The notes under the pieces: generated by a model
Seen by the model: only the letters and a program-made list of their open reading frames with translations
What the model was told of the DNA's origin: nothing
The model's database searches: none
Assembly: GCF_026571515.1 (NCBI RefSeq)
Contig: NW_026852821.1
Location: forward strand, 186,001-250,000
Direction of reading: 5' to 3'
DNA length: 64,000 nucleotides
DNA from: Ruditapes philippinarum
Taxonomy: Eukaryota
Shown here: piece after piece, positions 1 through 64,000 of the stretch
Position numbering within the stretch: the stretch's first letter is position 1
How the letters are laid out: each line of letters opens with the position of its first letter
Made by a program: the position numbers and the translations under genes

Positions 1-364
1 ATATTTCTACATTTAGCGTAATGACCACTGCTGTTCAACATCTGATGATTTAGCCATTTCATATCTGAATGAGGTCAACGGACATAACCTCACTTAAATA
101 TAACATAACGTGTTGATGGAATGTATAAAAAGAAGGTACTCTTAATTGAATGAAATATGAAAACCCTTAAAAAACAAGAATAAAGATCAACAAGGCAAAT
201 GCAAAGTTCACAGGACGCGGCCCCCCGACACACTTAGAAGGCACCAAACAAAAACCTGGACCCTTAAGCCTATTACTTTTTTGAAAATCACTCTTATTTA
301 CATTAGCATCCAATGTCTCAATGTGTCTCAAAAATGTGAGAAAAAAATGTAGAACTATAAAGTC

Positions 365-700
365 TGCACGAAATTCAGACATCCCGAGAAATAATTAAAT
401 GTCAGTTGTATCACCCTATGAAGAGGTAATTTAATGAGAAATTCCTTTTGTTTCACCATTCATTAGGAGAATTAAACGGTTTGCGAAATTCGACTTCTAT
501 TTCTTTTACACATGCAAACTTAAATGTTTTTCATTGTAGCTGAAGAAGTTAATGCTTTAATTTTAATTTTTGAGTAAGATTAGATTTCATTAGGGTATCA
601 ATGTGAAAGCTCTGATATGGTATTCTTGCAAATTTCTTTCTAGCTTTCAAAGCAAATTAACTTTATAGGATCAGGTTTATTTCGTGACAGAAAATTAAAT
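365..700 (+). repeat. Non-coding repeat module A (other copies ~4235-4575, ~12750-13100, ~19355-19680)
   Basis: All four copies share CCCNNNGAAGAGRTAA...TTCCT...CCATT.AT.AGG.RAATT...GACTTCTATT...CACATGCA in the same orientation. Confidence 0.75.
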
Positions 701-1794
701 GAGCAAGGAAAAAGCCATAAGTATCTATCTAGAATTATTCAAGTATAACAGAGCGGTATCCACCATTTATCATATATTAACCATGTAATCTTGCAAAACA
801 CACCAACACGGCATATCCCCCAACACAATAAAATCAAGGTAAAGATTAACTTACCACTTGATCACATGACAAAATTATCTACATTTGCTACCTTATAAGA
901 TAACCAAATACTCCAGAACATATATTTTTTATTTATTTTTTATTAGTATAATACACAGTCATGTAGATAAAACAATTATAACAAAATGAACGTTAACCAT
1001 TTATGCTTGTTAAGATTAATGCAATGGATTAAAATGACAATTTTCACTTATTTAAAAAAAGATATTTTTTAGAATGCTGACAGTAGTAAAAACAGTTCCG
1101 AAAATCATGGCAGTGCAACGATTTTCTTCAGGTTGCTATAAAATTCAATTGCCTCTACTTTAATTGACACGTTAAGATTTAATTTGCTATACCTCAATTC
1201 AGCACTTAACATTCGTGGAATGCGTCAGAGATGTTATAATTGATGGATCACTTATAACAAGATAGTTTCGGATCAGTAATAACAAGGTAGAAGAAAGAAA
1301 TTGTCAAAATGTTATCTTTGACATAGTAAGCACATATTTAAAGATGGCTATCACATAATTACAGCAGAAAGTGTGACATACATCATTCTTATAAGCTATT
1401 GACTATATTAAGTTTCTTATATACATCAACTGTGCTTTTACAGTATATATTCAATAATGCAGATAAGATAATTATATAAATTATACATATGAAGTATGAT
1501 AAATTGTTATTTGACTACTATATTTAAAGATCCGCATATTGTTGGAAAAATATATCAAATGTTTCATTATGTCATGAACTAAGGTTCGTGAATATATTTA
1601 TACCATAATAACATATGGAATGACTTGATGAAATGAGTCATGGGATTGTTGTCGTTTTTTCTTCTGTTGTCCTTATTATTATAATTTATAATTTATTAAA
1701 ATTCTATTCTTACCCGGTATCGTCTTCAACTAAAAAACTCATTATGCTTAATTATGATAAAATCTAAACGCACACTATTTGTATCTTCTTATGA

Positions 1795-2110
1795 AGCTGC
1801 TAATAAAGTCTGAAACCCCTTCAATGTACTTTTTATCAAGTTTTCCCATTGTTTTCAAATGAAACTAAAAATTTAACTGAATTTAACTGAAATGCACCCT
1901 CTTAAATGCACCCTCCCGCTTGAATGAAAACGTTACAGTGAAGGAACCATGATGAAAGACGTATGAACACATCTACCGATGCTTCTGAATTCTACAATCC
2001 TGAAACATTTTCGTGTCTGAAAGCTGTGTTGTGCTTGAGCCGGTGCTAGGGGGGCATGGACTATAGATTACATTTACCACTGCCGGCCATCAATTTTAAC
2101 CTGCAAAATT
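1795..2110 (+). mobile_element. Degenerate copy of the long-form structured non-coding element
   Basis: GAAGGAACCATGAT...ATGAACACATCT..CGATG and GCTTGAGCCGGTGCTAGGGGG match 10367-10475. Confidence 0.7.
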
Positions 2111-3019
2111 TTCGATGTCACCATATAACTCGTATTTGTGATGCTTCCATTTTCTCCATTTGTAGGACGGCTTTAGTAATTAGCACTTAATGCCTTGAGA
2201 ATTAAAGAGGAAATTAATTGTCGTTTAATTTGCCTTTCATGGGAAAGTGTAACAAGATTGCTTTACAGAGGTAATAAAACCTATCTCGTTTGAGCTTTAG
2301 ACAAGCAAACGATGTACTCTTAATGTTATATTTTAGGACGTTAAATCAATCGCATTGTTTGTTTAAGTCATCTGAAAGAACAGTTGGTAACAGATCATGC
2401 AATGCTTTACCATTATTTTTTGTATTTTTGTTTGTTTGAAAACTTTTTTTATCATATATTGTCAAAAAATGAATACACTTTTTTAACCATACTTGATTTT
2501 GATCCAATTGTATCATTCATAACATATTCATTTTCTATCAAATACGTTACTATATAATATGTAGGATACTTCTTTATCCTCATTATCATCATTGGAATAG
2601 GTTACTGAGTTACATATAAAAAAATATGTAATAAAACAATAGAAAAGGAACATTCCCGGGATTCCAAACTGGATCAATTTATAACATGACAAAACAAGAA
2701 TATCTGAGGATCTCTTGAATGAGTTGATCATTGATCATCTGAGGTATATAACAATCGTACAATAATGCTAATGCATTTAATTAAGATCACATTAAAAACA
2801 TGGTATCATATGGCGATGATTGTAAGAGTATGAACGAACGGGATTATCTCTTATTATTGTGATGCCGTCAAGATTTCTTTTTCAGAGAAGGACTACAAAG
2901 AGGGAATATTATGATATAAAACTAGTAAAGTTTTGCTCTTAATATAAACCATGTGAATATAAATAAATAATTATTATATGTTATTTACGTTCCTACAAAT
3001 GTCTTGTTTTCTTAACCAG

Positions 3020-3283
3020 TGTAATAGCTCGGTGTGTGCAGTTTACGACAATATCAGGCACGTGGCGCTTGTCCCAGGAAAGTTTCCCGCTAGATGCCCG
3101 GTAGGCATGCGAGTTAGCCCCTACGATGATTTCCTCGTTCTATATAAACATTCTGTTCATAATAAGCCTGCCGCAGTCATTTCCTACCTTCAGGTCCAAA
3201 GCAATTACGTTGCAGATTGATAACTCAGAGTCTCAATTGGACAATAAAGTTTATTGGACAATAAAGCGAATGGGCCTTGCACA
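3020..3283 (+). mobile_element. Possible solo-LTR-like insert
   Basis: GC-richer island that starts TGT and ends ACA, with an internal TATATAAA and two AATAAA near the 3' end. No TSD seen. Confidence 0.3.
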
Positions 3284-3291
3284 AAGAATTT

Positions 3292-3422
3292 GACTAGGGG
3301 ATGTGGACGGTAACATACACTTTCATTTTCCGTTCATGAACGGGATTAATCAAATCGAACCTGCAACATTTTAAATTGTGTCGTTTTTGTAGTTCTCTTG
3401 GAATTCCTTTTGGTCTATTTTG
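3292..3422 (+). mobile_element. 5'-truncated degenerate copy of the structured element (3' domain)
   Basis: CTAGGGGATGTGGACGGTAAC...CCGTTCATGAAC...AATCAAATCGAACCTGCAACATTTT...CTATTTT matches 10468-10596. Confidence 0.75.
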
Positions 3423-3489
3423 GTACTACATATTTTTGTTCAGTTACTAAACATGTAACATAATTAGGAAAATAAGCATTCCTTTCAAC

Positions 3490-3690
3490 TAATGCATCAT
3501 TCAGCGCTTTAAGTTAATTTTAGTCGGATAACTTCATTACTTAACATTGATTTACAGTTAAACGTCAGAGATGTTATCATAGAAGATTAAAAGAAAATCA
3601 GATAAGGTTTAGGCTGTCGTTGCACTAGCTTAATCAAAGTACTTCCTTAAGATATATATCAGAGTTCAGAAACTGGAATAAAAATGTTCG
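3490..3690 (+). repeat. Non-coding repeat module B (other copies ~1200-1270, ~10975-11150, ~17315-17510)
   Basis: Copies share subsets of TTCATTACTTA, CGTCAGAGATG, AAATCAGATAA..TAGGCTGTC and TTCAGAAACTG. Confidence 0.65.
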
Positions 3691-3784
3691 TCACAACACG
3701 AGTGAATGTCTGTCTATCAAGTATTTCGTTCAGGCTTAATAAAAGCAACTATACATTAAATATTGCTTTCGAAGTATGCAATAT

Positions 3785-3990
3785 TATACAATTATTAACT
3801 AGTGAGCCATTGAATATGATGTGATATTCATCGGTAAAAGTCATATTGACCGTGGCGATATTAAAAGCCACTGAATATGATGTGATATTTACCGGTAAAT
3901 GTTATACTGACCGGGGCTATAGCCGAGGTCAATATGACATGTTGCTGGTGACTATGAAATCATATTCCAATAATTGTTTTATTATATAAT
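3785..3990. mobile_element. Non-autonomous palindromic DNA-element remnant (possibly Crypton-like)
   Basis: Inverted ends ACAATTATT / AATAATTGT, internal duplicated TGAATATGATGTGATATT, and palindrome TGACCGGGGCTATAGCCGAGGTCA. Family assignment is from recall only. Confidence 0.45.
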
Positions 3991-6089
3991 CAGCATAATA
4001 TTAGAAAAAAATAAACACAAAGTAAAGCCTGGTATTTAAAACCAATTATTAATGTACTATTCATTGCGCTGTAACTTTTTGTGCGATTGCTATTTTTCAT
4101 TATCTATAGATATATTCACACCCTCAAATGTATTTCTTGGTAGATGTTGCATAATCTTTAAGAATAAGTAGTATTTACACCAGATTCCTATGTCTTAATA
4201 TGTAAGACGAAATGCAAGTATGCCCTTATGACAAAAATGTAAAATTCAGAGAAATAATCAAACAACACTTTTATTGCCCTATGAAGAGATAACGCAATGG
4301 CAATTTCCTCTTTTTGCCATTCATTAGGAGAATTCAACCGGTTGAGAAATTTGACTTCTATTTCTTCTCACATGCAACATTCGGACTTTATAAAGATCTT
4401 CATTTTTGCTGAAGAAGTTAAATCTATAATATTAATGCGGGTTAAGATTGATTTTCATTATGACATCAATGTGAAAGCTCTTGCATGGTATTCTTGCATA
4501 TTTCCTTCTAGTTTTAAAAGCAAAATTGCTAAATTCATTTATAAGATCAATGCTTCATTTTGTAACAGATGAGCACGTAAAAATTACTATAACACCCAAG
4601 AGTTTTTTTTCAAAGTCTACACATATCGCTTTAAATATCTATCGACTGTCTTGTCACGTGATTAATTGTCACGTGATTGTAACATTTATCTTGTCATGAT
4701 ATCCATGTCGATATCGGATCATTAGCGCTTATCATCTTTACAAAATTGCAGAAATAATGGATATAATTTGATGGCAGATAAGATACTAATTGTGCACTTC
4801 ATGATACTTTATCAACGACATTGCGAATAATACGAATATCAGCATTTTAGATTAGTTTGCAATTTTAAATGATCAACTATTACAATGGACATTTTATTGT
4901 TTTTTCCCGTTTATATCATATATTATACAAATGGCATGTAGATAAAGTCAAATCCTGTGTGCAATCGCGGATTTATTTTTTTTTTGTTAATATATGTATG
5001 TTTTAATATGCGGGGCTATATCTGTAAGTTAACATTCTACAAAATTTTCTTTGGTTGTTTTTAAGGTGAACCGACATCTGTAGCTTTACTTGTAGATGAA
5101 GACCTTGTGTGCCCCTATGTGAATTATCGTATGCATGAACGGGCATATTCGTAAGAAACACCAGTTTCCGTTGTCAACCGTTCAATCACCAACCATTCGT
5201 CTGATTCCGTTGCGAATTAAAAAATTAGTTACTTCTAAACACAACATCGGGAAAAAAGCTCCAGCCCAAAAAAATCGGTATCAAGAGGCCAGCACGCCAT
5301 GGTCGTTTTTTAATAAGTGTTACGGGAAATATATGTAAAACAGAAACTTAAAACAAAAACTTTAAAACTTTTGTTTTTAGTGTGATTACATGTACATAGT
5401 TCCATATTTACTCAGATCGGGCATTTGTGTTGTAAGATATACGAAAAAAAAAAAAACCCCGATTAGTTACGCAACATATATAATTAAAACATACCTCATA
5501 TGGTTTTGTGGCATAGCTTGTATTCCGTATTGCATGCACAGTTGATGGAAGTAACGAAATGGCTATTTTATTTCTGAATAATACTGAAATCTTATTAGTT
5601 TGTCTTCATTTTGATTTGGGAATAGCTGAAAAGTTTGTCTAAATCTAATTTTATTAGGCCTTGAGACAATCGTCAGAGTTACATATTAGAATAACTAAAC
5701 TTTGTAATGCACTGGCTTACCTGTAAATTATTTGCTCTATCAAATCATTTTCTTTGTAGTCAAACAGGTTTGATAATAATTACAAATAAAATTTGTATCA
5801 TTTGAGTTAAAATAAAAAGCAATGACGCTTTTAAAATATCATTTATCATAAGACTCACTGATTCAAGTTGGAACCTTTAGAAGATGTGTCTGTTTTGGGA
5901 AATATTATATTGTCTTTATTTAATAAGAATTAAAACAATTGAGCTGATCTAATGTAAAGTTATCGATGACTAAACATTAGGTCTTTAATGAATAGGTAGC
6001 GTTTCTAATTACCTAAATCTTGGTTGCACTGGTTGCATACCGTTTGATGTTTTAAAGTGAATATGAGAAGTCAATGGTAAAAAAAATGC

Positions 6090-6350
6090 AATTTACTTAC
6101 GTAACACTAATAAAACATAACATTCCTGTCTTTCCGGTAGAAACCATTTAATCAATCGGACGATAACAATATCAAGGAATTCATTGCATTGAGCGATAAT
6201 CTAGTTTTCAGTTTGTACAACAAGTTACATGTGAAGATATGCGTGCAATATTTGACAGTTTTATTGCATCGAAAACAGAAATCATATGGCGTTGGTATTG
6301 CAAATCAAAACAACCGAGGAATATTAATGTTCCATAGTTACTGTTTTAAT
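6090..6350 (+). repeat. Non-coding repeat module D (other copies ~12160-12400, ~15930-16165, ~18780-18970, ~22780-22950, ~35055-35250)
   Basis: Copies share subsets of TACGTA...TTCC...GAGCGAT...ACAAG.TACA.GTGAAG...TGACAG.TT.ATTGCAT...ATCATAT. Confidence 0.75.
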
Positions 6351-7049
6351 CGCTATTTGTTAAATCTTTTTTTTGGTAATTTTTTTCTGTTTCTGTAACT
6401 TTGAAATAAATAATATGCAGTGCTAACATGACATGGTGTGTGTTTCAATTGTTGATAACAGTGTTCAAACAAATAGGAAATTCCGACTTTTAATATTTTA
6501 CGTCTTTGCAAACCAATAACGCTTTGATTTAAATTAGTCTTGATTTTCAATCATCTAAGTAAAATAAGAAGGGTAACACTGTTTTCAAACATTTAATTAT
6601 ATTACGCCTTTAATTATTTTTGTTCAACTCACTTCTTAACTGATCACAATTTAAAGACATAAACCAAAGATTGTATCGCTGTAGATCAAATGAAAATGAG
6701 AAAACAGACGGGTTGCGGTTACTACAATGTAATGCTTTGATTGTTTCGATTATCTTATGGTCGATTTACGAAATTGATATGACGTAGGAGGACTTATTAA
6801 TTTACTTGTATGAGTATAGCCCGACATATTTGAAAATAACATTTTTAAAGCAAAGATATAGCTTTATGCTCTTTGAGGCAATATTACCCACAGTCACTTT
6901 AATCGTACGTAAGGGTAAATATTCTAAACGAATTCTTGTTGAATTCCCTGATTCATATGAATCAATATAGGTTAACATCAATACAAAATGAATTGTCTAG
7001 ATCTAGATCTAGTCGAAACTTTTCCCTATTTCATTTCAAAGAATGCATA

Positions 7050-7225
7050 TTTAGATGTTTATTGAAATTTAAATTTTGCATAGTTTTATGATTTATTGTG
7101 AGACTGAATATGATTTTATTTCAAAGTTTTATCACAAAGTCCACTTTCTTTAGAAACAGCAGGTTCCGACCAGTCTGTTATTTCTCATAAATAAGTGGAA
7201 TAAGGAATACTCGTATAACTAACAG
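7050..7225 (+). repeat. Non-coding repeat module E (other copies ~11560-11790, ~14140-14360, ~17850-18070, ~20670-20870)
   Basis: Copies share TTGCATA(AATTTGAC)AGTT...CACTTTCTT.AGAAACAGC...AATACTC with variation. Confidence 0.75.
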
Positions 7226-8047
7226 TTAATGGTACAAGAAAAAGTACGTCACAAGTGCGCCGGTGGTTTGTTGAATTGTTTTAGATACGTTAAAAAGCAA
7301 TGAGAACAAATGGGCTGGACATTATATTAAAGTTGAACGATTATAAACTGGCTTTTTGGAAGAACAACGATTGCGTATAATGTTTTAATCTTAAAATTTA
7401 CCATGTAAAGATAATTTATATTAACTTAATTTTTCCTTTCCGAATTGGTTTTCCATCATTATAAAAAGGTCCTTAGTGCTGTTTATATGTTATTTACTAT
7501 TCAGCTTTATTTGCTTCAGTATCGTCTATAGAACATAATTTACTTGCTCTCATGTACTGATGTTCAACCACAATGCCACAACAAGACAATATAATCGGAC
7601 ACGTTGCATTATCGAAGTGAAGCTTTGATGGTATTTTCCGGATAAATCATTATAGTATATCCATGGAAAACAGTTAATGTCTATGTAAACCCCAATACCT
7701 GAATTTAATTTGTACTTTTTAATGTAAATATATGAATGGCAGCTATAAACTGAAGTGACGAGGTATCGTAATATTAAGTTTTTTCCATTTTGCCATTTTC
7801 ATGGATTTTAAAAAGTTTAACAATGCTCGAATTTAATTAGTTATACACATGAAAGACGCGCAATAATGTTATGTGCGTTATGATTGTATCGTTTTCATGC
7901 ATATAATTATAGTTTTGTAAAAGTAAATTTCTATGTTTGTTGTTATTTTCAATAGAGGAATGAACATGTACATTTAATGCACTGACCTTAGAAATATGTG
8001 TGTTCATGTAAATATTAATGTCCTATCGGTCTCGATGGTCATATGGG

Positions 8048-8343
8048 TAAAATTCTGGAAACAAAGTGATCCCTCGGAAGCATTAATCACAACAAAATTT
8101 CAAGAGAATTGCAGACTCGGTTTGATTGAGTCTGTACATGAGGGATAATGAATAAGTGCAACACCCCTCACGCCCCCTAGCACCGGCTTGAGCGGTACTC
8201 AATTTTCAACACTTAATAGTGCTGGCATCAATGATCCCGAAGGACCAGAAAATATAACAACACTGAAGTTAAGTACGGGGCAACTTTTTACAGCTGCCGA
8301 ACGGCACTTGACACCTGCTGTTGTGAAGTATAAAATTCTTGAA
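8048..8343 (-). mobile_element. Short-form (~283 nt) structured non-coding element with 13-nt terminal redundancy
   Basis: TAAAATTCTGGAA (8048-8060) and TAAAATTCTTGAA (8331-8343) flank the unit. It carries all conserved blocks of the long form and is absent from the paralogous SINE at ~16390. Confidence 0.8.
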
Positions 8344-8515
8344 TTTTAGGTTACCGGCTTCAAATCACTTGCCCATCACCTCTGTAAGCTCAAGTCTTGT
8401 CGATGACTGTAATGAAATTATCCATCTAGCTCATGGAAGGTCGATGGTTATACTTAGCTACTCGCTCGTGTCTGTTATTAAGCCCAAAGGGACACCTTAG
8501 GCCTCCTTCCACAAT

Positions 8516-8724
8516 ATAGTTTGTTTGTTTGTTTCATTTTACGCCTTTTTCCAACAGTATTTCAGTCATATAGGCGGGTAGTTTACTAACCATCGTTTCT
8601 GGAGAGTTACACCAGTACTAGACTACCTTACTTCGCGCTAAACTACCAAAGCATCTCCCGGGGATCGAACCATGCCAGAGAGGTAACTGGATTAGAAGTC
8701 ATCGACTCTAACCACGGAGGCGGT
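8516..8724 (-). mobile_element. tRNA-derived SINE, second family, with 13-bp TSD
   Basis: TSD CTCCTTCCACAAT at 8503-8515 and 8725-8737. Minus strand has B-box GGTTCGATCCC and an (AAAC)n tail. Confidence 0.85.
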
Positions 8725-8778
8725 CTCCTTCCACAATTAAAGTTGGAAAGTCGCCGTATGGCCGTTAGAGTGTTTGTG

Positions 8779-9316
8779 CGAGTCTGCAATTCTTATGTAA
8801 TTTTGTTGTGATTAATGCTTCCGAGGGATCACTTTGTTTCCAGATTTTTTTCTCTTTTCTTGTTGGTTCCAGTATTCCTGACTTGAATACTGTTGAAATA
8901 CCCTTAAGATATGTGACCTGCTTTTTAAATTTGTCTTTTGACGTCTTATCTGTGATATGCAGGCTTCATAACCTCTGACCCCCTTTCAAATTTCCATTGT
9001 ATTTGTTTAAGCCCATTGTTTTCTCGTTTAGGGCACACGCATTTTTTATGACTTGGGGACCATATGCCGTTTTCATGGAATGTCATATTGAATGTTAAAT
9101 GATAACCGCCATATGAATACATCTGCGGATGTTTAAAAATTGTACCAGTTCATGTAAAATTTTGAATTCTACTTAAACCGGTGGTAGGAGGCGTGGACGG
9201 TAGTTCGCACTTGACGTACACACGGTCCATGAACAGGCTTGATCAAACCGAGCTTGCAACATTTTCAATTTTGCAGTATTTGGCTTTCTTTGGGGATTCT
9301 TGTTTTATCTATTTGT
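8779..9316 (+). mobile_element. Composite insert: short-form 3' tail (8779-8847) fused to a 5'-truncated long-form copy (~8855-9312)
   Basis: 8779-8847 is the near-exact reverse complement of ~8050-8119. 8855-9312 aligns to ~10118-10596. Confidence 0.8.
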
Positions 9317-9717
9317 TTCACACCGACAGCACAAACAGACACACTATGAAAGCCTATTAGAATAATCACAGATTGACAATTATCTTAAATATGTCGTGGG
9401 ATACCTAAATTCTATCTGAAACACATGTTCAGGAAAGTTATTTTACAAACGACACAAATCGCATCAGAATTTTTTTTAATAAGTTTATGCTCATTCCCGG
9501 ATAATGTATTTCAATATAGAATTAGCCTGTATAAAATTTTGAATTTTTTTTTGAAAAAATTGGTTCTCGCGTAAAACGCTCAAATATAAGTTTATTCATA
9601 GTTTGCTCTTTTGCAGTAGTTAGGATTGTTAAGACCGAATTTCTCTACTCTTCCGAATGTGTTGGTGTTATATACATGATGTGACGTGAATTTGCTTTAC
9701 AAATTAAATTGATGAAC

Positions 9718-10597
9718 TGGCACTAACGTGTCACATTGAAGGTTCCATGATAACCGCCATATGAACACATCTGCGGATGTTTCAAAATTCTAAATTTTAC
9801 CAGTTCATGTTAAATGTTGAATTCTGCTTAAGCCGGTGCTAGGGGGCGTGGACGGTAACTTGCACTTGACAGTACCGTCCATGAACAGGCTCAATCAAAC
9901 CGAGCCTGCAACATTTTCAATTTTGCCGTGTTGGGCTTTCTTTAGGGATTCTGTATTTATCTATTTTATGATCACATCCGTGTTATTTGTGCCGTGTGGC
10001 GGCTGTAAAAAGTCTCCCCGTACATTTAATCAATGATGTTATATTTTTGATCCTTGAAGATCGTTCAGCACGACATTATTGTTGTGCTTGTGGTATTTTT
10101 AGTTTCAACTTTTTGGCATTTTCTAGTTGGGTGGTTCCAATATTCCTTCTTGAATAATGTTGAATCACCCTTAGGATATGTTGCCTGCTTTTTAAATTTG
10201 TCTTTTGACGTCTTATCTGTGATACGCAGGCTTCATAACCTCAGATCCCCTTTCAAAATTCAATTTTATTTAGTTCCGCCCATTGTTTTCTCGTTTAGGG
10301 CACACGCATTTTTTTACTTGGGGACCATATGCCGCTTTTCATGGAATGGCACTAACGTGTCACATTGAAGGTTCCATGATAACCGCCATATGAACACATC
10401 TGCGGATGTTTCAAAATTCTAAATTTTACCAGTTCATGTTAAATGTTGAATTCTGCTTAAGCCGGTGCTAGGGGGCGTGGACGGTAACTTGCACTTGACA
10501 GTACCGTCCATGAACAGGCTCAATCAAACCGAGCCTGCAACATTTTCAATTTTGCCGTGTTGGGCTTTCTTTAGGGATTCTGTATTTATCTATTTTT
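9718..10597 (+). mobile_element. Long-form structured element, ~1.4 tandem units (period 629 bp, 250-bp direct repeat)
   Basis: 9718-9967 appears identical to 10347-10596. The whole block is missing at the paralogous site ~16895-16912. Confidence 0.9.
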
Positions 10598-13429
10598 TGA
10601 CTAATACGAGTATAGGATTTTAAAACCAAGAGTTTGAAAGTTGTTTTTTTTTTCAAAAGAATTCTCATTTTGAATTATTAAACTTACTACGACAAAGTTC
10701 TAGAAATATGCCGAATTTCATTCGGTATAGAAATATTGTCATGAAAAAAATAATCAAACGATACACACTTCACAGATGCACCAGTGATTATTACGTATTA
10801 CAAACATAAGCCATTGTCTAAGTGCAAACATGATGACGAACATAACTTTACAGATCCAATTTATGTATTGCTATATTTATAACACATGTGTATGCTAATA
10901 ACGCTTAGATTCTAAATATTTTTGTTTAATTATCAAAAAGCTAATATTTATAGGAATATTAGTATAATTTCAATCAATGTATCATTTAGCTCTATAAATA
11001 AAATTCTGTCGGTTCATTTCATTACTTAACATGTATTTACAGGAATTATCACAGTCGTTTCAAAGAAAATCAGATAAAAGGTAGGCTGTCAATGCTCCAT
11101 CCAAGTATGTACTAAAGATTATTATCAGGGACTTCAGAAACTGCAGGTTTTTAAGTACTTACTTCGATTCAGAAACTGCAGGTTTTTAAGTACTTTCCAG
11201 CACGAGATAGTTTCGCATTTTTTATCAAATCAATAAAATTGTACTTAAAATCATTTCTGTCTAGGAATAAACGGTATTCTGTACTTGATCTTTGTCAATG
11301 TGAACTGCATTTGTATTGGCAATGACTTTTTGACTAACCAACTAGTTTCAATAAAATAAAATTGTTAAGTTTTTTAGAATGTCATTATATCATTATTCAA
11401 CATATTTTGAACAAATGGACAAAATTAATATATTATCTTCATTGAACTTCATAGCTCTTCTATTTATATTTAAAATTTGTTACGTGTCGCAATTTTTTAT
11501 TATGAAAACTACGCGTTACACATGCTATTTTGTAAAGACATTATATACTGCATTTGCGCAGACCAAAATGTGTATTGCAATTGAGATTTTGCATAAATTT
11601 GACAGTTATATAAACTATTGTGAAGATCTGACAATATTTCGAATTTTAAGCGGAAAATCCACTTCCTTTAGAAACAGCAGGTTCCAGTTAGTCTATTGTT
11701 TCCTATATATGATTTGTGGAAAATAATACAAGTCAAAATATATAGTTTCATAAGACCAAAGTCATCAATACTCGTCCGATTTTAAAATACTTTTAATAAA
11801 TTTTAAGGAAACCGACAATGTGGTTGGCTACTGAGAAAATTCCAGTCTAAGTCGCTTTCGATTATAACAAAAGGAATCCAGCTCTTGTCAGTCAGTCTGA
11901 ATAAAAAGAAATATATTCACTTTCTCCAAAACAAAACAAGTTGAAAAGCGAGGGATAATTGGATAGTTAAATCCACAATCATACGACTCCGTGTTGTATA
12001 GAAACATTCATTTGATGCTAGCGCCTATCAACAGTTAATATGTATTTGAAATACCATCAAGAGTTTTACAGAAATGTAAAGACATTCCCACTGAAAGAGA
12101 AATAAATAAATCGGAAGATAACCTTTACAACCAAGTGTCGTTTTATATCGCATAACGAAGGTAAGTAACATCGGTAAAATATTTTACTCCCGGCATTCCA
12201 GAAGACGGCTTTTTATCAACAAAAAAGCTGCTAAAAAGTTATTACATTGAGCGATGGTTTACAACAAGCTACAAGTGAAGCAATGCTGCCGTTATTGACA
12301 GATTAATTGCATCAAAAACTGCAATCATATGTCGCTGATAAGTTAAACACAAAATGAATACTAGTTTTTGCAATACCGGCTTTATTGATAAAGCGTTGAT
12401 ATGTAATAATTTGAAAAATGTTCATGCGATAGATTATATCAGTTGCTGATTTAAACAATGGTTGTTAAAAGGAATCTTAAAGTATGTGTTCCGACAAGTA
12501 TCAATATACTTCGGTTAACTGTTTCTTCAAAAGCGGATCCATAGCCAATTTACGCAATGCTTATTCTAAGAAAACTGAATATGCATAGGTCAAAGATTGA
12601 GTGCGTGTAACCGATTAATTTTATTTTTTGAATAGCTACGCTCATATTATATTTTTGGACATATGTTATATAATGTACAATCACATTAGAAGTCGATGTG
12701 TTAATTCATGCATAAAAAATCAACGATGTCCTTGGAGCAGAACTATAAAATACGCATGAAATGCACAAATTCACAGAAATTTTAATTAAATGTTAGTTTA
12801 TTGCCCCGGGAAGAGGTAACGTAATTGGAATTTCCTCATTTGCCATTCATGAGGAAAATTAAACTGTTAACAAATCGCGACTTCTATTAGATATTCACAT
12901 GCAGCATTTGGGCTATTGATGATCTTTACATGTTGTAGAAAGCAGTTGTTAATGTTTTCAAATATTTCACCGTATTTCATATATTAAGATATCTTATTTT
13001 GTTGGTCGTCCATATGAAAAAAAAGAAATTTAAAGAAAAATTACATTGTCACCGAACTGTGAACTGCGAAACAACATAAAGTGTTATATATTCCTGACAC
13101 TTATGCCATAATTATGACGATCAATGTGATATCATTTTATTATTTATTTATTTTTGAGAATTTAATAAAAACTATAATCTTAATCTTTTTGACAATGAGA
13201 AAAAGTATTATAAAAAACAATGATTTTTTTCTCTATTATATGGCGAATATCCTTTAGAAATATAGAAATAGGAGGAATTCAATGTAATCACTACGAGAGG
13301 GATTATGAAAATCTGAACAATTAAAATGTTATAATAATATATCAATTAAACATTTACTTTGATTTTGCAAATGCTCTATATTTGCTATAATTGTTTTTTT
13401 TTTTTTCGTTTTTATTTATTTATTGTTCG

Positions 13430-13640
13430 TTGGCTTCTAACCGGTTGCCCCACCCAGATTACCCTACCAATATTATTGGATTATTTCACGTGAGAAAGCT
13501 ATCCAGCCTGATTACGGAACATCGGTTGTTCTACTCAGGTGTTCGTTTGTGATAAAATAAAACACACATGGGGGTCCTGGTGTCTTCCTCTTCAAAGCAA
13601 AGCTGGAAACACGGCGCCATACCACATTACTGCTTTGTTG
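13430..13640 (+). mobile_element. Degenerate tRNA-derived SINE (paralogue of ~20105-20380)
   Basis: GCTATCCAGCCTGATTACGGAACATCGGTTGTTCTACTCAGGTG...TCTTCCTC..AAAGCTGGAA matches the 14837-15115 family. Confidence 0.8.
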
Positions 13641-14836
13641 CGATTTTTTTATCCTATGCATCAATCAATGACTCCTGCTTTAAGCTTTTCATTGGCCTAT
13701 TATGCCTCAGAAATGCTATCATTTTTATTTATCAAAACTTTGAATGTTTGGTATCTTGTTACAGTTTATAAAAATATACTCATTTGCCATATAGACAAAC
13801 TATCTTTGATATTTTTCTTTGTTGGACATTGGTACAAAATGTATAATTACAGTGAATGCGTATTATGTATCGAAGTCAAAATACTTCTTTGTTTTCATTT
13901 TGCTATCTTTACGACACATTACTGCATGTTCACTACTACTTTCTTCAACTGCTAAACATATTACATACTGTAAAAGCATTATTAAATTATCATTTAACAC
14001 ATGTTTGACATTTCTAAGATATTAAATGAATATGAATTTCTGAGATAAAATGTACCTTTAAACCACATATTTATAAAAATTGATAAAAATTACAGTAGTT
14101 AAGACTCAATTGTTCCGTCGAGTATTCTTTATTTCAGATGTCGTTCTTTCAAATATGTGTTACAATTTCAATTTTGCATATGTTTGACAGTTTTATAAAT
14201 TATTATACCTGACAATACTTCAAATTTTAAGTTAAAAGTCCACTTTCTTGAGAAACATTGTAAGTCTAGTGTTCCCTATAAATAATTTCAAAACGAATTT
14301 TATTACATAAAATATCTTGTTTTAAATGAATAAATTCAATACTCAAGTGATTTGCTGGATGCTTTATTCATTTGAAAAAATATTCTGAAATTGACTATTC
14401 TTATATTAAAAGAAATGCGCTAGAAAAGACAGACTTTAAATGCTATTTAAAAGATTCCAATTCGTTTTCATTGATACGCTTAAAAATTTACACGGATGTT
14501 TTGGTTTTCCTGTATTCCTATTTGTATTATTTGTAGTAAAAAATTATAGTGTGTGACTTAAATACAAAATGAAAACACATTTTGGACACTTTTGAGCAAC
14601 AAACAATCTCCGTTTCTTGCAATATTTTATCACTTTTAAAGGTTAATGCTATCTGCGTAAGGCCTTCGCACTACAATGTGATCAGGTAAGTATGTCGTGA
14701 CAGAAAATGATTGCGATAAAAGATTAACTATCTAGTCAACGAATATATAAATAGACTTCTATATAATTATATCGTTATAAAGAGTAAATTAATACGTGAT
14801 TGTAACTAATTTGTTTATTTTGATATCTTTGCCGAT

Positions 14837-15115
14837 TTGTTTGTTTGTTTGTTTTGGGGTTTACGTCACATCGACACAGTATAGGTCATATCGCGACGTT
14901 CCAGCTTTACTGGTGGAGGAAGACCTCAGGTGCCCTTCCGTGCATTATTTCAGGCACGAACGGGCACCTGAGTAGAACCACCGACGTTCCGTAAGCTAGC
15001 TGGATAGCTTCCTCACATGTAAGAATCCAAAGTCCCAGTCGGGATTCGAACCCACAGCGGTGAGGGGCAAGTGGTTTGAAGTCAACGACCTTAACCACTC
15101 GGCCACGGACGCCCC
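14837..15115 (-). mobile_element. Young full-length tRNA-derived SINE (possibly V-domain/RUDI-like) with 12-bp TSD
   Basis: Minus strand has A-box TGGCCGAGTGG, B-box GGTTCGAATCC and an (AAAC)n tail. TSD ATCTTTGCCGAT at 14825-14836 and 15116-15127. Empty paralogous site near 21385. Confidence 0.93.
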
Positions 15116-16374
15116 ATCTTTGCCGATAATCATTCATTAGTGCTGTAAGTTGCAAATATTCAACAATTACCCAGAATAGGCATTTGTGCTGTAAGATACG
15201 AAAACAATGTTTATTTACGCTAAGAATTACGCAACTTATTTAATAAAAACAGATGGTTATGTTACATAGATTTGCTTTCCGCATTACATGCACTGATGAT
15301 GAAAGTATTATACTAACTAAAAGGCAATTTTATTTCCATTTCTGAATAACGATGAAATTTAATTAGTTTTTCTTCATTTGCATTTGGAATTAAAGCTGAT
15401 ATGGTCAGCTGAATCCGAGATTTATTAGGTCTTAACACAATATTCAGTATTTGATATAAGATTAACTAAACTTGGTTATGCACGGGCTTACCGGAAATAG
15501 AAAATGCCCAGTAAACTCGTTTTCATTGTTATCATCAAGTCTGATAATCATTGCGAATAAATTGTGTATCAATTTTTGGTAAAACAAAAGGAAATCCTAC
15601 TATGAGATTCACTGATGCGAATCTGTTGCTTTAGAAAATTTAAAAGTTTTGGAAATAATTCAATTTTCATTTGGCAACAATTTAGCTGATCGAACTTAAC
15701 GTTAAACATAAATGAACCATAGGTTTTGAATTTTATTTAAAAAGAACCCGGGGGCTTTTATTATTACCTACATCTTGGTTGCAGACTGGTTGACTTTTTT
15801 AAGAGTTTCAGAGAAATCAAAGAAAAAAGGGGGTATCAGAGAAATCAAATAAAAAGAAAAAATAGTATCACAGAAATCAAATAACAAAAGAAATAAAGAA
15901 ATTTAAAATAGAAATATGCAGAGATGCAAATTACGTACGTAACACTATAAAACATTTTATTCCTGGCTTTCCGGTGGACAACGGTTAATCAAACTGACGA
16001 TAAAAATATCAAGGAATTCATTGACTTGAGCGATAATCTAGTTTTCAGTATGTACAACAAGTTACAGTACAATATTTGACAGTTTTATTGCATCGATAAC
16101 AGAAATCATATGGGGTTGGTATTGCAAATCAAAACAACCGAGGAATATTAATGTTCTGCAATTCCTGTTTAATGTTAGAACTGCATAAGTATTGTTACAC
16201 CCATTTTTTTGTAAACAGTCGATCCAGAGAAAATAAGATACCGTTTTCAGTCATACAATTATATTGTAAAAGTGTTTTTCTTTTTGTTTCTTGTAATTAT
16301 CAACGGAGGAATGGACATGTACACAAATTGATTGCACTGACCTTGGGAATATGTGCTTTTCTGTAAATAGTAAT

Positions 16375-16600
16375 ATCCGAGTGGCCGAGTGGGTAAGGTT
16401 ACCGACTTGAAATCGCTTGCTCACATCACTAAGTGCGAGTTGAGTCTTGTCGACGACCTTGGATATTTTCACGTAATTGAAGCTATCAGCTCGTCTCTGC
16501 AATAAAGCTCAAAGGGAAACTTTAGGTCTTCCTCCACTTTTTAAGTTAAGTAAGAAAGTCGCCTTATTTGCGGGACTTCAAATCCGACAAAACATATAAA
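16375..16600 (+). mobile_element. Degenerate tRNA-derived SINE
   Basis: GTGGCCGAGTGGGTAAGGTTACCGACTTGAAATCGCTTGC...GGTCTTCCTCCAC...AAAGTCGCC. Confidence 0.8.
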
Positions 16601-18299
16601 CAAACTCTAGAAGCTTATTAGAATAATCACGGATTATAGATTATTATAAATGTTTCATTGGATACCTTAAGTCTTTCTGAAACACATATTTACAAAAAAA
16701 ATAATTTACAAATGCTTTGTTTTAAGCTTAGTTCAGGATAATGTATTTCAACAAAGACATACATTTATATATTATCAATTTTATCAGAAAATTTGCTATT
16801 TTTGCAGTCGTTAGGATTGTTTTGTTAGAATTTCGCTTCTCTGAGTGTTGGTAATATGCTCATTCTGTGACATAAATTTGTTTTATAGATAAAATTAAAT
16901 AACTTTAATTGGATTTTAAAATCTTTAGTCTTACACTTTATACATTTTCCAAGCAAATTCTTACCCTTTTTTACTTATTAAACTTTACTACGGCAACAAT
17001 TTAGAACAATTCCGAATTTCATTCAACATAAAAGTAATTGCATTACAAGGGACCTTTATCAGCGTTTCAAAAGAAGGCAATAGACACAATTTTAGCAGAT
17101 GCATAAATGTTAGTCAAGTATTAAAAACATAAGCCATTGTCTTTAAGTTAGTGAAATCATGTTGACGAACATAGCTTTAGAGATTCAATTTATTCATTGC
17201 GATACATATAACGAATTTGTATGCCAATAACGCACGCTTAGTTTCTTTATATTTTTGTATAGTTATAATTATCAAACAACTAAGTATTATAGGGATATTA
17301 AAGCTTTTTCAACTTCTGTACCATTCAGCACTATAAATTATATTTTGTCAGTTCATTTCATTACTTACAAGGCTTTATAGGAATGCGTCAGAGATGCTAT
17401 CGCAGTCGTTTCAAAGGAAATCAGATAAAAGATAGGCTGTCAAAGCTCCATCGAAGTATGTACTTAAGATTACTATCAGATACTTCAGAAACTGCAGGTT
17501 TTGAAGTACATTCGATCACGAGTAAATTAAGCAATTTTCACTCGATCATTAGAATTGTACTTTAATTTATTGCTGACTAGAAATACAATGTATCCCATGC
17601 ATGATCTTTGTCACTGTAAACTGTAATTGTATTGGTCATGACTTTGTGACGTACCAAACATCCTCAATAAAATGAAGATGTTATGAATTTCGTTATTCAA
17701 CATATTTTGAATAAATGTTAAAACAATACATAATATTATCTACACTGAACTTTATAACTCTACTGTTAGAATTTTTGAGTTGCAATTTTGTGTTATGAAA
17801 ACTACGCATTTCACATGCTATTTTGTAAAGACCTTATTTAGTGCGTTTGCGAAGACCAAAATGTTTATTGCAATCGAGATTTTGCATAAATTTGACAGTT
17901 ATATGAATAATTGTTCAGATCTGACAATATTTCAAATTTTTAGCATAAAACCCGCTTCCTTTAAAAACAGCAGGTTCCAATTAAACTATTGTTTTCTATA
18001 TATAACGAAGGCAAAATATATAGTTACGCATAACCGAAGTCATCAATACTCGAGTGACTGTGGAATTGCTTTTAATAACTTTGAAGGAGATTCTGACAAT
18101 TGTTATGTGCACGATGTGGTGGGCTACCGATAAAACGCACAGAGTCAGTCGATATCAATTTTAACCAAAGGAGACTAGCTCTTTACAATTAAGTTGCTAA
18201 AATCAGAACTAACAGCTATGATTTCTGCATTTAATTCATTTCTAAATAACAATACAATTAAAATTTGATAGTAAGATTTTCTTCATTTAAACTGTGGAA

Positions 18300-18522
18300 A
18301 AAGGATAATCCATCGGAATCAGTAATCACAACACAATTACATGAAAATTGCATACTCGGTTTGATTCGATCTGTATATGAAAAAGGGCAACATCATTCAC
18401 GCCTCAAACACCGGTTTGAGTGGTACACAGATTTCAGCACTAGAAAGTGCTGCTATTAATGATCCTGAAATACCAGGAACTATTAAAATACTTTAGTACG
18501 GGACAATTTTTTTTACAGCTAC
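18300..18522 (-). mobile_element. Degenerate short-form structured element
   Basis: TGCATACTCGGTTTGATT...CACGCC..ACACCGGTTTGAG...AATGATCCTGAA...AGTACGGGAC..TTTTTACAGCT is collinear with 8060-8297. Confidence 0.8.
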
Positions 18523-20104
18523 ATTAATTGATGCACTCGGAATTTCACTTGTTCTTGACATATAATCTGAATAAAAAGTAACATGTGCAACTTTTCTAAA
18601 AACAATTTTTATTGTGAGAAATATTGATGTTAGCTCCTTTCAACAGCTAAGTTACATATGAAATATCAAAATGTAACTAAATTCAAAACGTAAATAAAAT
18701 CTGATCTTAAACTTTATACTACAATTCAAGAAATAACCATGCAGCTTTTTATATAACATATTTACATAAATAGATACAATATTTTACACCTGCATTCCAG
18801 AAGACGGCTTTTTATCAAAGATAAAAACGGCATTGCATTGGACATTTTCAGGTGAAGGAATGCTCCCGTTTATTAATTGACAGATTAATTGCATTGAAAA
18901 CTTCAATCATATTTCATGGTTAAAAAAATAAACTGTATTAGTGTTTTTGCAATACCGGCGTAATTGATAAAACGTTATATAATAATTTGATTTTTTATCA
19001 TAATTGATGGTTACGCGATATGTTATATCAGTTACTGCTTGAAACAACGCATGGTATAAGGAATCTTTACGTATGTTCTCCGCCAAGTATCAATATGCTT
19101 TGGTCAACTGTTTCATCAAAGACGAATATATATAGCGCATTTACACAATGCATACTCTGAAGAGATAATTAAAATAATTGAGTGCCTATGATCGACTTGT
19201 TTCATATATAATAGTAACAGTCAAACATAATAATTATATTTTTGAACAGATGTTGTATAAGTGTAAAAAATGAACAATACATGTATTTACAATTGCAGTT
19301 GATGTCTTAATACGTAAAAAAAATACAACGATGTCCTTGGAGCAGAACTATAAAACACGCATGAAATGCACACATTCACAGAAATTATAATTAAATGTCA
19401 GTTTATTGCCCCAGGAAGAGGTAACGTGATTGCATTTTCCTCATTTTCCATTGATGAGGGAAATTAAACTGTTAACAAATAGCGACTTCTATTAGATATT
19501 CACATGCAACATTGGGACTATTGCTGATCTTTACATGCTGTGGAAAAAAGTAAATGCCTTCAAATATTGCTACCGTTTTTCATATGAGATTGATTTCTTT
19601 GTCATCCATGTATCGATTGACAAAAGAACATTGTCATCGCAACTGAACCGCGAAACAACAAGTGTTATATTTTCCAGACATACTTGTACACAACGATTGT
19701 GATATAAATGATTCAGGGTTATGAGTATTTTCGTTTTTAATTGAACGCTTATCTGATTTTCTAACAGAAAACATATTTAAATGATACACATGATTCTCTA
19801 GATTTATGTTCCCTCAATCACTGTTAATATCATATCGCGATCAATGTGATTTGACTTTTTTGAGAAATTGGGTAACAATATTAAATATGTTATATAAATT
19901 ATACCTTAATCTTTTTAATAAATGAGTTAATTGTGATAAAAATCAAATATTTTTCTCTTTTTTTATGAAGAATATCCTTTTGAAATGAGAGGAATTCAAT
20001 GTAATCACTATCATGATAAGAAAGAAAGGTAAGAGGCTATCGAATCTACCCACGAACAACTTAATTTGATCATTGCAAATAGCTATATATTTTCTATTTT
20101 GGCG

Positions 20105-20380
20105 TCTTTGTGGGACTAATGTAGTCTAGTGATTAAAGTCGTTAATTTCAAACCACTTGCACCTCGTCTCTATTGGTCCGGATCCTGCAAGGGTCTTTGA
20201 CTCTTTCATGTGATGAAGTTATCCAGTCGGCTTAAGGAACATCGGTTGTTCTGCTAAGGTACTCGTTCTGCTCAGGTGCTCGGTCATGCACGGAGGGTTC
20301 CCGAGGTCTTTCTCCACTAATAAAGCAGGAAAGTCACCATATCACCTTTATTGTGTTGTTGCAACATAAACAACAAACAA
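20105..20380 (+). mobile_element. Degenerate tRNA-derived SINE
   Basis: TTCAAACCACTTGC...TATCCAG...GGAACATCGGTTGTTCT...GAGGTCTTTCTCCAC with an AAAC-rich tail. Confidence 0.8.
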
Positions 20381-22204
20381 AATGACGTATTTGAACAAAA
20401 CTTAAACTTATTATCAACACCGTACTTCATACCTCATTTTGTCTTGTGTGTTTAATGTTGTTGTTATTGTTGTTTTGTGTGTGGGGTTTCTTTTGGTAAG
20501 TCTCGCAAGTTCATCTTATACAAAAAAATAAGACCAGATATACTAATATTCGCATTGACTCTATGCAACGATCAATATGAATACTTTTTACTCTTGTTTT
20601 AAGCATTTTCAACACACTTATTTATTAAGTCAGAACTTTCGTCGGGTATTCTTTATCGATATCAGAGGTCGTACTTTCAAATATGTATTGCAATTTCAAT
20701 GTTGCATAAATTTGACAGTTTTATGAATTATTGATAGCATAAGTTCAAAATTCACTTTCTTAAGAAACAGCATTAGTCTGGTTTGCCCTATAAATAACCG
20801 AAAAACGAATTGTATTTAAGAAAATATCTTGTTTTCAATAAACGACTTCAATACTCAAGTGATTCGTAATATTTTATAAATTCAATTGAAAAAAATTCTG
20901 AAATTGGATTTTCATATATAAAGTAAAAAGGAAATGCGCTAAAAGATTAAGAAAAAGACAGGACTAACTATCCTTCAATTCTATCTGAAGGAATCCAATT
21001 CGTAAGCTTTAATTAAAAAACCTTAAAAATCATTATACGAAATTTTTGGTTTCCTTTTTCCTCCTTGTAATTAATTTTTCAGAGTTAAATATTTTACTTG
21101 GAAATTTAAGTACTACATGACAACACAGTTTGTCATGTCAGTCTATTTGAGCAAACTCCGTCATAGTTTTCTTGCAATATATTATCACATTTAAAGGTAA
21201 ATGTTATCGACGTAAGGCCTTCGCACTACAATTTGATCGGGTGTGTATGTCGTGACAGAAAATGATTGCGACAAAAGATTAACTCAACAACGTATATCTA
21301 AAAAGGTTTATGTGTCTATATATATCGCTATAAACGGCTAACGAGGGCACCGACACGTGTTTGTTACTAATTTGTTACTATTGATGTCTTTACCAATAAG
21401 CGTTAATTGGCAATGAAAATAAAGTAAGTTAAATTTGATAGCAGATATGATACAAATTGCGCATGTCATGATAAATGTACTTTATAACCAATACTAAATA
21501 TTGTATAAAAAAAAGAAGAATCGAGAGACTGTTGTACATTTGTTGAAATGTATGTATAAATCATTTCTGTCGAAGTGGTATAAATGGAATATGTATGTTT
21601 GAATAAAGAAACGAGCCTTTATCACTGTAAGAGCTCTATCAACGGCATCTGATGGTAAGTGTATAGTAGCGACAGAATACATGAGTGTTTATTATATTTT
21701 GCAAGTTTTCTTTATTCGGAATTGATAAACATGTATCAGCATTACGTTCCTGAAATTTAAAGATATTTTAAAGTGGTTAGTAAGTTGTGATGCAAACTGA
21801 CAAAACTGGAAAAGTTTTCAATAATTATTTTATTAACTTCTTAAAATGTTCTTAAACCAGCATTTTAACGATAGACTTATCCTAAACGGTTAATTTACTT
21901 TAAAAGAAAATTCAACAAAATATGAAATTTGCTTTGACATGAAAAGGATTACGTAAGTAACGAAATTGTAAGTCATTTCTTAAGTTCAATTCAGTTTAAA
22001 TCGATTTCATTTATATAGCATATAAAAGAGTTGAAAAATTCAGAAGAATGCCATTATTATTAGTTCCTATCACGAAAAGTAATCGTAAGCATTCTTTGTT
22101 AGTAATAAGAATTTAACTATAATTTTGTCTTGTTCACTCATGTACAACCTCATGTTCTCTTATATTTTCTTTTAATGGAATCTTGCAAGTCTTTACAGTC
22201 TGAT

Positions 22205-22445
22205 GGAAAATGCCATTTGTGGCTAAGGGGTTGCCTTTATGGTTTGAGGCGTCAGAATTGCAGCCACCGTTTATACCTGTGTGATCGTAAGAGATGCCTT
22301 AATGTGTTCTAGGCATCACTTAGCTCAAACAGTTCAGGTGGTTTTGAACTCTTTTGTTGCTTTATTTTAAATTTGTAACAGCGAGGTTACCAAAATAATC
22401 CTTTCTGTTTCGGCGCCATATGACCTAAACTGTGTTGATGCGCCG
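22205..22445 (+). mobile_element. SINE-like fragments
   Basis: CCTGTGTGATCGTAAGAG motif, and CGCCATATGACCTAAACTGTGTTGATG resembling the 3' tail of the 14837 family. Confidence 0.4.
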
Positions 22446-25400
22446 TCGTCAGAAAAGGTTAGGAAAGCAAGAAAGCAATTAATAAAATAAAGAAATTATG
22501 TTATCATTTCTCTTAAGCCTCTTTTTTGCTGTGTATCTGCATTGATGAAAATTACTATAATAGTTGTGTTTGAAATATGTTAACTTTCTTTTAGATGAAA
22601 TGTTACTAAATTCATAGTTACAACAGTTTGGTTTCAAGAGTAATAACAGAACCTAAGTTTTCAACCTCATATCAAATATAAAGCGGGTACATTTTCTTAT
22701 TCCTTCTATCGTCTCTGGTTTTTATTCACTGGATTACTGAGAAATCAAGTAGTAAACATGTTGTGATAATGTTATTTACATAGTTTTACGTAACCCCAAT
22801 AACACATGTTATTTCTTGCATGTCTAGGCGACACTTTACCAATGCATGTAACGATAACAGATATGAAGGTATTAACTGTATCGAGCGATAATCCGATTTA
22901 CAACATGTTAAACAAGATACAAGCGAAGTTATGCCTACGGTATTTGCAAAGACGGTATGATTAAACGTGGATAATAAAATATGTGGTACATGTAATACAC
23001 ATGTATATGCAGAACATATGGATAATAATTTGATATATCGTGTTTTTATGTTTCAATATTATTTGTAGAATATATTGTGCCGTACAACTTTGATCTTACA
23101 GAGAACTGCCATATGGTATTAAGAAATAATGATGTGTTATTCAAATAACGAAGATTAAAATTAGACTAAGTGCGGAACAGTGTCCATGATAAAAGAAAAA
23201 TCACAGTTTAAACGAATTGATGGACAAACAATGGGAGTCACATGTTACAAATATAGTTATCAGCCCCTAAAAGAGAGTTTTTACTTTTAGATAATTTGCA
23301 AGTGCAGATTACTGAAAAGCAAGCATTTTAATTTGCTATATGTGATTAACAGTTTAAGTGACTTTTATTTTTTGGTTTTCAAATCAGTCATTATGCATCA
23401 GTTTTAAATCAGAAATTAAATGTGGAAAAATATACTACAATTACCTCCGACAAAGGTATGCCACGAGGGAAAGATGTAGCTACATGAGAACAAGATATGT
23501 GACAAATTATTTCACCCAAAGGGATAATCTCGAAATCAAATGCGATAATGAGGTGTTGTTTGCAACAAATTTGAGTCATCTGCTTTTGAAAATTACCAAA
23601 TTGAGCAAAAGTGTAGAAAAAGTAGCACGTTATTTCCAACTTTTGTTTTATGATGACTTTAAAGCAAGTAAAATTTATATAAACTAAAAATCTTTGCGCT
23701 AGTCCTTTTTTTGGCGCTACTTTAGCAAATGTCTTTGAAACAGATATGATGTCTATATAACAAATGTATAGTCCCCTTAATGTCTTTATTATTAACCAAT
23801 GTTTCACAATAGAAAATGAGAAACATAATTACATTGGCATTTTACCTGATTAAGACAAAAATACTCTTATCTAAACAATATGTCTGATAAAATAATTCGT
23901 AAAGCTTATCTGTATTTCTTATTTAATTTAGATATATACTAGATCATCTTTGTGTCATTATATAACATCCTTACAAGTTATCTTTTATGTATCTTGTTTG
24001 TCAATGTCATACATATTGATTGTATGAAGATAGCAACAGGCCTTATATGTAAAAAAAAACAAATGTTTGGTCGCATTAGTTTTCTCTTGTAGATGTGTCT
24101 GTTGCCCGCAAGCATTCTAATAGAAACGAATTTCTTATTAGATCAGGAAGACAACATGTGCGGCTGATCTGTACATCTGAATAGTGTTTATTGCAATTAA
24201 CAATCATCGATCGAAGTTGTCAGACAATAAACGTAAGGCAGATCTACTCTGGATAATATCAAGTGATAATACAAATGTAAAAATTATGAAATATTTGTTG
24301 AAGAAATAAAGATTGCTTCAGTTTTTAATAATTCAAAATACAAGTCTACAAAAAATCATTTTTTGTATAATCTTCGGTTATTGCTTTTGTTTTTTGTGAA
24401 TGCAAATCAGACTTTTAAAAACACATTAAATTTTGCATTAATTAAAGTTTTGTTACTTTCAAGAATATTGTGATCTATTTATATAAATGTCTCACAGTGT
24501 ATTCAAACTGGCATTAAATTAAATGCTTTAAATATTTTTTATTAAAAACTCATCATCAACGCTGATCTTTTTTTTTCGTACTAGGATTAATAACATAGAG
24601 AAATAACTTATGGAAGGCTAATTTTTCTACTCAGGTACATACATGCATATATTTAGATTTTCGTATCAAAATACGAAATAACCTGATTTTAAAAGCAATT
24701 TGACATGATAGAAATTTCAGTGGACTGGATCAAATATTTATACGTAAAACGTGAATGGTTTTCACAGAATATGTCTAAGGCGGAAACAAGCTTTAAAAAT
24801 GCTATACAAAATTGTGAATATATTTCTTTATTTCCTTGTTCCAATTTAGATATCGTATTACAGAAACTTTAATGTGCGTTAAGAGTCTTTGAGAAATTAG
24901 AATCTGGATATTTTTCTCTCATTATTGTGCGCAAAAATTATTACAAATTAATTCTTGTAATATGAATTGAACGTGCTTTGAAATAAGAAATAAAAACCAT
25001 GAATTCCTTTTCACCGAAAAATGAAAATCAGAATAAGTGGAAACCTCTGTAAATGAATGTAATATAATGGTTATCGTCATGAATAACACTTTAAAACTTT
25101 TTGAATTAATTGAATTTATAAATTCTAATAGTATGTATTTATGTTGTATATTCTATGATAAATACACAATTCCCTCATTTGTATAATAAGAATTTGATAT
25201 AATCTGACACATGAAAGTTTACTTTTGAATTACAAGTAACATTTTAATTATAACGAATCAAACAAAGAGTGCTGTTTGACGCGTTGGTTAGTTTATATAT
25301 TGTAATTAATTTCATGATTATAGTTGCACTTTCAAATAAGGTTTATTTAGCTTGTACACTGTTTGAATATTGCACACATATCAATTTATCAATGTACTGC

Positions 25401-27359
25401 AATGTGTTATAAGACTGGTTGTAATTATATACATTATTTAACAAATAACATTCAAATTCAAGAATCTTACAATTCTTGTAGTATAAGCTTTTTAAATTAA
25501 ATGCAAACTCAAATTGAGCCTCTCGTTTTTTTAATCTAATTCAGTTAACGTGGAATTGGTAGCCCGTGGCTTCGAAACTAAAATTGTACACTATGGTTTT
25601 TTGATATAAAAATGATATGAACAAATCTGTATACCATATAATGACAATCTTATTTAATGGTTTCGATAATTATTAAGCGCAATTAAAACATTGACTCATT
25701 ATGTCCATGACATATTTTCATTTGTCTGCCAATACAATTTAGACGTCATACCTGTTGGCATTTCCTATTTGTTGGCGGTATCAGGGTGCCAGATGAAATT
25801 TTTATTAATACTTTGCTTCCAAGATGTATTTGTCTGTTTCTTGGTGTATGTTTCATGTAATGATTCGTATAATGTAAAGATGAAATAATCAAACGATAAC
25901 AATCAGTAAATGCCAGCAATCGGCGTTACATGCATTAGCATAACGTTATGTCTAGACAATAATTAAGGTCAATAAAAACAAGATATATGTTGCAATGAAA
26001 TAGAACCAAAACAGTTCTTTTCAATTTTAATAATGATATTTTATATTTATGTTAAAATATTAATTTTCATGTGTTGACAATTTCTTTACAAAATTTAATG
26101 GTTGTTTGTATATTTATCAATTAGCCTTTTACGTCCTCTCTGACCCATTATATCCTATATATTTGCCCCAAAACATTTGGTGACCCTTCGGGTGCATTAT
26201 GCTTCATAGTTTTCAGCGGATTGCTATGCGAGCACGCTGCTTTTCCTTTGGTGATATTTAATTTTATATTTCAAACGTTGTCTGTTTGATTTATCTCGAT
26301 AATTTGCCGGAAAGGAACAAGCAAAAACATCAATCTTTATTAAATAAGTTCTTTTTTTTATATTATCTGCATCTTTATTGGTTGCCATTTGATTGATGTC
26401 TGGTAAATCAAATTGCTATGATGTTGTTATAATTTTATTTGAAGCGTAACGCTAAACCATCGCCAAAATATATTCCTGGAAAACTATTACAATATTAAGT
26501 AGAAATTACTTACCGCCAAACCACCAAAACAATAAAAGGATGAGGTTTATTTTCCCTTTTTTTTGCTTTGTTTTGTTTTAATTGTTGTTGCTTTTTTTGC
26601 AGCAGTACCAGTGTTATACTAGTAAGCATACTAATGTTTAGTTACATCCGTGATAAATTGTTTCAATCTCACAATATACTGCGTTTTGTATGTGAGTGTA
26701 GGCTTGTCACACTTATCAAATAGTGATATAATTTGTATTTTACATCTCTATCTACTGACCCCTAAATCAAAGGAAGAAGACCGCTTATCGGAACAGGTTC
26801 GTATGGGCATATGGACGGATGGTTCAAATACTATATACCCCGTGGCATCAAAATCACTGAAGTAGAATTAAACATCGTTATTCACGTGTGTGGATAAAAC
26901 ATAAATCAAACTTACATAACAATTGAATATTTATCAGGAACTTAATTGAAACTTACACGCATTCGATGAGCTTGAAATTAAGATCCATCTTTACTTATGT
27001 CTAGTTTTTTTGGAAAAACAAACTAATAAACATGGTTTTTAAAAATATAATATACATGCAAATGCTATAAGTAAAATGTTTTCGTTCGTTTAAACAAATA
27101 TATATCTCATTGCGTAATAACCAGTCTTTCAAAAGAATCAGGATTTACATTCTGAAATCAAATATTTTAATTTCTCGATTTTAAATAAAAAAAAAAAAAA
27201 CAAACGTTTTCATAAAATGATGAGAAAAACGTTAGTTTACTTTTTACTTCTTCTTTTATTAAAAACTGATAACATAGAAATACAGAAAAGAAACATCAAA
27301 ATGGCTACGAGAACATTGCGTAACAGTAATTTTATATTCTCATTTAATCTTGCAAATAG

Positions 27360-27545
27360 CGTTAGAAAGTATAACTTAAAAAATCTAATTTAAATAGTTA
27401 TCTTAAATGTTTTGCAGATATCGCTTCAAATGGAGGGAAAAGAAAATCTGAATTATTTACTTCGTACATGTTTTCATAACTAAAGATTTTAATGAATTAA
27501 TCGCCAACGTGGTTTGAGCAGCTGCATGATATTTTGGGTGTGTTA
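27360..27545 (+). repeat. Third copy of an acceptor-like block (also ~36885-37080 and ~63730-63895)
   Basis: Shared GTT.GAAAGTA..ATCTAATT..TTATC.TTTT.CAGATAYCG.TT.ARATGGAG..GAATTATT.ACTTC. Confidence 0.75.
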
Positions 27546-27721
27546 ATTTAACAAAAACACATGACAATAATTTGCAAATCAAGAAAAAAAAGGTTTTACT
27601 AAAATGTACATGTTACTTCAATAATGAGTACTGTATATTTGCAGATGTATATTTGCAGACCAAATCTGCAGACTATATATGTGCAGACGATTGCGTATTA
27701 TTTGTTTTATTTTATTTTATT

Positions 27722-27785
27722 ATTTTTGTATGCCCCCTAAAGGCGGCATATCAAAATCATACCTTCCGTCTGTCTGTCTACCTAT
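27722..27785 (+). mobile_element. End of a Helentron-associated (HINE/pearl-like) element remnant
   Basis: TTTTTGTATGCCCCCTAAAGGCGGCATAT hairpin followed by a (CGTC/TGTC)n microsatellite. Confidence 0.45.
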
Positions 27786-28794
27786 GGATCTCAACTTACA
27801 TAACAGTCGGGTCCAGCATGCATCTGTGTCATGAAGCGGAAAATTGTGGAGCGTATCTGGTTTTCTGTCATTTCCATCAAGATTAGTAAAAAACTAACGT
27901 ATACTTTTTCATTCAATGGCGTCGTTTGCTTACAAATTGTAGGATACGACGCAGTTCTGATTCCAAGCCCTGAAAGTATAATTTTGTTAAAACCGTAGTT
28001 ATTAACAGATGATTTGAGATTAATATCTAAAGATATAATATATTTATATTATTTATGGAACATTTAACGTACCTAGTTGTACATGGAAAAAATATTTTAT
28101 ACTTTTCTAGTAGAAAACAGAAATTACCATTTGTCATCAACTGACGTTAATTATAGAAAAAGTCACGAATTATAATAGTTTTCGAATAGTAAATCTTGTT
28201 TTATCCTAATGTGGTTTTATAACGATCTTTAATCAAATAAGCCTTTCATTCTACACATCATGTTCATAACAGTTCTTTCTTTATTGCAGTTCCAATGTCG
28301 AAGTAAATTGAGAACAAAACAAAACAATTGTAATATAATGAGTAACTGACAATAAACACTGTGCAGCGCTTACTTATCATTGTTTTTTCTCTCTCTACCC
28401 TACTTTTGTATTGGTTACATTGACAACAGAAATTGAATGCAAACATGTTTAAGATAATTTTAGCATTTGTTAACTTATTAAAATAAGTCACCGTGTCATT
28501 TATCATGACATTAATTTTGACTGCTTCTGATAAAACATTGTGAAAATGAAGCAGTAAAGTCACTGCGATGATTTCTGCAAATTGTATTTCTATAATTTAA
28601 AACTTTTCAACGTAAATCACGTTTAAAATTATACATCTCTAATGTACAAGTGTACATGTATGTACTTCTTTATATTATCGAGTCATCTTATCGGCTGATC
28701 ATGCTTTCTTTAACAAAGGGAATAGTACATTCACACTTAAAATTTCAGTTTAAATATTTCAAGTTTTGGTGTACTGAACCAGATGGATATTTGT

Positions 28795-28905
28795 TTGTTT
28801 TGCACATAAGATCAACATTAATTTCACGGAGTAAAGACCTTGTGTATTATTTTCACAGGTAGCGTAGCCACGAATGAAATAAAAGAGTGATCTTGATCTT
28901 ACATT
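28795..28905. mobile_element. Palindromic non-autonomous DNA-element remnant
   Basis: TAAGATCAA...TTTCAC..GTAGCGTAGCCACGAATGAAA...TTGATCTTA inverted architecture. Confidence 0.35.
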
Positions 28906-31590
28906 CTAAAAAATAAAGCTTTAATTTATTACGTGCTTTTAAGGGTTTAAAATCAATTTTACTTGATTTCATCCCGCGTTTTTTGCGCTGTCATTCATGA
29001 TATCTTCAATTCATGACGTACTATTGATCTTGTTGAAAAATAATTCTGAAAAATGTAGCGAATTTTGGTTCAGGTTAAAACGATAAGTGCAGGTATTCAT
29101 GAAGCTTTAGTTATAAAGCAAATTGAACTCATGAATAAGTGTATTTCTGATCGTATTTCCCTTTAATTAAGATATATTCTTTTCATCAGCATTCAGATAT
29201 ATTCATGCTACTGTAAAAATCATATCTTACAATTTCACTGTAAAATTATCAAAATATAATTTCAGTATCCACTGACAAGCATGTTATAAAATTATTCTTA
29301 TCAATATCATTTAAGAAATTTTCAGTCACTTACTTTTCACCTAAACTTATACATCTATTCATATTAGCAATGTTTTGATTAAGATATATAATTATTTAAG
29401 AAGCTTTATTTTCAATCAAATTTTCATAATTAGACAAAACAAGTAAATCTCTCTTTTTGTTATTTTTTATATGCTTTCTTCATAACATAAATATAGCTTA
29501 AAGTTCTGGTTTCGTAACGTTTACTTTATTCCTTGTTTACTTTTCCGAACAAACGATTATTAAGAAATGGAATAATCTATTCTTCAGCTTTACTGTAATT
29601 AATTGATCCTAACTTATGGCAACTGTCTTAATAATAAAAGGTGTTTTCTCCTTTGAGTTTTAACCAATTAAAAACAAATCATTGTTGAAAAGTAATTTTC
29701 TTCATGAACGTTAAGACTTTGTGATTTATTTATAAATGTATATTAAAGCTAAGCTATTCTGATTTCCTTTGCCATATTTTGAGTAAAGTATTATGCAAAT
29801 CATTCTGATAGAATCTGATCTTTCTTATTGTGAATTCAGTATGATAAACAAGATTGTTGTTTTGTTGTTTAGTTTTGCTGCTTGTTTATTGTTTTTGTTT
29901 GCGTTTTTATGTTTGTTTGTATTTCCTTTTTTATTTGGTTATATTTGCTGCTGTACTAACAAACACTTGCTGCTGTACTTACAAATGTTTAACACCTAAG
30001 ATAACATTGTAATTTAATAATAAATACTTAAAGTTTTAAAAACATTTCAGATTTACAAATCATTGATAAAATGTGAATATAGTCTGGATTCAATTTAAAT
30101 GCTGATATTTTAGTAACTGTAAAAGGTATGTCACCTTGTTAAAGTATTGTACTGTTTATAAAAAAAACATAGACTGACTTTTACACGCAGAAGCCCTTCT
30201 TTCAGAATGTTATCAATCAAAAATCTGTAATTTGTAAAACGTATTCATTAAAGGTATGTGAAATATATTTAAACCAAATCTTTTCTATGTATGAAAATCT
30301 TAATCGTTTTAACGTGGGCTAACCTAAACTGATGTCATGAATGATTAAGTCTATTTTTTCTTAAATATGTATATGGTAAAAGATGAAATATTTGCATTGT
30401 TATTGAAGTCGTAGCTTATAATGAGTTCAAATGGTGTGTCGTTCATAACTTTCCCTTTACAGTGCAAATGGCTTTCTATTGGTTACCTACAAACAAAAAC
30501 GTTGTCACTCTGATATCTTTATGGTTTGTTGTCTAATCTTGAAGAAAAAAACGATTTTTTGAAAAAGAAGTCTTCAACGTAAAGTTAAAGAAGGGTTGTC
30601 TAATGTTATAACGCTAATATCATATGCTTGTGTATTTTACTTTGAATTTATTGGTCCGCTTAATAGTATTAATTTCATAAGAACAGAGTATTTGATACTC
30701 TTTGATCATGTAACATATGTATTTTAACAACTTGTGCCCGATTTATTGGTATATAAAATCAGTCATTTCTTTACATTTAAAAGACTGGAGTAGGTTTTAA
30801 TGTATTAAACACTTATAATGATTACAATGATAATGTTTCAAAAGTAACCGATATATGACATAATAGTGGCGTTTTATGTTCTTTGAAATTACAAAAGAAA
30901 ATTATCAGCATAAATACCTGCATATAAATAACTAAAGTATGTACTGTAACATATGAAAACTTTTTTTTTTCTTACAGGAATTACCCTGTTACAAACAGCA
31001 TTATGTCAAACAATTTGTCGTTAACGTAAACATGAATGCATTTGTATTGATCGATGAATTGTTATAATTTCCCGATTTTAAATGCAATCAATGCATTTTA
31101 TTAATTATAAAAAATAAGTAATGGCGATTGAATACAGCTTATGCCGGTGCTTTTGCTACTGATGTATGTTTCATTTTCTGCCATGCACAAAGCTTATCAA
31201 ATTACATTTATTGGTTCACATGTTTTTTTTATTGTTATCGTTGGGTCATTCATTTTCACTCCCTTAGTTTTGTCTTAATTTTGTTCTTTACTTGTCTCAT
31301 GGTTTGCTTTAAAAGCGCCATTGTCTTGAAAATGATTGATTTATGACCACATGCACATTGGTATTTCTCTTGAACACTCCACATGAATGCAACAGCTAAT
31401 ACGTTTTTAAATGTGAAATATATCACAAGTTGTACCTATAGAAGGTGTCTAGATATAAAATTCGCTCAAAAATCAACAATTTGATAAGTCGTCATACTAC
31501 CTTTAAATGTTTATCCTTATAACAGATGACTATTAAAGGAACATTACATGTTCCGTGTCAAGCTCATTCGGACTCGTCTTAAACGAAAGC

Positions 31591-33408
31591 ATGCTTCTGT
31601 TTGCTTTTTTGTTAGTGTCTTCAATTTACTTTACGTCGTCGGAAAATGCACCGAGTAGTAGTAATTTTGATTGGGGATACACATTGTTATCAAAATTAAT
31701 ACATTTAGATAACAAAGTATCTATTTTAACCGCACAACTTGAAGGTAATTATGTTTTTATAAAATTGAACTAAACTCAAATGCAAGCAAATATTTATGCG
31801 TGAGTAAAATGAAATTTAAGAATGTTCTAAAATTACTGTTTTAATTATTTTTTTTAAGATTCAGATCATCAGTTAGCTAAAATGTGAAGGAAAAATGACA
31901 TTAAAATTATCTGTACTATGTAGCAGAATAGAAACAAAATCAATAATTTTAGTAATCACAAATAAAGACTGTGAGATGAAGTTTAAATGTGTTGCTTTTC
32001 ATGACAATATTAGTTTTAGTTTCAAAGCATATTATGCCTCAGGGACGATTTATTCCTCCTTTAGAAACATACAATCTATAATGTTTCCATAAATGGCTTT
32101 AAAGCGTGAAGAAAGTTAATAACCTGATGAAAGTAGCGCTGAATATTAACTCATTTGTTATGACATTGCATAATGTAAACAAAGTAATATGTTAACGTCC
32201 ATACAAAATACTCAATCATTACAACTGTACTAAATGTCAAGTAGCAATAGAAGCAAAAGATGTTTCAGGTAATTGGTGAATGAGTAACTTTTTGAAAAAT
32301 TTCATCAGGACACCTTACATTAAAATGCTTTTAAAAAACAAAATAAATCATGCGACATAATGGGCCTTTTTAATATTATACATGAATTTAAAGCTTTGGA
32401 AATTTTAAACAGGGCACCAACAAGAAAAAGCTTTTGAGAAACGAAAAAAAAAACAACAAACTAACAAGCAAAAAAAAACACCATATATCCGACATAATGG
32501 GCCTTTTGAGAATATAAAAGAATTTAAAGCTTTGAAAGTTTTAAAAAAAACAAAAACAAAAAACATATATCCGACATAATGGGCCTTTTAAGAATACAAA
32601 TGAATTAAAGTTTTGAAAATTTGAGAAAAAAAAGATATCTGGATAAAATTAATATTACAATGAATATACATGTACTATGATATTAACAACGTAATAAGGA
32701 ACGATGTATTTTCAAGTTCTATTCTATTGTATTCGGTGACATTTGATCATAACTTTTTACGTATATCTCAAATTCAGATGCTGTAAAAACAATAGCAAAC
32801 CTGAGCGACACGATTGAAACAAACAAGCAATCTGCTGGTACAACATACATTCGCTGGGGTCGCACCACGTGTCCTGGTAAAGCTGTTCTAGTTTATGATG
32901 GATACGTTGCAGGGTCAGATCACCTTAAAAGCGGAACTGCCGTTAATCCATTATGTCTGCCAAAAGATCCGGACTACGATAAGTATCTCAGCGGATTTCA
33001 ATTTTCAGGTAGGATATATGGGGCAGAATATCAAACAGACAGATATCCGGAATGGGCGTATCTTCAAGACCATGATATTCCATGCGCAGTTTGCCGAATA
33101 CCACGTACTAACGTTCTTATGGTGCCGGGGAAAACCGTTGTCATGACAATTACATCCTAGAATATAAAGGCTATCTTATGGCCGAACGCGACATTCATCC
33201 GTGATCCTCTGAATTTGTGTGTGTTGATGGAAATCCTGAAACAATTATGGGAAGTCATAAAAACTTGGATGGCAAATTGTTTTATTTTGTTGAAGGGGTT
33301 TGTGGCTCTCTACCTTGCAATCCATATAAACACGGATGGGAGCTGACATGTGCTGTATGCTCGTATTCATACAATGCAAAATCGACAAGTATTCAGCCAT
33401 ACAAGTAG
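31591..33408 (+). pseudogene. Secreted short-chain collagen C4-like Cys-rich domain gene, two coding exons (31591-31744, 32778-33408), disrupted
   Basis: Signal peptide MLLFAFLLVSSIYFTSS; phase-1 GT..AG intron 31745-32777. Exon 2 reads TYIRWGRTTCP..LVYDGYVAG..LCLP..IYGAEY..PCAVC..MVPGK, then shifts frame at the A4 run 33131-33134 into RCHDNYILEYKGYLM..HP*(TGA 33202-33204)SSEFVCVD..FYFVEGVCGSLPCNPY..ELTCAVCS; stop TAG 33406-33408. AATAAA at 33562. Confidence 0.88.
32350..32630 (+). repeat. Three intronic direct repeats
   Basis: CGACATAATGGGCCTTTT...GAATT(T)AAAG.TTTG at ~32353, ~32490 and ~32572, separated by A-rich spacers. Confidence 0.85.
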
Positions 33409-34346
33409 TTTTCAATCATACGCTCGTGAAATATCTCGGAGTCTTAAACTTGCAAAAATAATCATTTCGTTTTGTGTTCATACTGACCTTTACTTTGAAT
33501 TTTTAATACTTTAATAACGTTTTAATATTAAATCTTATTTTCTCACTAACTTGATAATTTTAATAAACGTCATAGTATTGTTTGAGTTTTGATTACATTG
33601 CTGCATACATGTTTTCTATTAAGAATATAATTTAGATATAAGATATAATTTAGAAACAGAATACCTGTTTATTGTTAAAATTACAATTTACCCATATGAT
33701 TTTATTAATAAAGTTATGACACTTTTAATAAATGAATAAAACCTTAGATGATTTTCTTATTTTGTTGCGTTCTGTTTAGCCTTTTATCCTAGGACTATTG
33801 CATTTATTGTAACACTCGTTTGTTCATTTACGAGTATGTTGTTCGTATCTATCATGGAATATTCATATGTAAACTTAAGCATTTACCAAGACATTAGTAG
33901 ATATGTGGTACACTTTTAATATTTACATATAAAATGACAAAATGTAGATAGCTTCCCGATTTAATCCTGGCAAAACTGGCATGCTATTAGAATTATCAAT
34001 GATTTCTTGAATTGTTTAAAATACATACTATATATACAGGTCGATTAGGCCTTTGCCATATTTCTCACATGTATAAAATTAATGCACATGTCCGCGATGA
34101 CGCTCTGTTTATGTTAATATATTATATTCTATATATTGTTGTATTTCAACATCTGACTTTTTTCATAAAAAAAACCCCAAAAAACAACAGCAAAAAAAAT
34201 ACAAAAAACAACAACAACAACAAAAATAACAACTGTTTGTAATTATTTTTTATCACACTCCTCTATTGTCCCTTATAACTGACATTACATACAATTCATA
34301 TTTTTAATATTTGTTCCATGTTTTTTTAAAACTGACCCTTAAAATT

Positions 34347-34408
34347 ACTGACACAAATGCATCTTTTAGACTGACACAAATGCATCTTTTAGACTGACAC
34401 AAATGCAT
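34347..34408. repeat. 23-bp minisatellite, ~2.7 copies
   Basis: (ACTGACACAAATGCATCTTTTAG)n. Confidence 0.9.
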
Positions 34409-35564
34409 GAAAAGCTTTCACCTTATACCTATACCTTATTTATACAAAACTTATAAATAAGATTTAAACAAAAGAAAAATTGTTGCATCATTAAACGGTG
34501 TTATTTTTCTATAACTACAAAACATTATCAGATTGATTTAAAACTACATAAAAACGTATAATTCGGTTTAAGTAAAATCATATAAAGTAAGGTTTCAATG
34601 ATAACTTTATGACTATGCCTGTAATATCACTCTTAATAAAACAAAGGTTTCTACGTATTTACATGTAATACGTGTTTTAATGTTATATATGAAAACTTGG
34701 CATTGGCCCTCTCCGCCCATCTCATCCTGTTTGATTACCATTTGACATTGTTTGACACCATTTGTTTTGGTGGACATTCAAATGCTAATGTACCATGATA
34801 TCGCGCTATTTCCTTTAATTCACGATGCTCTCCTTTGTTGATATTAAGGCTCATATTTCAAACCAATGAGTCCTGTTAAATGTGCAATTGAGACTAACAA
34901 ACTCAGACAAATAGAACATAGTCAGTTCTTATAAGAGTATCACTTTTAATAGGATTCAGTCGTTTTTTATGTAAAACACAGCTTTATTGTTTGCCAATAA
35001 TTGCATGCCGTTGATGTCAATTATTGTAGAAATGCTGGATTTAATAATATGCAGTTTGCTTAGTACGTAGAATCCAAAAACTTATTCCTGGTATTTCAAA
35101 AAAAAAAACTTTTAATCAAACCAACGATACAACTATCTTAATTATCAAAATTGAGTAACAATCTAACAGTATGCCAAAAAACTTACAGGTGAAGAAATGC
35201 ATATTGTTCCTGACAGTTTTATTGCATCAAACACTATTATCATATGGATAAGTTACTTATCATCAGAAAATAAGCAATGATGAGTGTCCATCGAAAACAT
35301 TTGCTGATTATCTAAGTTTTTATACTGACTAGATCATAATGTTTATAAATATTTCTTCATGTTTTTACAAATGCCTGAATTCAACATAAATGTTTTAGCT
35401 GAACGACGTTAATGTTTGGTACAAGCTAATATTGTCAAAGGGAAATCTCTAAAACAAGATTTACACTATGAAAATTGAATTCTTATATTAATTTGATGCA
35501 CTGGTAAATGAAATTTATCTTTGTTTCTTAGAAAGGTAGACCTAATATAAAAAAAGTACTAAGA

Positions 35565-37080
35565 TGGCAATTGCCTATTCAATATATTAATTAATATTAA
35601 TTTTCATTTAAAATGATACAAGTTTTGTTTTGTTTCTTTTGCTTGCTTGAATTTGTTATATTGTCAACTCAGCGTTTGATTCAAACAACTTGAAAGCTTC
35701 CATTGCTTGTCTCGAAATAAAGTTTTTTCTCTCGTTTAGATCCAACTTTCTAAAACCTCATCATAAGATATAATTGAGATTGATTAAATTTCTCTTTCTT
35801 AATAATTATATAAACTATTTATATCCCAGGTGATTGATGATTTCAACTATTTGTCTCGTTATCTACAGCAACAGAGCAGATAAAAGAGTGAGAAAGTGAA
35901 ACTTTGACATATTGCTTGATCTTTTTTGTAACACCGATCTACTTTACTTCTAATTGCCTGGGTCATGATAACGTAAGGAAATTGATTTCCGGAGTAGAAG
36001 CGTATTTGAAAGAAACCGGTTATTGACATAATTTAACGATTGATGAGAAGAAAGAAAAAAGGTAAGAAAGAAAGAAAAAGTTATTTGAATCGCTAGACTT
36101 AGTTGATAGAAGGTGAAACACCTCGTAGACTTTTAACACAAGACGCAATTCCGTCTGGCAAATTCTCAGCTCGCACACATATAATTCAGAAACGCAAAAA
36201 CCTTTAGTTTTTTTAAATGAAGCGGTTATTTTAGCTATTTTGCCCCAAATAACTTGATTAACGGAAATCAAGAGTAAGCATGATTACATGTGCATGTAAT
36301 ATGCGTTAAATTAATAAAACTTTTAATTTATAGCAGCTTGCTGTAAAGTTAGTTTAAGCTTTATTCTTTAAAATGAAGTTGGAATCTCTACACTAACCTA
36401 TTGGTGCTTGTTTCCGAGAACGATCGTTGATGGTTAATTGGTAATACTTAATTGTACAATAAAATGAAAAATTGGTATCCCTATAAAGCAACCTAGCCTG
36501 TTATTCCAACACAAGAATCTGCACGGTTTCAGTTCAATCTTAAAGAATTTTACATTCTGCAAATTATAATATCAGTCTTTTTTTCCATTTACAGGTAACA
36601 AATTTAAAACGCATATATTTCAATTATGACTTCATAGCAAATTTAAAAAGATCGGTAGATGTCTTACGTTGAACAAGATCGACAGTTTTCTCTGATTTTT
36701 TCAATTTGAACGCTTCTTTTTTTAGAAAAGATTTAGGTAAAAAAGATAATGAATGTATTTCTTTATTTCCTCTATCCATCAGAAGTGATTTCACAGAAAT
36801 TACAAAAAAGACATCAGATCTAATATGGCTTTGAGAAACTTGCATCACAATGTTTTTTCTGTTATTCCCATTAAATCATGCAAATAGCGTTTGAAAGTAA
36901 CACTAAATATCTAATTAAAAAGTAATTCTAAATATCTAATTTTAATAATTATCTTTTTTCCAGATATCGTTTTAAATGGAGAAAAGAGAAACTTATATTT
37001 GAATTATTAACTTCGCACAAGCATGCTCACCTTATAATTTTCAACGTAGTTTTATCAATTGCAACGTCACTTTGGATATG
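35565..37080 (+). repeat. Dispersed ~1.5-kb duplication (copy 2 at ~62320-63895)
   Basis: Collinear blocks, e.g. CGCTAGACTTAGTTGATA.AAGGTGAAACACCTCGTAGAC and CAATTCCGTCTGGCAAATTCT in both copies. Confidence 0.9.
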
Positions 37081-37232
37081 TGCTTTATTACTATAATACA
37101 TAAATTTAATCTTGATCTTAAGTAAATAAAATTGTTTCAAAATATATTGATGTTGTCATATTTTTGATGATATGTCTATCACATACATTTGACATATTGG
37201 GCACCAAATGTCATAGGGTGAGAACAATGTGC

Positions 37233-37306
37233 AGTCTGACCGGGACTCGTACCCGGGACCCTCGGAATATCGTACTGCGTCTCTACCGACTGAGTTATCT
37301 GACCGC
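37233..37306 (-). mobile_element. tRNA-derived repeat head or tRNA pseudogene
   Basis: Minus strand has A-box TAACTCAGTCGG and B-box-like GGTACGAGTCC. Anticodon arm is not canonical. Confidence 0.6.
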
Positions 37307-37619
37307 TTACACATCTTTTACCCTAAAGAGTTAACCGTTACAATAATAATGACAATAATAGTCAATTAAAATACCATCAAACGAAACATGCTTTTTAAAA
37401 CGACTGTCCGTCTTCTAGTCAGTTTTCAGAACATTTTATTCAAAATGTTTAGAACTGTTCATGATAAAATCATACGCAGGAAACAAACCAAATACAAAGG
37501 CAATAAATATTAATTGAGATATTTCACACACACTAGAGTTGAACTGCCGATGCAATGAATAATACAAAAGATCGCTGTTAAGTTCTTGAAAGATAGCAAA
37601 AAAAAAGACTTGGCAGTAG

Positions 37620-37728
37620 TTTGCACTTGACAGTACCGTCCATGAACAGGCTCAATCAAACCGAGCCTGCAACATTTTCAATTTTGACGTGTTGGGCTTT
37701 CTTTAGGGATTCTTTTTTTCTCTATTTT
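37620..37728 (+). mobile_element. Young 5'-truncated copy of the long-form structured element
   Basis: TTGCACTTGACAGTACCGTCCATGAACAGGCTCAATCAAACCGAGCCTGCAAC...AGGGATTCT is nearly identical to 10489-10581. Confidence 0.9.
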
Positions 37729-37829
37729 GGCAACAAATAATCTTTTTAATTGGCGCCACTTTTTTTTGCATTGATCTTTGTTTGTTTGTTGTTGTTGTTA
37801 GAAATGTAGGTTAAAACTACACAATTTAA

Positions 37830-39240
37830 TATACTTATTAACATTTACTAAGCACCATATGTTTGAGTGTGAATATTTTTGAGATTATTATATTAACGAT
37901 GTGCGAAAGATTTTAAATGTTGATTCACTGTTTTATAAATTCAGCTGAAGGACGAATTTAGCCCTATCAATGAGTTTTACACTGATTCTGTGCTAGAGAA
38001 GAGGATGAAAATTTCAGAACATGCAGGGCGTTTTCCAAATTTGTTAATTTAAAATTGGATTTTTTTGTAAACCCTTTTAGACTTGATACCGTGCTTGTGA
38101 CTCATGACTATCAATGACAGCTAAACAGCTCCTTCTCATACTTCCTATGAGGTTTATGATCGTTTTTAACGGGTATGGCTGCCCAGTATTGAACCAACGT
38201 GGCTCCAAGCTCCTGAATGACTCTGGGTTGCAACTGACAAGTAAGTCAGGTAAGCGAGCTGGCCAGTCAATGCGCTCAGTAAACTACCCCTCTAGGTAGT
38301 CCAGGACCATCCTGGCCAAAAGGGGGCGATCATTATCGTCAATTAGAATGAACTGATCGCCGACTGTTCCAGCATACAACCTAACCTGTTTGTCTAAGAT
38401 GTCGTTTATGTATTTGTGACCTGTCAATGTGCCTCTATTTAGCACAAACATGTCGAAACGTCAATCCCAGCTGATGCCTCCCCAACTCCGTAGCGGTCAT
38501 GCTCAGCAATATTTGCAGCCTGAAACGGTTGACCTCTGTGAAGTCTAGGCAGAACCTGGACTTATCGATGAACATAACATGTCTCGAATGTTGCATGGGC
38601 CACCGTGTATGCTCCATATTTCATTCCAAACGGGCTTGGTGATGCCGACCGTCTGCGTGGATACACGGACCCCCGTACCATTACCAAGGTTATTCCGAAG
38701 AGAAGTTGTTGTCAAAAACCTTGTACGATGTGCCTGGACGACCTAAATCCGATCCTGAGCTGGTATTGTGACGCCTTGCCGACCTCCAGCATGTATCATT
38801 GTGTACAATGTAGTCGTTAACTCTCCCAGGCTCTTGTGATTACGGTGTGGTGTACACTAAGTGTCGCACTAATCTGGCGGAAGGTGCCCCCCTGCTGCAC
38901 CATCCCTACAGCCCTCATTTACTCTGCTTCATTCAAATGCCGCCTAATGTTAACATTCGCCATACCAAAGTGTCAGATGTTAAAAAATATAAGCCACTGA
39001 ATATCAATAAGACTGTAATTTCGCCGTACAACAAAAGACATGGGATTGTACACCCCATCAAAACATGAAAATAGTTGGGTCCACGCTTTTCATGCTACCT
39101 AGACGAGTTGTAACACTCGTCAGGGGACTATCTCAAAACATTACTGAAACAGAATTTTCACAAATTGGAAAGAAATCTGTAATATACGTAAAATAATATG
39201 AAAAAAATAACTTATGGGTCTTAAAAGTTAAGAAGTATAT
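37830..39240 (-). mobile_element. Decayed Tc1/mariner DNA transposon
   Basis: Imperfect TIRs TATACTTATTAACATTTACTAAGCACCATA / reverse complement TATACTTCTTAACTTTTAAGACCCATA, TA-flanked, with an internal transposase relic. Confidence 0.8.
38077..38963 (-). pseudogene. Tc1-family DDE transposase pseudogene
   Basis: Relic motifs VMFIDKSRF (cf. FSDESRF), GTLTGHKYINDIL, FILIDDNDRP (cf. QDNARPH), IDWPARLPDL (cf. WPARSPDL) and NLIGSMRR..AVI. Stops, frameshifts and deletions present. Confidence 0.88.
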
Positions 39241-42200
39241 ATTTTGACGTAGAAATAGGTCATTTTGATAGGACAATATCTGTAACAATTAGATAACGTT
39301 TGACAAATAATGCTTTAAAACATTTACAATCAATTGTTACCAATTGTAACAGTTTTTCTTTACATTGATAACACAGCATCACATAAATCATACTTGTACA
39401 TAATGATACAAACAACACTGTTATCTTATTATTGTAGGAGACCGACATATTTTAAAACAGCTTGCTATCTCATTAATGACCACTCAATACTAGAGATATA
39501 GTTGAAGATTAAAGTTTATCGGAATCAATATTAATTATATCAGACCTGCAAGTAGGGTATTAATTTTATAATAGCTTTGGATATATGACCAATTCTCTCT
39601 ACTACAGTACTTAGATCAACCTATATTTTATTGTATTTGCAAATAAGGACCCTTGTAAAGACTGTCATTATTATAATTATGTAAAACCATATGTACTTTT
39701 CACACTAATTATGACAAACAAATGTAAGTTTATGCTAGAGACAAAAGACAGAGACATGAAACCTTTGCTTTGGCCTAGTATTGTTTAAGTATTGCTTTAA
39801 TCGCAAACACATAATAATTATTATTATAATTATCTTGTACCTATGCTTATATGCGTGCCAAGGTCAAACTCAGATTTGAAATTGATATCATACATGTATA
39901 ATAACGTTGCAAAAACAAGAATATAAAACAGTATATTGGGAGATATTATAATTGTAGGAATAATGTGTTGCAATTAATTAAACACTATATTCAAGTCAAT
40001 TATTAACCGTTGTAAGAAAACAAAAGGAGAAAGACTTGTTAGAAATGTTTAAACCTTAGACTTTGCTGAGTAAAGATTTAAAGATTGTATTACACACATT
40101 TCATTTACATGTACAAGTATATCTCAAAAATGGTGCTCTTTAAAAGTGAAAGTTTTAATTTATATATTCTTTCATATGAGATTTTATTCAATAACCGTCC
40201 CTCATGACATTTTAATGTGCTTTTATATGCACGACAATGTTTGTGCCAATAAGCTAAGTAAGATACATATTTGACAATTAATGATAAACTATGCTCAAAT
40301 TTGATACTTGAAAATATCCATGTTATTCTTTAAATCATACACACTATACGTCGACACACAAGCATTAAAAACCTTGCAGTTTTTTTAAGAAAGGGCCAAA
40401 GATACTTGATTCGTAATAAGGAACGCATATTCCGATACATAGGTTGAACGGTCTTTTTTTTAATAGTAAGAATTTTATAGATTTAAAAAAAATGTTACTA
40501 AAATATGAGCATAGTTTTAATCGTACATCTTTAAGTCAATCCTGTGACCAAATATAATGAACACACTTTAACATAATCATGTCTGTTTGTAGGGAAACGA
40601 CATCAGATATTTACTTTCAACAATTACCCAGTCTGTTTATTCAAAGAAATCAAATAATTTTAAGTCTTATTTCTTTATACAGGGGACAATAAAACAATTT
40701 GTAATCATCTTAAAAAGTACTTCATTAATATGCAATTTTAAAGATCTTATATCGACAGGTACCCATTGACAAATCATTACTGATTTAATTTACTAAATAC
40801 AAACGTAAAATATTAACATTCAAATAAGTACATTAATATTACCATTATCAATATTTGATATACAAAGTAGTCTAATGAAGGCGAAATGATGTTTATACAA
40901 TTTTACTCTGATTGTTAGAACACTTTGTATCAGAAAAGATTATATTGTATGATGTCCACAAAACTCATATAATAAATGATACAAGATATAAAAAATGATA
41001 CCATTTGTATAAAATAATTCAATGCAAGACTGATAAGATATATTGAAATATATCATCTTATAATTCCAGGCAATCGTAATCCATTCTTTTTTATCGTTGA
41101 AATGCTCATATGTTGTTTATTCCGATTGTTAGGACAATTTTAGTCAAATAAAATAAGGCTGGCTGTTTTAGTTCTCTTTTCATTAGTCACATGTACTCAA
41201 AAACAAGATAAAAGTAAAATTGTAATCCTCTATATAATTACTCAATTCCAAGAAAGATGCTTCATTTCAATGACATAAATTATTGAAAATTGTCAGCACA
41301 GATGTCATGTTAATCAATCAAACAACACAAATACATTCCAAAAATCAAACACATTAATTTCATGTCATTTTAATAAAAGTTATGAATTGAGATGAATTAT
41401 GATAAAGTAATATCGAAACATGTAAAGGTACAAAGATCAACAAATAATTTATAACAAAATGAAACAGGTATACATTGTTAACATTGGTCTGCCTTCATTT
41501 TATCAATATAACAACCAGGACATATCTGTTTCGGCTTGCCAATATCATAAACACCTCAATCAAAAATTATTTCCGAATTGTTAGCGGACAAATAAGCCAG
41601 ATGACAGTGCATTTGAAATTTGTAAAAACAGTGTGTCGGTTTATGGATGTTTGTGACATATTTTATACAATTCTGGTTTCAAACTGAAAAGAGAAATTGC
41701 TGAGTTGTAGTTTATAGAGGTCATGTTTAAATAATGTGGTCATTTTAGGAACTTCTGCATAATTTCAAATTAAATGTTGACAAATTCCAACATTGATAAT
41801 GTTGCATCGATATTAATGACATGAGCAATGCTTAAAGAGACGTCAATCTCTTTTATCCGGATATTAGTTTCATGTTGTTCTTCAAATTACCAATTTATTA
41901 CTGTATTTATGCATGCAGATGACCGCTTATGACAATGTTTAAATTAGAAAATATCAGATCAGAGATATTTGCATTGTATATGATTACGAAAGGAATGTCG
42001 TTCAAACAGGCAGATGCGATATTAGCTTATTTTTTTACGTTATTTTTTTTTTGCATAAAATATTAAAGACTTCTAAATAAGTTTATAAAGATTTCTATGT
42101 ATTTAGGTTATAGTTCAGATCCATGCCATTATCTTCATTAAATGTTTTGAAATGATAAAATAGTATTAGTAAAATATAGAAATAATATAAGGTACATTTG

Positions 42201-42314
42201 CAGTCTGACAGGAGAAAATATTCCATTACATATCTGACACACATCACATGTTTCCGTCGCTGTCAAGTGGTTAAGTAATCAACTCTGTTTTCATTTCCTT
42301 GAATACTAGTTTAA

Positions 42315-43106
42315 GGTAGTACACCCCTAATGCACTGTCTCCACTTTGAAGAGTATTCAAATAGGCTAAATCACTGTAAAGTGTATTGAAACTGAGGGGG
42401 CGTGGGTTCAAACCCCAGAAGGGGCAATTTTTTTTCTTTCTTTTTTTTCTTTTTAACATTTTTTATTAATCTCTCAGACCCCCTATGGAAGAAAAAAGTG
42501 TTTTATTTTAATTATATAATTATTGTAGGTATTTATTTACTAAATAATGCAAAATTTAATAGCAAATATGATACCAGATATTTTCAAAGTTTAATAAAAT
42601 AAAAACTAAACGGTAAAAGTATTTTATATTTTGCAAGACCAACCAATATACATTAAAGAAAATTTAGACAAACTTTGAAAATAGCCCCTGATTTTGGAAA
42701 ATTTAAGGGATATTTTAAATAAGGCTTTTTACATAGGGAAATGGTCAAAATAGTGTTAAAAGTGGGTGGGGTAGGGTTACATTTTTATACATATTAAAAA
42801 CATTTCGTTTAAAAACAATCATTTTGCTTGTTTAATTTGTTACCTAAATGTCATTATTTATTTCTTAACAAGGAGCAAAAGGAAAACATTATTCATAATG
42901 ATGATATTATAGATTATTTAGAGTTTCCTCATTTCTTAAAAAATCCCTTCTAATGGCAAAGTTTGAGTTCATAATAATGTCCATAACTCATAAACCACAC
43001 GGTAAATTTTGTTTAAATTTTGCATACAGGTGACATTTAAGGCATATAACTGTCCTATGTTGTCAAATTTACAATTCCTTATAGTGCCCATTAGGGGTGT
43101 ACTACC
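42315..43106. mobile_element. Non-autonomous Kolobok-type DNA transposon (MITE), 792 bp
   Basis: Perfect 18-bp TIR GGTAGTACACCCCTAATG / CATTAGGGGTGTACTACC with TTAA TSD (42311-42314, 43107-43110). 5'-RR termini fit Kolobok rather than piggyBac (CC). Confidence 0.9.
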
Positions 43107-44321
43107 TTAATACCATGACAAGTAATTCACTAAATCATTTGATAATGTATTAACCCTAAAAACTGCTTCTTTGCCCTCATCAATTCGATCACCTATGCAT
43201 GCCTTCTTTAAGTGTTATGTCACTCTATTACAGAGATGGTAAGCTCATAAAAGTCTAGACAATTTGTGTGTTGTTTATCTCGTTCATGGGCTGTATCATA
43301 CATAATTCATTCAGTGTCAGTTGTTCTTCATTTTAAAGAGAGTATTATTTAAGGGAGAGGAAAGTCGTCATGTTGAATATAATTATTGAAACAAAGAGGT
43401 GATAACAGTATTGTACCAATGTTTTGAAACGGAAATCAATGCTTACAACGGGTACCGAAAGTAAACTATTTTTGCCCAAAGCATGTCTAAGTAAATAAAC
43501 ATATTTTCGATCCACACAAAAGTCCGCAAAACAGTACAAATATAATTTCATAAATAAGACTTTTCTATTCGTCAGACTTCAGCTTGTTCTTTCTCAGATA
43601 GCGTAATAAGATACATTCAACTCAGCAAAAAGCATGTCTCTATAAATGAAAGTATGCACATTAACGCCAATTTTACACATAATTGTTATGTCGGTTTCCC
43701 TGCTTAATTATTATTTCATTGTACTTTAATCACATTTATCATTCTTCATAAATGAAATAAAAACTTAAGAAGCAAATTGTTTAATTAGTGTTATAATCAA
43801 GTCATGCTTAAATGTTCATATTTTACCTTTAACAAATGTTTGATACGTTTGAAAAATAAAACAAAGCTGATATTTTCTTAAGATCTGTCTGAGTACTAAT
43901 ATAATTTTCTCTTAACAGCTTTTAACATAATTCAGTCTTTGGATAAAAGGTTGGGAAAATCTAAACAAACGAGAACAGAACAAAAATAGAGGGACTTAAA
44001 ACGGCTTTTATAGACTTTTTTATAATTTAATAGATGAGTATGCAATCATATTTTGTGTTAAATTGACGTACTTACATCAATCTACAGAATAAATGTTAAC
44101 CCAAATGTTGCTGACAACACATTTTATTTAACATTTTTTTCATGTTTCTTATTTCATTTTTTTCTTTTTTTTGTCTGAAAAAAGATCCGGCAATACGGTG
44201 TTTTCAATTTGAAACCATTTTCTCAAGTTGAATAACACTGTTCTGTGCTTTGTTGCACACTCTCAATTGTTTAAGTAATTCAGGAGTTGTTGCCCCTGTT
44301 TGTGACTCTCTTCCAAGACAT

Positions 44322-45210
44322 CTAAAATATCAAGAAGAATATGTGTATTTTCCTTTTTTTATTTTAAAGCATAAAACACATGTAAAGTCCAACATAAACT
44401 TTAAGTGAAAATTATCACATCAAACATATGGAATGAAATATAAAACTTGTTAAAATGAATTATAAAACATGTTAAAATGACATAATTGAATATAGAACAT
44501 GTTGTCAAGAAATATAAAACATGTTGCAATAAATTATAAAACATGATTCAGTATAATCTACGTGTGTCATAAACCTTAGATTTCCCTTATATTCAATAAC
44601 AAGAACAATTAACAAGTAAATGCAAATATAAAAAATAATGCTAAATTTAATGTTCTTCATTTTACTACAAATTATCAATAGTCCATATTTTCGGATAGTC
44701 AGAGATAATCAAAAGCATAAATTATAACGTTGTCAATGCGTTTCGTTTAACTAGTTAAAGTTAAATACATACAATTAAATAATTCAGAATGAATTGTGCA
44801 AATACCTGTTCTTAATAGTTCCTGCATTATTGCTTAAATGATTAAAAACTTAAATTTCAATGAAATCTATTTTGCTTGCATCATTACAATATCAGTTTAG
44901 CCAAAAGAGGCGCTTATCACGGAAAAGGATAAATCAGCGGATTCGAAATTGAATTATAAATTTACACTGGGTCCGTTAACAAACAAAAATAATAAAAACG
45001 TTTAACTCTTACAGAAACATAAACACATCATTTACAATTTATAAAATGTAATCTTGAGAGTACATGTTAACAACATTCTGAGAATTCAAGTTTAACAAAA
45101 TCTGTTAGAAAATCAAAATATAAAATTCTTACCTAAAATATCAAGAAGAATATGTGTATTTTCCTTTTTTTTATTTTAAAGCATAAAACACATGTAAAGT
45201 CCAACATAAA
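44322..45210 (+). repeat. Near-perfect ~78-bp direct repeat pair (44322-44398 and 45134-45210)
   Basis: CTAAAATATCAAGAAGAATATGTGTATTTTCC(T)nATTTTAAAGCATAAAACACATGTAAAGTCCAACATAAA occurs twice. Confidence 0.9.
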
Positions 45211-45999
45211 GTGACTTTACTCAGGAAAGACACACATTTTAAGGAAAGACCAAAAAAGATTTGAACCATTGACGTTACAAATAAAACAACCAATCAAAAA
45301 TTATATATCGAAATATCCCGAACCACTGCCGGTGGCTTATGCCGAAAAAAGGTGCTAAAACACTTTTTGTTCGCCTTATCAAACAAATATGGCTTAAGCC
45401 GGAATGTCTGTCTTAAGCCGGAATGTATGTCTTCTATTTCAATAAAGACTTATCACCAGAATTTGTACAACAGATTACTTATCAAAATATGCATTTTTTA
45501 GATTGCTCAACATCCAATTGAGAAATGAATGACACCTTAGCCTGTGGCAACCAAATGTGTTTTTTAGAATTTGAGAAAAATATGTTTCAATACAAAAATG
45601 ACAATTACAAAAATGTACAAAGATTATTTCATTGTGAAAGATTTTGCAAATTTTCATCGCATAACAACTGCTATATCGTGACAAAAATGAAAATCATTTA
45701 GATAAAAGAGGAAGTACGTCAAATGCTATAGAAATAGATTCAGCTTAAATATATCATTATATGCGGATAATTAGCCTGAAAATGAAATGAAAATTTTACG
45801 TGGGTTATTATTGGATTTAAAAAAATCCTCAAACAGCTCTAAAAAACACTTGGTATTAATAAATATTTGTTGTAGTGCTAACATATTATAGGTTGGGGAC
45901 GACATGCAAACATAAATACTTTGTTGTAGTTTTTTTATAGGTTTGACCTTCATTATACAATTTGAAAACAATTTACATTTTAAAATTTAAGAGTCGTTG

Positions 46000-46110
46000 T
46001 TTTCTTCAGAAAGAAACTTTACATTCATTGTTCAGTACTGGTTGGTCCCAGGAATGGATTGGAAAAGTTATAATAAGCTCAATCGAACTGAAATACATTC
46101 TGTATAAACC
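46000..46110 (+). mobile_element. SINE body fragment (CORE-like)
   Basis: CATTGTTCAGTACTGGTTGGTCCCAGGAA resembles TAGTACTGGT...CCAGAAA in the 8516-8724 SINE. Confidence 0.45.
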
Positions 46111-49100
46111 AAGCAGAATATTATACAATTATTATAAAAGATGACTGATACAATGTGACAGACTTCGAGGACAATGCCACGTAATTGCATAGACATGTTT
46201 CTCAAAATGTCTCAATTGTTCACACAATATTTTGTGATATACTCTTTATGTGACAATTTATGAGGAGAAAATTTACACAAAATAGATACCTAAACTTCCA
46301 TATTCAAATTCTTCAACAAAAGAAAGACGAATAGCAAGTATGATAATATATACTTTTAATATCTAAAGACAGTCTAAAATTTATTTTATCATTTTCTTTG
46401 CCTTTTGAAGATTGAAAAAAATAAGGTACGAAAACATGTTAGATGTTAATTTAAAATATCGCACGATTATAAGAATGCTTAATATATTTATCTTATTTGA
46501 CCGTTGACCAGTTCTATTAAGGATCATATCGAGAATAAAAGAACACACATATAATATATCATTTTTATTAAGGTTTATTAATGTTATAATATGTTATTAG
46601 GCTATTTGTTATATAAAACATCATTCTGTGGTATAAGGCTCTTACTTTTAGATTGGAGAAGTATGGATTCCAGTGTTTTCAACTGAATATAGCTAATAAA
46701 ATAGCCGCTGATTATTGCAGCATCATGTGAGTTTTACAATTTTGGTTATTGTAAGGCTACTATTCTGTGAAAGACATTGCCTGGCGCTATAGGAAATTGA
46801 TTTGAGCAGTTTTGTGGTTATGCCAATAAAACCACAATACGGACATAAATTTCATTATAACCTTACCTAGATCTTCATGCGTTTATCAACATTTTTATAT
46901 TTTACGCATTTTTCATTAACAAATTCAAGAGATAACAATCATAGGTTTTAAGAAATACCGAGGGACATTGTTTATTGTCTAAAACAATCAAGTATTCCTC
47001 AATTCAGCAACAGATATAAGTATAAAATATGTAGATCCTGAACGCAATTTACTCCTAATCCATTATGAAACAGGCGATGGTAATCATTAGGTCATCAAAT
47101 ATACTATTTATTTGATGTTCCCATTTCAGTTTATTATTTCTTTTTTATCATTTAATTCATCAGCCACACATCTGTCAAACGATGAGAAGTTAACAAATTA
47201 AAACTCGTTTTCTTCATAACATTATGTATATATCAGTACTTTTATAATATATTATAAATGTTTTTAATAATATGTATTCAGATGGCTAAAACAATATTTG
47301 ACATCAAATATTAAACAGAGTGTTTTTTGTTTGCTCTTCAATATTTAGTCTGGCCAAAGAAATGACAAGGGAAACAAGAATTGCATCGGAAAGGAAAACG
47401 ACATAATTATCTGATTGTTTCGTTTTGTTTTCAATATAACAAATACAAAACCGTCTTTCCATCGACTTGCCAATAACATTAACGCCATTCTGAAAATATT
47501 AAAGTATTTCCGACTTGTTGGCACAAAATAAGGGACCAGGTGTATAGTTATAGAATACCTTGATTCAAGACATAGAATGTCTGTTTGTTTAAGTCAATTT
47601 AATTCGCACGTCATCTTTCTTGAAATGAGGAATATTAAAGGAGACGATGCCAATTATTTTCATATGATATAATTATTAAGATCAAGATAAAGGTCAAATG
47701 AAAAGTTTAATATCAATAAAATGCAGACCTTATGCTCTTGGTACCTCTCTTGTCTATTTTGAAATTGCAAACGTCTGCACAGCTGTTTTACCATCAGTTC
47801 AGACAGGCGGTTAAAATCAATTAGTAGTATGCAGTTTTTCGACTTCGTAACAGCACTCTGTTTTTGTCCTATTCTGTATCGATGTCTTGTTTGAATTGAT
47901 ACTATAAGGTTATTTTGTTAAAAACAAAATATGAAATGATAAATACATTGGGTTTTTGTGATGAAATGTAAGGGCTATTAGTGAAACATTTTAGAATGTT
48001 ACTGCTTCCAATGCAATATTAGCCCTTTAAAAGTAATACGTTTTTGTATTTGGCTATTATTTTTCTTAATAACGTCATCCTCGGTTACTCATGCGTTCTC
48101 GATACGTTTACACTTCATTAGCAAAATCAGTACCTGTGGGTTCCGACGATGGATGAATAACATATCAAAGTGACTACTTACATATCAAAAAATTAAATAT
48201 TGGTCCTTTAAGGCAGATCAACAATATACTGAATAAATAGTTAATAAAAATGTTGTTACCATCTCAATTTATATTTATTATTCCTGTGAATCCCATGCAC
48301 AAGCATCATTTTAATAAAGGATATTTTAAATTTTGAAAGTTCGATAGTCTCCGTTAGGCAGTATCAAAAATGTGATATTGTGTACCAAAATAATTTTCAT
48401 ATTCTTCTTTTTACCTTTTTGCCCTTGCAATATGTTTCTTTCTCAGACAACATTATAAAATAAACTCACAAAATAACGAATGTCTTAGAGCTATAATGTT
48501 GTCATTGTAAACGTGTTAGTCTTACAAATGAGTAAGGATAATAGACATAAAACTGTTATATCGTCTTATTTTCCTCGTTTAATGATTCGTTATACATCTT
48601 GTTTTCTTTGAATATCACATTAATAATCAAACAATTTGAAAGTGAAATAAGAATATAAGAGAATTGTATGTGGTGGGCCATCATTTTATTGTTGGTTGTA
48701 GATGAACACAATTTTAAGGTTATGAAATTTCTGATATGTGTGAGCAAACAAAGTTAATACCTTAAAATGCTGTCTTGAACGGCATGCAAAATGTAAATAA
48801 ATTTGTTTATAAATGTCACGTAACATATTAACTATTGTTACAGTGCATGACTGTTAAATAAACTGGACTTTCTAAATCGTACGCTGTACATGTATACAAT
48901 CCAGGGCATATTGTAAATTAGATACATCTTAATTTTCATCTGTACAAATAACTTGAAACTATAAAATATTACTGACCAATAGACATACAAGGACAGTTCT
49001 CATTTTACACGAATTATTCCCTGTTTGGTCGCTAATTATACCTTTGGTAATTGTGTAAACAAACTCATGAAACGAGCTCTATATTATGTTAAATTCTTAG

Positions 49101-52100
49101 CAAATGTATTTTAAACATTAAATTCATGTTCATCATATAAAGCTGAAATTGTAATGGAACCAAATCTCAGAACACAGTCATGATAAACAGATTTATATTT
49201 AATTACAAACAAACCAAACATGGTAAAATTACCAGATATAAATTTAAATCGCAGTAACGTATATTTAAATCAAGTCGAAAAAAACACAACATATTTTGAG
49301 AGGTACATGCATACCAGTTTTGTAGGTAGGGCTTAACAGAAGGATAGTTGTCGCCGATGTTAGATCTTTCAGTTAAAATGTATTGCTTGGCAGGTTATAG
49401 ACTGCTATGTCTTCCGGCTGTTGCACTTTTATATTTTCCCCCATGATCAGGCTCCAATCAACCCGAATCTGCAATTTCTACGTTATGTTGTTGTTTCATT
49501 GCTTCTTCGGATCAACTGTATATTATTATTATTACTATTGTTATTTTTTTCCTTGTTTTTTTCTTAATAAAATGCAGCATTTAATATCGTCATTAACCAA
49601 TATCTGGTATCTGCGATAAGCACTCGATGTTCGCTCTGACGTTGACAGGCGATTAGTTATCCATAAGCGGTAATAAGTAATTAATTATGTCAGCGTTCTG
49701 TCGGCAATTAAGATCTATCATGATAAACGATTAACTACTTATTGATGCTTCTGTTGCTGCTAATGTCCTATCATTGAATACGATAGCATCTTAATCAATA
49801 CTCCTGGCACGAAGCGACACTTAAAGAGAAAAATTGAGGTAAAAAAAAGAATGCCTCTTTATCATAATCATTTAGTTTCCGATGATGATCATATTACATA
49901 CTGGTTGATATAATAATCTAATTATATGATTTACTGCTTTACAAATCAATTACGCGATATAAAAGAATTTAGCACAAAGCAATGCGTTCCTTTTACAACG
50001 ATATATTTCATTTATACAATGGCGTAGATTTGGTTATGAAATTACTGTAGTAAATGGCTGATGATTGGTTGCCCATATGCTTCATTCCGGTGGCGAGGGT
50101 ATATATACCTAACACATACAAATTGAATGAGTTCATTGTCATATATTTATATTTTATTGTATGCTGAGACCTCTGTGTAACTGTCGATACCAGTCGTAAA
50201 AAGAAATTTTGTTCTTTGTGCCATTGGCTTGCAGGAAATAAGATTATACAGTCAGATTACAAATATGGAGATCAACAATTTTCGACTTTCTATTACTTAC
50301 AAAAAAGCAAAGCGCTAATGTCTCAACTTTCTATAAAGAGGATCATTAATAGAAGGAATTTCGTAACAACTTGAATTGCGTTTGTAAAATAGTACAATTA
50401 CAAATGGCATTTCAGGTGTATGTAAACAAATATACATTTACATATCATCAGAATTAGCAGATCTATAACAATACATACTTGCCGCTTATTTTTTTAATGT
50501 TTATATTGCATTTTCGGAAAACAATATATAATTATATAACCATCCAGATTTCGGTGTAAGATGTGCATTATTTGTATTTAATAATAAAATGTATAAGAAT
50601 AAATATCGTGTGTACAACATTCTTGAAAAATAACGAATATCTCAGAATATTATCAAGAGAAAATATTGCTGATAAAACAATGCCAAGGATTCGTTACAAA
50701 AAAAGCAAATGTAGCCATAATATAAATACGTAATTGGATATTACTTTAAATTACAAATAAATATCTTTTGACAATAGTTGGTTACTAACATGGTTACATG
50801 CTTACAATAATTATCCTGAAGCGTCGTTATAATTACTGCTTTAAGATTTATATAAGCCGGCTTTGGCACTCCCAAGGTAATTTTCAACCATATTATGTTT
50901 AAGGTTGAATTGCACTAGTATTAAAATTTTATATTGTAAAGAATACAAAAATGATGTACCATGGAATCAAACCAAAGATAATTCTGCATAGACGCGAGTA
51001 TGTGTATAAATGATATAAGATTTATTAAATTAAATGTAAATGTTCCCATAATTGGACAAACACTTAGGAGTTAACGTGTACCTGTAAATAAAATTCTGAA
51101 AACTGCAAAAAAGAAAACGTATATAATGTATATGGTTTCAAATACATGTTATATTTAAGTTTTGATCTCGATGTATTAAATTAAAAATATGTTCGACCCA
51201 CAATTTCAATAAAAAAAATCAATGACATTTTAATGTTAAAAGTAGCCAACAAATATGATTGCCTGAATCTCAAAATCAATATTCAAGAGAATAACAATAA
51301 TTTTATTGTTCAATACATAAAATTTTTATGACAATAAAATGCCGGTTAAAAAAGTAATAATTTGGAATTCTATAAAATTTGTTTCAAAACATTGAAAAAA
51401 TAAGCTACACAATTTATTTTGCTTTTTTCTAAATTGCGCGTTGACATATATTTTCAAGCATAGCAAGAGGAATGCATAATGCGTGTAGATAAATATTAAT
51501 TCGTGTTTACCTTATTAAAATATTAAACTGCTACACCTTTCATAGATATACTTAGTCAAAATGATAAAATCCGCATGAACGCCTGGTAACTCATAGACGA
51601 AACGTTTTACTAACATTTTGTTTCTTACACAATTTTTCTCACTATGCACATATTTGATTTACTCCATGAAACGGTTTTCTTTATGTCTGTGTATCATATA
51701 AAAACTGAGGTGAACATGCTTAAATTCCAATTTTCTTGCAATTCTTCTACAATTAAAAGGTTTTTGTAATCTGCGTAAATTACTGTTATATTAACCCATT
51801 TGAAAGTAAGATGTGTGTTTTCATGAAATATTTCCGAATAACCATTTCCAACATTATCCTTAGAAAATAAACCCATTTAAAATGATAGTGGTATCATATA
51901 TCCGCAGAACAACCAGGTACAATGCGTTTCGTCTGTGTTTAAAAAAGTTAGGGGAATTATTCCCCTAAGTCAGCACTGTACTGTCACTATCTGTGCATGT
52001 AAAATTGTTGCTGAAAAAGCGCATTGAGGTCGACCCCCGGAAAAAGGACATCTGGAATTTCCTTTTTTATTCTGGAACGCATTTGAGGTGAACATGCTTT

Positions 52101-54079
52101 AATTCCAATTTTCTTGCTTGTCTCTTGTGAATATATATTTTAAATATAATATCTAAATTAGAAAATAATGAAGGGTCCCTGTCCTACTTGTTTTTCAATT
52201 ATTGCCCCAGAAAGTGGGGTTTTGCTCTCTTCGGTCACTTTCAAGAGCAGATTCTGTACGGATTACTATTTTGATAAAAAAATTACTTCGGCTCTAAAAA
52301 TTCAGAAGCACAAGCAATCTAAAATACGCGATGGTAGAGAAATTATTTAGCAATTTGTCAAAGTTTATTTGCAGCTTTATCGTTCCTGTTTCTGAAGATA
52401 GCAGGTACGTAATGTTGCTCAATTCAGCAATCAGATACAAATTGACAATTTCTACAGTAACTGTTAAACAACATATCTGCACATGTACATTTGTTTCTCT
52501 TTTATAAGTTAATATAAAGAAGATGCAGCATCGTTTGTATTCATTTGTCTGACCGTAATTTCAGAAGAAAAGCAGCTAAATTAAATCAATATTTTATGTA
52601 CTCCTATATTGTCAACAGTGCTTAGAAGTGAGAAAATAGCAGTATGTTATAAATTTGTCTGGTTGCATAATAAATGACAAAATAATATTAAGAAAAAGCC
52701 GCATAAAGCATATTTTAAAAGGAAATGAAGACAGTAATCACACACAAGATACAGGCTTTTATCGTACCTAAATTGATAATATATTTGTAGAACATTTGAC
52801 AAATGTACTCCGAGCTTATATGATAAAGTCTGTATAATTCTTAGGAAATAGTCAGTTTTAAATAAATTACAGATATCAACTGAATGGAAGCTGTTATAAA
52901 ATTTAAGATGTTGCTACTTTTTCCAGTTGCCAAGCTGTATAGTTGGTATAATTATGAAACTAATTGTCCATGCTTTCAATGTACTGATTATATTGTACAC
53001 ATAAGTTCAGACAAAAATGTTAACTTTGATGTACGCGCAATGATAATGTATAAGGATAAGGTATTGGTAAGGAGTCCCTCACAGTAAATGTATTGTAACT
53101 GTGCAGACATTTGTGATCCCAAGGGTCCCTCAAACCTCTTCAGACATGTTAAATATTTGCAATAATTTCGATGCCGATGTCTTGTTAACGTTTCTTTGAA
53201 AAAGCGATTTACAAAGTAATCCGAAAGCTACGAGTCAGGTTTCTCAATCTTAATTGGTACTTCCACGACATAGTTATATCCAAATTCACTGACTGTCGCA
53301 TACTTTTAGTTTCTAGGTTGCGGGGATATAACGGACATTTTATATTTCGTCCTGTTTGGAAGATATATGTGTCGTATATATTTTGCTATATGACTCTTTA
53401 TTATTCAACAAAGCCTTGGACAGGTTTTTTTAAAATATTTTAAAGATTGTAGATCTCCTTGAAACGAAATCTAAAACAAAAGTCAATTATATGAGCCCGT
53501 ATAATTTTCTATTTCATGTCTAGGTATTGCCTATCTGATATAAACATGTTTACCTTGTATGTAACTTTATGTAAATATTTCTATCAAATGAAGGTGTACT
53601 AATCAAGTAACACATACGACGAAAAGTGTTCTACATAAATATGTATAAAACATGTGATTATAAAAGTCTGAAGACATATTGCGTGATTATACTTTATATT
53701 GTAATAACTTGAGACACATTCCCGCTAGTCCCTTAATACTAGATATTCAAAGTAGTACGTAATGATGACTTTTATACAGAAAACTGATATTATTATATTT
53801 TGAATAAAATACCTGAATGTGGTTCGCAGTAATAATTTTTTCCCGAAACAACTGTTTAAATCACTTTTTTAGTAAATAAGAACAGTTCATAGAAACTATG
53901 TGTTATAACTCAGTTGCTGGTTTTTTTTTTAAATTTATTCGGCTTATTGCGCATTGATCGTTAACACATAAATATATAAATCATTGAAAGAAATGGTCAA
54001 AACATACCTTTGTTATATATATCAACAATCTGATATTGATTTTGTTTTACGTTGTAAGTCAAAAAAAGTGCATGAAATT

Positions 54080-54240
54080 AATTTGTGTGTCAGGACAACG
54101 AGATAATTATACTGTAAGATGTGCTTATAAAACAATATAGGCATGGTTCAGACGAAACGAAACTACAATTATTATGTCCAAATACTATATGAGCATCATA
54201 GGAAATTACATAATATCTGCTATCTGTGTGGTATAGAAAG
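54080..54240 (+). repeat. Diverged duplicate block (copy at ~58030-58170)
   Basis: ATAAAACAATATAGGCA.GG.TTCAGAC...ACGAAAC..AATTATTAT...ATATGAGCA.CAT.GGAAATT is shared. Confidence 0.75.
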
Positions 54241-55664
54241 ATTAAACTTTTATTTATGCATAAAAGAATCAGTTAAATCATATATCTAGGTTAAAACACA
54301 AAACCTCTGAATTACTTGCATGTTATATTCAAATTTACTTGTTTGAAATTTAACTATTAATCTGTGATATTTTATTGATGGTTTCGTGTAAGATTTGCAT
54401 GATTTTAGAAAAGATTATTCAATTTGTGAAACTTGAACTTGATATTCAAAAAAGTCATAACGATAGTTATTCATTAAATAATAAAAACAAATATATTTAG
54501 ACGCCAGAAAATGTCGTAAACTGCACAATTTAGCAGGGAAAATTGTGTATTAAGGTCAATGACTGAGAACCACGACATAAAATAAGATGTTTCTGAACTT
54601 GTTACTTTATAATATCTGTGAGCAAAGGGAATTTGACCTTATGCATGGAGACAATCAAACGTGTCACACAATTAGCATAAGTATTATTAGATATTCTATA
54701 CATATAAAATATGGTTCCATATTAAGTCGTCATGCTTAATTCGTGTTCTTTATAACAAATTAATTTATCTGTTGATTTTAGCTGTTATTTGAAAAATACA
54801 AACTGAAATCTAGGAATCTCATTGACAATTCTAAAATAAATTTGTTAATATGATTATTCTTTCCGTTCTTAAACACAATTCTAGGAATGGCTCTAAAATA
54901 CTCGTAAATTGAAAATCATATTTCTTGCCATTAAGAAATAAAATGTAAAAGACAATATAGTACTCAATTTCGTTTTTTATCAATAAATTTATAATTACAC
55001 TTACCTTGAAACAATACTATTTATTAGGGGACGAAGGTTATTTTAATGATGAACATATTATATTTTGAAGATGATGCTATTTATGATATTGATATATTTG
55101 ATTTAAAAATAATAAGTGGATACACTGTGATATTTAAAAAATGAAATGAATAGTTAGATATTGTTACAAGTGCAACAGATTAATGTTCATGCTACTGGCC
55201 CTTAATTTTGAGAGGCATGCTTCATACGGACACAATTCGTAAATTTTATTTGTCTGAATTTAAAACAACAAAAACAACAACATCAACAAAAACCACTTAT
55301 CATGTCGTTAGGAACTGAAGACTTGCTTTTATAACGACAATCTAGAAAAAATCACATCTAAATATGATTGCTTTATGTATTTTATTTCAATTATGATTCC
55401 AGAGGCCAGTTGCATTACATCATCAAATCAGAAGTAAATGTATAATATAAGAAGTTCAATGGTACAGAAATAATTCGATAATTAGCAATTTGTACCAGCT
55501 TCAGTTGTTGTAGTTTTATTCTTCTTGATTCATTCCGAAAAAAAGGAGAACATTGTAAAAACTTCATGTAAACTTGATTGTAGTCTTTATCATGATTGTC
55601 TTATCTCATACCTAAACAGACTATCTCTGTTTTTTCTTTTATAGGTTAATGAATAGCAGAGGCA

Positions 55665-55827
55665 CAGGGCTTCCACTATGTTCCAAAATTTGGAAGTCAG
55701 AAACTGCTAAATGTCTGACATTGGAAGTCATGCTATATAGGTAAAGAAGAAAAATCATTATATTCTGGAAGTCACTAGCTTAATTCAGGAGTAATTGACT
55801 CCGAAACTTCCAATAATGGACGCCCTG
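55665..55827. mobile_element. Small MITE, possibly hAT-like, 163 bp
   Basis: Imperfect TIR CAGGGCTTCCA / TGGACGCCCTG, GAGGCA on both flanks, and three internal TGGAAGTCA repeats. Confidence 0.6.
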
Positions 55828-58800
55828 GAGGCATATTATTTGCCTTGTTTATTATTCTAAAATGAAAATGGTGGCTTTAACGGTTTACTAATTGAGGCGA
55901 GGAAGACATTAGGTGCCCCTCTGAACGTTATTTTCATATAAAGAACAACTTAATACAATAACTTTCACATTTTCTTGTAAATTGTCGCCATTGTTTATTA
56001 GAGGCAAGTATGTTAAAGCATGTGACAAATCTGTCTGGCCAGGGTTATAGATTACTTTCTATCAGAAAGTGACATAACATAAATGATACACATGGAAAGA
56101 CGTAAAAAGCATATATTCTTAATAGAAATGATGACAGCTATCAAACAAGATTTAATAGACTTTTAAGGTATCTAATATATTTCAATTTTCTTCTTTGTAA
56201 ATAACCTGTTTCAAATACTCAGGTAATAAATAGATTATGAATGGATGCTGTCACAAATTCAAAATGATAACGTCTTTTATAGTCTTTAATGGTTGAAATA
56301 AATATGTAAATAATCTGCTTTTAATTAAGTAATATTTGTAAGAATCCTGTATTTATCAGATTATTGCATGGTAAAGAATTGATGAACATAAACTGGAAGA
56401 AAAGGGTGTCACTTTGATATGGGGAATGCCGGTATCTTTGCAGGCCATATGGAGCCACCTGTTTCGCCAAGGGATAATTCCGAGTTTTTATGTATGGATA
56501 ATTAGAACTAAATGTAAAAATATACTAAACGAGGAATCGCACGAAAGCGTTCACACAAACGGATTAAAAATGCTTGATTGAATATTTTTTTCCAAGCAAT
56601 AAAATTTGAAAAAGTGCGCTATGATCCATCCCTTTTGACATCATGTTATGGTATTCTTTCAAATGTTAAATTAGTAATGTTTTACTACTTAAATTTGTTT
56701 TGGAGAATAAACCAGAGGAATTAGAGAAAACATTGTATATGTAATCAGTGATTAACTTCAACCAGTGCGAGAGTATAGCTATCTATCCTCAAAACAGTAT
56801 GTCAGCATTGGATATAATTACATGTAAATATAGTTCTAGGAAAATAACGTATTTCTCAGAAAAGATAAAAACTTCAGTTACACAATAGACACAGATAAAC
56901 ACATGGAGACATTCGTGATAAACGTAAAAAAACTGACAAATATTTTGTATGGCCATTCTCTTGATATCATATATTCAAATAGTAAAAAAGAACATGGTTT
57001 TATACGAAAGGATAATGCTGTATACAATTATCGATAGTTGACTTTGGAGCAAACAATTTATGATTTTAGGGAAACGAATTGTTGCACTTTCTCATTATCT
57101 CTTGTGAACAGAACAAATGAAACGGAGAAATTACGTATACTGTTGTGTCCAGTGATTTCGAGGGATCAAGCTTTTTTCAGATTTCTTTTCAAAAAATGTC
57201 CAGAACGGGAATGCTCTGTCAATCCAAACTGTATTTTTATTTTTCTTTCAATTTCGTTTAATTTCATATTTTTTAAAAAATATTTTCCTTTTTCCTTGAA
57301 ATATATCACATACATGTAGTTAACCTTCATGTGTAGTTATCTGAAAAAAAATATCAAGGTTTAAAATAAAAACACCTGGCATGATCCCTCAGTCGTTATC
57401 ACTTTACAATTTCTAAAAAATAATTCCTCTCCGTTTAGCTGATCTGAATCCATCAAATTTAATAATAACTTTAATATCAAGTATTGGTTAGAGAAGAAAA
57501 AAAACTATCTTAAAGTGGTCGATGAATTTTAAAAGCTTGAAAATTGTTAACATTGTGAACAGTTTTAAATATGTTTCATTACTCAAGCTTATTATAAGAA
57601 ATATTATTAGTTATTATCAGAAACGCTTTTAAAGATATACCATGCTCATATTTAAGTAAGATATTTTTTTCCGCAGAAAATAATTGAAATTTATGAACTT
57701 ATTACGGATTATGTCTATTTTGAATAAAAAAAATGCACAAACTATGTATAGAAAGCTGCATTCCCTATAAAAGGTCAAGTAAAGTTGGTCCCTTCTTTCC
57801 AAAAAAAATTTTTTTTAATGACACTATATATTTCGTAGTATGGCCTCCTGTAATGTGTAGAATAAAACACAACACTATTAATTTCTGTGAAATTGTTTAT
57901 TTTACATTTACAAAGAGACGGTGTAGCAATCCTCAATATTTTTAAATACCAAATTTGAGCAAAATGTATCTGAAAACATAACGTCAGAAATATAAAATGT
58001 ACATTTCATACAATTACAATACCAGTTGTTTATTTTGGCAAGACAAAGAACGAACAACACTGTTACGTGTACTCATAAAACAATATAGGCAAGGCTTCAG
58101 ACAGACGAAACATGAATTATTATACATCACTTGAATATGAGCAACATGGGAAATTTATTCAATTTTCGTAGCTGAGATGTTTATGGAATAAAACAAGACA
58201 TCAAAATTAATAATACTTCAAAATAAAGAACTTTTTTTGCATATATGATGTCACGTAAGACAAACGGTCACGGGATTTGCATATGTAGAAAGGCGAAATT
58301 ACTAACAGAACTACTGATTTGAATAAGTGTAGTACATATAGTATGTATGACTTCAGAGTACTCAACTTGTCTAATCGGAAATTTATATTCATAACGTATC
58401 CAAACACATTTATTATATGTAAACAATATCCGAGCTATTTATTAATTAAGAAGTGTTTGCCATTATATTGGCTATTGTATGTGTACAAATAGACAAAATT
58501 CTATATAAAGATCACTGGCTGTAGATCATGGCTGGAATAAACACTTAACACTGCATATCTGAACATATGACAAACAATAAGTTTAAAAAAAATAGTATTG
58601 TGAAAAATGAAGTAAGTAAATATCTTTTCAATTCAAGTAATAATTAACAAGTTATGTGCAATTTAAGTCAAACAGTGCAGTATTTATCACCATGAATTCA
58701 ACTCCATTTCTAACGCAGTAAGGGCTTTTTCACATATTTTTACCTTTAATCGGTAATTTACTTGGATTGAACGTGCCGTTTGCAATGTGTAAATTACCTT

Positions 58801-61800
58801 CTTTGTTCACTTGGCAATATTTTCTTTTTAAATCTTTATGAAATTTAAAATGAATGTGAAAGCGTTCTGCTTTAAGGAAATGAACGTTATCTTAATGCAT
58901 CCGCACAATGTATCGGACTACCAGAATAAATAGTATATGTAACATTTTGCTTTCTGATATTATATACATATAACGTAAAGCCCCATTTTTAACATGTATT
59001 CATATAATTATATTGAATTAGGGCTTTCATTTCTTTTTATCCCTGTTGTATATTCGTAACAAAAGGCAAGTTGTTTGCACGTTTGCAGTAAACATATTCA
59101 CTTTTGAAACTTTGCAGTAATTTCCTTAACTATGTTCGCGCTAACAAGTCATCTATGTCAAGACCCACAAACCATGTAAAATGTTTTCTACTTTTTTTCC
59201 TTGAAATAATTGCTCACTTCCGCCAAATCAAAGCCATCATTTTGCCAGAAACTGTATATATCTTGAATAAATGTGCATGTTATGCACTCACAAATATCAA
59301 AGATGCTGCATTTATGGAAACATGTGGTTTAGATAGATAGTTTAGATGGGCACTATGAAAATCAGATATCTTAGAAAATAGAAGATGTTGTCCTTTAATG
59401 TCTTATATTGCTGAAGAAATGATCTATTTTCGTTTGTAATATATACTAAGAGTTGGCCACTAAACATGCAAGAGGAAAATATTTAAACATGTAAATATAG
59501 ATTGTTTGTGAAAACCAATGTGTATAAGATTTATATTACCTGACTTTATAAAATTTAAAGTCAATTGTGTTCTGTCATTCTTAATGTAGAAAAATAGAGA
59601 AAGATATATGACGTACAAGGGAGAGGTCACTCATGAGCTTTTATAGTTTTCTGACCCATCCCACAATGTATGTTGTAAGTATTGTTCACGTTAAATAAAT
59701 GTTTTTATAAACCAAGAAGTATCTAATGAAAACAATTGTTTTAATGAAAAATAAATATACACATTACATAGAATCCTTAGAGAATGTAAACTTATTACAT
59801 GTACATGCAACCATATATTTGTCTCTTTTAGCGTCTGTTTTTAATAGTTTCAAAATACCTAACCGTGAAATGCATGCTGCAACTGCAAGCAGAAACGACT
59901 GGTCTGTGTTGTTTGATTCCATTTGGGCTGTGTTTTTTATTGTTATCCTTTTAAATTTTGACCAATTTAAAAAGTGTAGTTATTTAAAACATGTTAATTT
60001 TGGTAGTACAATTATGTATGCCATTTTTATAACATAAGGATAATAAGATTCTATAAGATACTATAAGATACTATAATATAAAATTTATCAATTTATTATT
60101 CATTGTTAAGTAGTTTTCACTGTGAAAAGCTCAATTACTTTTTCAAACCACAAATACATTTTATTTGATTTAATGAAAATAAATATTAATCAATCTTTTT
60201 TAAAATTTAATGCGTCACTGCCGTCAGTTGACTGTGCTTTAATTATCATGGTGCATTTTCAAAAAATGTTTGAATATATTTAACCGTTCAAATATAAATA
60301 CCTAGGAAATCATACAGTGTTACAGTTTATTTTCGTTTTTTATAATCATAGTGCATTCATAAGATATATTGTAACCATCTGTAGTATTTCTGTTTATGTT
60401 GAAATGTTTGATCTTTTTGATGACATAAAAATGAAACCGAGTTTGTACACTCCTAGTTGTTCATCTCAGACATGCAATAAATTTGGATAGCTTTATTTTG
60501 CTTATTTTGACTTGGTTTGCATTAATAGCACAAAGCTTTTTTTCACATAAAACATTTGAATTTCTGATTTCATAATTTGCATAATCATATCGTTCTTAAA
60601 TAAATCAGAATTCTTGATGTTTATGAACAGTATGTTAGCTGAATAATCCTTACATAAATCAAATACCCACTTCTGAATGAACAAATTTAATGGTCCTGTC
60701 AACATAAATAATTTTGTTATGTACGTTTAACAAGCTTTGTTTTGCCAATATTTATTTCAAGAAAGTTTGAAGGAATGCCATTATGCTTTTTCGTAAAGTT
60801 TGTAATTTATAAATAACTTAAAATGATTATGTGCAAAAAGTGGTAGCGTCATATTAAAGTGTTTTCATCCTGTCTTCTGAATTCCAAAACCTGGTGTATA
60901 TCTATTTCCTCGTAATACGCGGAGTAGCAATTCAACTCGAAAGATGACGAATGCCATTTCTTATAACGTGTGCCATTTCGACAAGTTGAGTCAGACGTAT
61001 TTCCCGGTCATTTGTCAGCTAACAAGTAAAATAAACGAAATTCAACTCGCGTTGGGCTGTCCAATATATCAATCACATAATATTCAACGGCCTAATTTAT
61101 GGCAAAAGTAATCCAGGTTATCAAATTTGGCGCACATTAAAGTATATCTATCAATTTATGTAATGAAATCATGATTTCATTTCGTCAATTGAATGACAAA
61201 TGTATTATTTCGTCTTGCATTTATTTACAATGTTAGTGTAAAGCGTCCGTTTTCTAAATAAGATCTGAGAAATAAATGAATAATGTTCATAATAATAATG
61301 TAAAAAAAAACAAAAACAAAAAAGAATAGATCGAAAAAGTTGAATCCATAAGGATTTCAGTTATCATGCAATTAAGATTGGTTTCAAACCTTTTTAAAGA
61401 GATTAGACTATCTGACGGTCAGTGATTCCTTAGCAATACAAGCATTTATAGCAAAATGAATACATAGTTAAAATTGTTAAAAAGTACGTTCCATTTATAA
61501 ATACTTTATCTAAATAATATCTGAGATATATAAATAAAAAACATAATTATAAAGAATGAAGGTGACTCCAGTGATATATGTGTCCTTAGCCCTAGGTTAA
61601 ATTACAATTGAGCTTAATGTTAGACCAATTAAAAAAAAACAAATTCTTTGAAGTGCAGACAAAAAACGTATACGATATTAACGGATTAGTAAGATACGAA
61701 ATGATAAGCAGAAAGACAAGAAAGAAAACGATTTGCTTAAGTGCATCATGTTTATAATAGTGGCCAATACAAAGAAGAAAATGATACTAAATTGAGTTTT

Positions 61801-62160
61801 TCTATACACATAAACCCTTTGATTTACTTTTTCAAAAACTTTGAGGGAATGATGATTTGCAAAGATTGTTTACGTCAATCACTCTGACCTGAGATAAGAA
61901 AATGTATGATGATTGAACAAAAGTGTTTTTTATTCTCAAATAATTTTAAGAGAGTTTATCTTGAGCATGTCAAAACAATCAAATACAACATGAAAGGAAC
62001 AACCACCATGTCACTCTGCTGGTACTTTAGCCTCTTTACTCTAGAAATACTTGTTAACAAAATAACATAGTACCTGAACACTTATTACGCTTTCTTTGCA
62101 GAACTACGTTTATTAATAATAGAATTAATAATAGTCATTCATATAAATAACGAAAATTAT

Positions 62161-62260
62161 GTGCTTTAGCTGGTTCTAGCGGTGTAAGAGATGTTGCCAT
62201 GTTACATTTCCCCTCATGGACACACTCAATCAAACCGAGTCTGCAAGTTTCACATAATTA
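62161..62260 (+). mobile_element. Degenerate 3' domain of the short-form structured element
   Basis: GCTTTAGCTGGTTCTAG...CCCCTCATGGACACACTCAATCAAACCGAGTCTGCAA matches the reverse complement of 8109-8192. Confidence 0.75.
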
Positions 62261-62319
62261 AGTTGTATTTTAATTGAAAACAAATTAAATGTTTCTATAA
62301 AATAAAAATAATACTTTGT

Positions 62320-63895
62320 CAATTGCCTCTTTAATAAAATGAATTAACACAGATATTTTTGTTCGTTTTTTTGTTTGCTTGCTTGAAGTTCTTATAGTAT
62401 TGTCGACGAAAGATAATTAGTTCGTATCTCAAATAGATCCACTTTTCTAAAACCGCATCAAAAGATATCATTCAGATATTTTTAATTGTCGTTTCATATC
62501 TGTGTGTGTGTTTTTCTTTTGCAATCTTTGAGCGCAAAATGATTTAAATTTCTGTTATTTTATATATGAACTATTTATATCCCCGGTGATAGATGATTTC
62601 AACTATTTGCCTCGTTATCTACAACAACAGTACAGATAAAAGAGTGAGACAGTGAAACATTGGCATATTGCTTGATCTTCTTCGTTACACTCATCTACTT
62701 TACTTATAATTGTCTCGGTCATGATAACGTGGGGTAATTGATTTCCGGGGAAAGAGACCAGTTATTGCTATAATTTATTGATTGATGAGAAGAACGAAAA
62801 AAAGAAAAAGTGATTTTAAACGCTAGACTTAGTTGATAAAAGGTGAAACACCTCGTAGACTGTTAAAACATTACACAATTCCGTCTGGCAAATTCTAAGC
62901 TCGCACCAAAAAACATATAATTTAGTATTGCAAAGGGCTTTAGTTTATAAAATGAAACTGTTATAGCTAGTTTACGCATAATAACTTGAAATCAGGGCAT
63001 TACGGGCATTACCAAATATGAATTAAATTAATAAAACTTGTAATTCATAGCAATAATTGGTTTAAAGTAAGTTAAAGCTTTATGCTCTTTATTCTTAAAA
63101 ATGTAGTTTGAGTCACATCACTAACCTTTTGCTGTTTGTTTCTGACAACGAGTCGTTGACGGTGAAATGGTAATATTAAATGAATTAAGTTGTACAATAA
63201 AATGAAACATTGGTATCCCTATTATTACCTTGGCATTTATAACTAGCGGTATTTAACAAATTCTAGTTTAAATGATAATTATGCAGTGCTTTTGGAAAGA
63301 CGAAGTTTTTTTCTGAGATACATATATACATATATCATATAATTAATGTACTATGTCGGTATATAAAAACCTTTTAGTTCAAAGCAAAAGGTTGCACATT
63401 TTAGGTTTTATCTTAAAGAATTTTACATTGTGCAAATTACTACATCAGACTTGTTTTCAGTTTACAGGTGAGATTTAAAACATATATTTCAACTATACCA
63501 TCATAGCAAATATAAAAATCGGTGCATCTCTTACGTAAAACAAGACCGAGAGTTTTCTCGGATTTTCAGGTTCAAAGCGTATACATAAAATATTCCTTTT
63601 GCTAAGAATTGAGAAAATATTCATGAATGTGGTTCTTTTTTCCACTCTAACCATTTAAATAATGATATCACAGAAATTAACAACAAAAAAAAATATTTTT
63701 TCTATCCTTTCTATCCTTATTAAATTTTGTAACGTTAGAAAGTAAAACTAAAAATCTAATTTACATAATTATCTTTTTTGCAGATACCGCTTCAGATGGA
63801 GAACAGAGACAAATGAATTCGAATTATTAACTTCATACATGCATGCACAACTAATCGTTTTTATGAATTAAACGTCAAAGTGGTTTAATCAATAG
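62320..63895 (+). repeat. Copy 2 of the dispersed ~1.5-kb duplication
   Basis: Collinear with 35565-37080. Confidence 0.9.
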
Positions 63896-64000
63896 CACTT
63901 GCCAAAACATAACCTTGAATTACAAATCAAGACAATGAGATTTGTTACATGATGACTATAAATGATATATTTTCAGTATAATTATTTGATATGATGTAAC

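Follow-up and report, generated by a model that had tools for sequence, protein, structure and literature searches.

How a non-coding 283-nt unit that repeats 13 nt of its own end came to split a SINE is the question raised by positions 8,048 to 8,343 of the window, i.e., of the whole 64,000-nt stretch of Ruditapes philippinarum contig NW_026852821.1 analysed here (about 30% GC, without N). An earlier note on this DNA had read the terminal repeat as overlap from a copy slightly longer than one unit and had taken it as support for a circular monomer. The first part of this reading is borne out, the second is not: the insert is very probably a non-autonomous Penelope-like element (PLE), a retrotransposon, of the Naiad type, in which the junction between unit end and unit start was crossed on a linear template, a circle not being needed.

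Structure of the insert and origin of the terminal 13-mer

On both strands of the 64-kb window, the pattern TAAAATTCT.GAA has exactly two matches, 8048-8060 and 8331-8343, which lie 283 nt apart and are identical at 12 of 13 positions, while Tandem Repeats Finder reported nothing within 8048-8343. The insert consists of the 283-nt unit plus a 13-nt repeat of the unit's own end and splits the head of a V-SINE between parts that are contiguous in the paralogue, as had been noted before. Its start at 8048 stands, whereas the end previously placed at 8343 has to be moved, since non-host bases run on to 8348. These five extra bases (8344-8348) are reverse-complementary to the opening five of the repeat, so that an 18-nt near-palindrome (8331-8348, arms of 8 bp) is formed at the 5' junction, all of which belongs to the direct repeat except for the 5 AT bases.

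Taken by itself, the 13-mer is modestly above chance, with seven matches at up to one mismatch against 2.78 expected (estimate set in 30% GC DNA) and 2 of 100 shuffles equally high. It is nevertheless judged real because it is placed at the head-to-tail junction that is independently defined by the long form of the family. That the 13-mer might instead be a TSD or a chance AT-rich repeat draws on the just-mentioned recurrence of AT-rich 13-mers, but we give this reading practically no credence. In the three uninterrupted SINE heads examined, all paralogues serving as proxy for the empty allele, the best matches to the 13-mer reach only 7/13, 7/13 and 8/13; hence, it is neither host sequence nor a TSD, the element end overlapping the host by only 3 nt. 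Moreover, the same sequence recurs as the 3' end of a separate copy (8779-8851), and a second SINE at a distance of 160 nt provides the contrast expected of an internal control, with a perfect 13/13 host-derived TSD (8503-8515 and 8725-8737). The mostly non-host, element-derived nature of the repeat proposed in the earlier note is thus confirmed, and the 283-nt unit can be accepted as the natural minimal unit. The 13-mer is a minimal pseudo-LTR (pLTR), the shortest case of such a structure.

Host repeat and sequence context

A motif from the intact paralogue (14900-15115), as the only one of five motifs, matched BivaV-SINE1_RuDe in the accessible supplement of PMC4824008, and the row printed there is close to the 3' region of the host repeat, the V domain lying outside the alignment. 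Judged by this similarity, the host repeat is a bivalve V-SINE (BivaV-SINE1) rather than a Meta-SINE. The window contains an old segmental duplication (about 7.9-14.8 kb versus 16.2-21.4 kb, 67-77% identity), and the flanks of the insert align as parts of it (7887-8023 with 16239-16378). At 11885-11935, a decayed remnant resembling the copy at 18288-18522 is found at the paralogous position, and the latter insertion may predate the duplication. A single V-SINE copy (8030-9317) has received three insertions, namely the element in its head, the second SINE in its body and a mixed tandem in its tail; the two short-form pieces within it are 94% identical and stand head-to-head across 430 nt of host DNA.

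Elsewhere in the window, a further dispersed sequence, either a duplicate or a repeat, is present at 35784-37041 and 62544-63861 (about 1.3 kb, 67-76% identity), and another repeat is common to 351-656, 4235-4524, 12739-12926 and 19344-19519. A 135-aa open frame with the look of a host exon (32753-33160, plus strand) has no Pfam match; we presume a resemblance to short-chain collagen C4-like proteins of molluscs.

Copies of the family and their ends

By BLAST and nhmmer, 12 pieces of the family were collected from the 64-kb window (Table 1), with 9709-10598 counted once and 8779-9317 as two. They belong to two forms, a short one of 283 nt and a long one of 629 nt, whose similarity extends over about 110 nt at the unit start (82/113 identical) and, at the opposite end, over about 175 nt (121/176). 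If typical, such a density suggests a very abundant family, which automated annotation would leave as unknown, although the window may be enriched (four pieces lie within 2.6 kb).

Table 1. Family pieces, host segments and predicted structures in the window (H1, predicted end-to-end helix)
Feature	Position	Strand	Basis
Diverged long-type piece; alignment fades 28-48 nt before 3' end	1926..2163	+	
5'-truncated long-type copy, same 3' end	3294..3421	+	
Host repeat (V-SINE by similarity), left part of head with decayed A-box; boundary approximate, last 3 nt overlap element end	8030..8050	+	
Full 283-nt short unit, very probably a non-autonomous Naiad-type PLE; fixed 3' end at 8048	8048..8330	-	sequence, copy ends, fold z-scores
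Predicted H1 3' arm, short form, about 20 nt from fixed 3' end	8068..8079	-	fold
Predicted H1 5' arm, short form	8235..8246	-	fold
5' domain with a predicted hairpin; homology to the initial ~70 nt of Naiad_Scon	8256..8322	-	sequence and fold
Upstream copy of the unit's 3' end, 5'-truncated to 13 nt (minimal pLTR)	8331..8343	-	12/13 identity to 8048-8060
Five non-host bases completing near-palindrome; read as cDNA fold-back or tiny inverted copy	8344..8348	.	junction sequence
Remainder of host repeat, interrupted by second SINE at ~8516-8724	8349..8778	+	
Mixed partial tandem: 71-73-nt short-form 3' piece joined at a T-run to 462-nt 5'-truncated long form	8779..9317	+	
Long form: one 629-nt unit (9968-10598) and preceding 253-262-nt 5'-truncated copy (258/262 identical)	9709..10598	+	
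Predicted H1 arms, long form	10049-10060 and 10568-10579	+	fold
Uninterrupted site in paralogous SINE (empty-allele proxy)	16391..16403	+	
Older short-form copy, same 3' end, without ~35 nt of unit start, no overlap, H1 degraded	18288..18522	-	
Weak internal piece, may be chance	31115..31200	+	nhmmer E 0.019
5'-truncated young copy, 95-96% identical to long form, with the same 3' end and a direct repeat of 6 nt anchored at the junction (likely TSD)	37615..37728	+	
Diverged short-type piece; alignment fades 19 nt before 3' end	49414..49525	+	
5'-truncated short-type copy, same 3' end	57079..57186	+	
Diverged short-type piece; alignment fades 37 nt before 3' end	62150..62270	+	

One end of the unit is fixed, as it is shared within 0-3 nt by 8 of the 12 pieces, the other four being too diverged to be placed, with alignments fading 19-48 nt earlier; the opposite ends of all pieces differ. 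If ends were distributed uniformly on a 283-nt circle, 8/12 within a 4-nt window would be expected with a probability of at most 2e-10, which is an upper bound, and the conclusion is unchanged when considering that two of the eight (both parts of 8779-9317) may represent one event. The unit start with the 5' domain is present in only three of the pieces, and none consists of the 5' domain alone. Six of the 12 measure 86-136 nt. Overlap is absent in ten, and only two exceed one unit, the 8048 copy by 13 nt and the long copy, with its natural head-to-tail junction near 9967/9968, by 253-262 nt. Aligning the copies, a check for circular permutation that had been suggested genome-wide and is applied here to the window, consequently did not reveal the permuted junctions that the earlier note had anticipated for a circular monomer. 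An array of at least two full units was not encountered among the 12 pieces, the longest in the window comprising 1.4 units. Likewise, none of the 3' junctions of the 12 pieces carries a 30-40-nt tail, i.e., an extension into the unit start, a feature that is optional in the class. In a TSD scan of seven insertions, only the copy at 37.6 kb showed a 6-nt word, the others 2-4 nt.

The copy at 18288-18522 is the only other near-complete short one. The short-form piece of 8779-9317, in the tail of the same SINE that harbours the insert, is identical to 8049-8119 at 67 of 71 positions; as a chimera of two subfamilies joined at a T-run, this tandem looks like the product of a template jump or of re-insertion at an element end. 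In five pieces (those starting at 3294, 37615, 49414, 57079 and 62150), the 5' truncation point is at a distance of 110-136 nt from the 3' end, within or next to the second 3' hairpin, which would suit stalling of the RT at this place. The additional approximately 345 nt of the long form (10130-10480) include an imperfect inverted repeat (10322-10395) and motifs that we take to be similar to promoter elements (CRE-, YY1- and Sp1-like), possibly constituting a pLTR promoter.

Assignment to the Naiad-type PLEs

Direct terminal similarity was found to Naiad_Scon, a clam Naiad consensus printed in the supplement of PMC8557442. By-eye counting gives 55/70 and 68/88 identities, ungapped and from consensus base 1, between its 5' terminus and 9967-10054 of the long form, and this match begins where the long form has its head-to-tail junction. 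The last 12 nt of Naiad_Scon agree with 9954-9965, the fixed end of the long form, at 11 of 12 positions (by eye), whereas the last 12 nt of the short form do not match. A 17-nt motif of Naiad_Scon hits the window only at 10005-10021 on the plus and 8275-8291 on the minus strand (chance mean 0.12, with 1 of 100 shuffles equally high). This match sets the sense of 8048-8343 as the minus strand, and the fixed end is therefore the 3' end, as 5' truncation requires; the same polarity had been inferred before the match was found. Among the 54 Naiad consensi listed in the supplement, an exact-motif search for the 5' end of the family returned only Naiad_Scon, while six motifs from the 3' body had no Naiad match there and one chance match in a GC-rich non-Naiad sequence. 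In 12 of the 33 supplementary files of PMC10294476, family motifs were not found.

An autonomous partner is not apparent in the window. None of its 120 ORFs of at least 62 aa matched RT or GIY-YIG models, and the four weak Pfam matches obtained with these ORFs are all below curated cut-offs and include neither RT nor endonuclease. The insert itself, composed of about 105 nt of 5' terminus and about 170 nt of 3' region, has no ORF.

As described in the accessible text of PMC8557442, Naiads show 5' truncation and form partial tandems, an inverted 5' copy being frequent and canonical hammerheads missing; one fixed and one truncated end together with a partial tandem is the PLE structure reported there, with the tail being optional. 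PMC3846280 reports that an insertion of a rotifer PLE lacks a TSD and carries an 18-bp palindrome at its pLTR's 5' end, which is a close precedent for the near-palindrome at 8331-8348. At the level of sequence, the assignment is supported by the terminal homology to Naiad_Scon, the polarity, the fixed 3' end, the variable 5' truncation, the partial tandems and the lack of a TSD at the insert, where the matching partner is from another species and the 3' body has no detected similarity to the printed Naiad_Scon consensus. An overlap such as these 13 nt is usual in the class and provides no evidence that a new circular replicon is involved. In the consensi of File S5 of PMC8557442, inspected by eye, a CCCCG motif is located about 45-75 nt from the 5' end, after a GG-rich stretch, in Naiad_Mcor, Mgal, Bpla, Mphi and Scon as well as in the present family, and is perhaps a wider Naiad 5' element.

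Predicted folding and an end-to-end helix

Both forms are predicted to fold better as sense RNA than expected from shuffled sequences, with z values of -5.1 to -5.2 (antisense -1.9 to -2.1) for the short and -5.9 (antisense -3.7) for the long unit; in neither case was a sense shuffle as good. The natural junction region of the long form gives -3.3 in sense and -0.1 in antisense orientation. In the predicted folds of both forms, a 12-bp helix, H1, joins unit nt ~82-97 to a segment whose end is about 20 nt away from the 3' end of the unit. Its 12 pairs are all kept in both forms despite differences at 9 of 24 bases, three pairs being changed on both sides, in a register that was chosen after the folds had been seen and from two window sequences plus a published one. 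When nine substitutions are placed at random, all 12 pairs persist in 31 to 1,464 of 200,000 trials, depending on transition bias. The cognate arms pair at -35.3 and -31.7 kcal/mol, against -23.5 and -19.5 kcal/mol after swapping. In the published Naiad_Scon consensus, 13 consecutive pairs (two of them G-U) can be drawn by eye, one arm occupying positions 85-97 and the other, 4.1 kb away, stopping 20 nt short of the 3' end. In the older short copy at 18288-18522, the helix is broken up (-22.0) and missing from the MFE fold. The two 3' hairpins show weak covariation, with 80.7% of 114 cells paired versus 74.4% after shuffling (1/500) in 11 related sequences; as pairs changed on both sides number 4 versus 3.3 (204/500), it is not counted as shown.

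From these folds, H1 could hold the RNA ends together for re-entry of the RT. More specifically, and only tentatively, Naiads lacking a ribozyme might use a conserved H1 in place of the hammerhead, clamping the 5' domain to sequence upstream of the fixed RT start, so that unit-length RNA would form a base-paired pseudo-circle, or be primed for true circularisation, and the RT would re-enter the 3' end at each pass. If so, pLTRs of any length from 13 nt upwards could arise from one molecule, and the 283-nt unit would be a natural minimal substrate for PLE tandem formation. In the 1.4-mer, however, the single 5' arm is predicted to find its partner across the junction, in the upstream 3' arm (probability 0.77-1.0) rather than in the downstream one; H1 may therefore equally be a local junction structure in read-through RNA.

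Linear versus circular template

The sharing of one junction register by short and long forms would also agree with a covalently closed, retrozyme-like monomer RNA that depends on a PLE and is read from a fixed internal start for 1.05 turns. H1 is likewise predicted for the short unit when circularised (10 of the 12 pairs at probabilities of 0.97-1.0), which folds at a z value of -5.1, but the MFE of the circle (-91.8) is weaker than that of the linear unit (-97.1). Precedents can be found in the accessible parts of the literature, where non-LTR retrozymes of mussels produce circRNAs (PMC7229834), such retrozymes are linked to PLEs (10.64898/2026.07.22.740005), and the RT of Poseidon starts internally (PMC11167929). 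Searches for a ribozyme do not favour a circle. Rfam had no match in the whole 64-kb window at gathering score and, at E<=10, a single irrelevant one (E 1.7) within 7900-10700. In 11 regions searched on both strands with hammerhead and twister consensus patterns, no canonical match was found, the one relaxed hammerhead match beginning in the flank. Three HDV-like loop matches in antisense were dropped, as the neighbouring helices are not formable by eye, and five SECIS-pattern matches in the 11 regions were rejected for being scattered over both strands and not conserved; ARAGORN found nothing. Besides the missing array of two full units among the 12 pieces, the junction coincides with the published termini of a 4.2-kb autonomous element, and the mixed tandem at 8779-9317 is explained without a circle, its joints connecting different subfamilies at a non-unit position, which one circle cannot give. 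This tandem indicates that jumps or re-insertion at an element end occur in the family, so that a circle is not required. Altogether, a closed RNA circle appears improbable, while crossing of the junction on a linear template by a Naiad-type element is strongly preferred.

Another candidate is an element that moves as DNA, by a rolling circle or a recombinase (Helitron/Helentron, Replitron or Crypton type), and has a fixed start but terminates variably. Rolling-circle transposition would also agree with one fixed end, head-to-tail joints, the lack of a TSD at the insert and a small palindrome close to the junction, and Helentron derivatives are reported to be common in bivalves (PMC7492417). 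Such an origin is nonetheless highly unlikely: both termini match a retroelement consensus with the polarity that 5' truncation expects, strand-biased folding and the G-U pairs kept in H1 suit RNA, and a young copy (37615-37728) bears a 6-nt TSD-like repeat. By eye, Helitron-type termini or subterminal inverted repeats were not seen, and only one end is fixed, which speaks against a Crypton.

For the favoured linear route, we infer the steps of insertion from the biochemistry of Poseidon, for which an AT-rich nick, a fixed internal RT start and a need for RNA downstream of the start are described in the available text of PMC11167929. By analogy, the endonuclease/RT of an autonomous Naiad would move the element in trans, binding the junction structure closed by H1, and its GIY-YIG endonuclease would nick the AT-rich A-box of the SINE, the host 3'-OH then priming cDNA synthesis at the fixed site. 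The RT would copy 283 nt, cross the junction between 3' end and 5' start and stop 13 nt into the next copy, after which the cDNA end might fold back, gain 5 nt and be joined to the host, a fold-back that rests on 4-5 AT bases. For a linear crossing of the junction, the template might be read-through RNA of a tandem master, of which the 1.4-mer at 9709-10598 is an example; alternatively, the RT might jump to the RNA 3' end held by H1 beside the 5' end.

Comparison with known systems

With Naiad_Scon, the 4,194-bp Naiad PLE of Sinonovacula constricta (PMC8557442, File S5), the present family has the 5' ~88 nt (68/88, long form), the last 12 nt (11/12) and the orientation in common, as well as an end-to-end helix whose TCC/GGA core is the same, being placed at positions 85-87 and, on the other side, at 20 nt from the 3' end (each of these judged by eye in the printed consensus), partial tandems and the lack of a canonical hammerhead. 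In contrast to Naiad_Scon, it is without ORF or convincing SECIS, measures only 283 or 629 nt and has a 3' body not detectably similar to the published one. Poseidon PAc of Anolis, as far as covered by the available text (PMC11167929), supplies the biochemical model used above, but is autonomous, belongs to another PLE clade and possesses a hammerhead; moreover, its two start sites produce a tail, which is not seen here.

Non-LTR retrozymes (PMC7229834; 10.64898/2026.07.22.740005), in the parts of these sources consulted, are likewise small structured non-coding units of a few hundred nt with head-to-tail joints, linked to PLEs and present in bivalves. They differ by a type I hammerhead per tandem unit and by circRNA, whereas in the window neither a hammerhead nor a two-unit array is found; the family fails the retrozyme test, yet works like a retrozyme in depending on a PLE. 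Helenus/Ajax TRIMs (PMC10886601) were rejected as a comparison, since the two repeats of the insert do not represent a pair of LTRs accompanied by PBS and PPT.

The kind of element is already known from non-autonomous PLEs with pLTRs of the Chlamys sister clade. From what is accessible of PMC8557442 and 10.1101/2022.05.23.493040, these (MRC1, Chlamys-N4_cRei) are also non-coding, with pLTRs, head-to-tail insertions and heavy 5' truncation, in a clade mostly without hammerheads, and de novo Chlamys insertions have a median of 128 bp (10.1101/2022.05.23.493040). Unlike in these elements from green algae, which resemble their partners at the 3' ends and target C-rich microsatellites, the strongest similarity is 5' here and the targets are AT-rich. 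In the mostly open-access literature searched, neither a non-autonomous Naiad nor a helix connecting the two ends of a PLE was found to be described, and the family may be catalogued in Repbase or Dfam. New here appears to be H1, predicted to join the 5' and 3' ends in short and long forms and with an equivalent in Naiad_Scon.

How PLEs form partial tandems and pLTRs is an open question according to the accessible text of PMC8557442, Naiads managing without the hammerhead of other PLEs. For this mechanistic question, the locus adds a conserved end helix and a compact substrate, offering a natural mini-element of 283 nt, its relative of 629 nt and an autonomous element already published, all three with common termini and a predicted, covarying helix between the ends.

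What the first reader, a model, noticed from the sequence alone, without database searches (positions are those of the whole stretch)
8048..10597. Unassigned mobile non-coding element family with a covarying multi-helix fold (candidate new structured RNA or ribozyme)
Seen: a short form (8048-8343, minus) and a long form (monomer ~9968-10596, plus) share ordered blocks GTGCCG..GGCRGCTGTAAAAAGT..CCCCGTAC [variable insert] AAGCCGGTGCTAGGGGGCGTG [hairpin] CATG.ACAGRCTCAATCAAACCGAGYCTGCAA. Stems change compensatorily: CAGGCTC/GAGCCTG vs CAGACTC/GAGTCTG; GTGGACGG/CCGTCCAT vs GTGAGGG/CCCTCAT; GATC-CTTGAA-GATC vs GGTCC-TTCG-GGATC (C-UUCG-G tetraloop). A long-range helix CCCCGTAC (10016-10023) / GTGC-TA-GGGG (10465-10474) closes an insert that differs several-fold in length between forms. 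Most G-U wobbles work only in this orientation. There is no credible ORF. Inference: selection acts on a folded single-stranded molecule. I cannot match it to hammerhead, HDV-like, twister, pistol, group I/II intron, RNase P/MRP or SRP consensus from memory.
Basis: partly seen in the sequence, partly recalled or inferred. Interest (0 to 1): 0.9.

Follow-up and report, generated by a model that had tools for sequence, protein, structure and literature searches.

The report
Structured tandem-inserting clam retroposon family
This is a very abundant, recently active, non-coding jumping element of a clam genome that inserts as short head-to-tail arrays and keeps several RNA hairpins by compensatory change; it looks like a ribozyme-less cousin of the 'retrozymes' that ride on Penelope-like elements, not a proven new ribozyme.

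Summary
Window 8048-8343 (minus; 283-nt unit plus 13 nt) and 9968-10596 (plus; 629-nt unit) belong to two related repeat families. One 27-nt hairpin pattern has 18,649 exact copies in the 1.4-Gb genome. Copies are 97.5-98.7% identical to their majority sequence.

Every insertion is an array of 1-6 head-to-tail units with a fixed 3' end (...ATTTT). The first unit is cut at scattered 5' positions, and target duplications are weak. That is reverse transcription of a multimeric or circular RNA, with the anatomy typical of Penelope-like elements (PLEs).

Twelve relatives at 70-76% identity from metagenome contigs show real covariation. Two 3' hairpins reach 86% pairing against 77% in shuffles (0/500) and carry conserved G-U pairs. 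A 5' GUAAAA-loop hairpin and an X hairpin also covary. A tail-X helix encloses the unit junction.

There is no hammerhead, twister or other Rfam match and no ORF with a domain. The autonomous partner was not found, and RNA reads could not be obtained.

Other notes of this scan describe these same stretches of this window, and one overlapping follow-up is withheld. Notes on other DNA of this genome report 'twister-like' folds in PLE 3' regions. I could not tell whether they show the same motif.

The parts
8048..8343 (-). Short-form copy: one 283-nt unit plus 13 nt of the tail of a preceding unit. Its 3' end (...CCAGAATTTTA) lies at 8048.
   Evidence: the upstream flank still reads the tail of a previous unit
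8105..8202 (-). 3' domain of the short copy: conserved CCGGTGCTAGGGGGCG block, hairpin 1, CATGTACAG linker, hairpin 2 (8112-8134, loop AATCAAACC), GCAA.
   Evidence: covariance model R1, 104.9 bits, E 1.4e-24; alignment A1/A3
8779..8849 (+). Second short-form insertion, 5'-truncated inside hairpin 2 (unit positions about 212-282). It forms the 71-nt inverted repeat with 8049-8119.
   Evidence: (I1)
8864..9314 (+). Older long-form copy (84.5% identity), 5'-truncated at unit position 165, with the same 3' end (...ATCTATTTGTT).
   Evidence: R1 86.7 bits at 9162-9263
9709..9967 (+). 5'-truncated first unit (positions 371-629) of the long-form array.
   Evidence: (D1)
9968..10596 (+). Full 629-nt long-form unit. 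The array ends at ...ATCTATTTT (10596-10598).
9998..10017 (+). 5' hairpin with GUAAAA loop (GGCRGCY / RGUYGCC). Pair 4 covaries: A-U, G-C and G-U.
10049..10062 (+). X segment. It forms a local hairpin or pairs with the 3' tail segment at 10569-10579 (or with the tail of the preceding unit, 9940-9950).
10476..10512 (+). Hairpin 1 of the long unit: an 11-bp stem that differs between lineages, with a partly conserved loop.
10515..10537 (+). Hairpin 2 of the long unit: a 7-bp stem with an invariant AAUCAAACC loop. Pair 4 is G-C, A-U or U-A in different lineages.
10569..10579 (+). Tail segment complementary to X. The helix it forms closes the junction-spanning domain.
37621..37728 (+). Separate long-form insertion, 5'-truncated at unit position 522, with the same 3' end.
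18289..18520 (-). Old diverged short-like copy (about 72% identity).
3272..3421 (+). Old diverged long-like copy, 5'-truncated, ending ...TCTATTTTG.
62154..62250 (+). Old diverged copy of the 3' domain.
1932..2110 (+). Old decayed long-like copy.
   Evidence: 26.3 bits, E 1e-4

Best explanation
The stretch holds copies of two sister families, with 283-nt and 629-nt units, of a non-autonomous, non-coding retroposon of a bivalve genome.

**Shown**
- New copies arise as cDNA arrays of 1-6 exact head-to-tail units.
- Each array ends at one fixed site (...AUUUU) and breaks off at an arbitrary point of the 5'-most unit.
- The template was therefore longer than one unit, either a multimeric transcript of an existing array or a circle, and it was copied from a fixed start.

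**Inferred**
- The enzyme is supplied in trans, most likely by a Penelope-like element. PLE reverse transcriptase is known to start internally on multi-copy RNA next to an AC-rich stem after its GIY-YIG nuclease cuts AT-rich DNA.
- The conserved, covarying hairpins are cis-acting RNA signals. Hairpins 1 and 2, with their invariant loops and linkers, would be the protein recognition module.
- The 3' tail of one unit pairs with the X segment of the next unit. This closes a domain of about 100-130 nt that contains the start site, the AC-rich unit start and the GUAAAA hairpin. That domain would be the initiation platform.
- The variable insert sits where an autonomous element would carry its ORF.

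The element lacks the hammerhead ribozyme of retrozymes and canonical PLEs.
For: **Insertion anatomy**
- The 3' end is fixed and the 5' ends are scattered in about 70 independent arrays. Unit junctions are exact.
- No array starts at the unit boundary.
- Within-array divergence is 1.2-1.5% against 2.2-2.9% between arrays.
- Target-site duplication is weak: mean best match 3.11 nt against 2.70 +/- 0.12 for shuffled pairs.
- There is no poly(A) or microsatellite tail.

**Abundance and youth**
- 18,649 exact hairpin-2 27-mers.
- 97.5-98.7% identity to the majority sequence.
- 10 copies in this 64-kb window.

**Structure**
- Covariation in hairpins 1 and 2 across 14 sequences from several lineages.
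- The 5' GUAAAA hairpin and the X hairpin are predicted from 8 sequences.
- Conserved G-U pairs and sense-over-antisense stability.
- Cognate X-tail duplexes are -17.9 and -24.0 kcal/mol, better than non-cognate pairs (permutation p = 0.002).
- The junction-spanning domain folds with z -3.2 and -4.3.

**Literature**
- PLEs insert as 5'-truncated partial tandems.
- Naiad PLEs dominate bivalve genomes and lack hammerheads.
- Non-autonomous Chlamys elements give multicopy head-to-tail insertions (PMC8557442).
- PLE reverse transcriptase initiates internally on multi-copy RNA at an AC-rich stem loop, after cleavage at ATT (PMC11167929).
- Tandem retrozymes are regarded as PLE-dependent (PMC7229834 and a 2026 preprint).

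**PLEs in this genome**
- 531 GIY-YIG candidates.
- 1,953 candidates for one PLE-type reverse-transcriptase family, many with intact 481-codon frames.
Against: - No autonomous element sharing the 3' domain was found.
- Twelve loci of canonical C-terminal-nuclease PLEs carry no such domain in the 1.5 kb after the ORF.
- Stringent LINE/SINE pairs also share 3' hairpins and 5' truncation.
- The PLE 'tail' hallmark is only suggested: 4-5 of 31-40 long arrays (the number depends on the mapping) begin with a 31-47-nt partial unit.
- No RNA evidence could be obtained.
- Enrichment of 5' ends in 3' arms of hairpins is modest for the short family (p = 0.008) and absent for the long family.
Confidence: 0.6

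Rival explanations
1. It is a SINE-like or deletion-derived element mobilised by a stringent-type LINE (for example CR1, L2 or Nimb). That LINE's reverse transcriptase would recognise the 3' hairpins. The arrays would arise by template jumping from the 5' end of one RNA to the 3' end of another.
For: - A fixed 3' end, 5' truncation and weak target duplications are also LINE features.
- A conserved 3' stem-loop with an invariant loop is how stringent LINE/SINE pairs work (established knowledge; bivalve SINE tails derive from CR1, CR1-Zenon, L2 and Nimb, PMC11481361).
- The long-form end ...ATTCTGTATTTATCTATTTT recalls CR1-type terminal repeats (from memory; a lead only).
- Canonical PLE 3' UTRs lack the domain.
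Against: - Multi-unit exact head-to-tail insertion is the rule here, not the exception. That is a PLE hallmark and is rare for LINE-driven elements.
- There is no Pol III head: no tRNA, 5S or 7SL match.
- Runs of T inside the long unit argue against Pol III transcription.
- No array starts at the unit boundary, as jumping between defined monomer RNAs would predict.
Confidence: 0.22
2. It is a retrozyme-like element whose conserved core is a new or strongly rearranged self-cleaving ribozyme. The ribozyme would cut multimeric transcripts at the unit junction, giving monomers that are circularised and copied by rolling-circle reverse transcription.
For: - The genomic layout is the same as metazoan retrozymes: 170-400-nt tandem units, highly self-paired RNA, mussels included (PMC7229834).
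- Single-stranded linkers and loops are invariant beside covarying stems.
- The junction lies inside a closed folded domain.
- The fixed 3' end could be a cleavage product.
- Naiad PLEs lack hammerheads, yet something may process their tandem RNAs (PMC8557442).
Against: - There is no match to any of 4,227 Rfam families at E<=1 on the window stretch and the relatives, or at E<=10 on a short-form tandem array.
- There is no CUGANGA core.
- Twister-like letters are not conserved, and the Twister-P5 search of the genome gave nothing.
- Hammerhead cleavage is dispensable for PLE insertion in vitro, and internal initiation explains a fixed end without cleavage (PMC11167929).
- No cleavage or circle data could be obtained.
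Confidence: 0.08
3. It is a DNA-level repeat: a Helitron/Helentron-type rolling-circle transposon carrying tandem repeats, or an ordinary satellite spread by unequal exchange.
For: - A hairpin lies near one end.
- Tandem repeats carried by Helentrons are known in oysters (from memory).
- For the long unit both strands fold better than shuffles.
Against: - The 5' ends are scattered rather than fixed, there is no A/T insertion signature, and the hairpin lies 60-70 nt from the end.
- Arrays are short (1-6 units) and dispersed at thousands of loci with unique flanks.
- Conserved G-U pairs and strand asymmetry point to one transcribed strand.
Confidence: 0.03

Closest known systems
Metazoan non-LTR retrozymes (Cervera & de la Pena 2020, PMC7229834)
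   Same: Short non-coding units (170-400 nt there, 283 and 629 nt here) occur as dispersed head-to-tail arrays. The RNA is predicted to be strongly self-paired. They are abundant in bivalves and are thought to be copied by a PLE reverse transcriptase from multimeric or circular RNA.
   Different: The defining type I hammerhead ribozyme is absent on both strands. Circular RNA was not tested here.
Non-autonomous Penelope-like elements (e.g. MRC1 / non-autonomous Chlamys; Craig et al. 2021, PMC8557442) and the HHR-less Naiad PLEs that dominate bivalve genomes
   Same: 5'-truncated partial tandems and multicopy head-to-tail insertions, no canonical hammerhead, AT-rich insertion junctions, and very high copy number in an invertebrate.
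   Different: Similarity of the 3' end to an autonomous PLE, which is the criterion used in that paper, could not be shown. The described non-autonomous cases are from green algae. No bivalve counterpart turned up in the papers I searched.
Stringent LINE/SINE pairs with a conserved 3' stem-loop (e.g. eel UnaL2/UnaSINE1; bivalve HCD-SINEs, PMC11481361)
   Same: A covarying 3' hairpin with an invariant loop serves as the reverse-transcriptase recognition signal. Both show a fixed 3' end and 5' truncation.
   Different: There is no Pol III-derived head and no simple-repeat or A-rich tail. Insertion as exact multi-unit arrays is the rule here.
Twister ribozyme (types P1/P3/P5)
   Same: Short letter runs recall twister blocks: AAGCCGG, GUAAAAAGU and AGGGGGCG. 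Other first-stage notes of this scan call PLE 3' regions of this genome 'twister-like'.
   Different: The blocks are in a different order and split between two modules. AAGC varies among relatives (AAAC, AACC, AACU). No Rfam twister model matches. Twister-P5 found nothing in the genome.

Membership tests
PLE-dependent non-autonomous element | Insertions are partial tandems or head-to-tail multimers whose first copy is 5'-truncated (pseudo-LTR layout). | tested here: met
   About 70 independent arrays show a fixed 3' end, scattered 5' ends and exact junctions.
PLE-dependent non-autonomous element | The 3' region is similar to an autonomous PLE of the same genome. | tested here: inconclusive
   It is absent from the 3' flanks of 12 canonical PLE loci. 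Naiad-type elements and the abundant L007/L041-type PLEs could not be fetched.
PLE-dependent non-autonomous element | An optional 30-40-bp 'tail' extension at one end. | tested here: inconclusive
   4-5 of 31-40 long arrays (depending on the mapping) begin with a 31-47-nt partial unit. This was not distinguished from ordinary truncation.
PLE-dependent non-autonomous element | AT-rich (ATT-type) cleavage site, variable or absent target duplication, no poly(A). | tested here: met
   Junctions read ...ATTTT followed by the flank. The duplication signal is weak (3.11 against 2.70 +/- 0.12). There is no A tail.
Retrozyme (metazoan, non-LTR) | A hammerhead ribozyme in each unit. | tested here: not met
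   There is no CUGANGA on either strand of either unit. There is no Rfam hammerhead hit at E<=1 or E<=10.
Retrozyme (metazoan, non-LTR) | Expressed as linear and circular RNA of unit length. | not testable with these tools
SINE | A Pol III-derived head (tRNA, 5S, 7SL) with internal promoter boxes. | tested here: not met
   There is no Rfam match in the whole window at gathering scores, nor at E<=1 in 7000-12000. T-runs lie inside the long unit.
SINE | A 3' tail derived from a partner LINE 3' UTR. | not tested
   No LINE library or further genome sequence was available.
Twister ribozyme | A contiguous conserved block AAGC-P4-RUAAA-P2-GAGGG, with CCC in the P4 loop. | tested here: not met
   A regular-expression scan of all held sequence found 0 hits. 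AAGC is variable among relatives. No Rfam twister model matches.
Helitron/Helentron | Fixed 5' and 3' termini, a 3' hairpin a few nt from the end, and insertion between fixed host bases. | tested here: not met
   The 5' ends are scattered, the hairpin lies 60-70 nt from the end, and the flanks are varied.
Satellite DNA | Long homogeneous arrays at few loci, expanding by unequal exchange. | tested here: not met
   Arrays have 1-6 units and lie at thousands of dispersed loci with unique flanks.

The most novel reading that the evidence does not exclude
The conserved core (the 5' GUAAAA hairpin module plus the CCGGUGCUAGGGGGCG / hairpin 1 / CAUGAACAG / hairpin 2 / GCAA module) is a new class, or a non-circular rearrangement, of self-cleaving ribozyme. 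It would replace the hammerhead in an HHR-less lineage of PLE-dependent retrozymes. It would cut multimeric transcripts at the ...AUUUU junction and yield small circular RNAs in clams.
Probability: 0.07. Interest if true: 0.85.

Novelty: new variant of a known kind. Interest (0 to 1): 0.45.

Why it matters
If the reading is right, tens of thousands of copies of a hammerhead-less, retrozyme-like element are active or were recently active in a commercially important clam. That would show that tandem-inserting non-autonomous retroelements do not need a hammerhead ribozyme. It would also supply a compact RNA of about 100-130 nt, already mapped by covariation, as a candidate recognition and initiation signal for a PLE-type reverse transcriptase. 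Such signals are almost unknown; only one PLE has been reconstituted in vitro (PMC11167929).

The element also matters for annotation. This family makes up a visible share of 'unknown' repeats, about one copy per 6 kb in this window. Its hairpins and inverted copies could easily be mistaken for regulatory RNAs.

Tried and rejected
**Known RNA families**
- Rfam at E<=1 on 7000-12000 and on 12 relatives or loci, at E<=10 on a short-form tandem array, and at gathering scores on the whole window. Nothing relevant came up.
- Hammerhead core search on unit dimers, both strands: none.
- Twister: letter resemblances were followed up and rejected.
- ARAGORN on 8300-8800: nothing.

**Repeat type**
- Tandem Repeats Finder found nothing, because the period exceeds 500 nt.
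- Helitron and satellite readings were rejected on the end structure.

**ORFs**
- Pfam on the element's open frames: nothing.
- The 131-codon frame finds only copies of itself in metagenome proteins.

**Partner search**
- GIY-YIG loci L061-L072 lack the 3' domain.
- The PLE reverse-transcriptase fragments next to arrays in L007 and L041 are unrelated neighbours. In L041 the array sits inside the reverse-transcriptase gene.

**Other collections and papers**
- Pattern scans of bacterial genome contigs and viral contigs gave only one chance hit and none.
- A full-text search for the motifs found only a chance primer match.
- Bivalve transposon papers do not describe the family.

**5' ends and hairpins**
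- The link is modest for the short family and absent for the long family, so I make little of it.

I re-ran it with coordinates only.
Full report
**1. What is there**

The window is AT-rich DNA (about 30% G+C) from a 1.4-Gb, 15,874-contig animal assembly. Earlier notes of this scan call it the Manila clam; I did not verify that.

- At 9709-10598 (+) lies a 1.4-unit array of a 629-nt repeat (D1).
- At 8048-8343 (-) lies one 283-nt unit of a shorter relative, plus 13 nt of a preceding unit.
- Between them are a 71-nt tail fragment of the short form (8779-8849, +) and an older, 84%-identical, 5'-truncated long copy (8864-9314, +).
- A covariance model of the shared 3' domain finds 10 copies in this window at E<0.01.

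**2. Abundance and age**

- Each form gave more than 2000 first-look candidates in the genome.
- The 27-nt hairpin-2 pattern has 18,649 exact matches, against 0 for the reversed control.
- Full units are 98.7% (long) and 97.5% (short) identical to their majority sequence.
- So these are very young families with tens of thousands of units.

**3. Insertion anatomy (the key result)**

- In about 70 independent arrays from 60 loci, every array ends at the same site: long ...TTTATCTATTTT, short ...TTCCAGAATTTT(A).
- Each array consists of 1-6 exact head-to-tail units and begins at a scattered position inside a unit.
- No array starts at the unit boundary. The three apparent cases run on into the previous unit's tail.
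- There is no poly(A) or microsatellite tail.
- The target-duplication signal is barely above shuffled flanks (3.11 against 2.70 +/- 0.12 nt).
- Units within an array differ half as much as units of different arrays (1.2-1.5% against 2.2-2.9%), as expected if an array is laid down in one event.
- This rules out Helitron-type and satellite explanations.
- It means the template was longer than one unit and was reverse-transcribed from a fixed start.

**4. Structure**

*Relatives.* A pattern scan of metagenome contigs gave 12 true relatives in AT-rich eukaryote-like contigs, at 70-76% identity and with no reverse-transcriptase ORF.

*The 3' hairpins.* Aligned with the window's copies (A1, 14 sequences), RNAalifold predicts two hairpins. 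Seven of its 12 pairs show double changes. On an 18-pair version:
- 86.2% of cells pair, against 77.0 +/- 1.4 in shuffles (0/500);
- double-change cells number 26, against 10.2 +/- 2.5 (0/500);
- slid controls pair at 27-36%;
- pair 4 of hairpin 2 is G-C (5), U-A (4) or A-U (3);
- the hairpin-1 stem differs almost completely between lineages;
- two G-U pairs are conserved (13 of 14 sequences at one; 7 G-U plus 4 A-U at the other). These would be C-A mismatches on the other strand.

*Conserved unpaired parts.* The hairpin-2 loop AAUCAAACC, the linker CAUGAACAG and the GCAA that follows are invariant or nearly so.

*The 5' part.* In 8 sequences a GGCRGCY-GUAAAA-RGUYGCC hairpin (pair 4: A-U, G-C, G-U; one conserved G-U) and the X hairpin are predicted. 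A further hairpin (Y) after X is present in every lineage with different letters (read).

The long unit folds well on both strands (z -5.0 and -5.1), the sense strand being 22 kcal/mol more stable.

**5. Long-range pairing**

- In five diverged copies it shows no compensatory change (read). It is neither supported nor excluded.
- The minimum-energy folds of both units independently pair the X segment with a segment of the 3' tail.
- Between the long and short forms three positions of that helix change on both sides.
- Cognate duplexes are -17.9 and -24.0 kcal/mol, better than non-cognate combinations (permutation p = 0.002). The lineages are few and not all independent.
- In a tandem transcript the nearer partner of a tail is the X of the next unit. 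That junction-spanning segment folds into one closed domain: z -3.2 for window 9936-10066 and z -4.3 for L016:777-924 minus, against antisense z -1.5 and -2.2.
- The fixed insertion end and the AC-rich unit start lie inside this domain.

**6. What it is not**

- *Known RNA family.* There is no Rfam family at any threshold tried.
- *Hammerhead.* There is no hammerhead core.
- *Twister.* The twister-like letter runs are in the wrong order and are split between modules. AAGC is not conserved among relatives. A twister block scan of all held sequence was empty. Twister-P5 found nothing in the genome, although that search scored only 80 of about 14,700 candidates.
- *Coding.* The open frames have no Pfam domain and match only copies of themselves.

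**7. Comparison with the literature**

- PLEs insert as 5'-truncated partial tandems, often with inverted copies and a 30-40-bp tail.
- Naiad PLEs dominate bivalve genomes and lack canonical hammerheads.
- Non-autonomous Chlamys elements give multicopy head-to-tail insertions (PMC8557442).
- A purified PLE protein cuts AT-rich DNA at ATT and starts reverse transcription internally, at an AC-rich stem loop, on RNA containing several element copies. Hammerhead cleavage is dispensable (PMC11167929).
- Metazoan retrozymes are 170-400-nt tandem units with hammerheads. They are expressed as self-paired circular RNAs in mussels and are thought to be PLE-dependent (PMC7229834 and a 2026 preprint).
- The present family has the retrozyme/PLE anatomy without the hammerhead.

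**8. The missing piece**

I could not identify the autonomous partner.
- Twelve loci of canonical PLEs with a C-terminal GIY-YIG nuclease lack the 3' domain.
- A different PLE-type reverse-transcriptase family is very abundant (1,953 candidates, many with 481-codon open frames).
- The two copies of that family next to arrays are chance neighbours.
- RNA evidence could not be obtained.

For these reasons I hold the PLE assignment at about 0.55-0.6, a LINE partner at about 0.2, and a hidden new ribozyme at under 0.1.

**9. Verdict**

But it belongs to a known kind of system, namely non-autonomous elements copied from multimeric RNA by a PLE-like reverse transcriptase. Its conserved fold is best read as a recognition and initiation signal. 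It is a new variant (hammerhead-less, in bivalves, with a mapped fold) rather than something categorically new.

Noticed in passing
window 8520-8720 (minus strand): The sequence between the two inverted short-form fragments looks like a tRNA-derived SINE. It has a GGTTCGATCCC-type B box when read on the minus strand and a TTTG repeat at one end. ARAGORN and Rfam call nothing there. The same element is a target in L027 (flanks).
   Followed up: partly
L007:2950-3315 (+) and L041:1100-3296 (+); genome-wide hits: A PLE-type reverse-transcriptase family (GxPMGTNCAP...RYLDDIF, 35% identical to a canonical PLE reverse transcriptase) has about 1,950 first-look candidates. Many have identical 481-codon open frames, so a Penelope-like element looks recently active in this genome.
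   Followed up: partly
L061-L066, L070 (e.g. L063:331-1776 and 1647-2396): Canonical PLE copies with a C-terminal GIY-YIG domain are followed, in an overlapping frame, by a second open frame of 220-250 codons. That frame carries a C2H2-like motif (...CDWCQKLLARRDSLKRHSKK...), which is unusual for single-ORF PLEs.
   Followed up: no
L018:547-2286, L038, L027:2846-3191: There are chimeric copies: short unit 1-133, then long unit from position 8 or 15 to 629, then short unit 135-295. The same short-form breakpoint is used at independent loci. This could be repeated insertion at one preferred site or template switching between the two RNAs.
   Followed up: partly
L005:1012-1814; L078 and L080 (metagenome contigs): Tail-to-tail inverted pairs of copies, with 3' ends facing each other 17 nt apart (L005) or about 500 nt apart (L078/L080). 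Inverted arrangements are a known PLE trait, although there the inverted copy is described at the 5' side.
   Followed up: no
window 11133-11195: An exact 28-nt direct repeat spaced 35 nt apart (TTCAGAAACTGCAGGTTTTTAAGTACTT twice), just downstream of the element (D10).
   Followed up: no
L058:13-3082 (+): A short-form array of five units sits inside a BEL/Pao- or Gypsy-like LTR retrotransposon polyprotein, with integrase core and DUF5641 matches after the array.
   Followed up: no

What the first reader, a model, noticed from the sequence alone, without database searches (positions are those of the whole stretch)
9718..10597. Partial-tandem (1.4x) insertion implying a circular or re-copied template
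Seen: 9718-9967 is repeated apparently exactly at 10347-10596 (period 629 bp), and the first copy starts mid-element. The paralogous locus (~16890-16920, AAATTAAAT...GGATTTTAAAA) lacks the whole block, which fits a single recent insertion. Established: a 5'-truncated partial tandem is typical of retrozymes (circular RNA templates) and Penelope-like pseudo-LTRs. I found no CTGANGA hammerhead core on either strand of the monomer. Inference: a retrozyme-like element processed by a different mechanism.
Basis: partly seen in the sequence, partly recalled or inferred. Interest (0 to 1): 0.82.

Follow-up and report, generated by a model that had tools for sequence, protein, structure and literature searches.

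The report
Concatemer-forming non-coding retroelement, Penelope-style
The 1.4-copy block is one young insertion of a very abundant, non-coding 629-bp mobile element of a clam-like mollusc that always lands as head-to-tail strings with a fixed 3' end and a ragged 5' end, the signature of Penelope-like retroelements; it has no hammerhead ribozyme and there is no sign of an RNA circle.

Summary
Window 9718-9967 equals 10347-10596 exactly (250 nt, period 629), and the diverged paralogue at 16904-16908 lacks the block.

It is one copy of a family with more than 2,200 candidate loci in this 1.4-Gb mollusc genome. Every sampled array (1.4 to 4.65 units, 98-99% identical) ends at the same ...TATCTATTTT, and 35 different 5' starts were seen.

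Four empty-site reconstructions show no target duplication. The cut falls right after TT, and 3-5 nt of microhomology mark the 5' joint in the two cases where it could be read. Units are near-identical within an array.

The 3' tail and a tail-to-head structure flanking the unit boundary keep their base pairs through many compensatory changes. They use G-U pairs, so the intermediate is + strand RNA.

No Rfam ribozyme and no CUGANGA were found. RNA reads are sparse and show no sharp ends.

Best reading (0.55): a non-autonomous retroelement copied by target-primed reverse transcription from a concatemeric RNA, with initiation at an internal fixed site. This is what is described for Penelope-like elements, which are abundant and young here. 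An RNA-circle template is not excluded (0.2).

This is a new member of a known kind.

The parts
9718..9971 (+). Upstream 5'-truncated partial unit (canonical positions 376-629). It is the pseudo-LTR-like first copy.
   Evidence: Exact 250-nt repeat of 10347-10596. It is in register with the family unit.
9972..10600 (+). Full 629-nt unit, used here as the canonical unit. The family 3' end ...TATCTATTTT lies at 10587-10596. The following TTGA resembles the ATGA found at internal junctions.
   Evidence: More than 40 genomic units at 96-99% identity. The same 3' end is present in all arrays.
10441..10563 (+). Structured 3' tail core, made of a closing helix plus three hairpins. A second copy lies at 9812-9934.
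   Evidence: 95.7% of cells are paired against 34-44% when partners are slid. 11 pairs show compensatory changes between long and short forms. Model R1 scores 148.9 bits.
9918..10081 (+). Tail-to-head structure. The last ~55 nt of one unit pair with nt ~78-110 of the next. This encloses the unit boundary (9967|9968 to 9971|9972) and the conserved head hairpins.
   Evidence: RNAalifold predicts 49 pairs, 19 of them with compensatory changes across three lineages. The 12-bp core helix is 96.7% paired against 30-72% when slid.
8851..9317 (+). Older 5'-truncated long-form copy (about 83-85% identity) with the same 3' end.
   Evidence: R1 hit at 9157-9282, 110 bits.
8780..8850 (+). 3' fragment of the related short form (unit ~283 nt, ends ...CCAGATTTTT). 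It abuts the older long-form copy.
   Evidence: Sequence read. Short-form alignment.
8048..8343 (-). Short-form copy (head plus tail modules only).
   Evidence: R1 hit at 8084-8207, 129 bits.
37616..37728 (+). Long-form fragment of 113 nt, 5'-truncated, 94.7% identical, with the same 3' end.
3285..3421 (+). Old tail-only fragment. Similar old fragments lie at 2019-2129 (+), 62152-62271 (+) and 18323-18435 (-).
16904..16908 (+). Empty site in the old paralogous segment.

Best explanation
The block is a young insertion of a non-autonomous, non-coding retroelement with a 629-nt unit. A 283-nt short form shares its 5' 'head' and 3' 'tail'.

Shown:
- Copies are dispersed.
- All copies stop at one 3' end and start anywhere in the unit.
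- Many copies hold several complete head-to-tail units.
- Insertion makes no target duplication, and the cut lies just after TT.
- The 5' joint uses a few bases of microhomology.
- Units of one array were identical at birth.
- The tail, and a tail-to-head duplex around the unit boundary, are conserved RNA structures of the + strand.

Inferred:
- A tandem array is transcribed into a concatemeric RNA.
- A reverse transcriptase supplied in trans binds the tail/head structure. It starts cDNA synthesis at the single-stranded CUAUUUU site on a nicked target, with no homology to that target.
- It runs back through one or more units and tends to stop in the structured head.
- The other end is then joined by microhomology.

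This is the behaviour reported for Penelope-like elements (pseudo-LTRs, internal initiation, both strands cut at ATT-like sites). A Penelope-like element is therefore the most likely driver, and the upstream partial unit is a pseudo-LTR. No self-cleavage and no RNA circle are required.
For: Fixed 3' end, variable 5' ends and arrays of 1.4-4.65 units at 98-99% identity in about 40 scored loci out of 2,202 candidates.

5' starts: 35 different values. 19 of them fall in the first 165 nt, which is the structured head (p=4e-4).

Empty sites: L062 against L064 is exactly contiguous. L012, L026 and L014 lie inside older family copies. All four show no duplication and 0-2 nt lost, and the upstream flank ends in TT in three (in L014 the TT falls within the ambiguous junction bases). 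Microhomology at the 5' joint is GCTT in L012 and GTT or GTGTT in L014. Two further TT^ sites came from nested copies read.

Homogeneity at birth: within-array divergence has a median of 0.7% against 1.7% between arrays. Of the variants that differ within an array, 111 are private singletons and 40 are shared with other arrays.

RNA structure with compensatory changes and G-U pairs, hence strand-specific. The unit folds with a z-score of -5.45.

The genome holds many young Penelope-like elements. There are 531 GIY-YIG candidates. One family has an intact 821-aa ORF with RVT_1 followed by a C-terminal GIY-YIG. That family has 5,895 candidate copies at 94-99% identity with a fixed 3' end and a partial tandem in L077.

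Head-to-head inverted 5'-truncated pairs occur at two regions.

Literature:
- PMC8557442: pLTRs; hammerhead-less Naiads dominate bivalve genomes; non-autonomous elements with multicopy head-to-tail insertions.
- PMC11167929: internal initiation on multi-copy RNA, a start site not homologous to the target, ATT cleavage of both strands.
Against: No autonomous element sharing the tail or head was found. The one Penelope-like family examined has no significant similarity to the unit (nhmmer, model R1). Only a 14-nt identity was seen by eye.

The 30-40-bp 'tail extension' typical of many Penelope-like elements is absent.

Penelope-like elements are described as giving variable target duplications. 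Here all four sites show none.

A purely linear concatemer model makes daughter arrays no longer than their source, so arrays should shrink. Some way of regrowth must be assumed. One composite array, L024 with unit types GA,GA,TC,TC,GA, hints at in-register re-insertion or recombination.

The tail-head pairing fits a circle or a monomer panhandle as well as a concatemer.
Confidence: 0.55

Rival explanations
1. Retrozyme-like route. Unit-length RNA is released from array transcripts and circularised, either by an unrecognised self-cleaving motif in the conserved boundary structure or by host enzymes. A reverse transcriptase then runs round the circle, giving more than one unit per insertion.
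For: Arrays are homogeneous at birth. Arrays of up to 4.65 units occur without known long master arrays. The unit is strongly self-paired, z=-5.45. Conserved helices place the unit's 3' end and 5' start side by side in an internal loop. Metazoan retrozymes are tandem, non-coding and AT-rich (PMC7229834).
Against: No hammerhead, twister, HDV-like or other Rfam ribozyme at E<=10, and no CUGANGA. Two RNA runs give only 10-37x on a family of thousands of copies. Coverage peaks on the tail shared by truncated copies instead of being even. No preferred read ends appear, and many reads run into specific flanks. Those libraries may be poly(A)-selected, so this evidence is weak. Hammerhead cleavage was dispensable for insertion by a Penelope-like enzyme in vitro (PMC11167929).
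Confidence: 0.2
2. A LINE reverse transcriptase (CR1/L2/RTE-like, 'stringent' type) recognises the tail stem-loops, as for SINEs. Concatemers arise by template jumping from the 5' region to the 3' end, which the panhandle holds nearby.
For: There are 17,700 RT candidates, and the best-scoring ones are young LINE-like copies. The tail has stem-loops followed by a T-rich end with an ATTCTGTA-like octamer that recalls CR1-type 3' ends; this resemblance is from my own knowledge and was not tested. 5' truncation and 5' microhomology are also LINE hallmarks.
Against: Regular multi-unit arrays are not a known LINE/SINE signature. None of the 30 RT loci carries the tail within 1.5 kb downstream of the RT domain. 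The two tail fragments seen there (L062, L070) are ordinary insertions. There is no target duplication and no Pol III-type head.
Confidence: 0.15
3. A DNA-level process: a Helitron-type rolling circle, an LTR/TRIM element with 250-bp LTRs, or a local tandem duplication or assembly artefact.
For: No target duplication, as for Helitrons. The window copy alone looks like LTR-internal-LTR.
Against: The 5' boundary differs in every copy, so there is no LTR. There is no TC...CTRR and no A^T target. There is no PBS or PPT. The conserved structure relies on G-U pairs of one strand. The same junction recurs in dozens of contigs and in raw reads of independent runs.
Confidence: 0.04

Closest known systems
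Non-autonomous Penelope-like (Chlamys) elements such as MRC1 of Chlamydomonas, and pseudo-LTR formation by Penelope-like elements in general (PMC8557442; mechanism in PMC11167929)
   Same: A common 3' end, frequent 5' truncation, partial tandems and multicopy head-to-tail insertions. No ribozyme is required, as in Naiad and most Chlamys elements. A T-rich or ATT-like cut site. Initiation at a fixed RNA site unrelated to the target. Occasional head-to-head inverted copies. Very high copy number in a bivalve-like genome.
   Different: No autonomous relative sharing the 3' end has been identified. No 30-40-bp tail extension. Uniformly no target duplication in four sites. The host is an animal rather than a green alga.
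Metazoan non-LTR retrozymes (PMC7229834; bioRxiv 10.64898/2026.07.22.740005)
   Same: Non-coding, AT-rich, dispersed head-to-tail repeats. Highly self-paired unit RNA. A proposed dependence on Penelope-like elements.
   Different: No type I hammerhead or any other known ribozyme. The unit is 629 nt (short form 283 nt) against 170-400 nt. No evidence of abundant circular RNA.
SINEs mobilised by stringent LINEs
   Same: Non-coding. A structured 3' tail that is conserved between subfamilies. 5' truncation.
   Different: No Pol III-derived head, no target duplication, and insertion as concatemers.

Membership tests
Metazoan non-LTR retrozyme | Dispersed head-to-tail repeats of a short non-coding unit | tested here: met
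   The consensus carries only a 111-aa ORF with no Pfam match, and it is not preserved in copies.
Metazoan non-LTR retrozyme | Self-cleaving hammerhead (type I) in each unit | tested here: not met
   Rfam cmscan at E<=10 over 8700-10700, which includes a complete unit and a junction, found none. CTGANGA is absent on both strands.
Metazoan non-LTR retrozyme | Abundant unit-length linear and circular RNA | tested here: inconclusive
   One search shows low, uneven coverage on both strands and no preferred ends. The library type may exclude circles. Head-to-tail reads cannot distinguish a circle from a tandem array.
Penelope-like, non-autonomous (pLTR-forming) | Common 3' end with frequent 5' truncation, plus partial tandem or multicopy head-to-tail insertion | tested here: met
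Penelope-like, non-autonomous (pLTR-forming) | Sequence similarity of the 3' end to an autonomous Penelope-like element of the same genome | tested here: inconclusive
   One family (L073) was tested and shows no similarity.
Penelope-like, non-autonomous (pLTR-forming) | AT-rich or ATT-like cut site, with a reverse-transcription start not homologous to the target | tested here: met
   Six reconstructed targets are cut after TT. The 3' flanks (GAG, GAA, CAT, AAG, ATC) are unrelated to the CTATTTT end.
Penelope-like, non-autonomous (pLTR-forming) | Optional 30-40-bp 'tail' extension at one end; inverted 5'-truncated copy at the 5' side | tested here: inconclusive
   No extension was seen; the 3' ends vary by only a few nt. 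Head-to-head pairs occur at C10653 and C13045 only.
SINE | Head derived from tRNA, 5S or 7SL with a Pol III promoter; target duplication | tested here: not met
   No Rfam or ARAGORN hit. Runs of 5-7 T lie inside the unit. No duplication.
LTR retrotransposon / TRIM | Fixed LTR ends, a 4-6-bp target duplication, PBS and PPT | tested here: not met
   The 5' boundary differs in every copy. No duplication.
Helitron/Helentron | 5' TC and 3' CTRR ends, insertion between A and T or between T and T, a hairpin close to the 3' end | tested here: not met
   Termini and flanks. The structure is specific to one strand through G-U pairs.

The most novel reading that the evidence does not exclude
The conserved structure that brings the unit's 3' end and 5' start together in one internal loop (CUAUUUU^AUGAUCACA; short form AAUUUU^GUACUUCACA) is a self-cleaving or ligating RNA of an unrecognised class. 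The family would then be a hammerhead-less retrozyme that spreads through 629-nt and 283-nt RNA circles.
Probability: 0.1. Interest if true: 0.85.

Novelty: new member of a known kind. Interest (0 to 1): 0.4.

Why it matters
This family gives a clean natural data set on how Penelope-type insertion works in an animal. It offers thousands of young concatemeric copies, a precisely fixed start site lying in a single-stranded loop of a covarying RNA structure, blunt TT^ targets without duplication, and a 5'-end hotspot in the structured head.

A short RNA (tail plus head, about 170 nt) could serve as a minimal template for in vitro target-primed reverse transcription. It could also test whether pseudo-LTRs come from concatemeric RNA, from circles or from template jumps.

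For genome annotation, such copies should not be called LTR elements, TRIMs or satellites.

Tried and rejected
- Autonomous partner, first route. The 30 best RVT_1 loci are LINE-like and hold no tail beyond two ordinary fragment insertions.
- Autonomous partner, second route. GIY-YIG hits were listed but could be fetched for one locus only.
- That one Penelope-like family (L073) is not related to the unit. No Rfam ribozyme at E<=0.1 in L073 or L077, the two loci scanned.
- The word search with its ORF found only relatives of 60% identity or less, the best named ones from Mercenaria. This species' own proteins are therefore not in that collection, and the look-up of encoding contigs was not used.
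- The single metagenome scan with the invariant 19-mer gave five contigs. They hold short-form relatives at 72-81% identity, some in tandem, with no RT nearby. One lies in the 3' UTR of a GST mRNA-like contig.
- Earlier notes of the scan by sequence and by words gave nothing usable beyond titles.
- The idea that 3' ends read on into the next unit (AT, ATG after the T run) got only marginal support: 10 of 30 flanks start with AT against about 19% expected, and there is no ATG excess. It was dropped.
- Template switching between different RNAs as the main source of arrays was rejected, because arrays are homogeneous. Heterologous junctions, where a short-form 3' end abuts a truncated long form as at 8850|8851, are as well explained by the TT^ target at an element's own T-run.
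- The 111-aa ORF of the consensus has no Pfam match, is intact in only 19 of 32 young copies, and is absent from the short form.
- Pol III transcription was rejected because of T5-T7 runs inside the unit.
- Run X21, labelled RNA-Seq, behaves like Hi-C DNA, with chimeric reads at every GATC. It was used only as DNA.
- Not used: complex prediction, the structure tools and the large protein search.

Full report
**Observation**

The window holds no N. Positions 9718-9967 and 10347-10596 are identical over 250 nt, with a period of 629. Just outside the repeat the match is partial: 6 of 9 bases upstream, then a mismatch at 9968 followed by TGA on both sides.

The old tandem paralogue of this region aligns up to 9718 = 16904 and resumes at 10612 = 16908. 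It therefore lacks the block.

A second, older copy of the same element (8851-9317, about 84% identity) lies 400 nt upstream and is also missing from the paralogue.

**The family**

The window is contig C1308 of a 1.4-Gb assembly in 15,874 contigs. RNA runs labelled 'mollusc metagenome' hold the element. The best named relatives of one of its retroelement proteins are from the clam Mercenaria.

A search of the genome with one period gave 2,202 candidate places. The 40 scored places gave 146 matches at 96-99% identity.

Laid out locus by locus, every array ends at the same place...GATTCTGTATTTATCTATTT(T). This defines the unit as window 9972-10600, with internal junctions reading TTTT-ATGA-TCAC.

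Arrays hold 1.4 to 4.65 units. Shorter 5'-truncated single copies are common too (window 37616-37728).

Thirty-five 5' starts were read and all differ. Nineteen fall in the first 165 nt of the unit (p=4e-4).

About half of the tails covered by reads continue into a head rather than into a flank (loose ends against depth at 9968-9969). The partial tandem is therefore the normal state of the family, not an oddity of this locus.

**A short relative**

A 283-nt 'short form' keeps only the head (canonical 18-94) and the tail (about 470-590), at 70-80% identity. It ends in ...CCAGAATTTT.

It also forms partial tandems. In the window it occurs at 8048-8343 on the minus strand and as a 3' fragment at 8780-8850.

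Relatives of the short form occur in five JGI metagenome contigs. The superfamily is therefore older than the burst of the long form.

Model R1 finds about ten tail-bearing pieces in this 64-kb window alone.

**How it inserts**

Four insertions could be compared with the uninterrupted target.

| Case | Target | Result |
|---|---|---|
| 79-nt short-form fragment in L062 | LINE copy; flanks map to L064 1344-1388 and 1389-1433 | No base duplicated or lost |
| Array in L012 | Older long-form copy | Contiguous target; ambiguous GCTT at the 5' joint |
| Array in L026 | Older long-form copy | Contiguous target |
| Array in L014 | Short-form copy | 0-2 nt lost; ambiguous GTT or GTGTT at the 5' joint |

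In three of the four the upstream flank ends in TT; in L014 the TT belongs to the ambiguous GTGTT...TATT^GAAA...GCTT^CATA...TGTT^GAGC...TGTT^GAGA. Two more nested copies read give GCTT^AAGC and TCTT^ATCT.

The bases after the cut have no relation to the element's CTATTTT end. Both strands are thus cut at the same position, synthesis starts without homology to the target, and the far end is sealed by microhomology.

Three of 19 young arrays sit inside older family members. This fits a preference for T-rich sites that the element itself provides.

Head-to-head inverted pairs of truncated copies occur in two regions.

**Arrays are born uniform**

Units of one array differ by a median of 0.7%, and units of different arrays by 1.7%. 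The youngest arrays show 0 differences in 550-625 nt.

Of the variants that differ within an array, 111 are private to one unit and 40 recur elsewhere. Variants carried by all units of an array are mostly subfamily markers.

Each array was therefore copied from one sequence, either a homogeneous concatemer or a circle, and not pieced together from unrelated RNAs.

One array (C9968, L024) is mixed, with unit types GA,GA,TC,TC,GA at positions 526-527. This needs recombination or in-register re-insertion.

The window copy is of the minority GA type. About 90% of reads carry TC at 9868-9869.

**An RNA intermediate of the + strand**

The tail core (window 10441-10563) folds into a closing helix and three hairpins. 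Across 25 long and short copies, 95.7% of cells pair, against 34-44% when partners are slid. Eleven pairs changed on both sides, for example GGACGGUA/UACCGUCC against GAGGGAU/AUCCCUC. Several pairs are G-U, which the opposite strand could not form.

A second conserved structure joins the last ~55 nt of a unit to nt ~78-110 of the head. It encloses the boundary and the head hairpins.

- RNAalifold on ten junctions from three lineages predicts 49 pairs, 19 with compensatory changes.
- The 12-bp core helix is 96.7% paired, against 30-72% when slid.
- The start point CUAUUUU^ lies in the single-stranded stretch between these helices.
- The 5'-end hotspot coincides with the structured head.
- The whole unit folds far better than shuffles, z=-5.45.

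There are effectively only two or three lineages, so each compensatory pair counts few events. Their number within single helices is still hard to get by chance.

This pairing can form in a concatemer (tail with the next head, about 100 nt apart in both forms), in a circle, or as a panhandle of a linear monomer. It does not decide between them.

**No ribozyme, no circle seen**

Rfam (4,227 families, E<=10) finds nothing in the element, and CUGANGA is absent.

Two RNA runs of the species give only 10-37x. Coverage lies on both strands and is highest on the tail that truncated copies share. No position shows molecules preferentially beginning or ending. Sizeable groups of reads run into one particular flank, as expected for copies embedded in host transcripts.

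Run X21, filed as RNA-Seq, shows chimeric joints at every GATC and equal strands. It behaves like Hi-C DNA and was used only to show that the junction exists in raw reads.

**What drives it**

The genome holds 531 GIY-YIG candidates.

One Penelope-like family was examined (L073). It has an intact 821-aa ORF with RVT_1 followed by a C-terminal GIY-YIG. It has 5,895 candidate copies at 94-99% identity that share one 3' end. It shows a partial tandem (L077) and no Rfam ribozyme at E<=0.1 in the two loci scanned (L073, L077).

That family shows no significant similarity to the unit.

Thirty LINE-like RT loci do not carry the tail.

The attribution to a Penelope-like enzyme therefore rests on the insertion signature and on published work.

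- Penelope-like elements form pseudo-LTRs and multicopy head-to-tail insertions.
- Naiads lack hammerheads and dominate bivalve genomes.
- Non-autonomous Chlamys elements behave the same way (all three points from PMC8557442).
- A purified Penelope-like enzyme cuts both strands at ATT-like sites. It starts reverse transcription at an internal site of a multi-copy RNA, without homology to the target and without needing hammerhead cleavage (PMC11167929).

**Verdict**

The element works like a non-autonomous Penelope-type retroelement. It is not a retrozyme by definition, since it has no ribozyme. A circular template is possible but unsupported.

It is a new member of a known kind. It is of moderate interest as a well-defined substrate for studying how pseudo-LTRs arise.

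Noticed in passing
window 8516-8721 (flanked by 8500-8515 and 8722-8737): A 206-bp insertion bracketed by a 16-bp direct repeat (GGCCTCCTTCCACAAT / GGTCTCCTTCCACAAT). It carries a B-box-like GGTTCGATCCCC on the minus strand, so it looks like a tRNA-derived SINE with a target duplication. This contrasts with the duplication-free element studied here. ARAGORN calls no tRNA.
   Followed up: partly
window 9317-14729 vs 16577-21284: An old tandem segmental duplication with a period of about 7.2 kb and 62-79% identity. It serves as the empty-site reference.
   Followed up: partly
L073 3634-6440 minus strand (G000:C10567): A very abundant young Penelope-like family. It has an intact 821-aa ORF (RVT_1 plus C-terminal GIY-YIG), a fixed 3' end about 345 nt after the stop, 5,895 candidate copies, and no Rfam hammerhead in the two loci scanned (L073, L077). 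Its 3' UTR holds a 14-nt identity (GATTCTGTATTTAT) to the 3' end of the studied unit. That identity is not significant on its own.
   Followed up: partly
window 10033-10368; L004 1816-2151: The family consensus carries a 111-aa hydrophobic ORF (canonical 62-397). In the window copy it is broken by TGA at 10046-10048, where 97% of reads have C at 10048. It has no Pfam match, is intact in 19 of 32 young copies, and is absent from the short form.
   Followed up: yes
L024 (G000:C9968:100530-103454): An array of 4.65 units that mixes two subfamily types in the order GA,GA,TC,TC,GA at unit positions 526-527. This suggests in-register re-insertion, copy-choice or unequal exchange.
   Followed up: partly
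run X21: A run filed as TRANSCRIPTOMIC RNA-Seq shows thousands of chimeric reads joined at GATC sites and equal depth on both strands. That is typical of a Hi-C (DpnII/MboI) DNA library, so the label may be wrong.
   Followed up: no
L083 37-645 and 2084-2256 (JGI contig Ga0210350_1158246): A metagenome contig with a complete glutathione S-transferase ORF and a short-form relative of the element about 1.4 kb downstream on the same strand. It may be an mRNA with the element in its 3' UTR.
   Followed up: partly
L062 1310-1388 vs L064/L067: A LINE-like family with copies 98% identical (RT ORFs open). One copy is interrupted in its coding region by a 79-nt short-form fragment. This was the cleanest empty-site pair.
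   Followed up: yes
window 11133-11195: A 28-nt segment repeated exactly at a spacing of 35 nt (TTCAGAAACTGCAGGTTTTTAAGTACTT). It is unrelated to the element.
   Followed up: no
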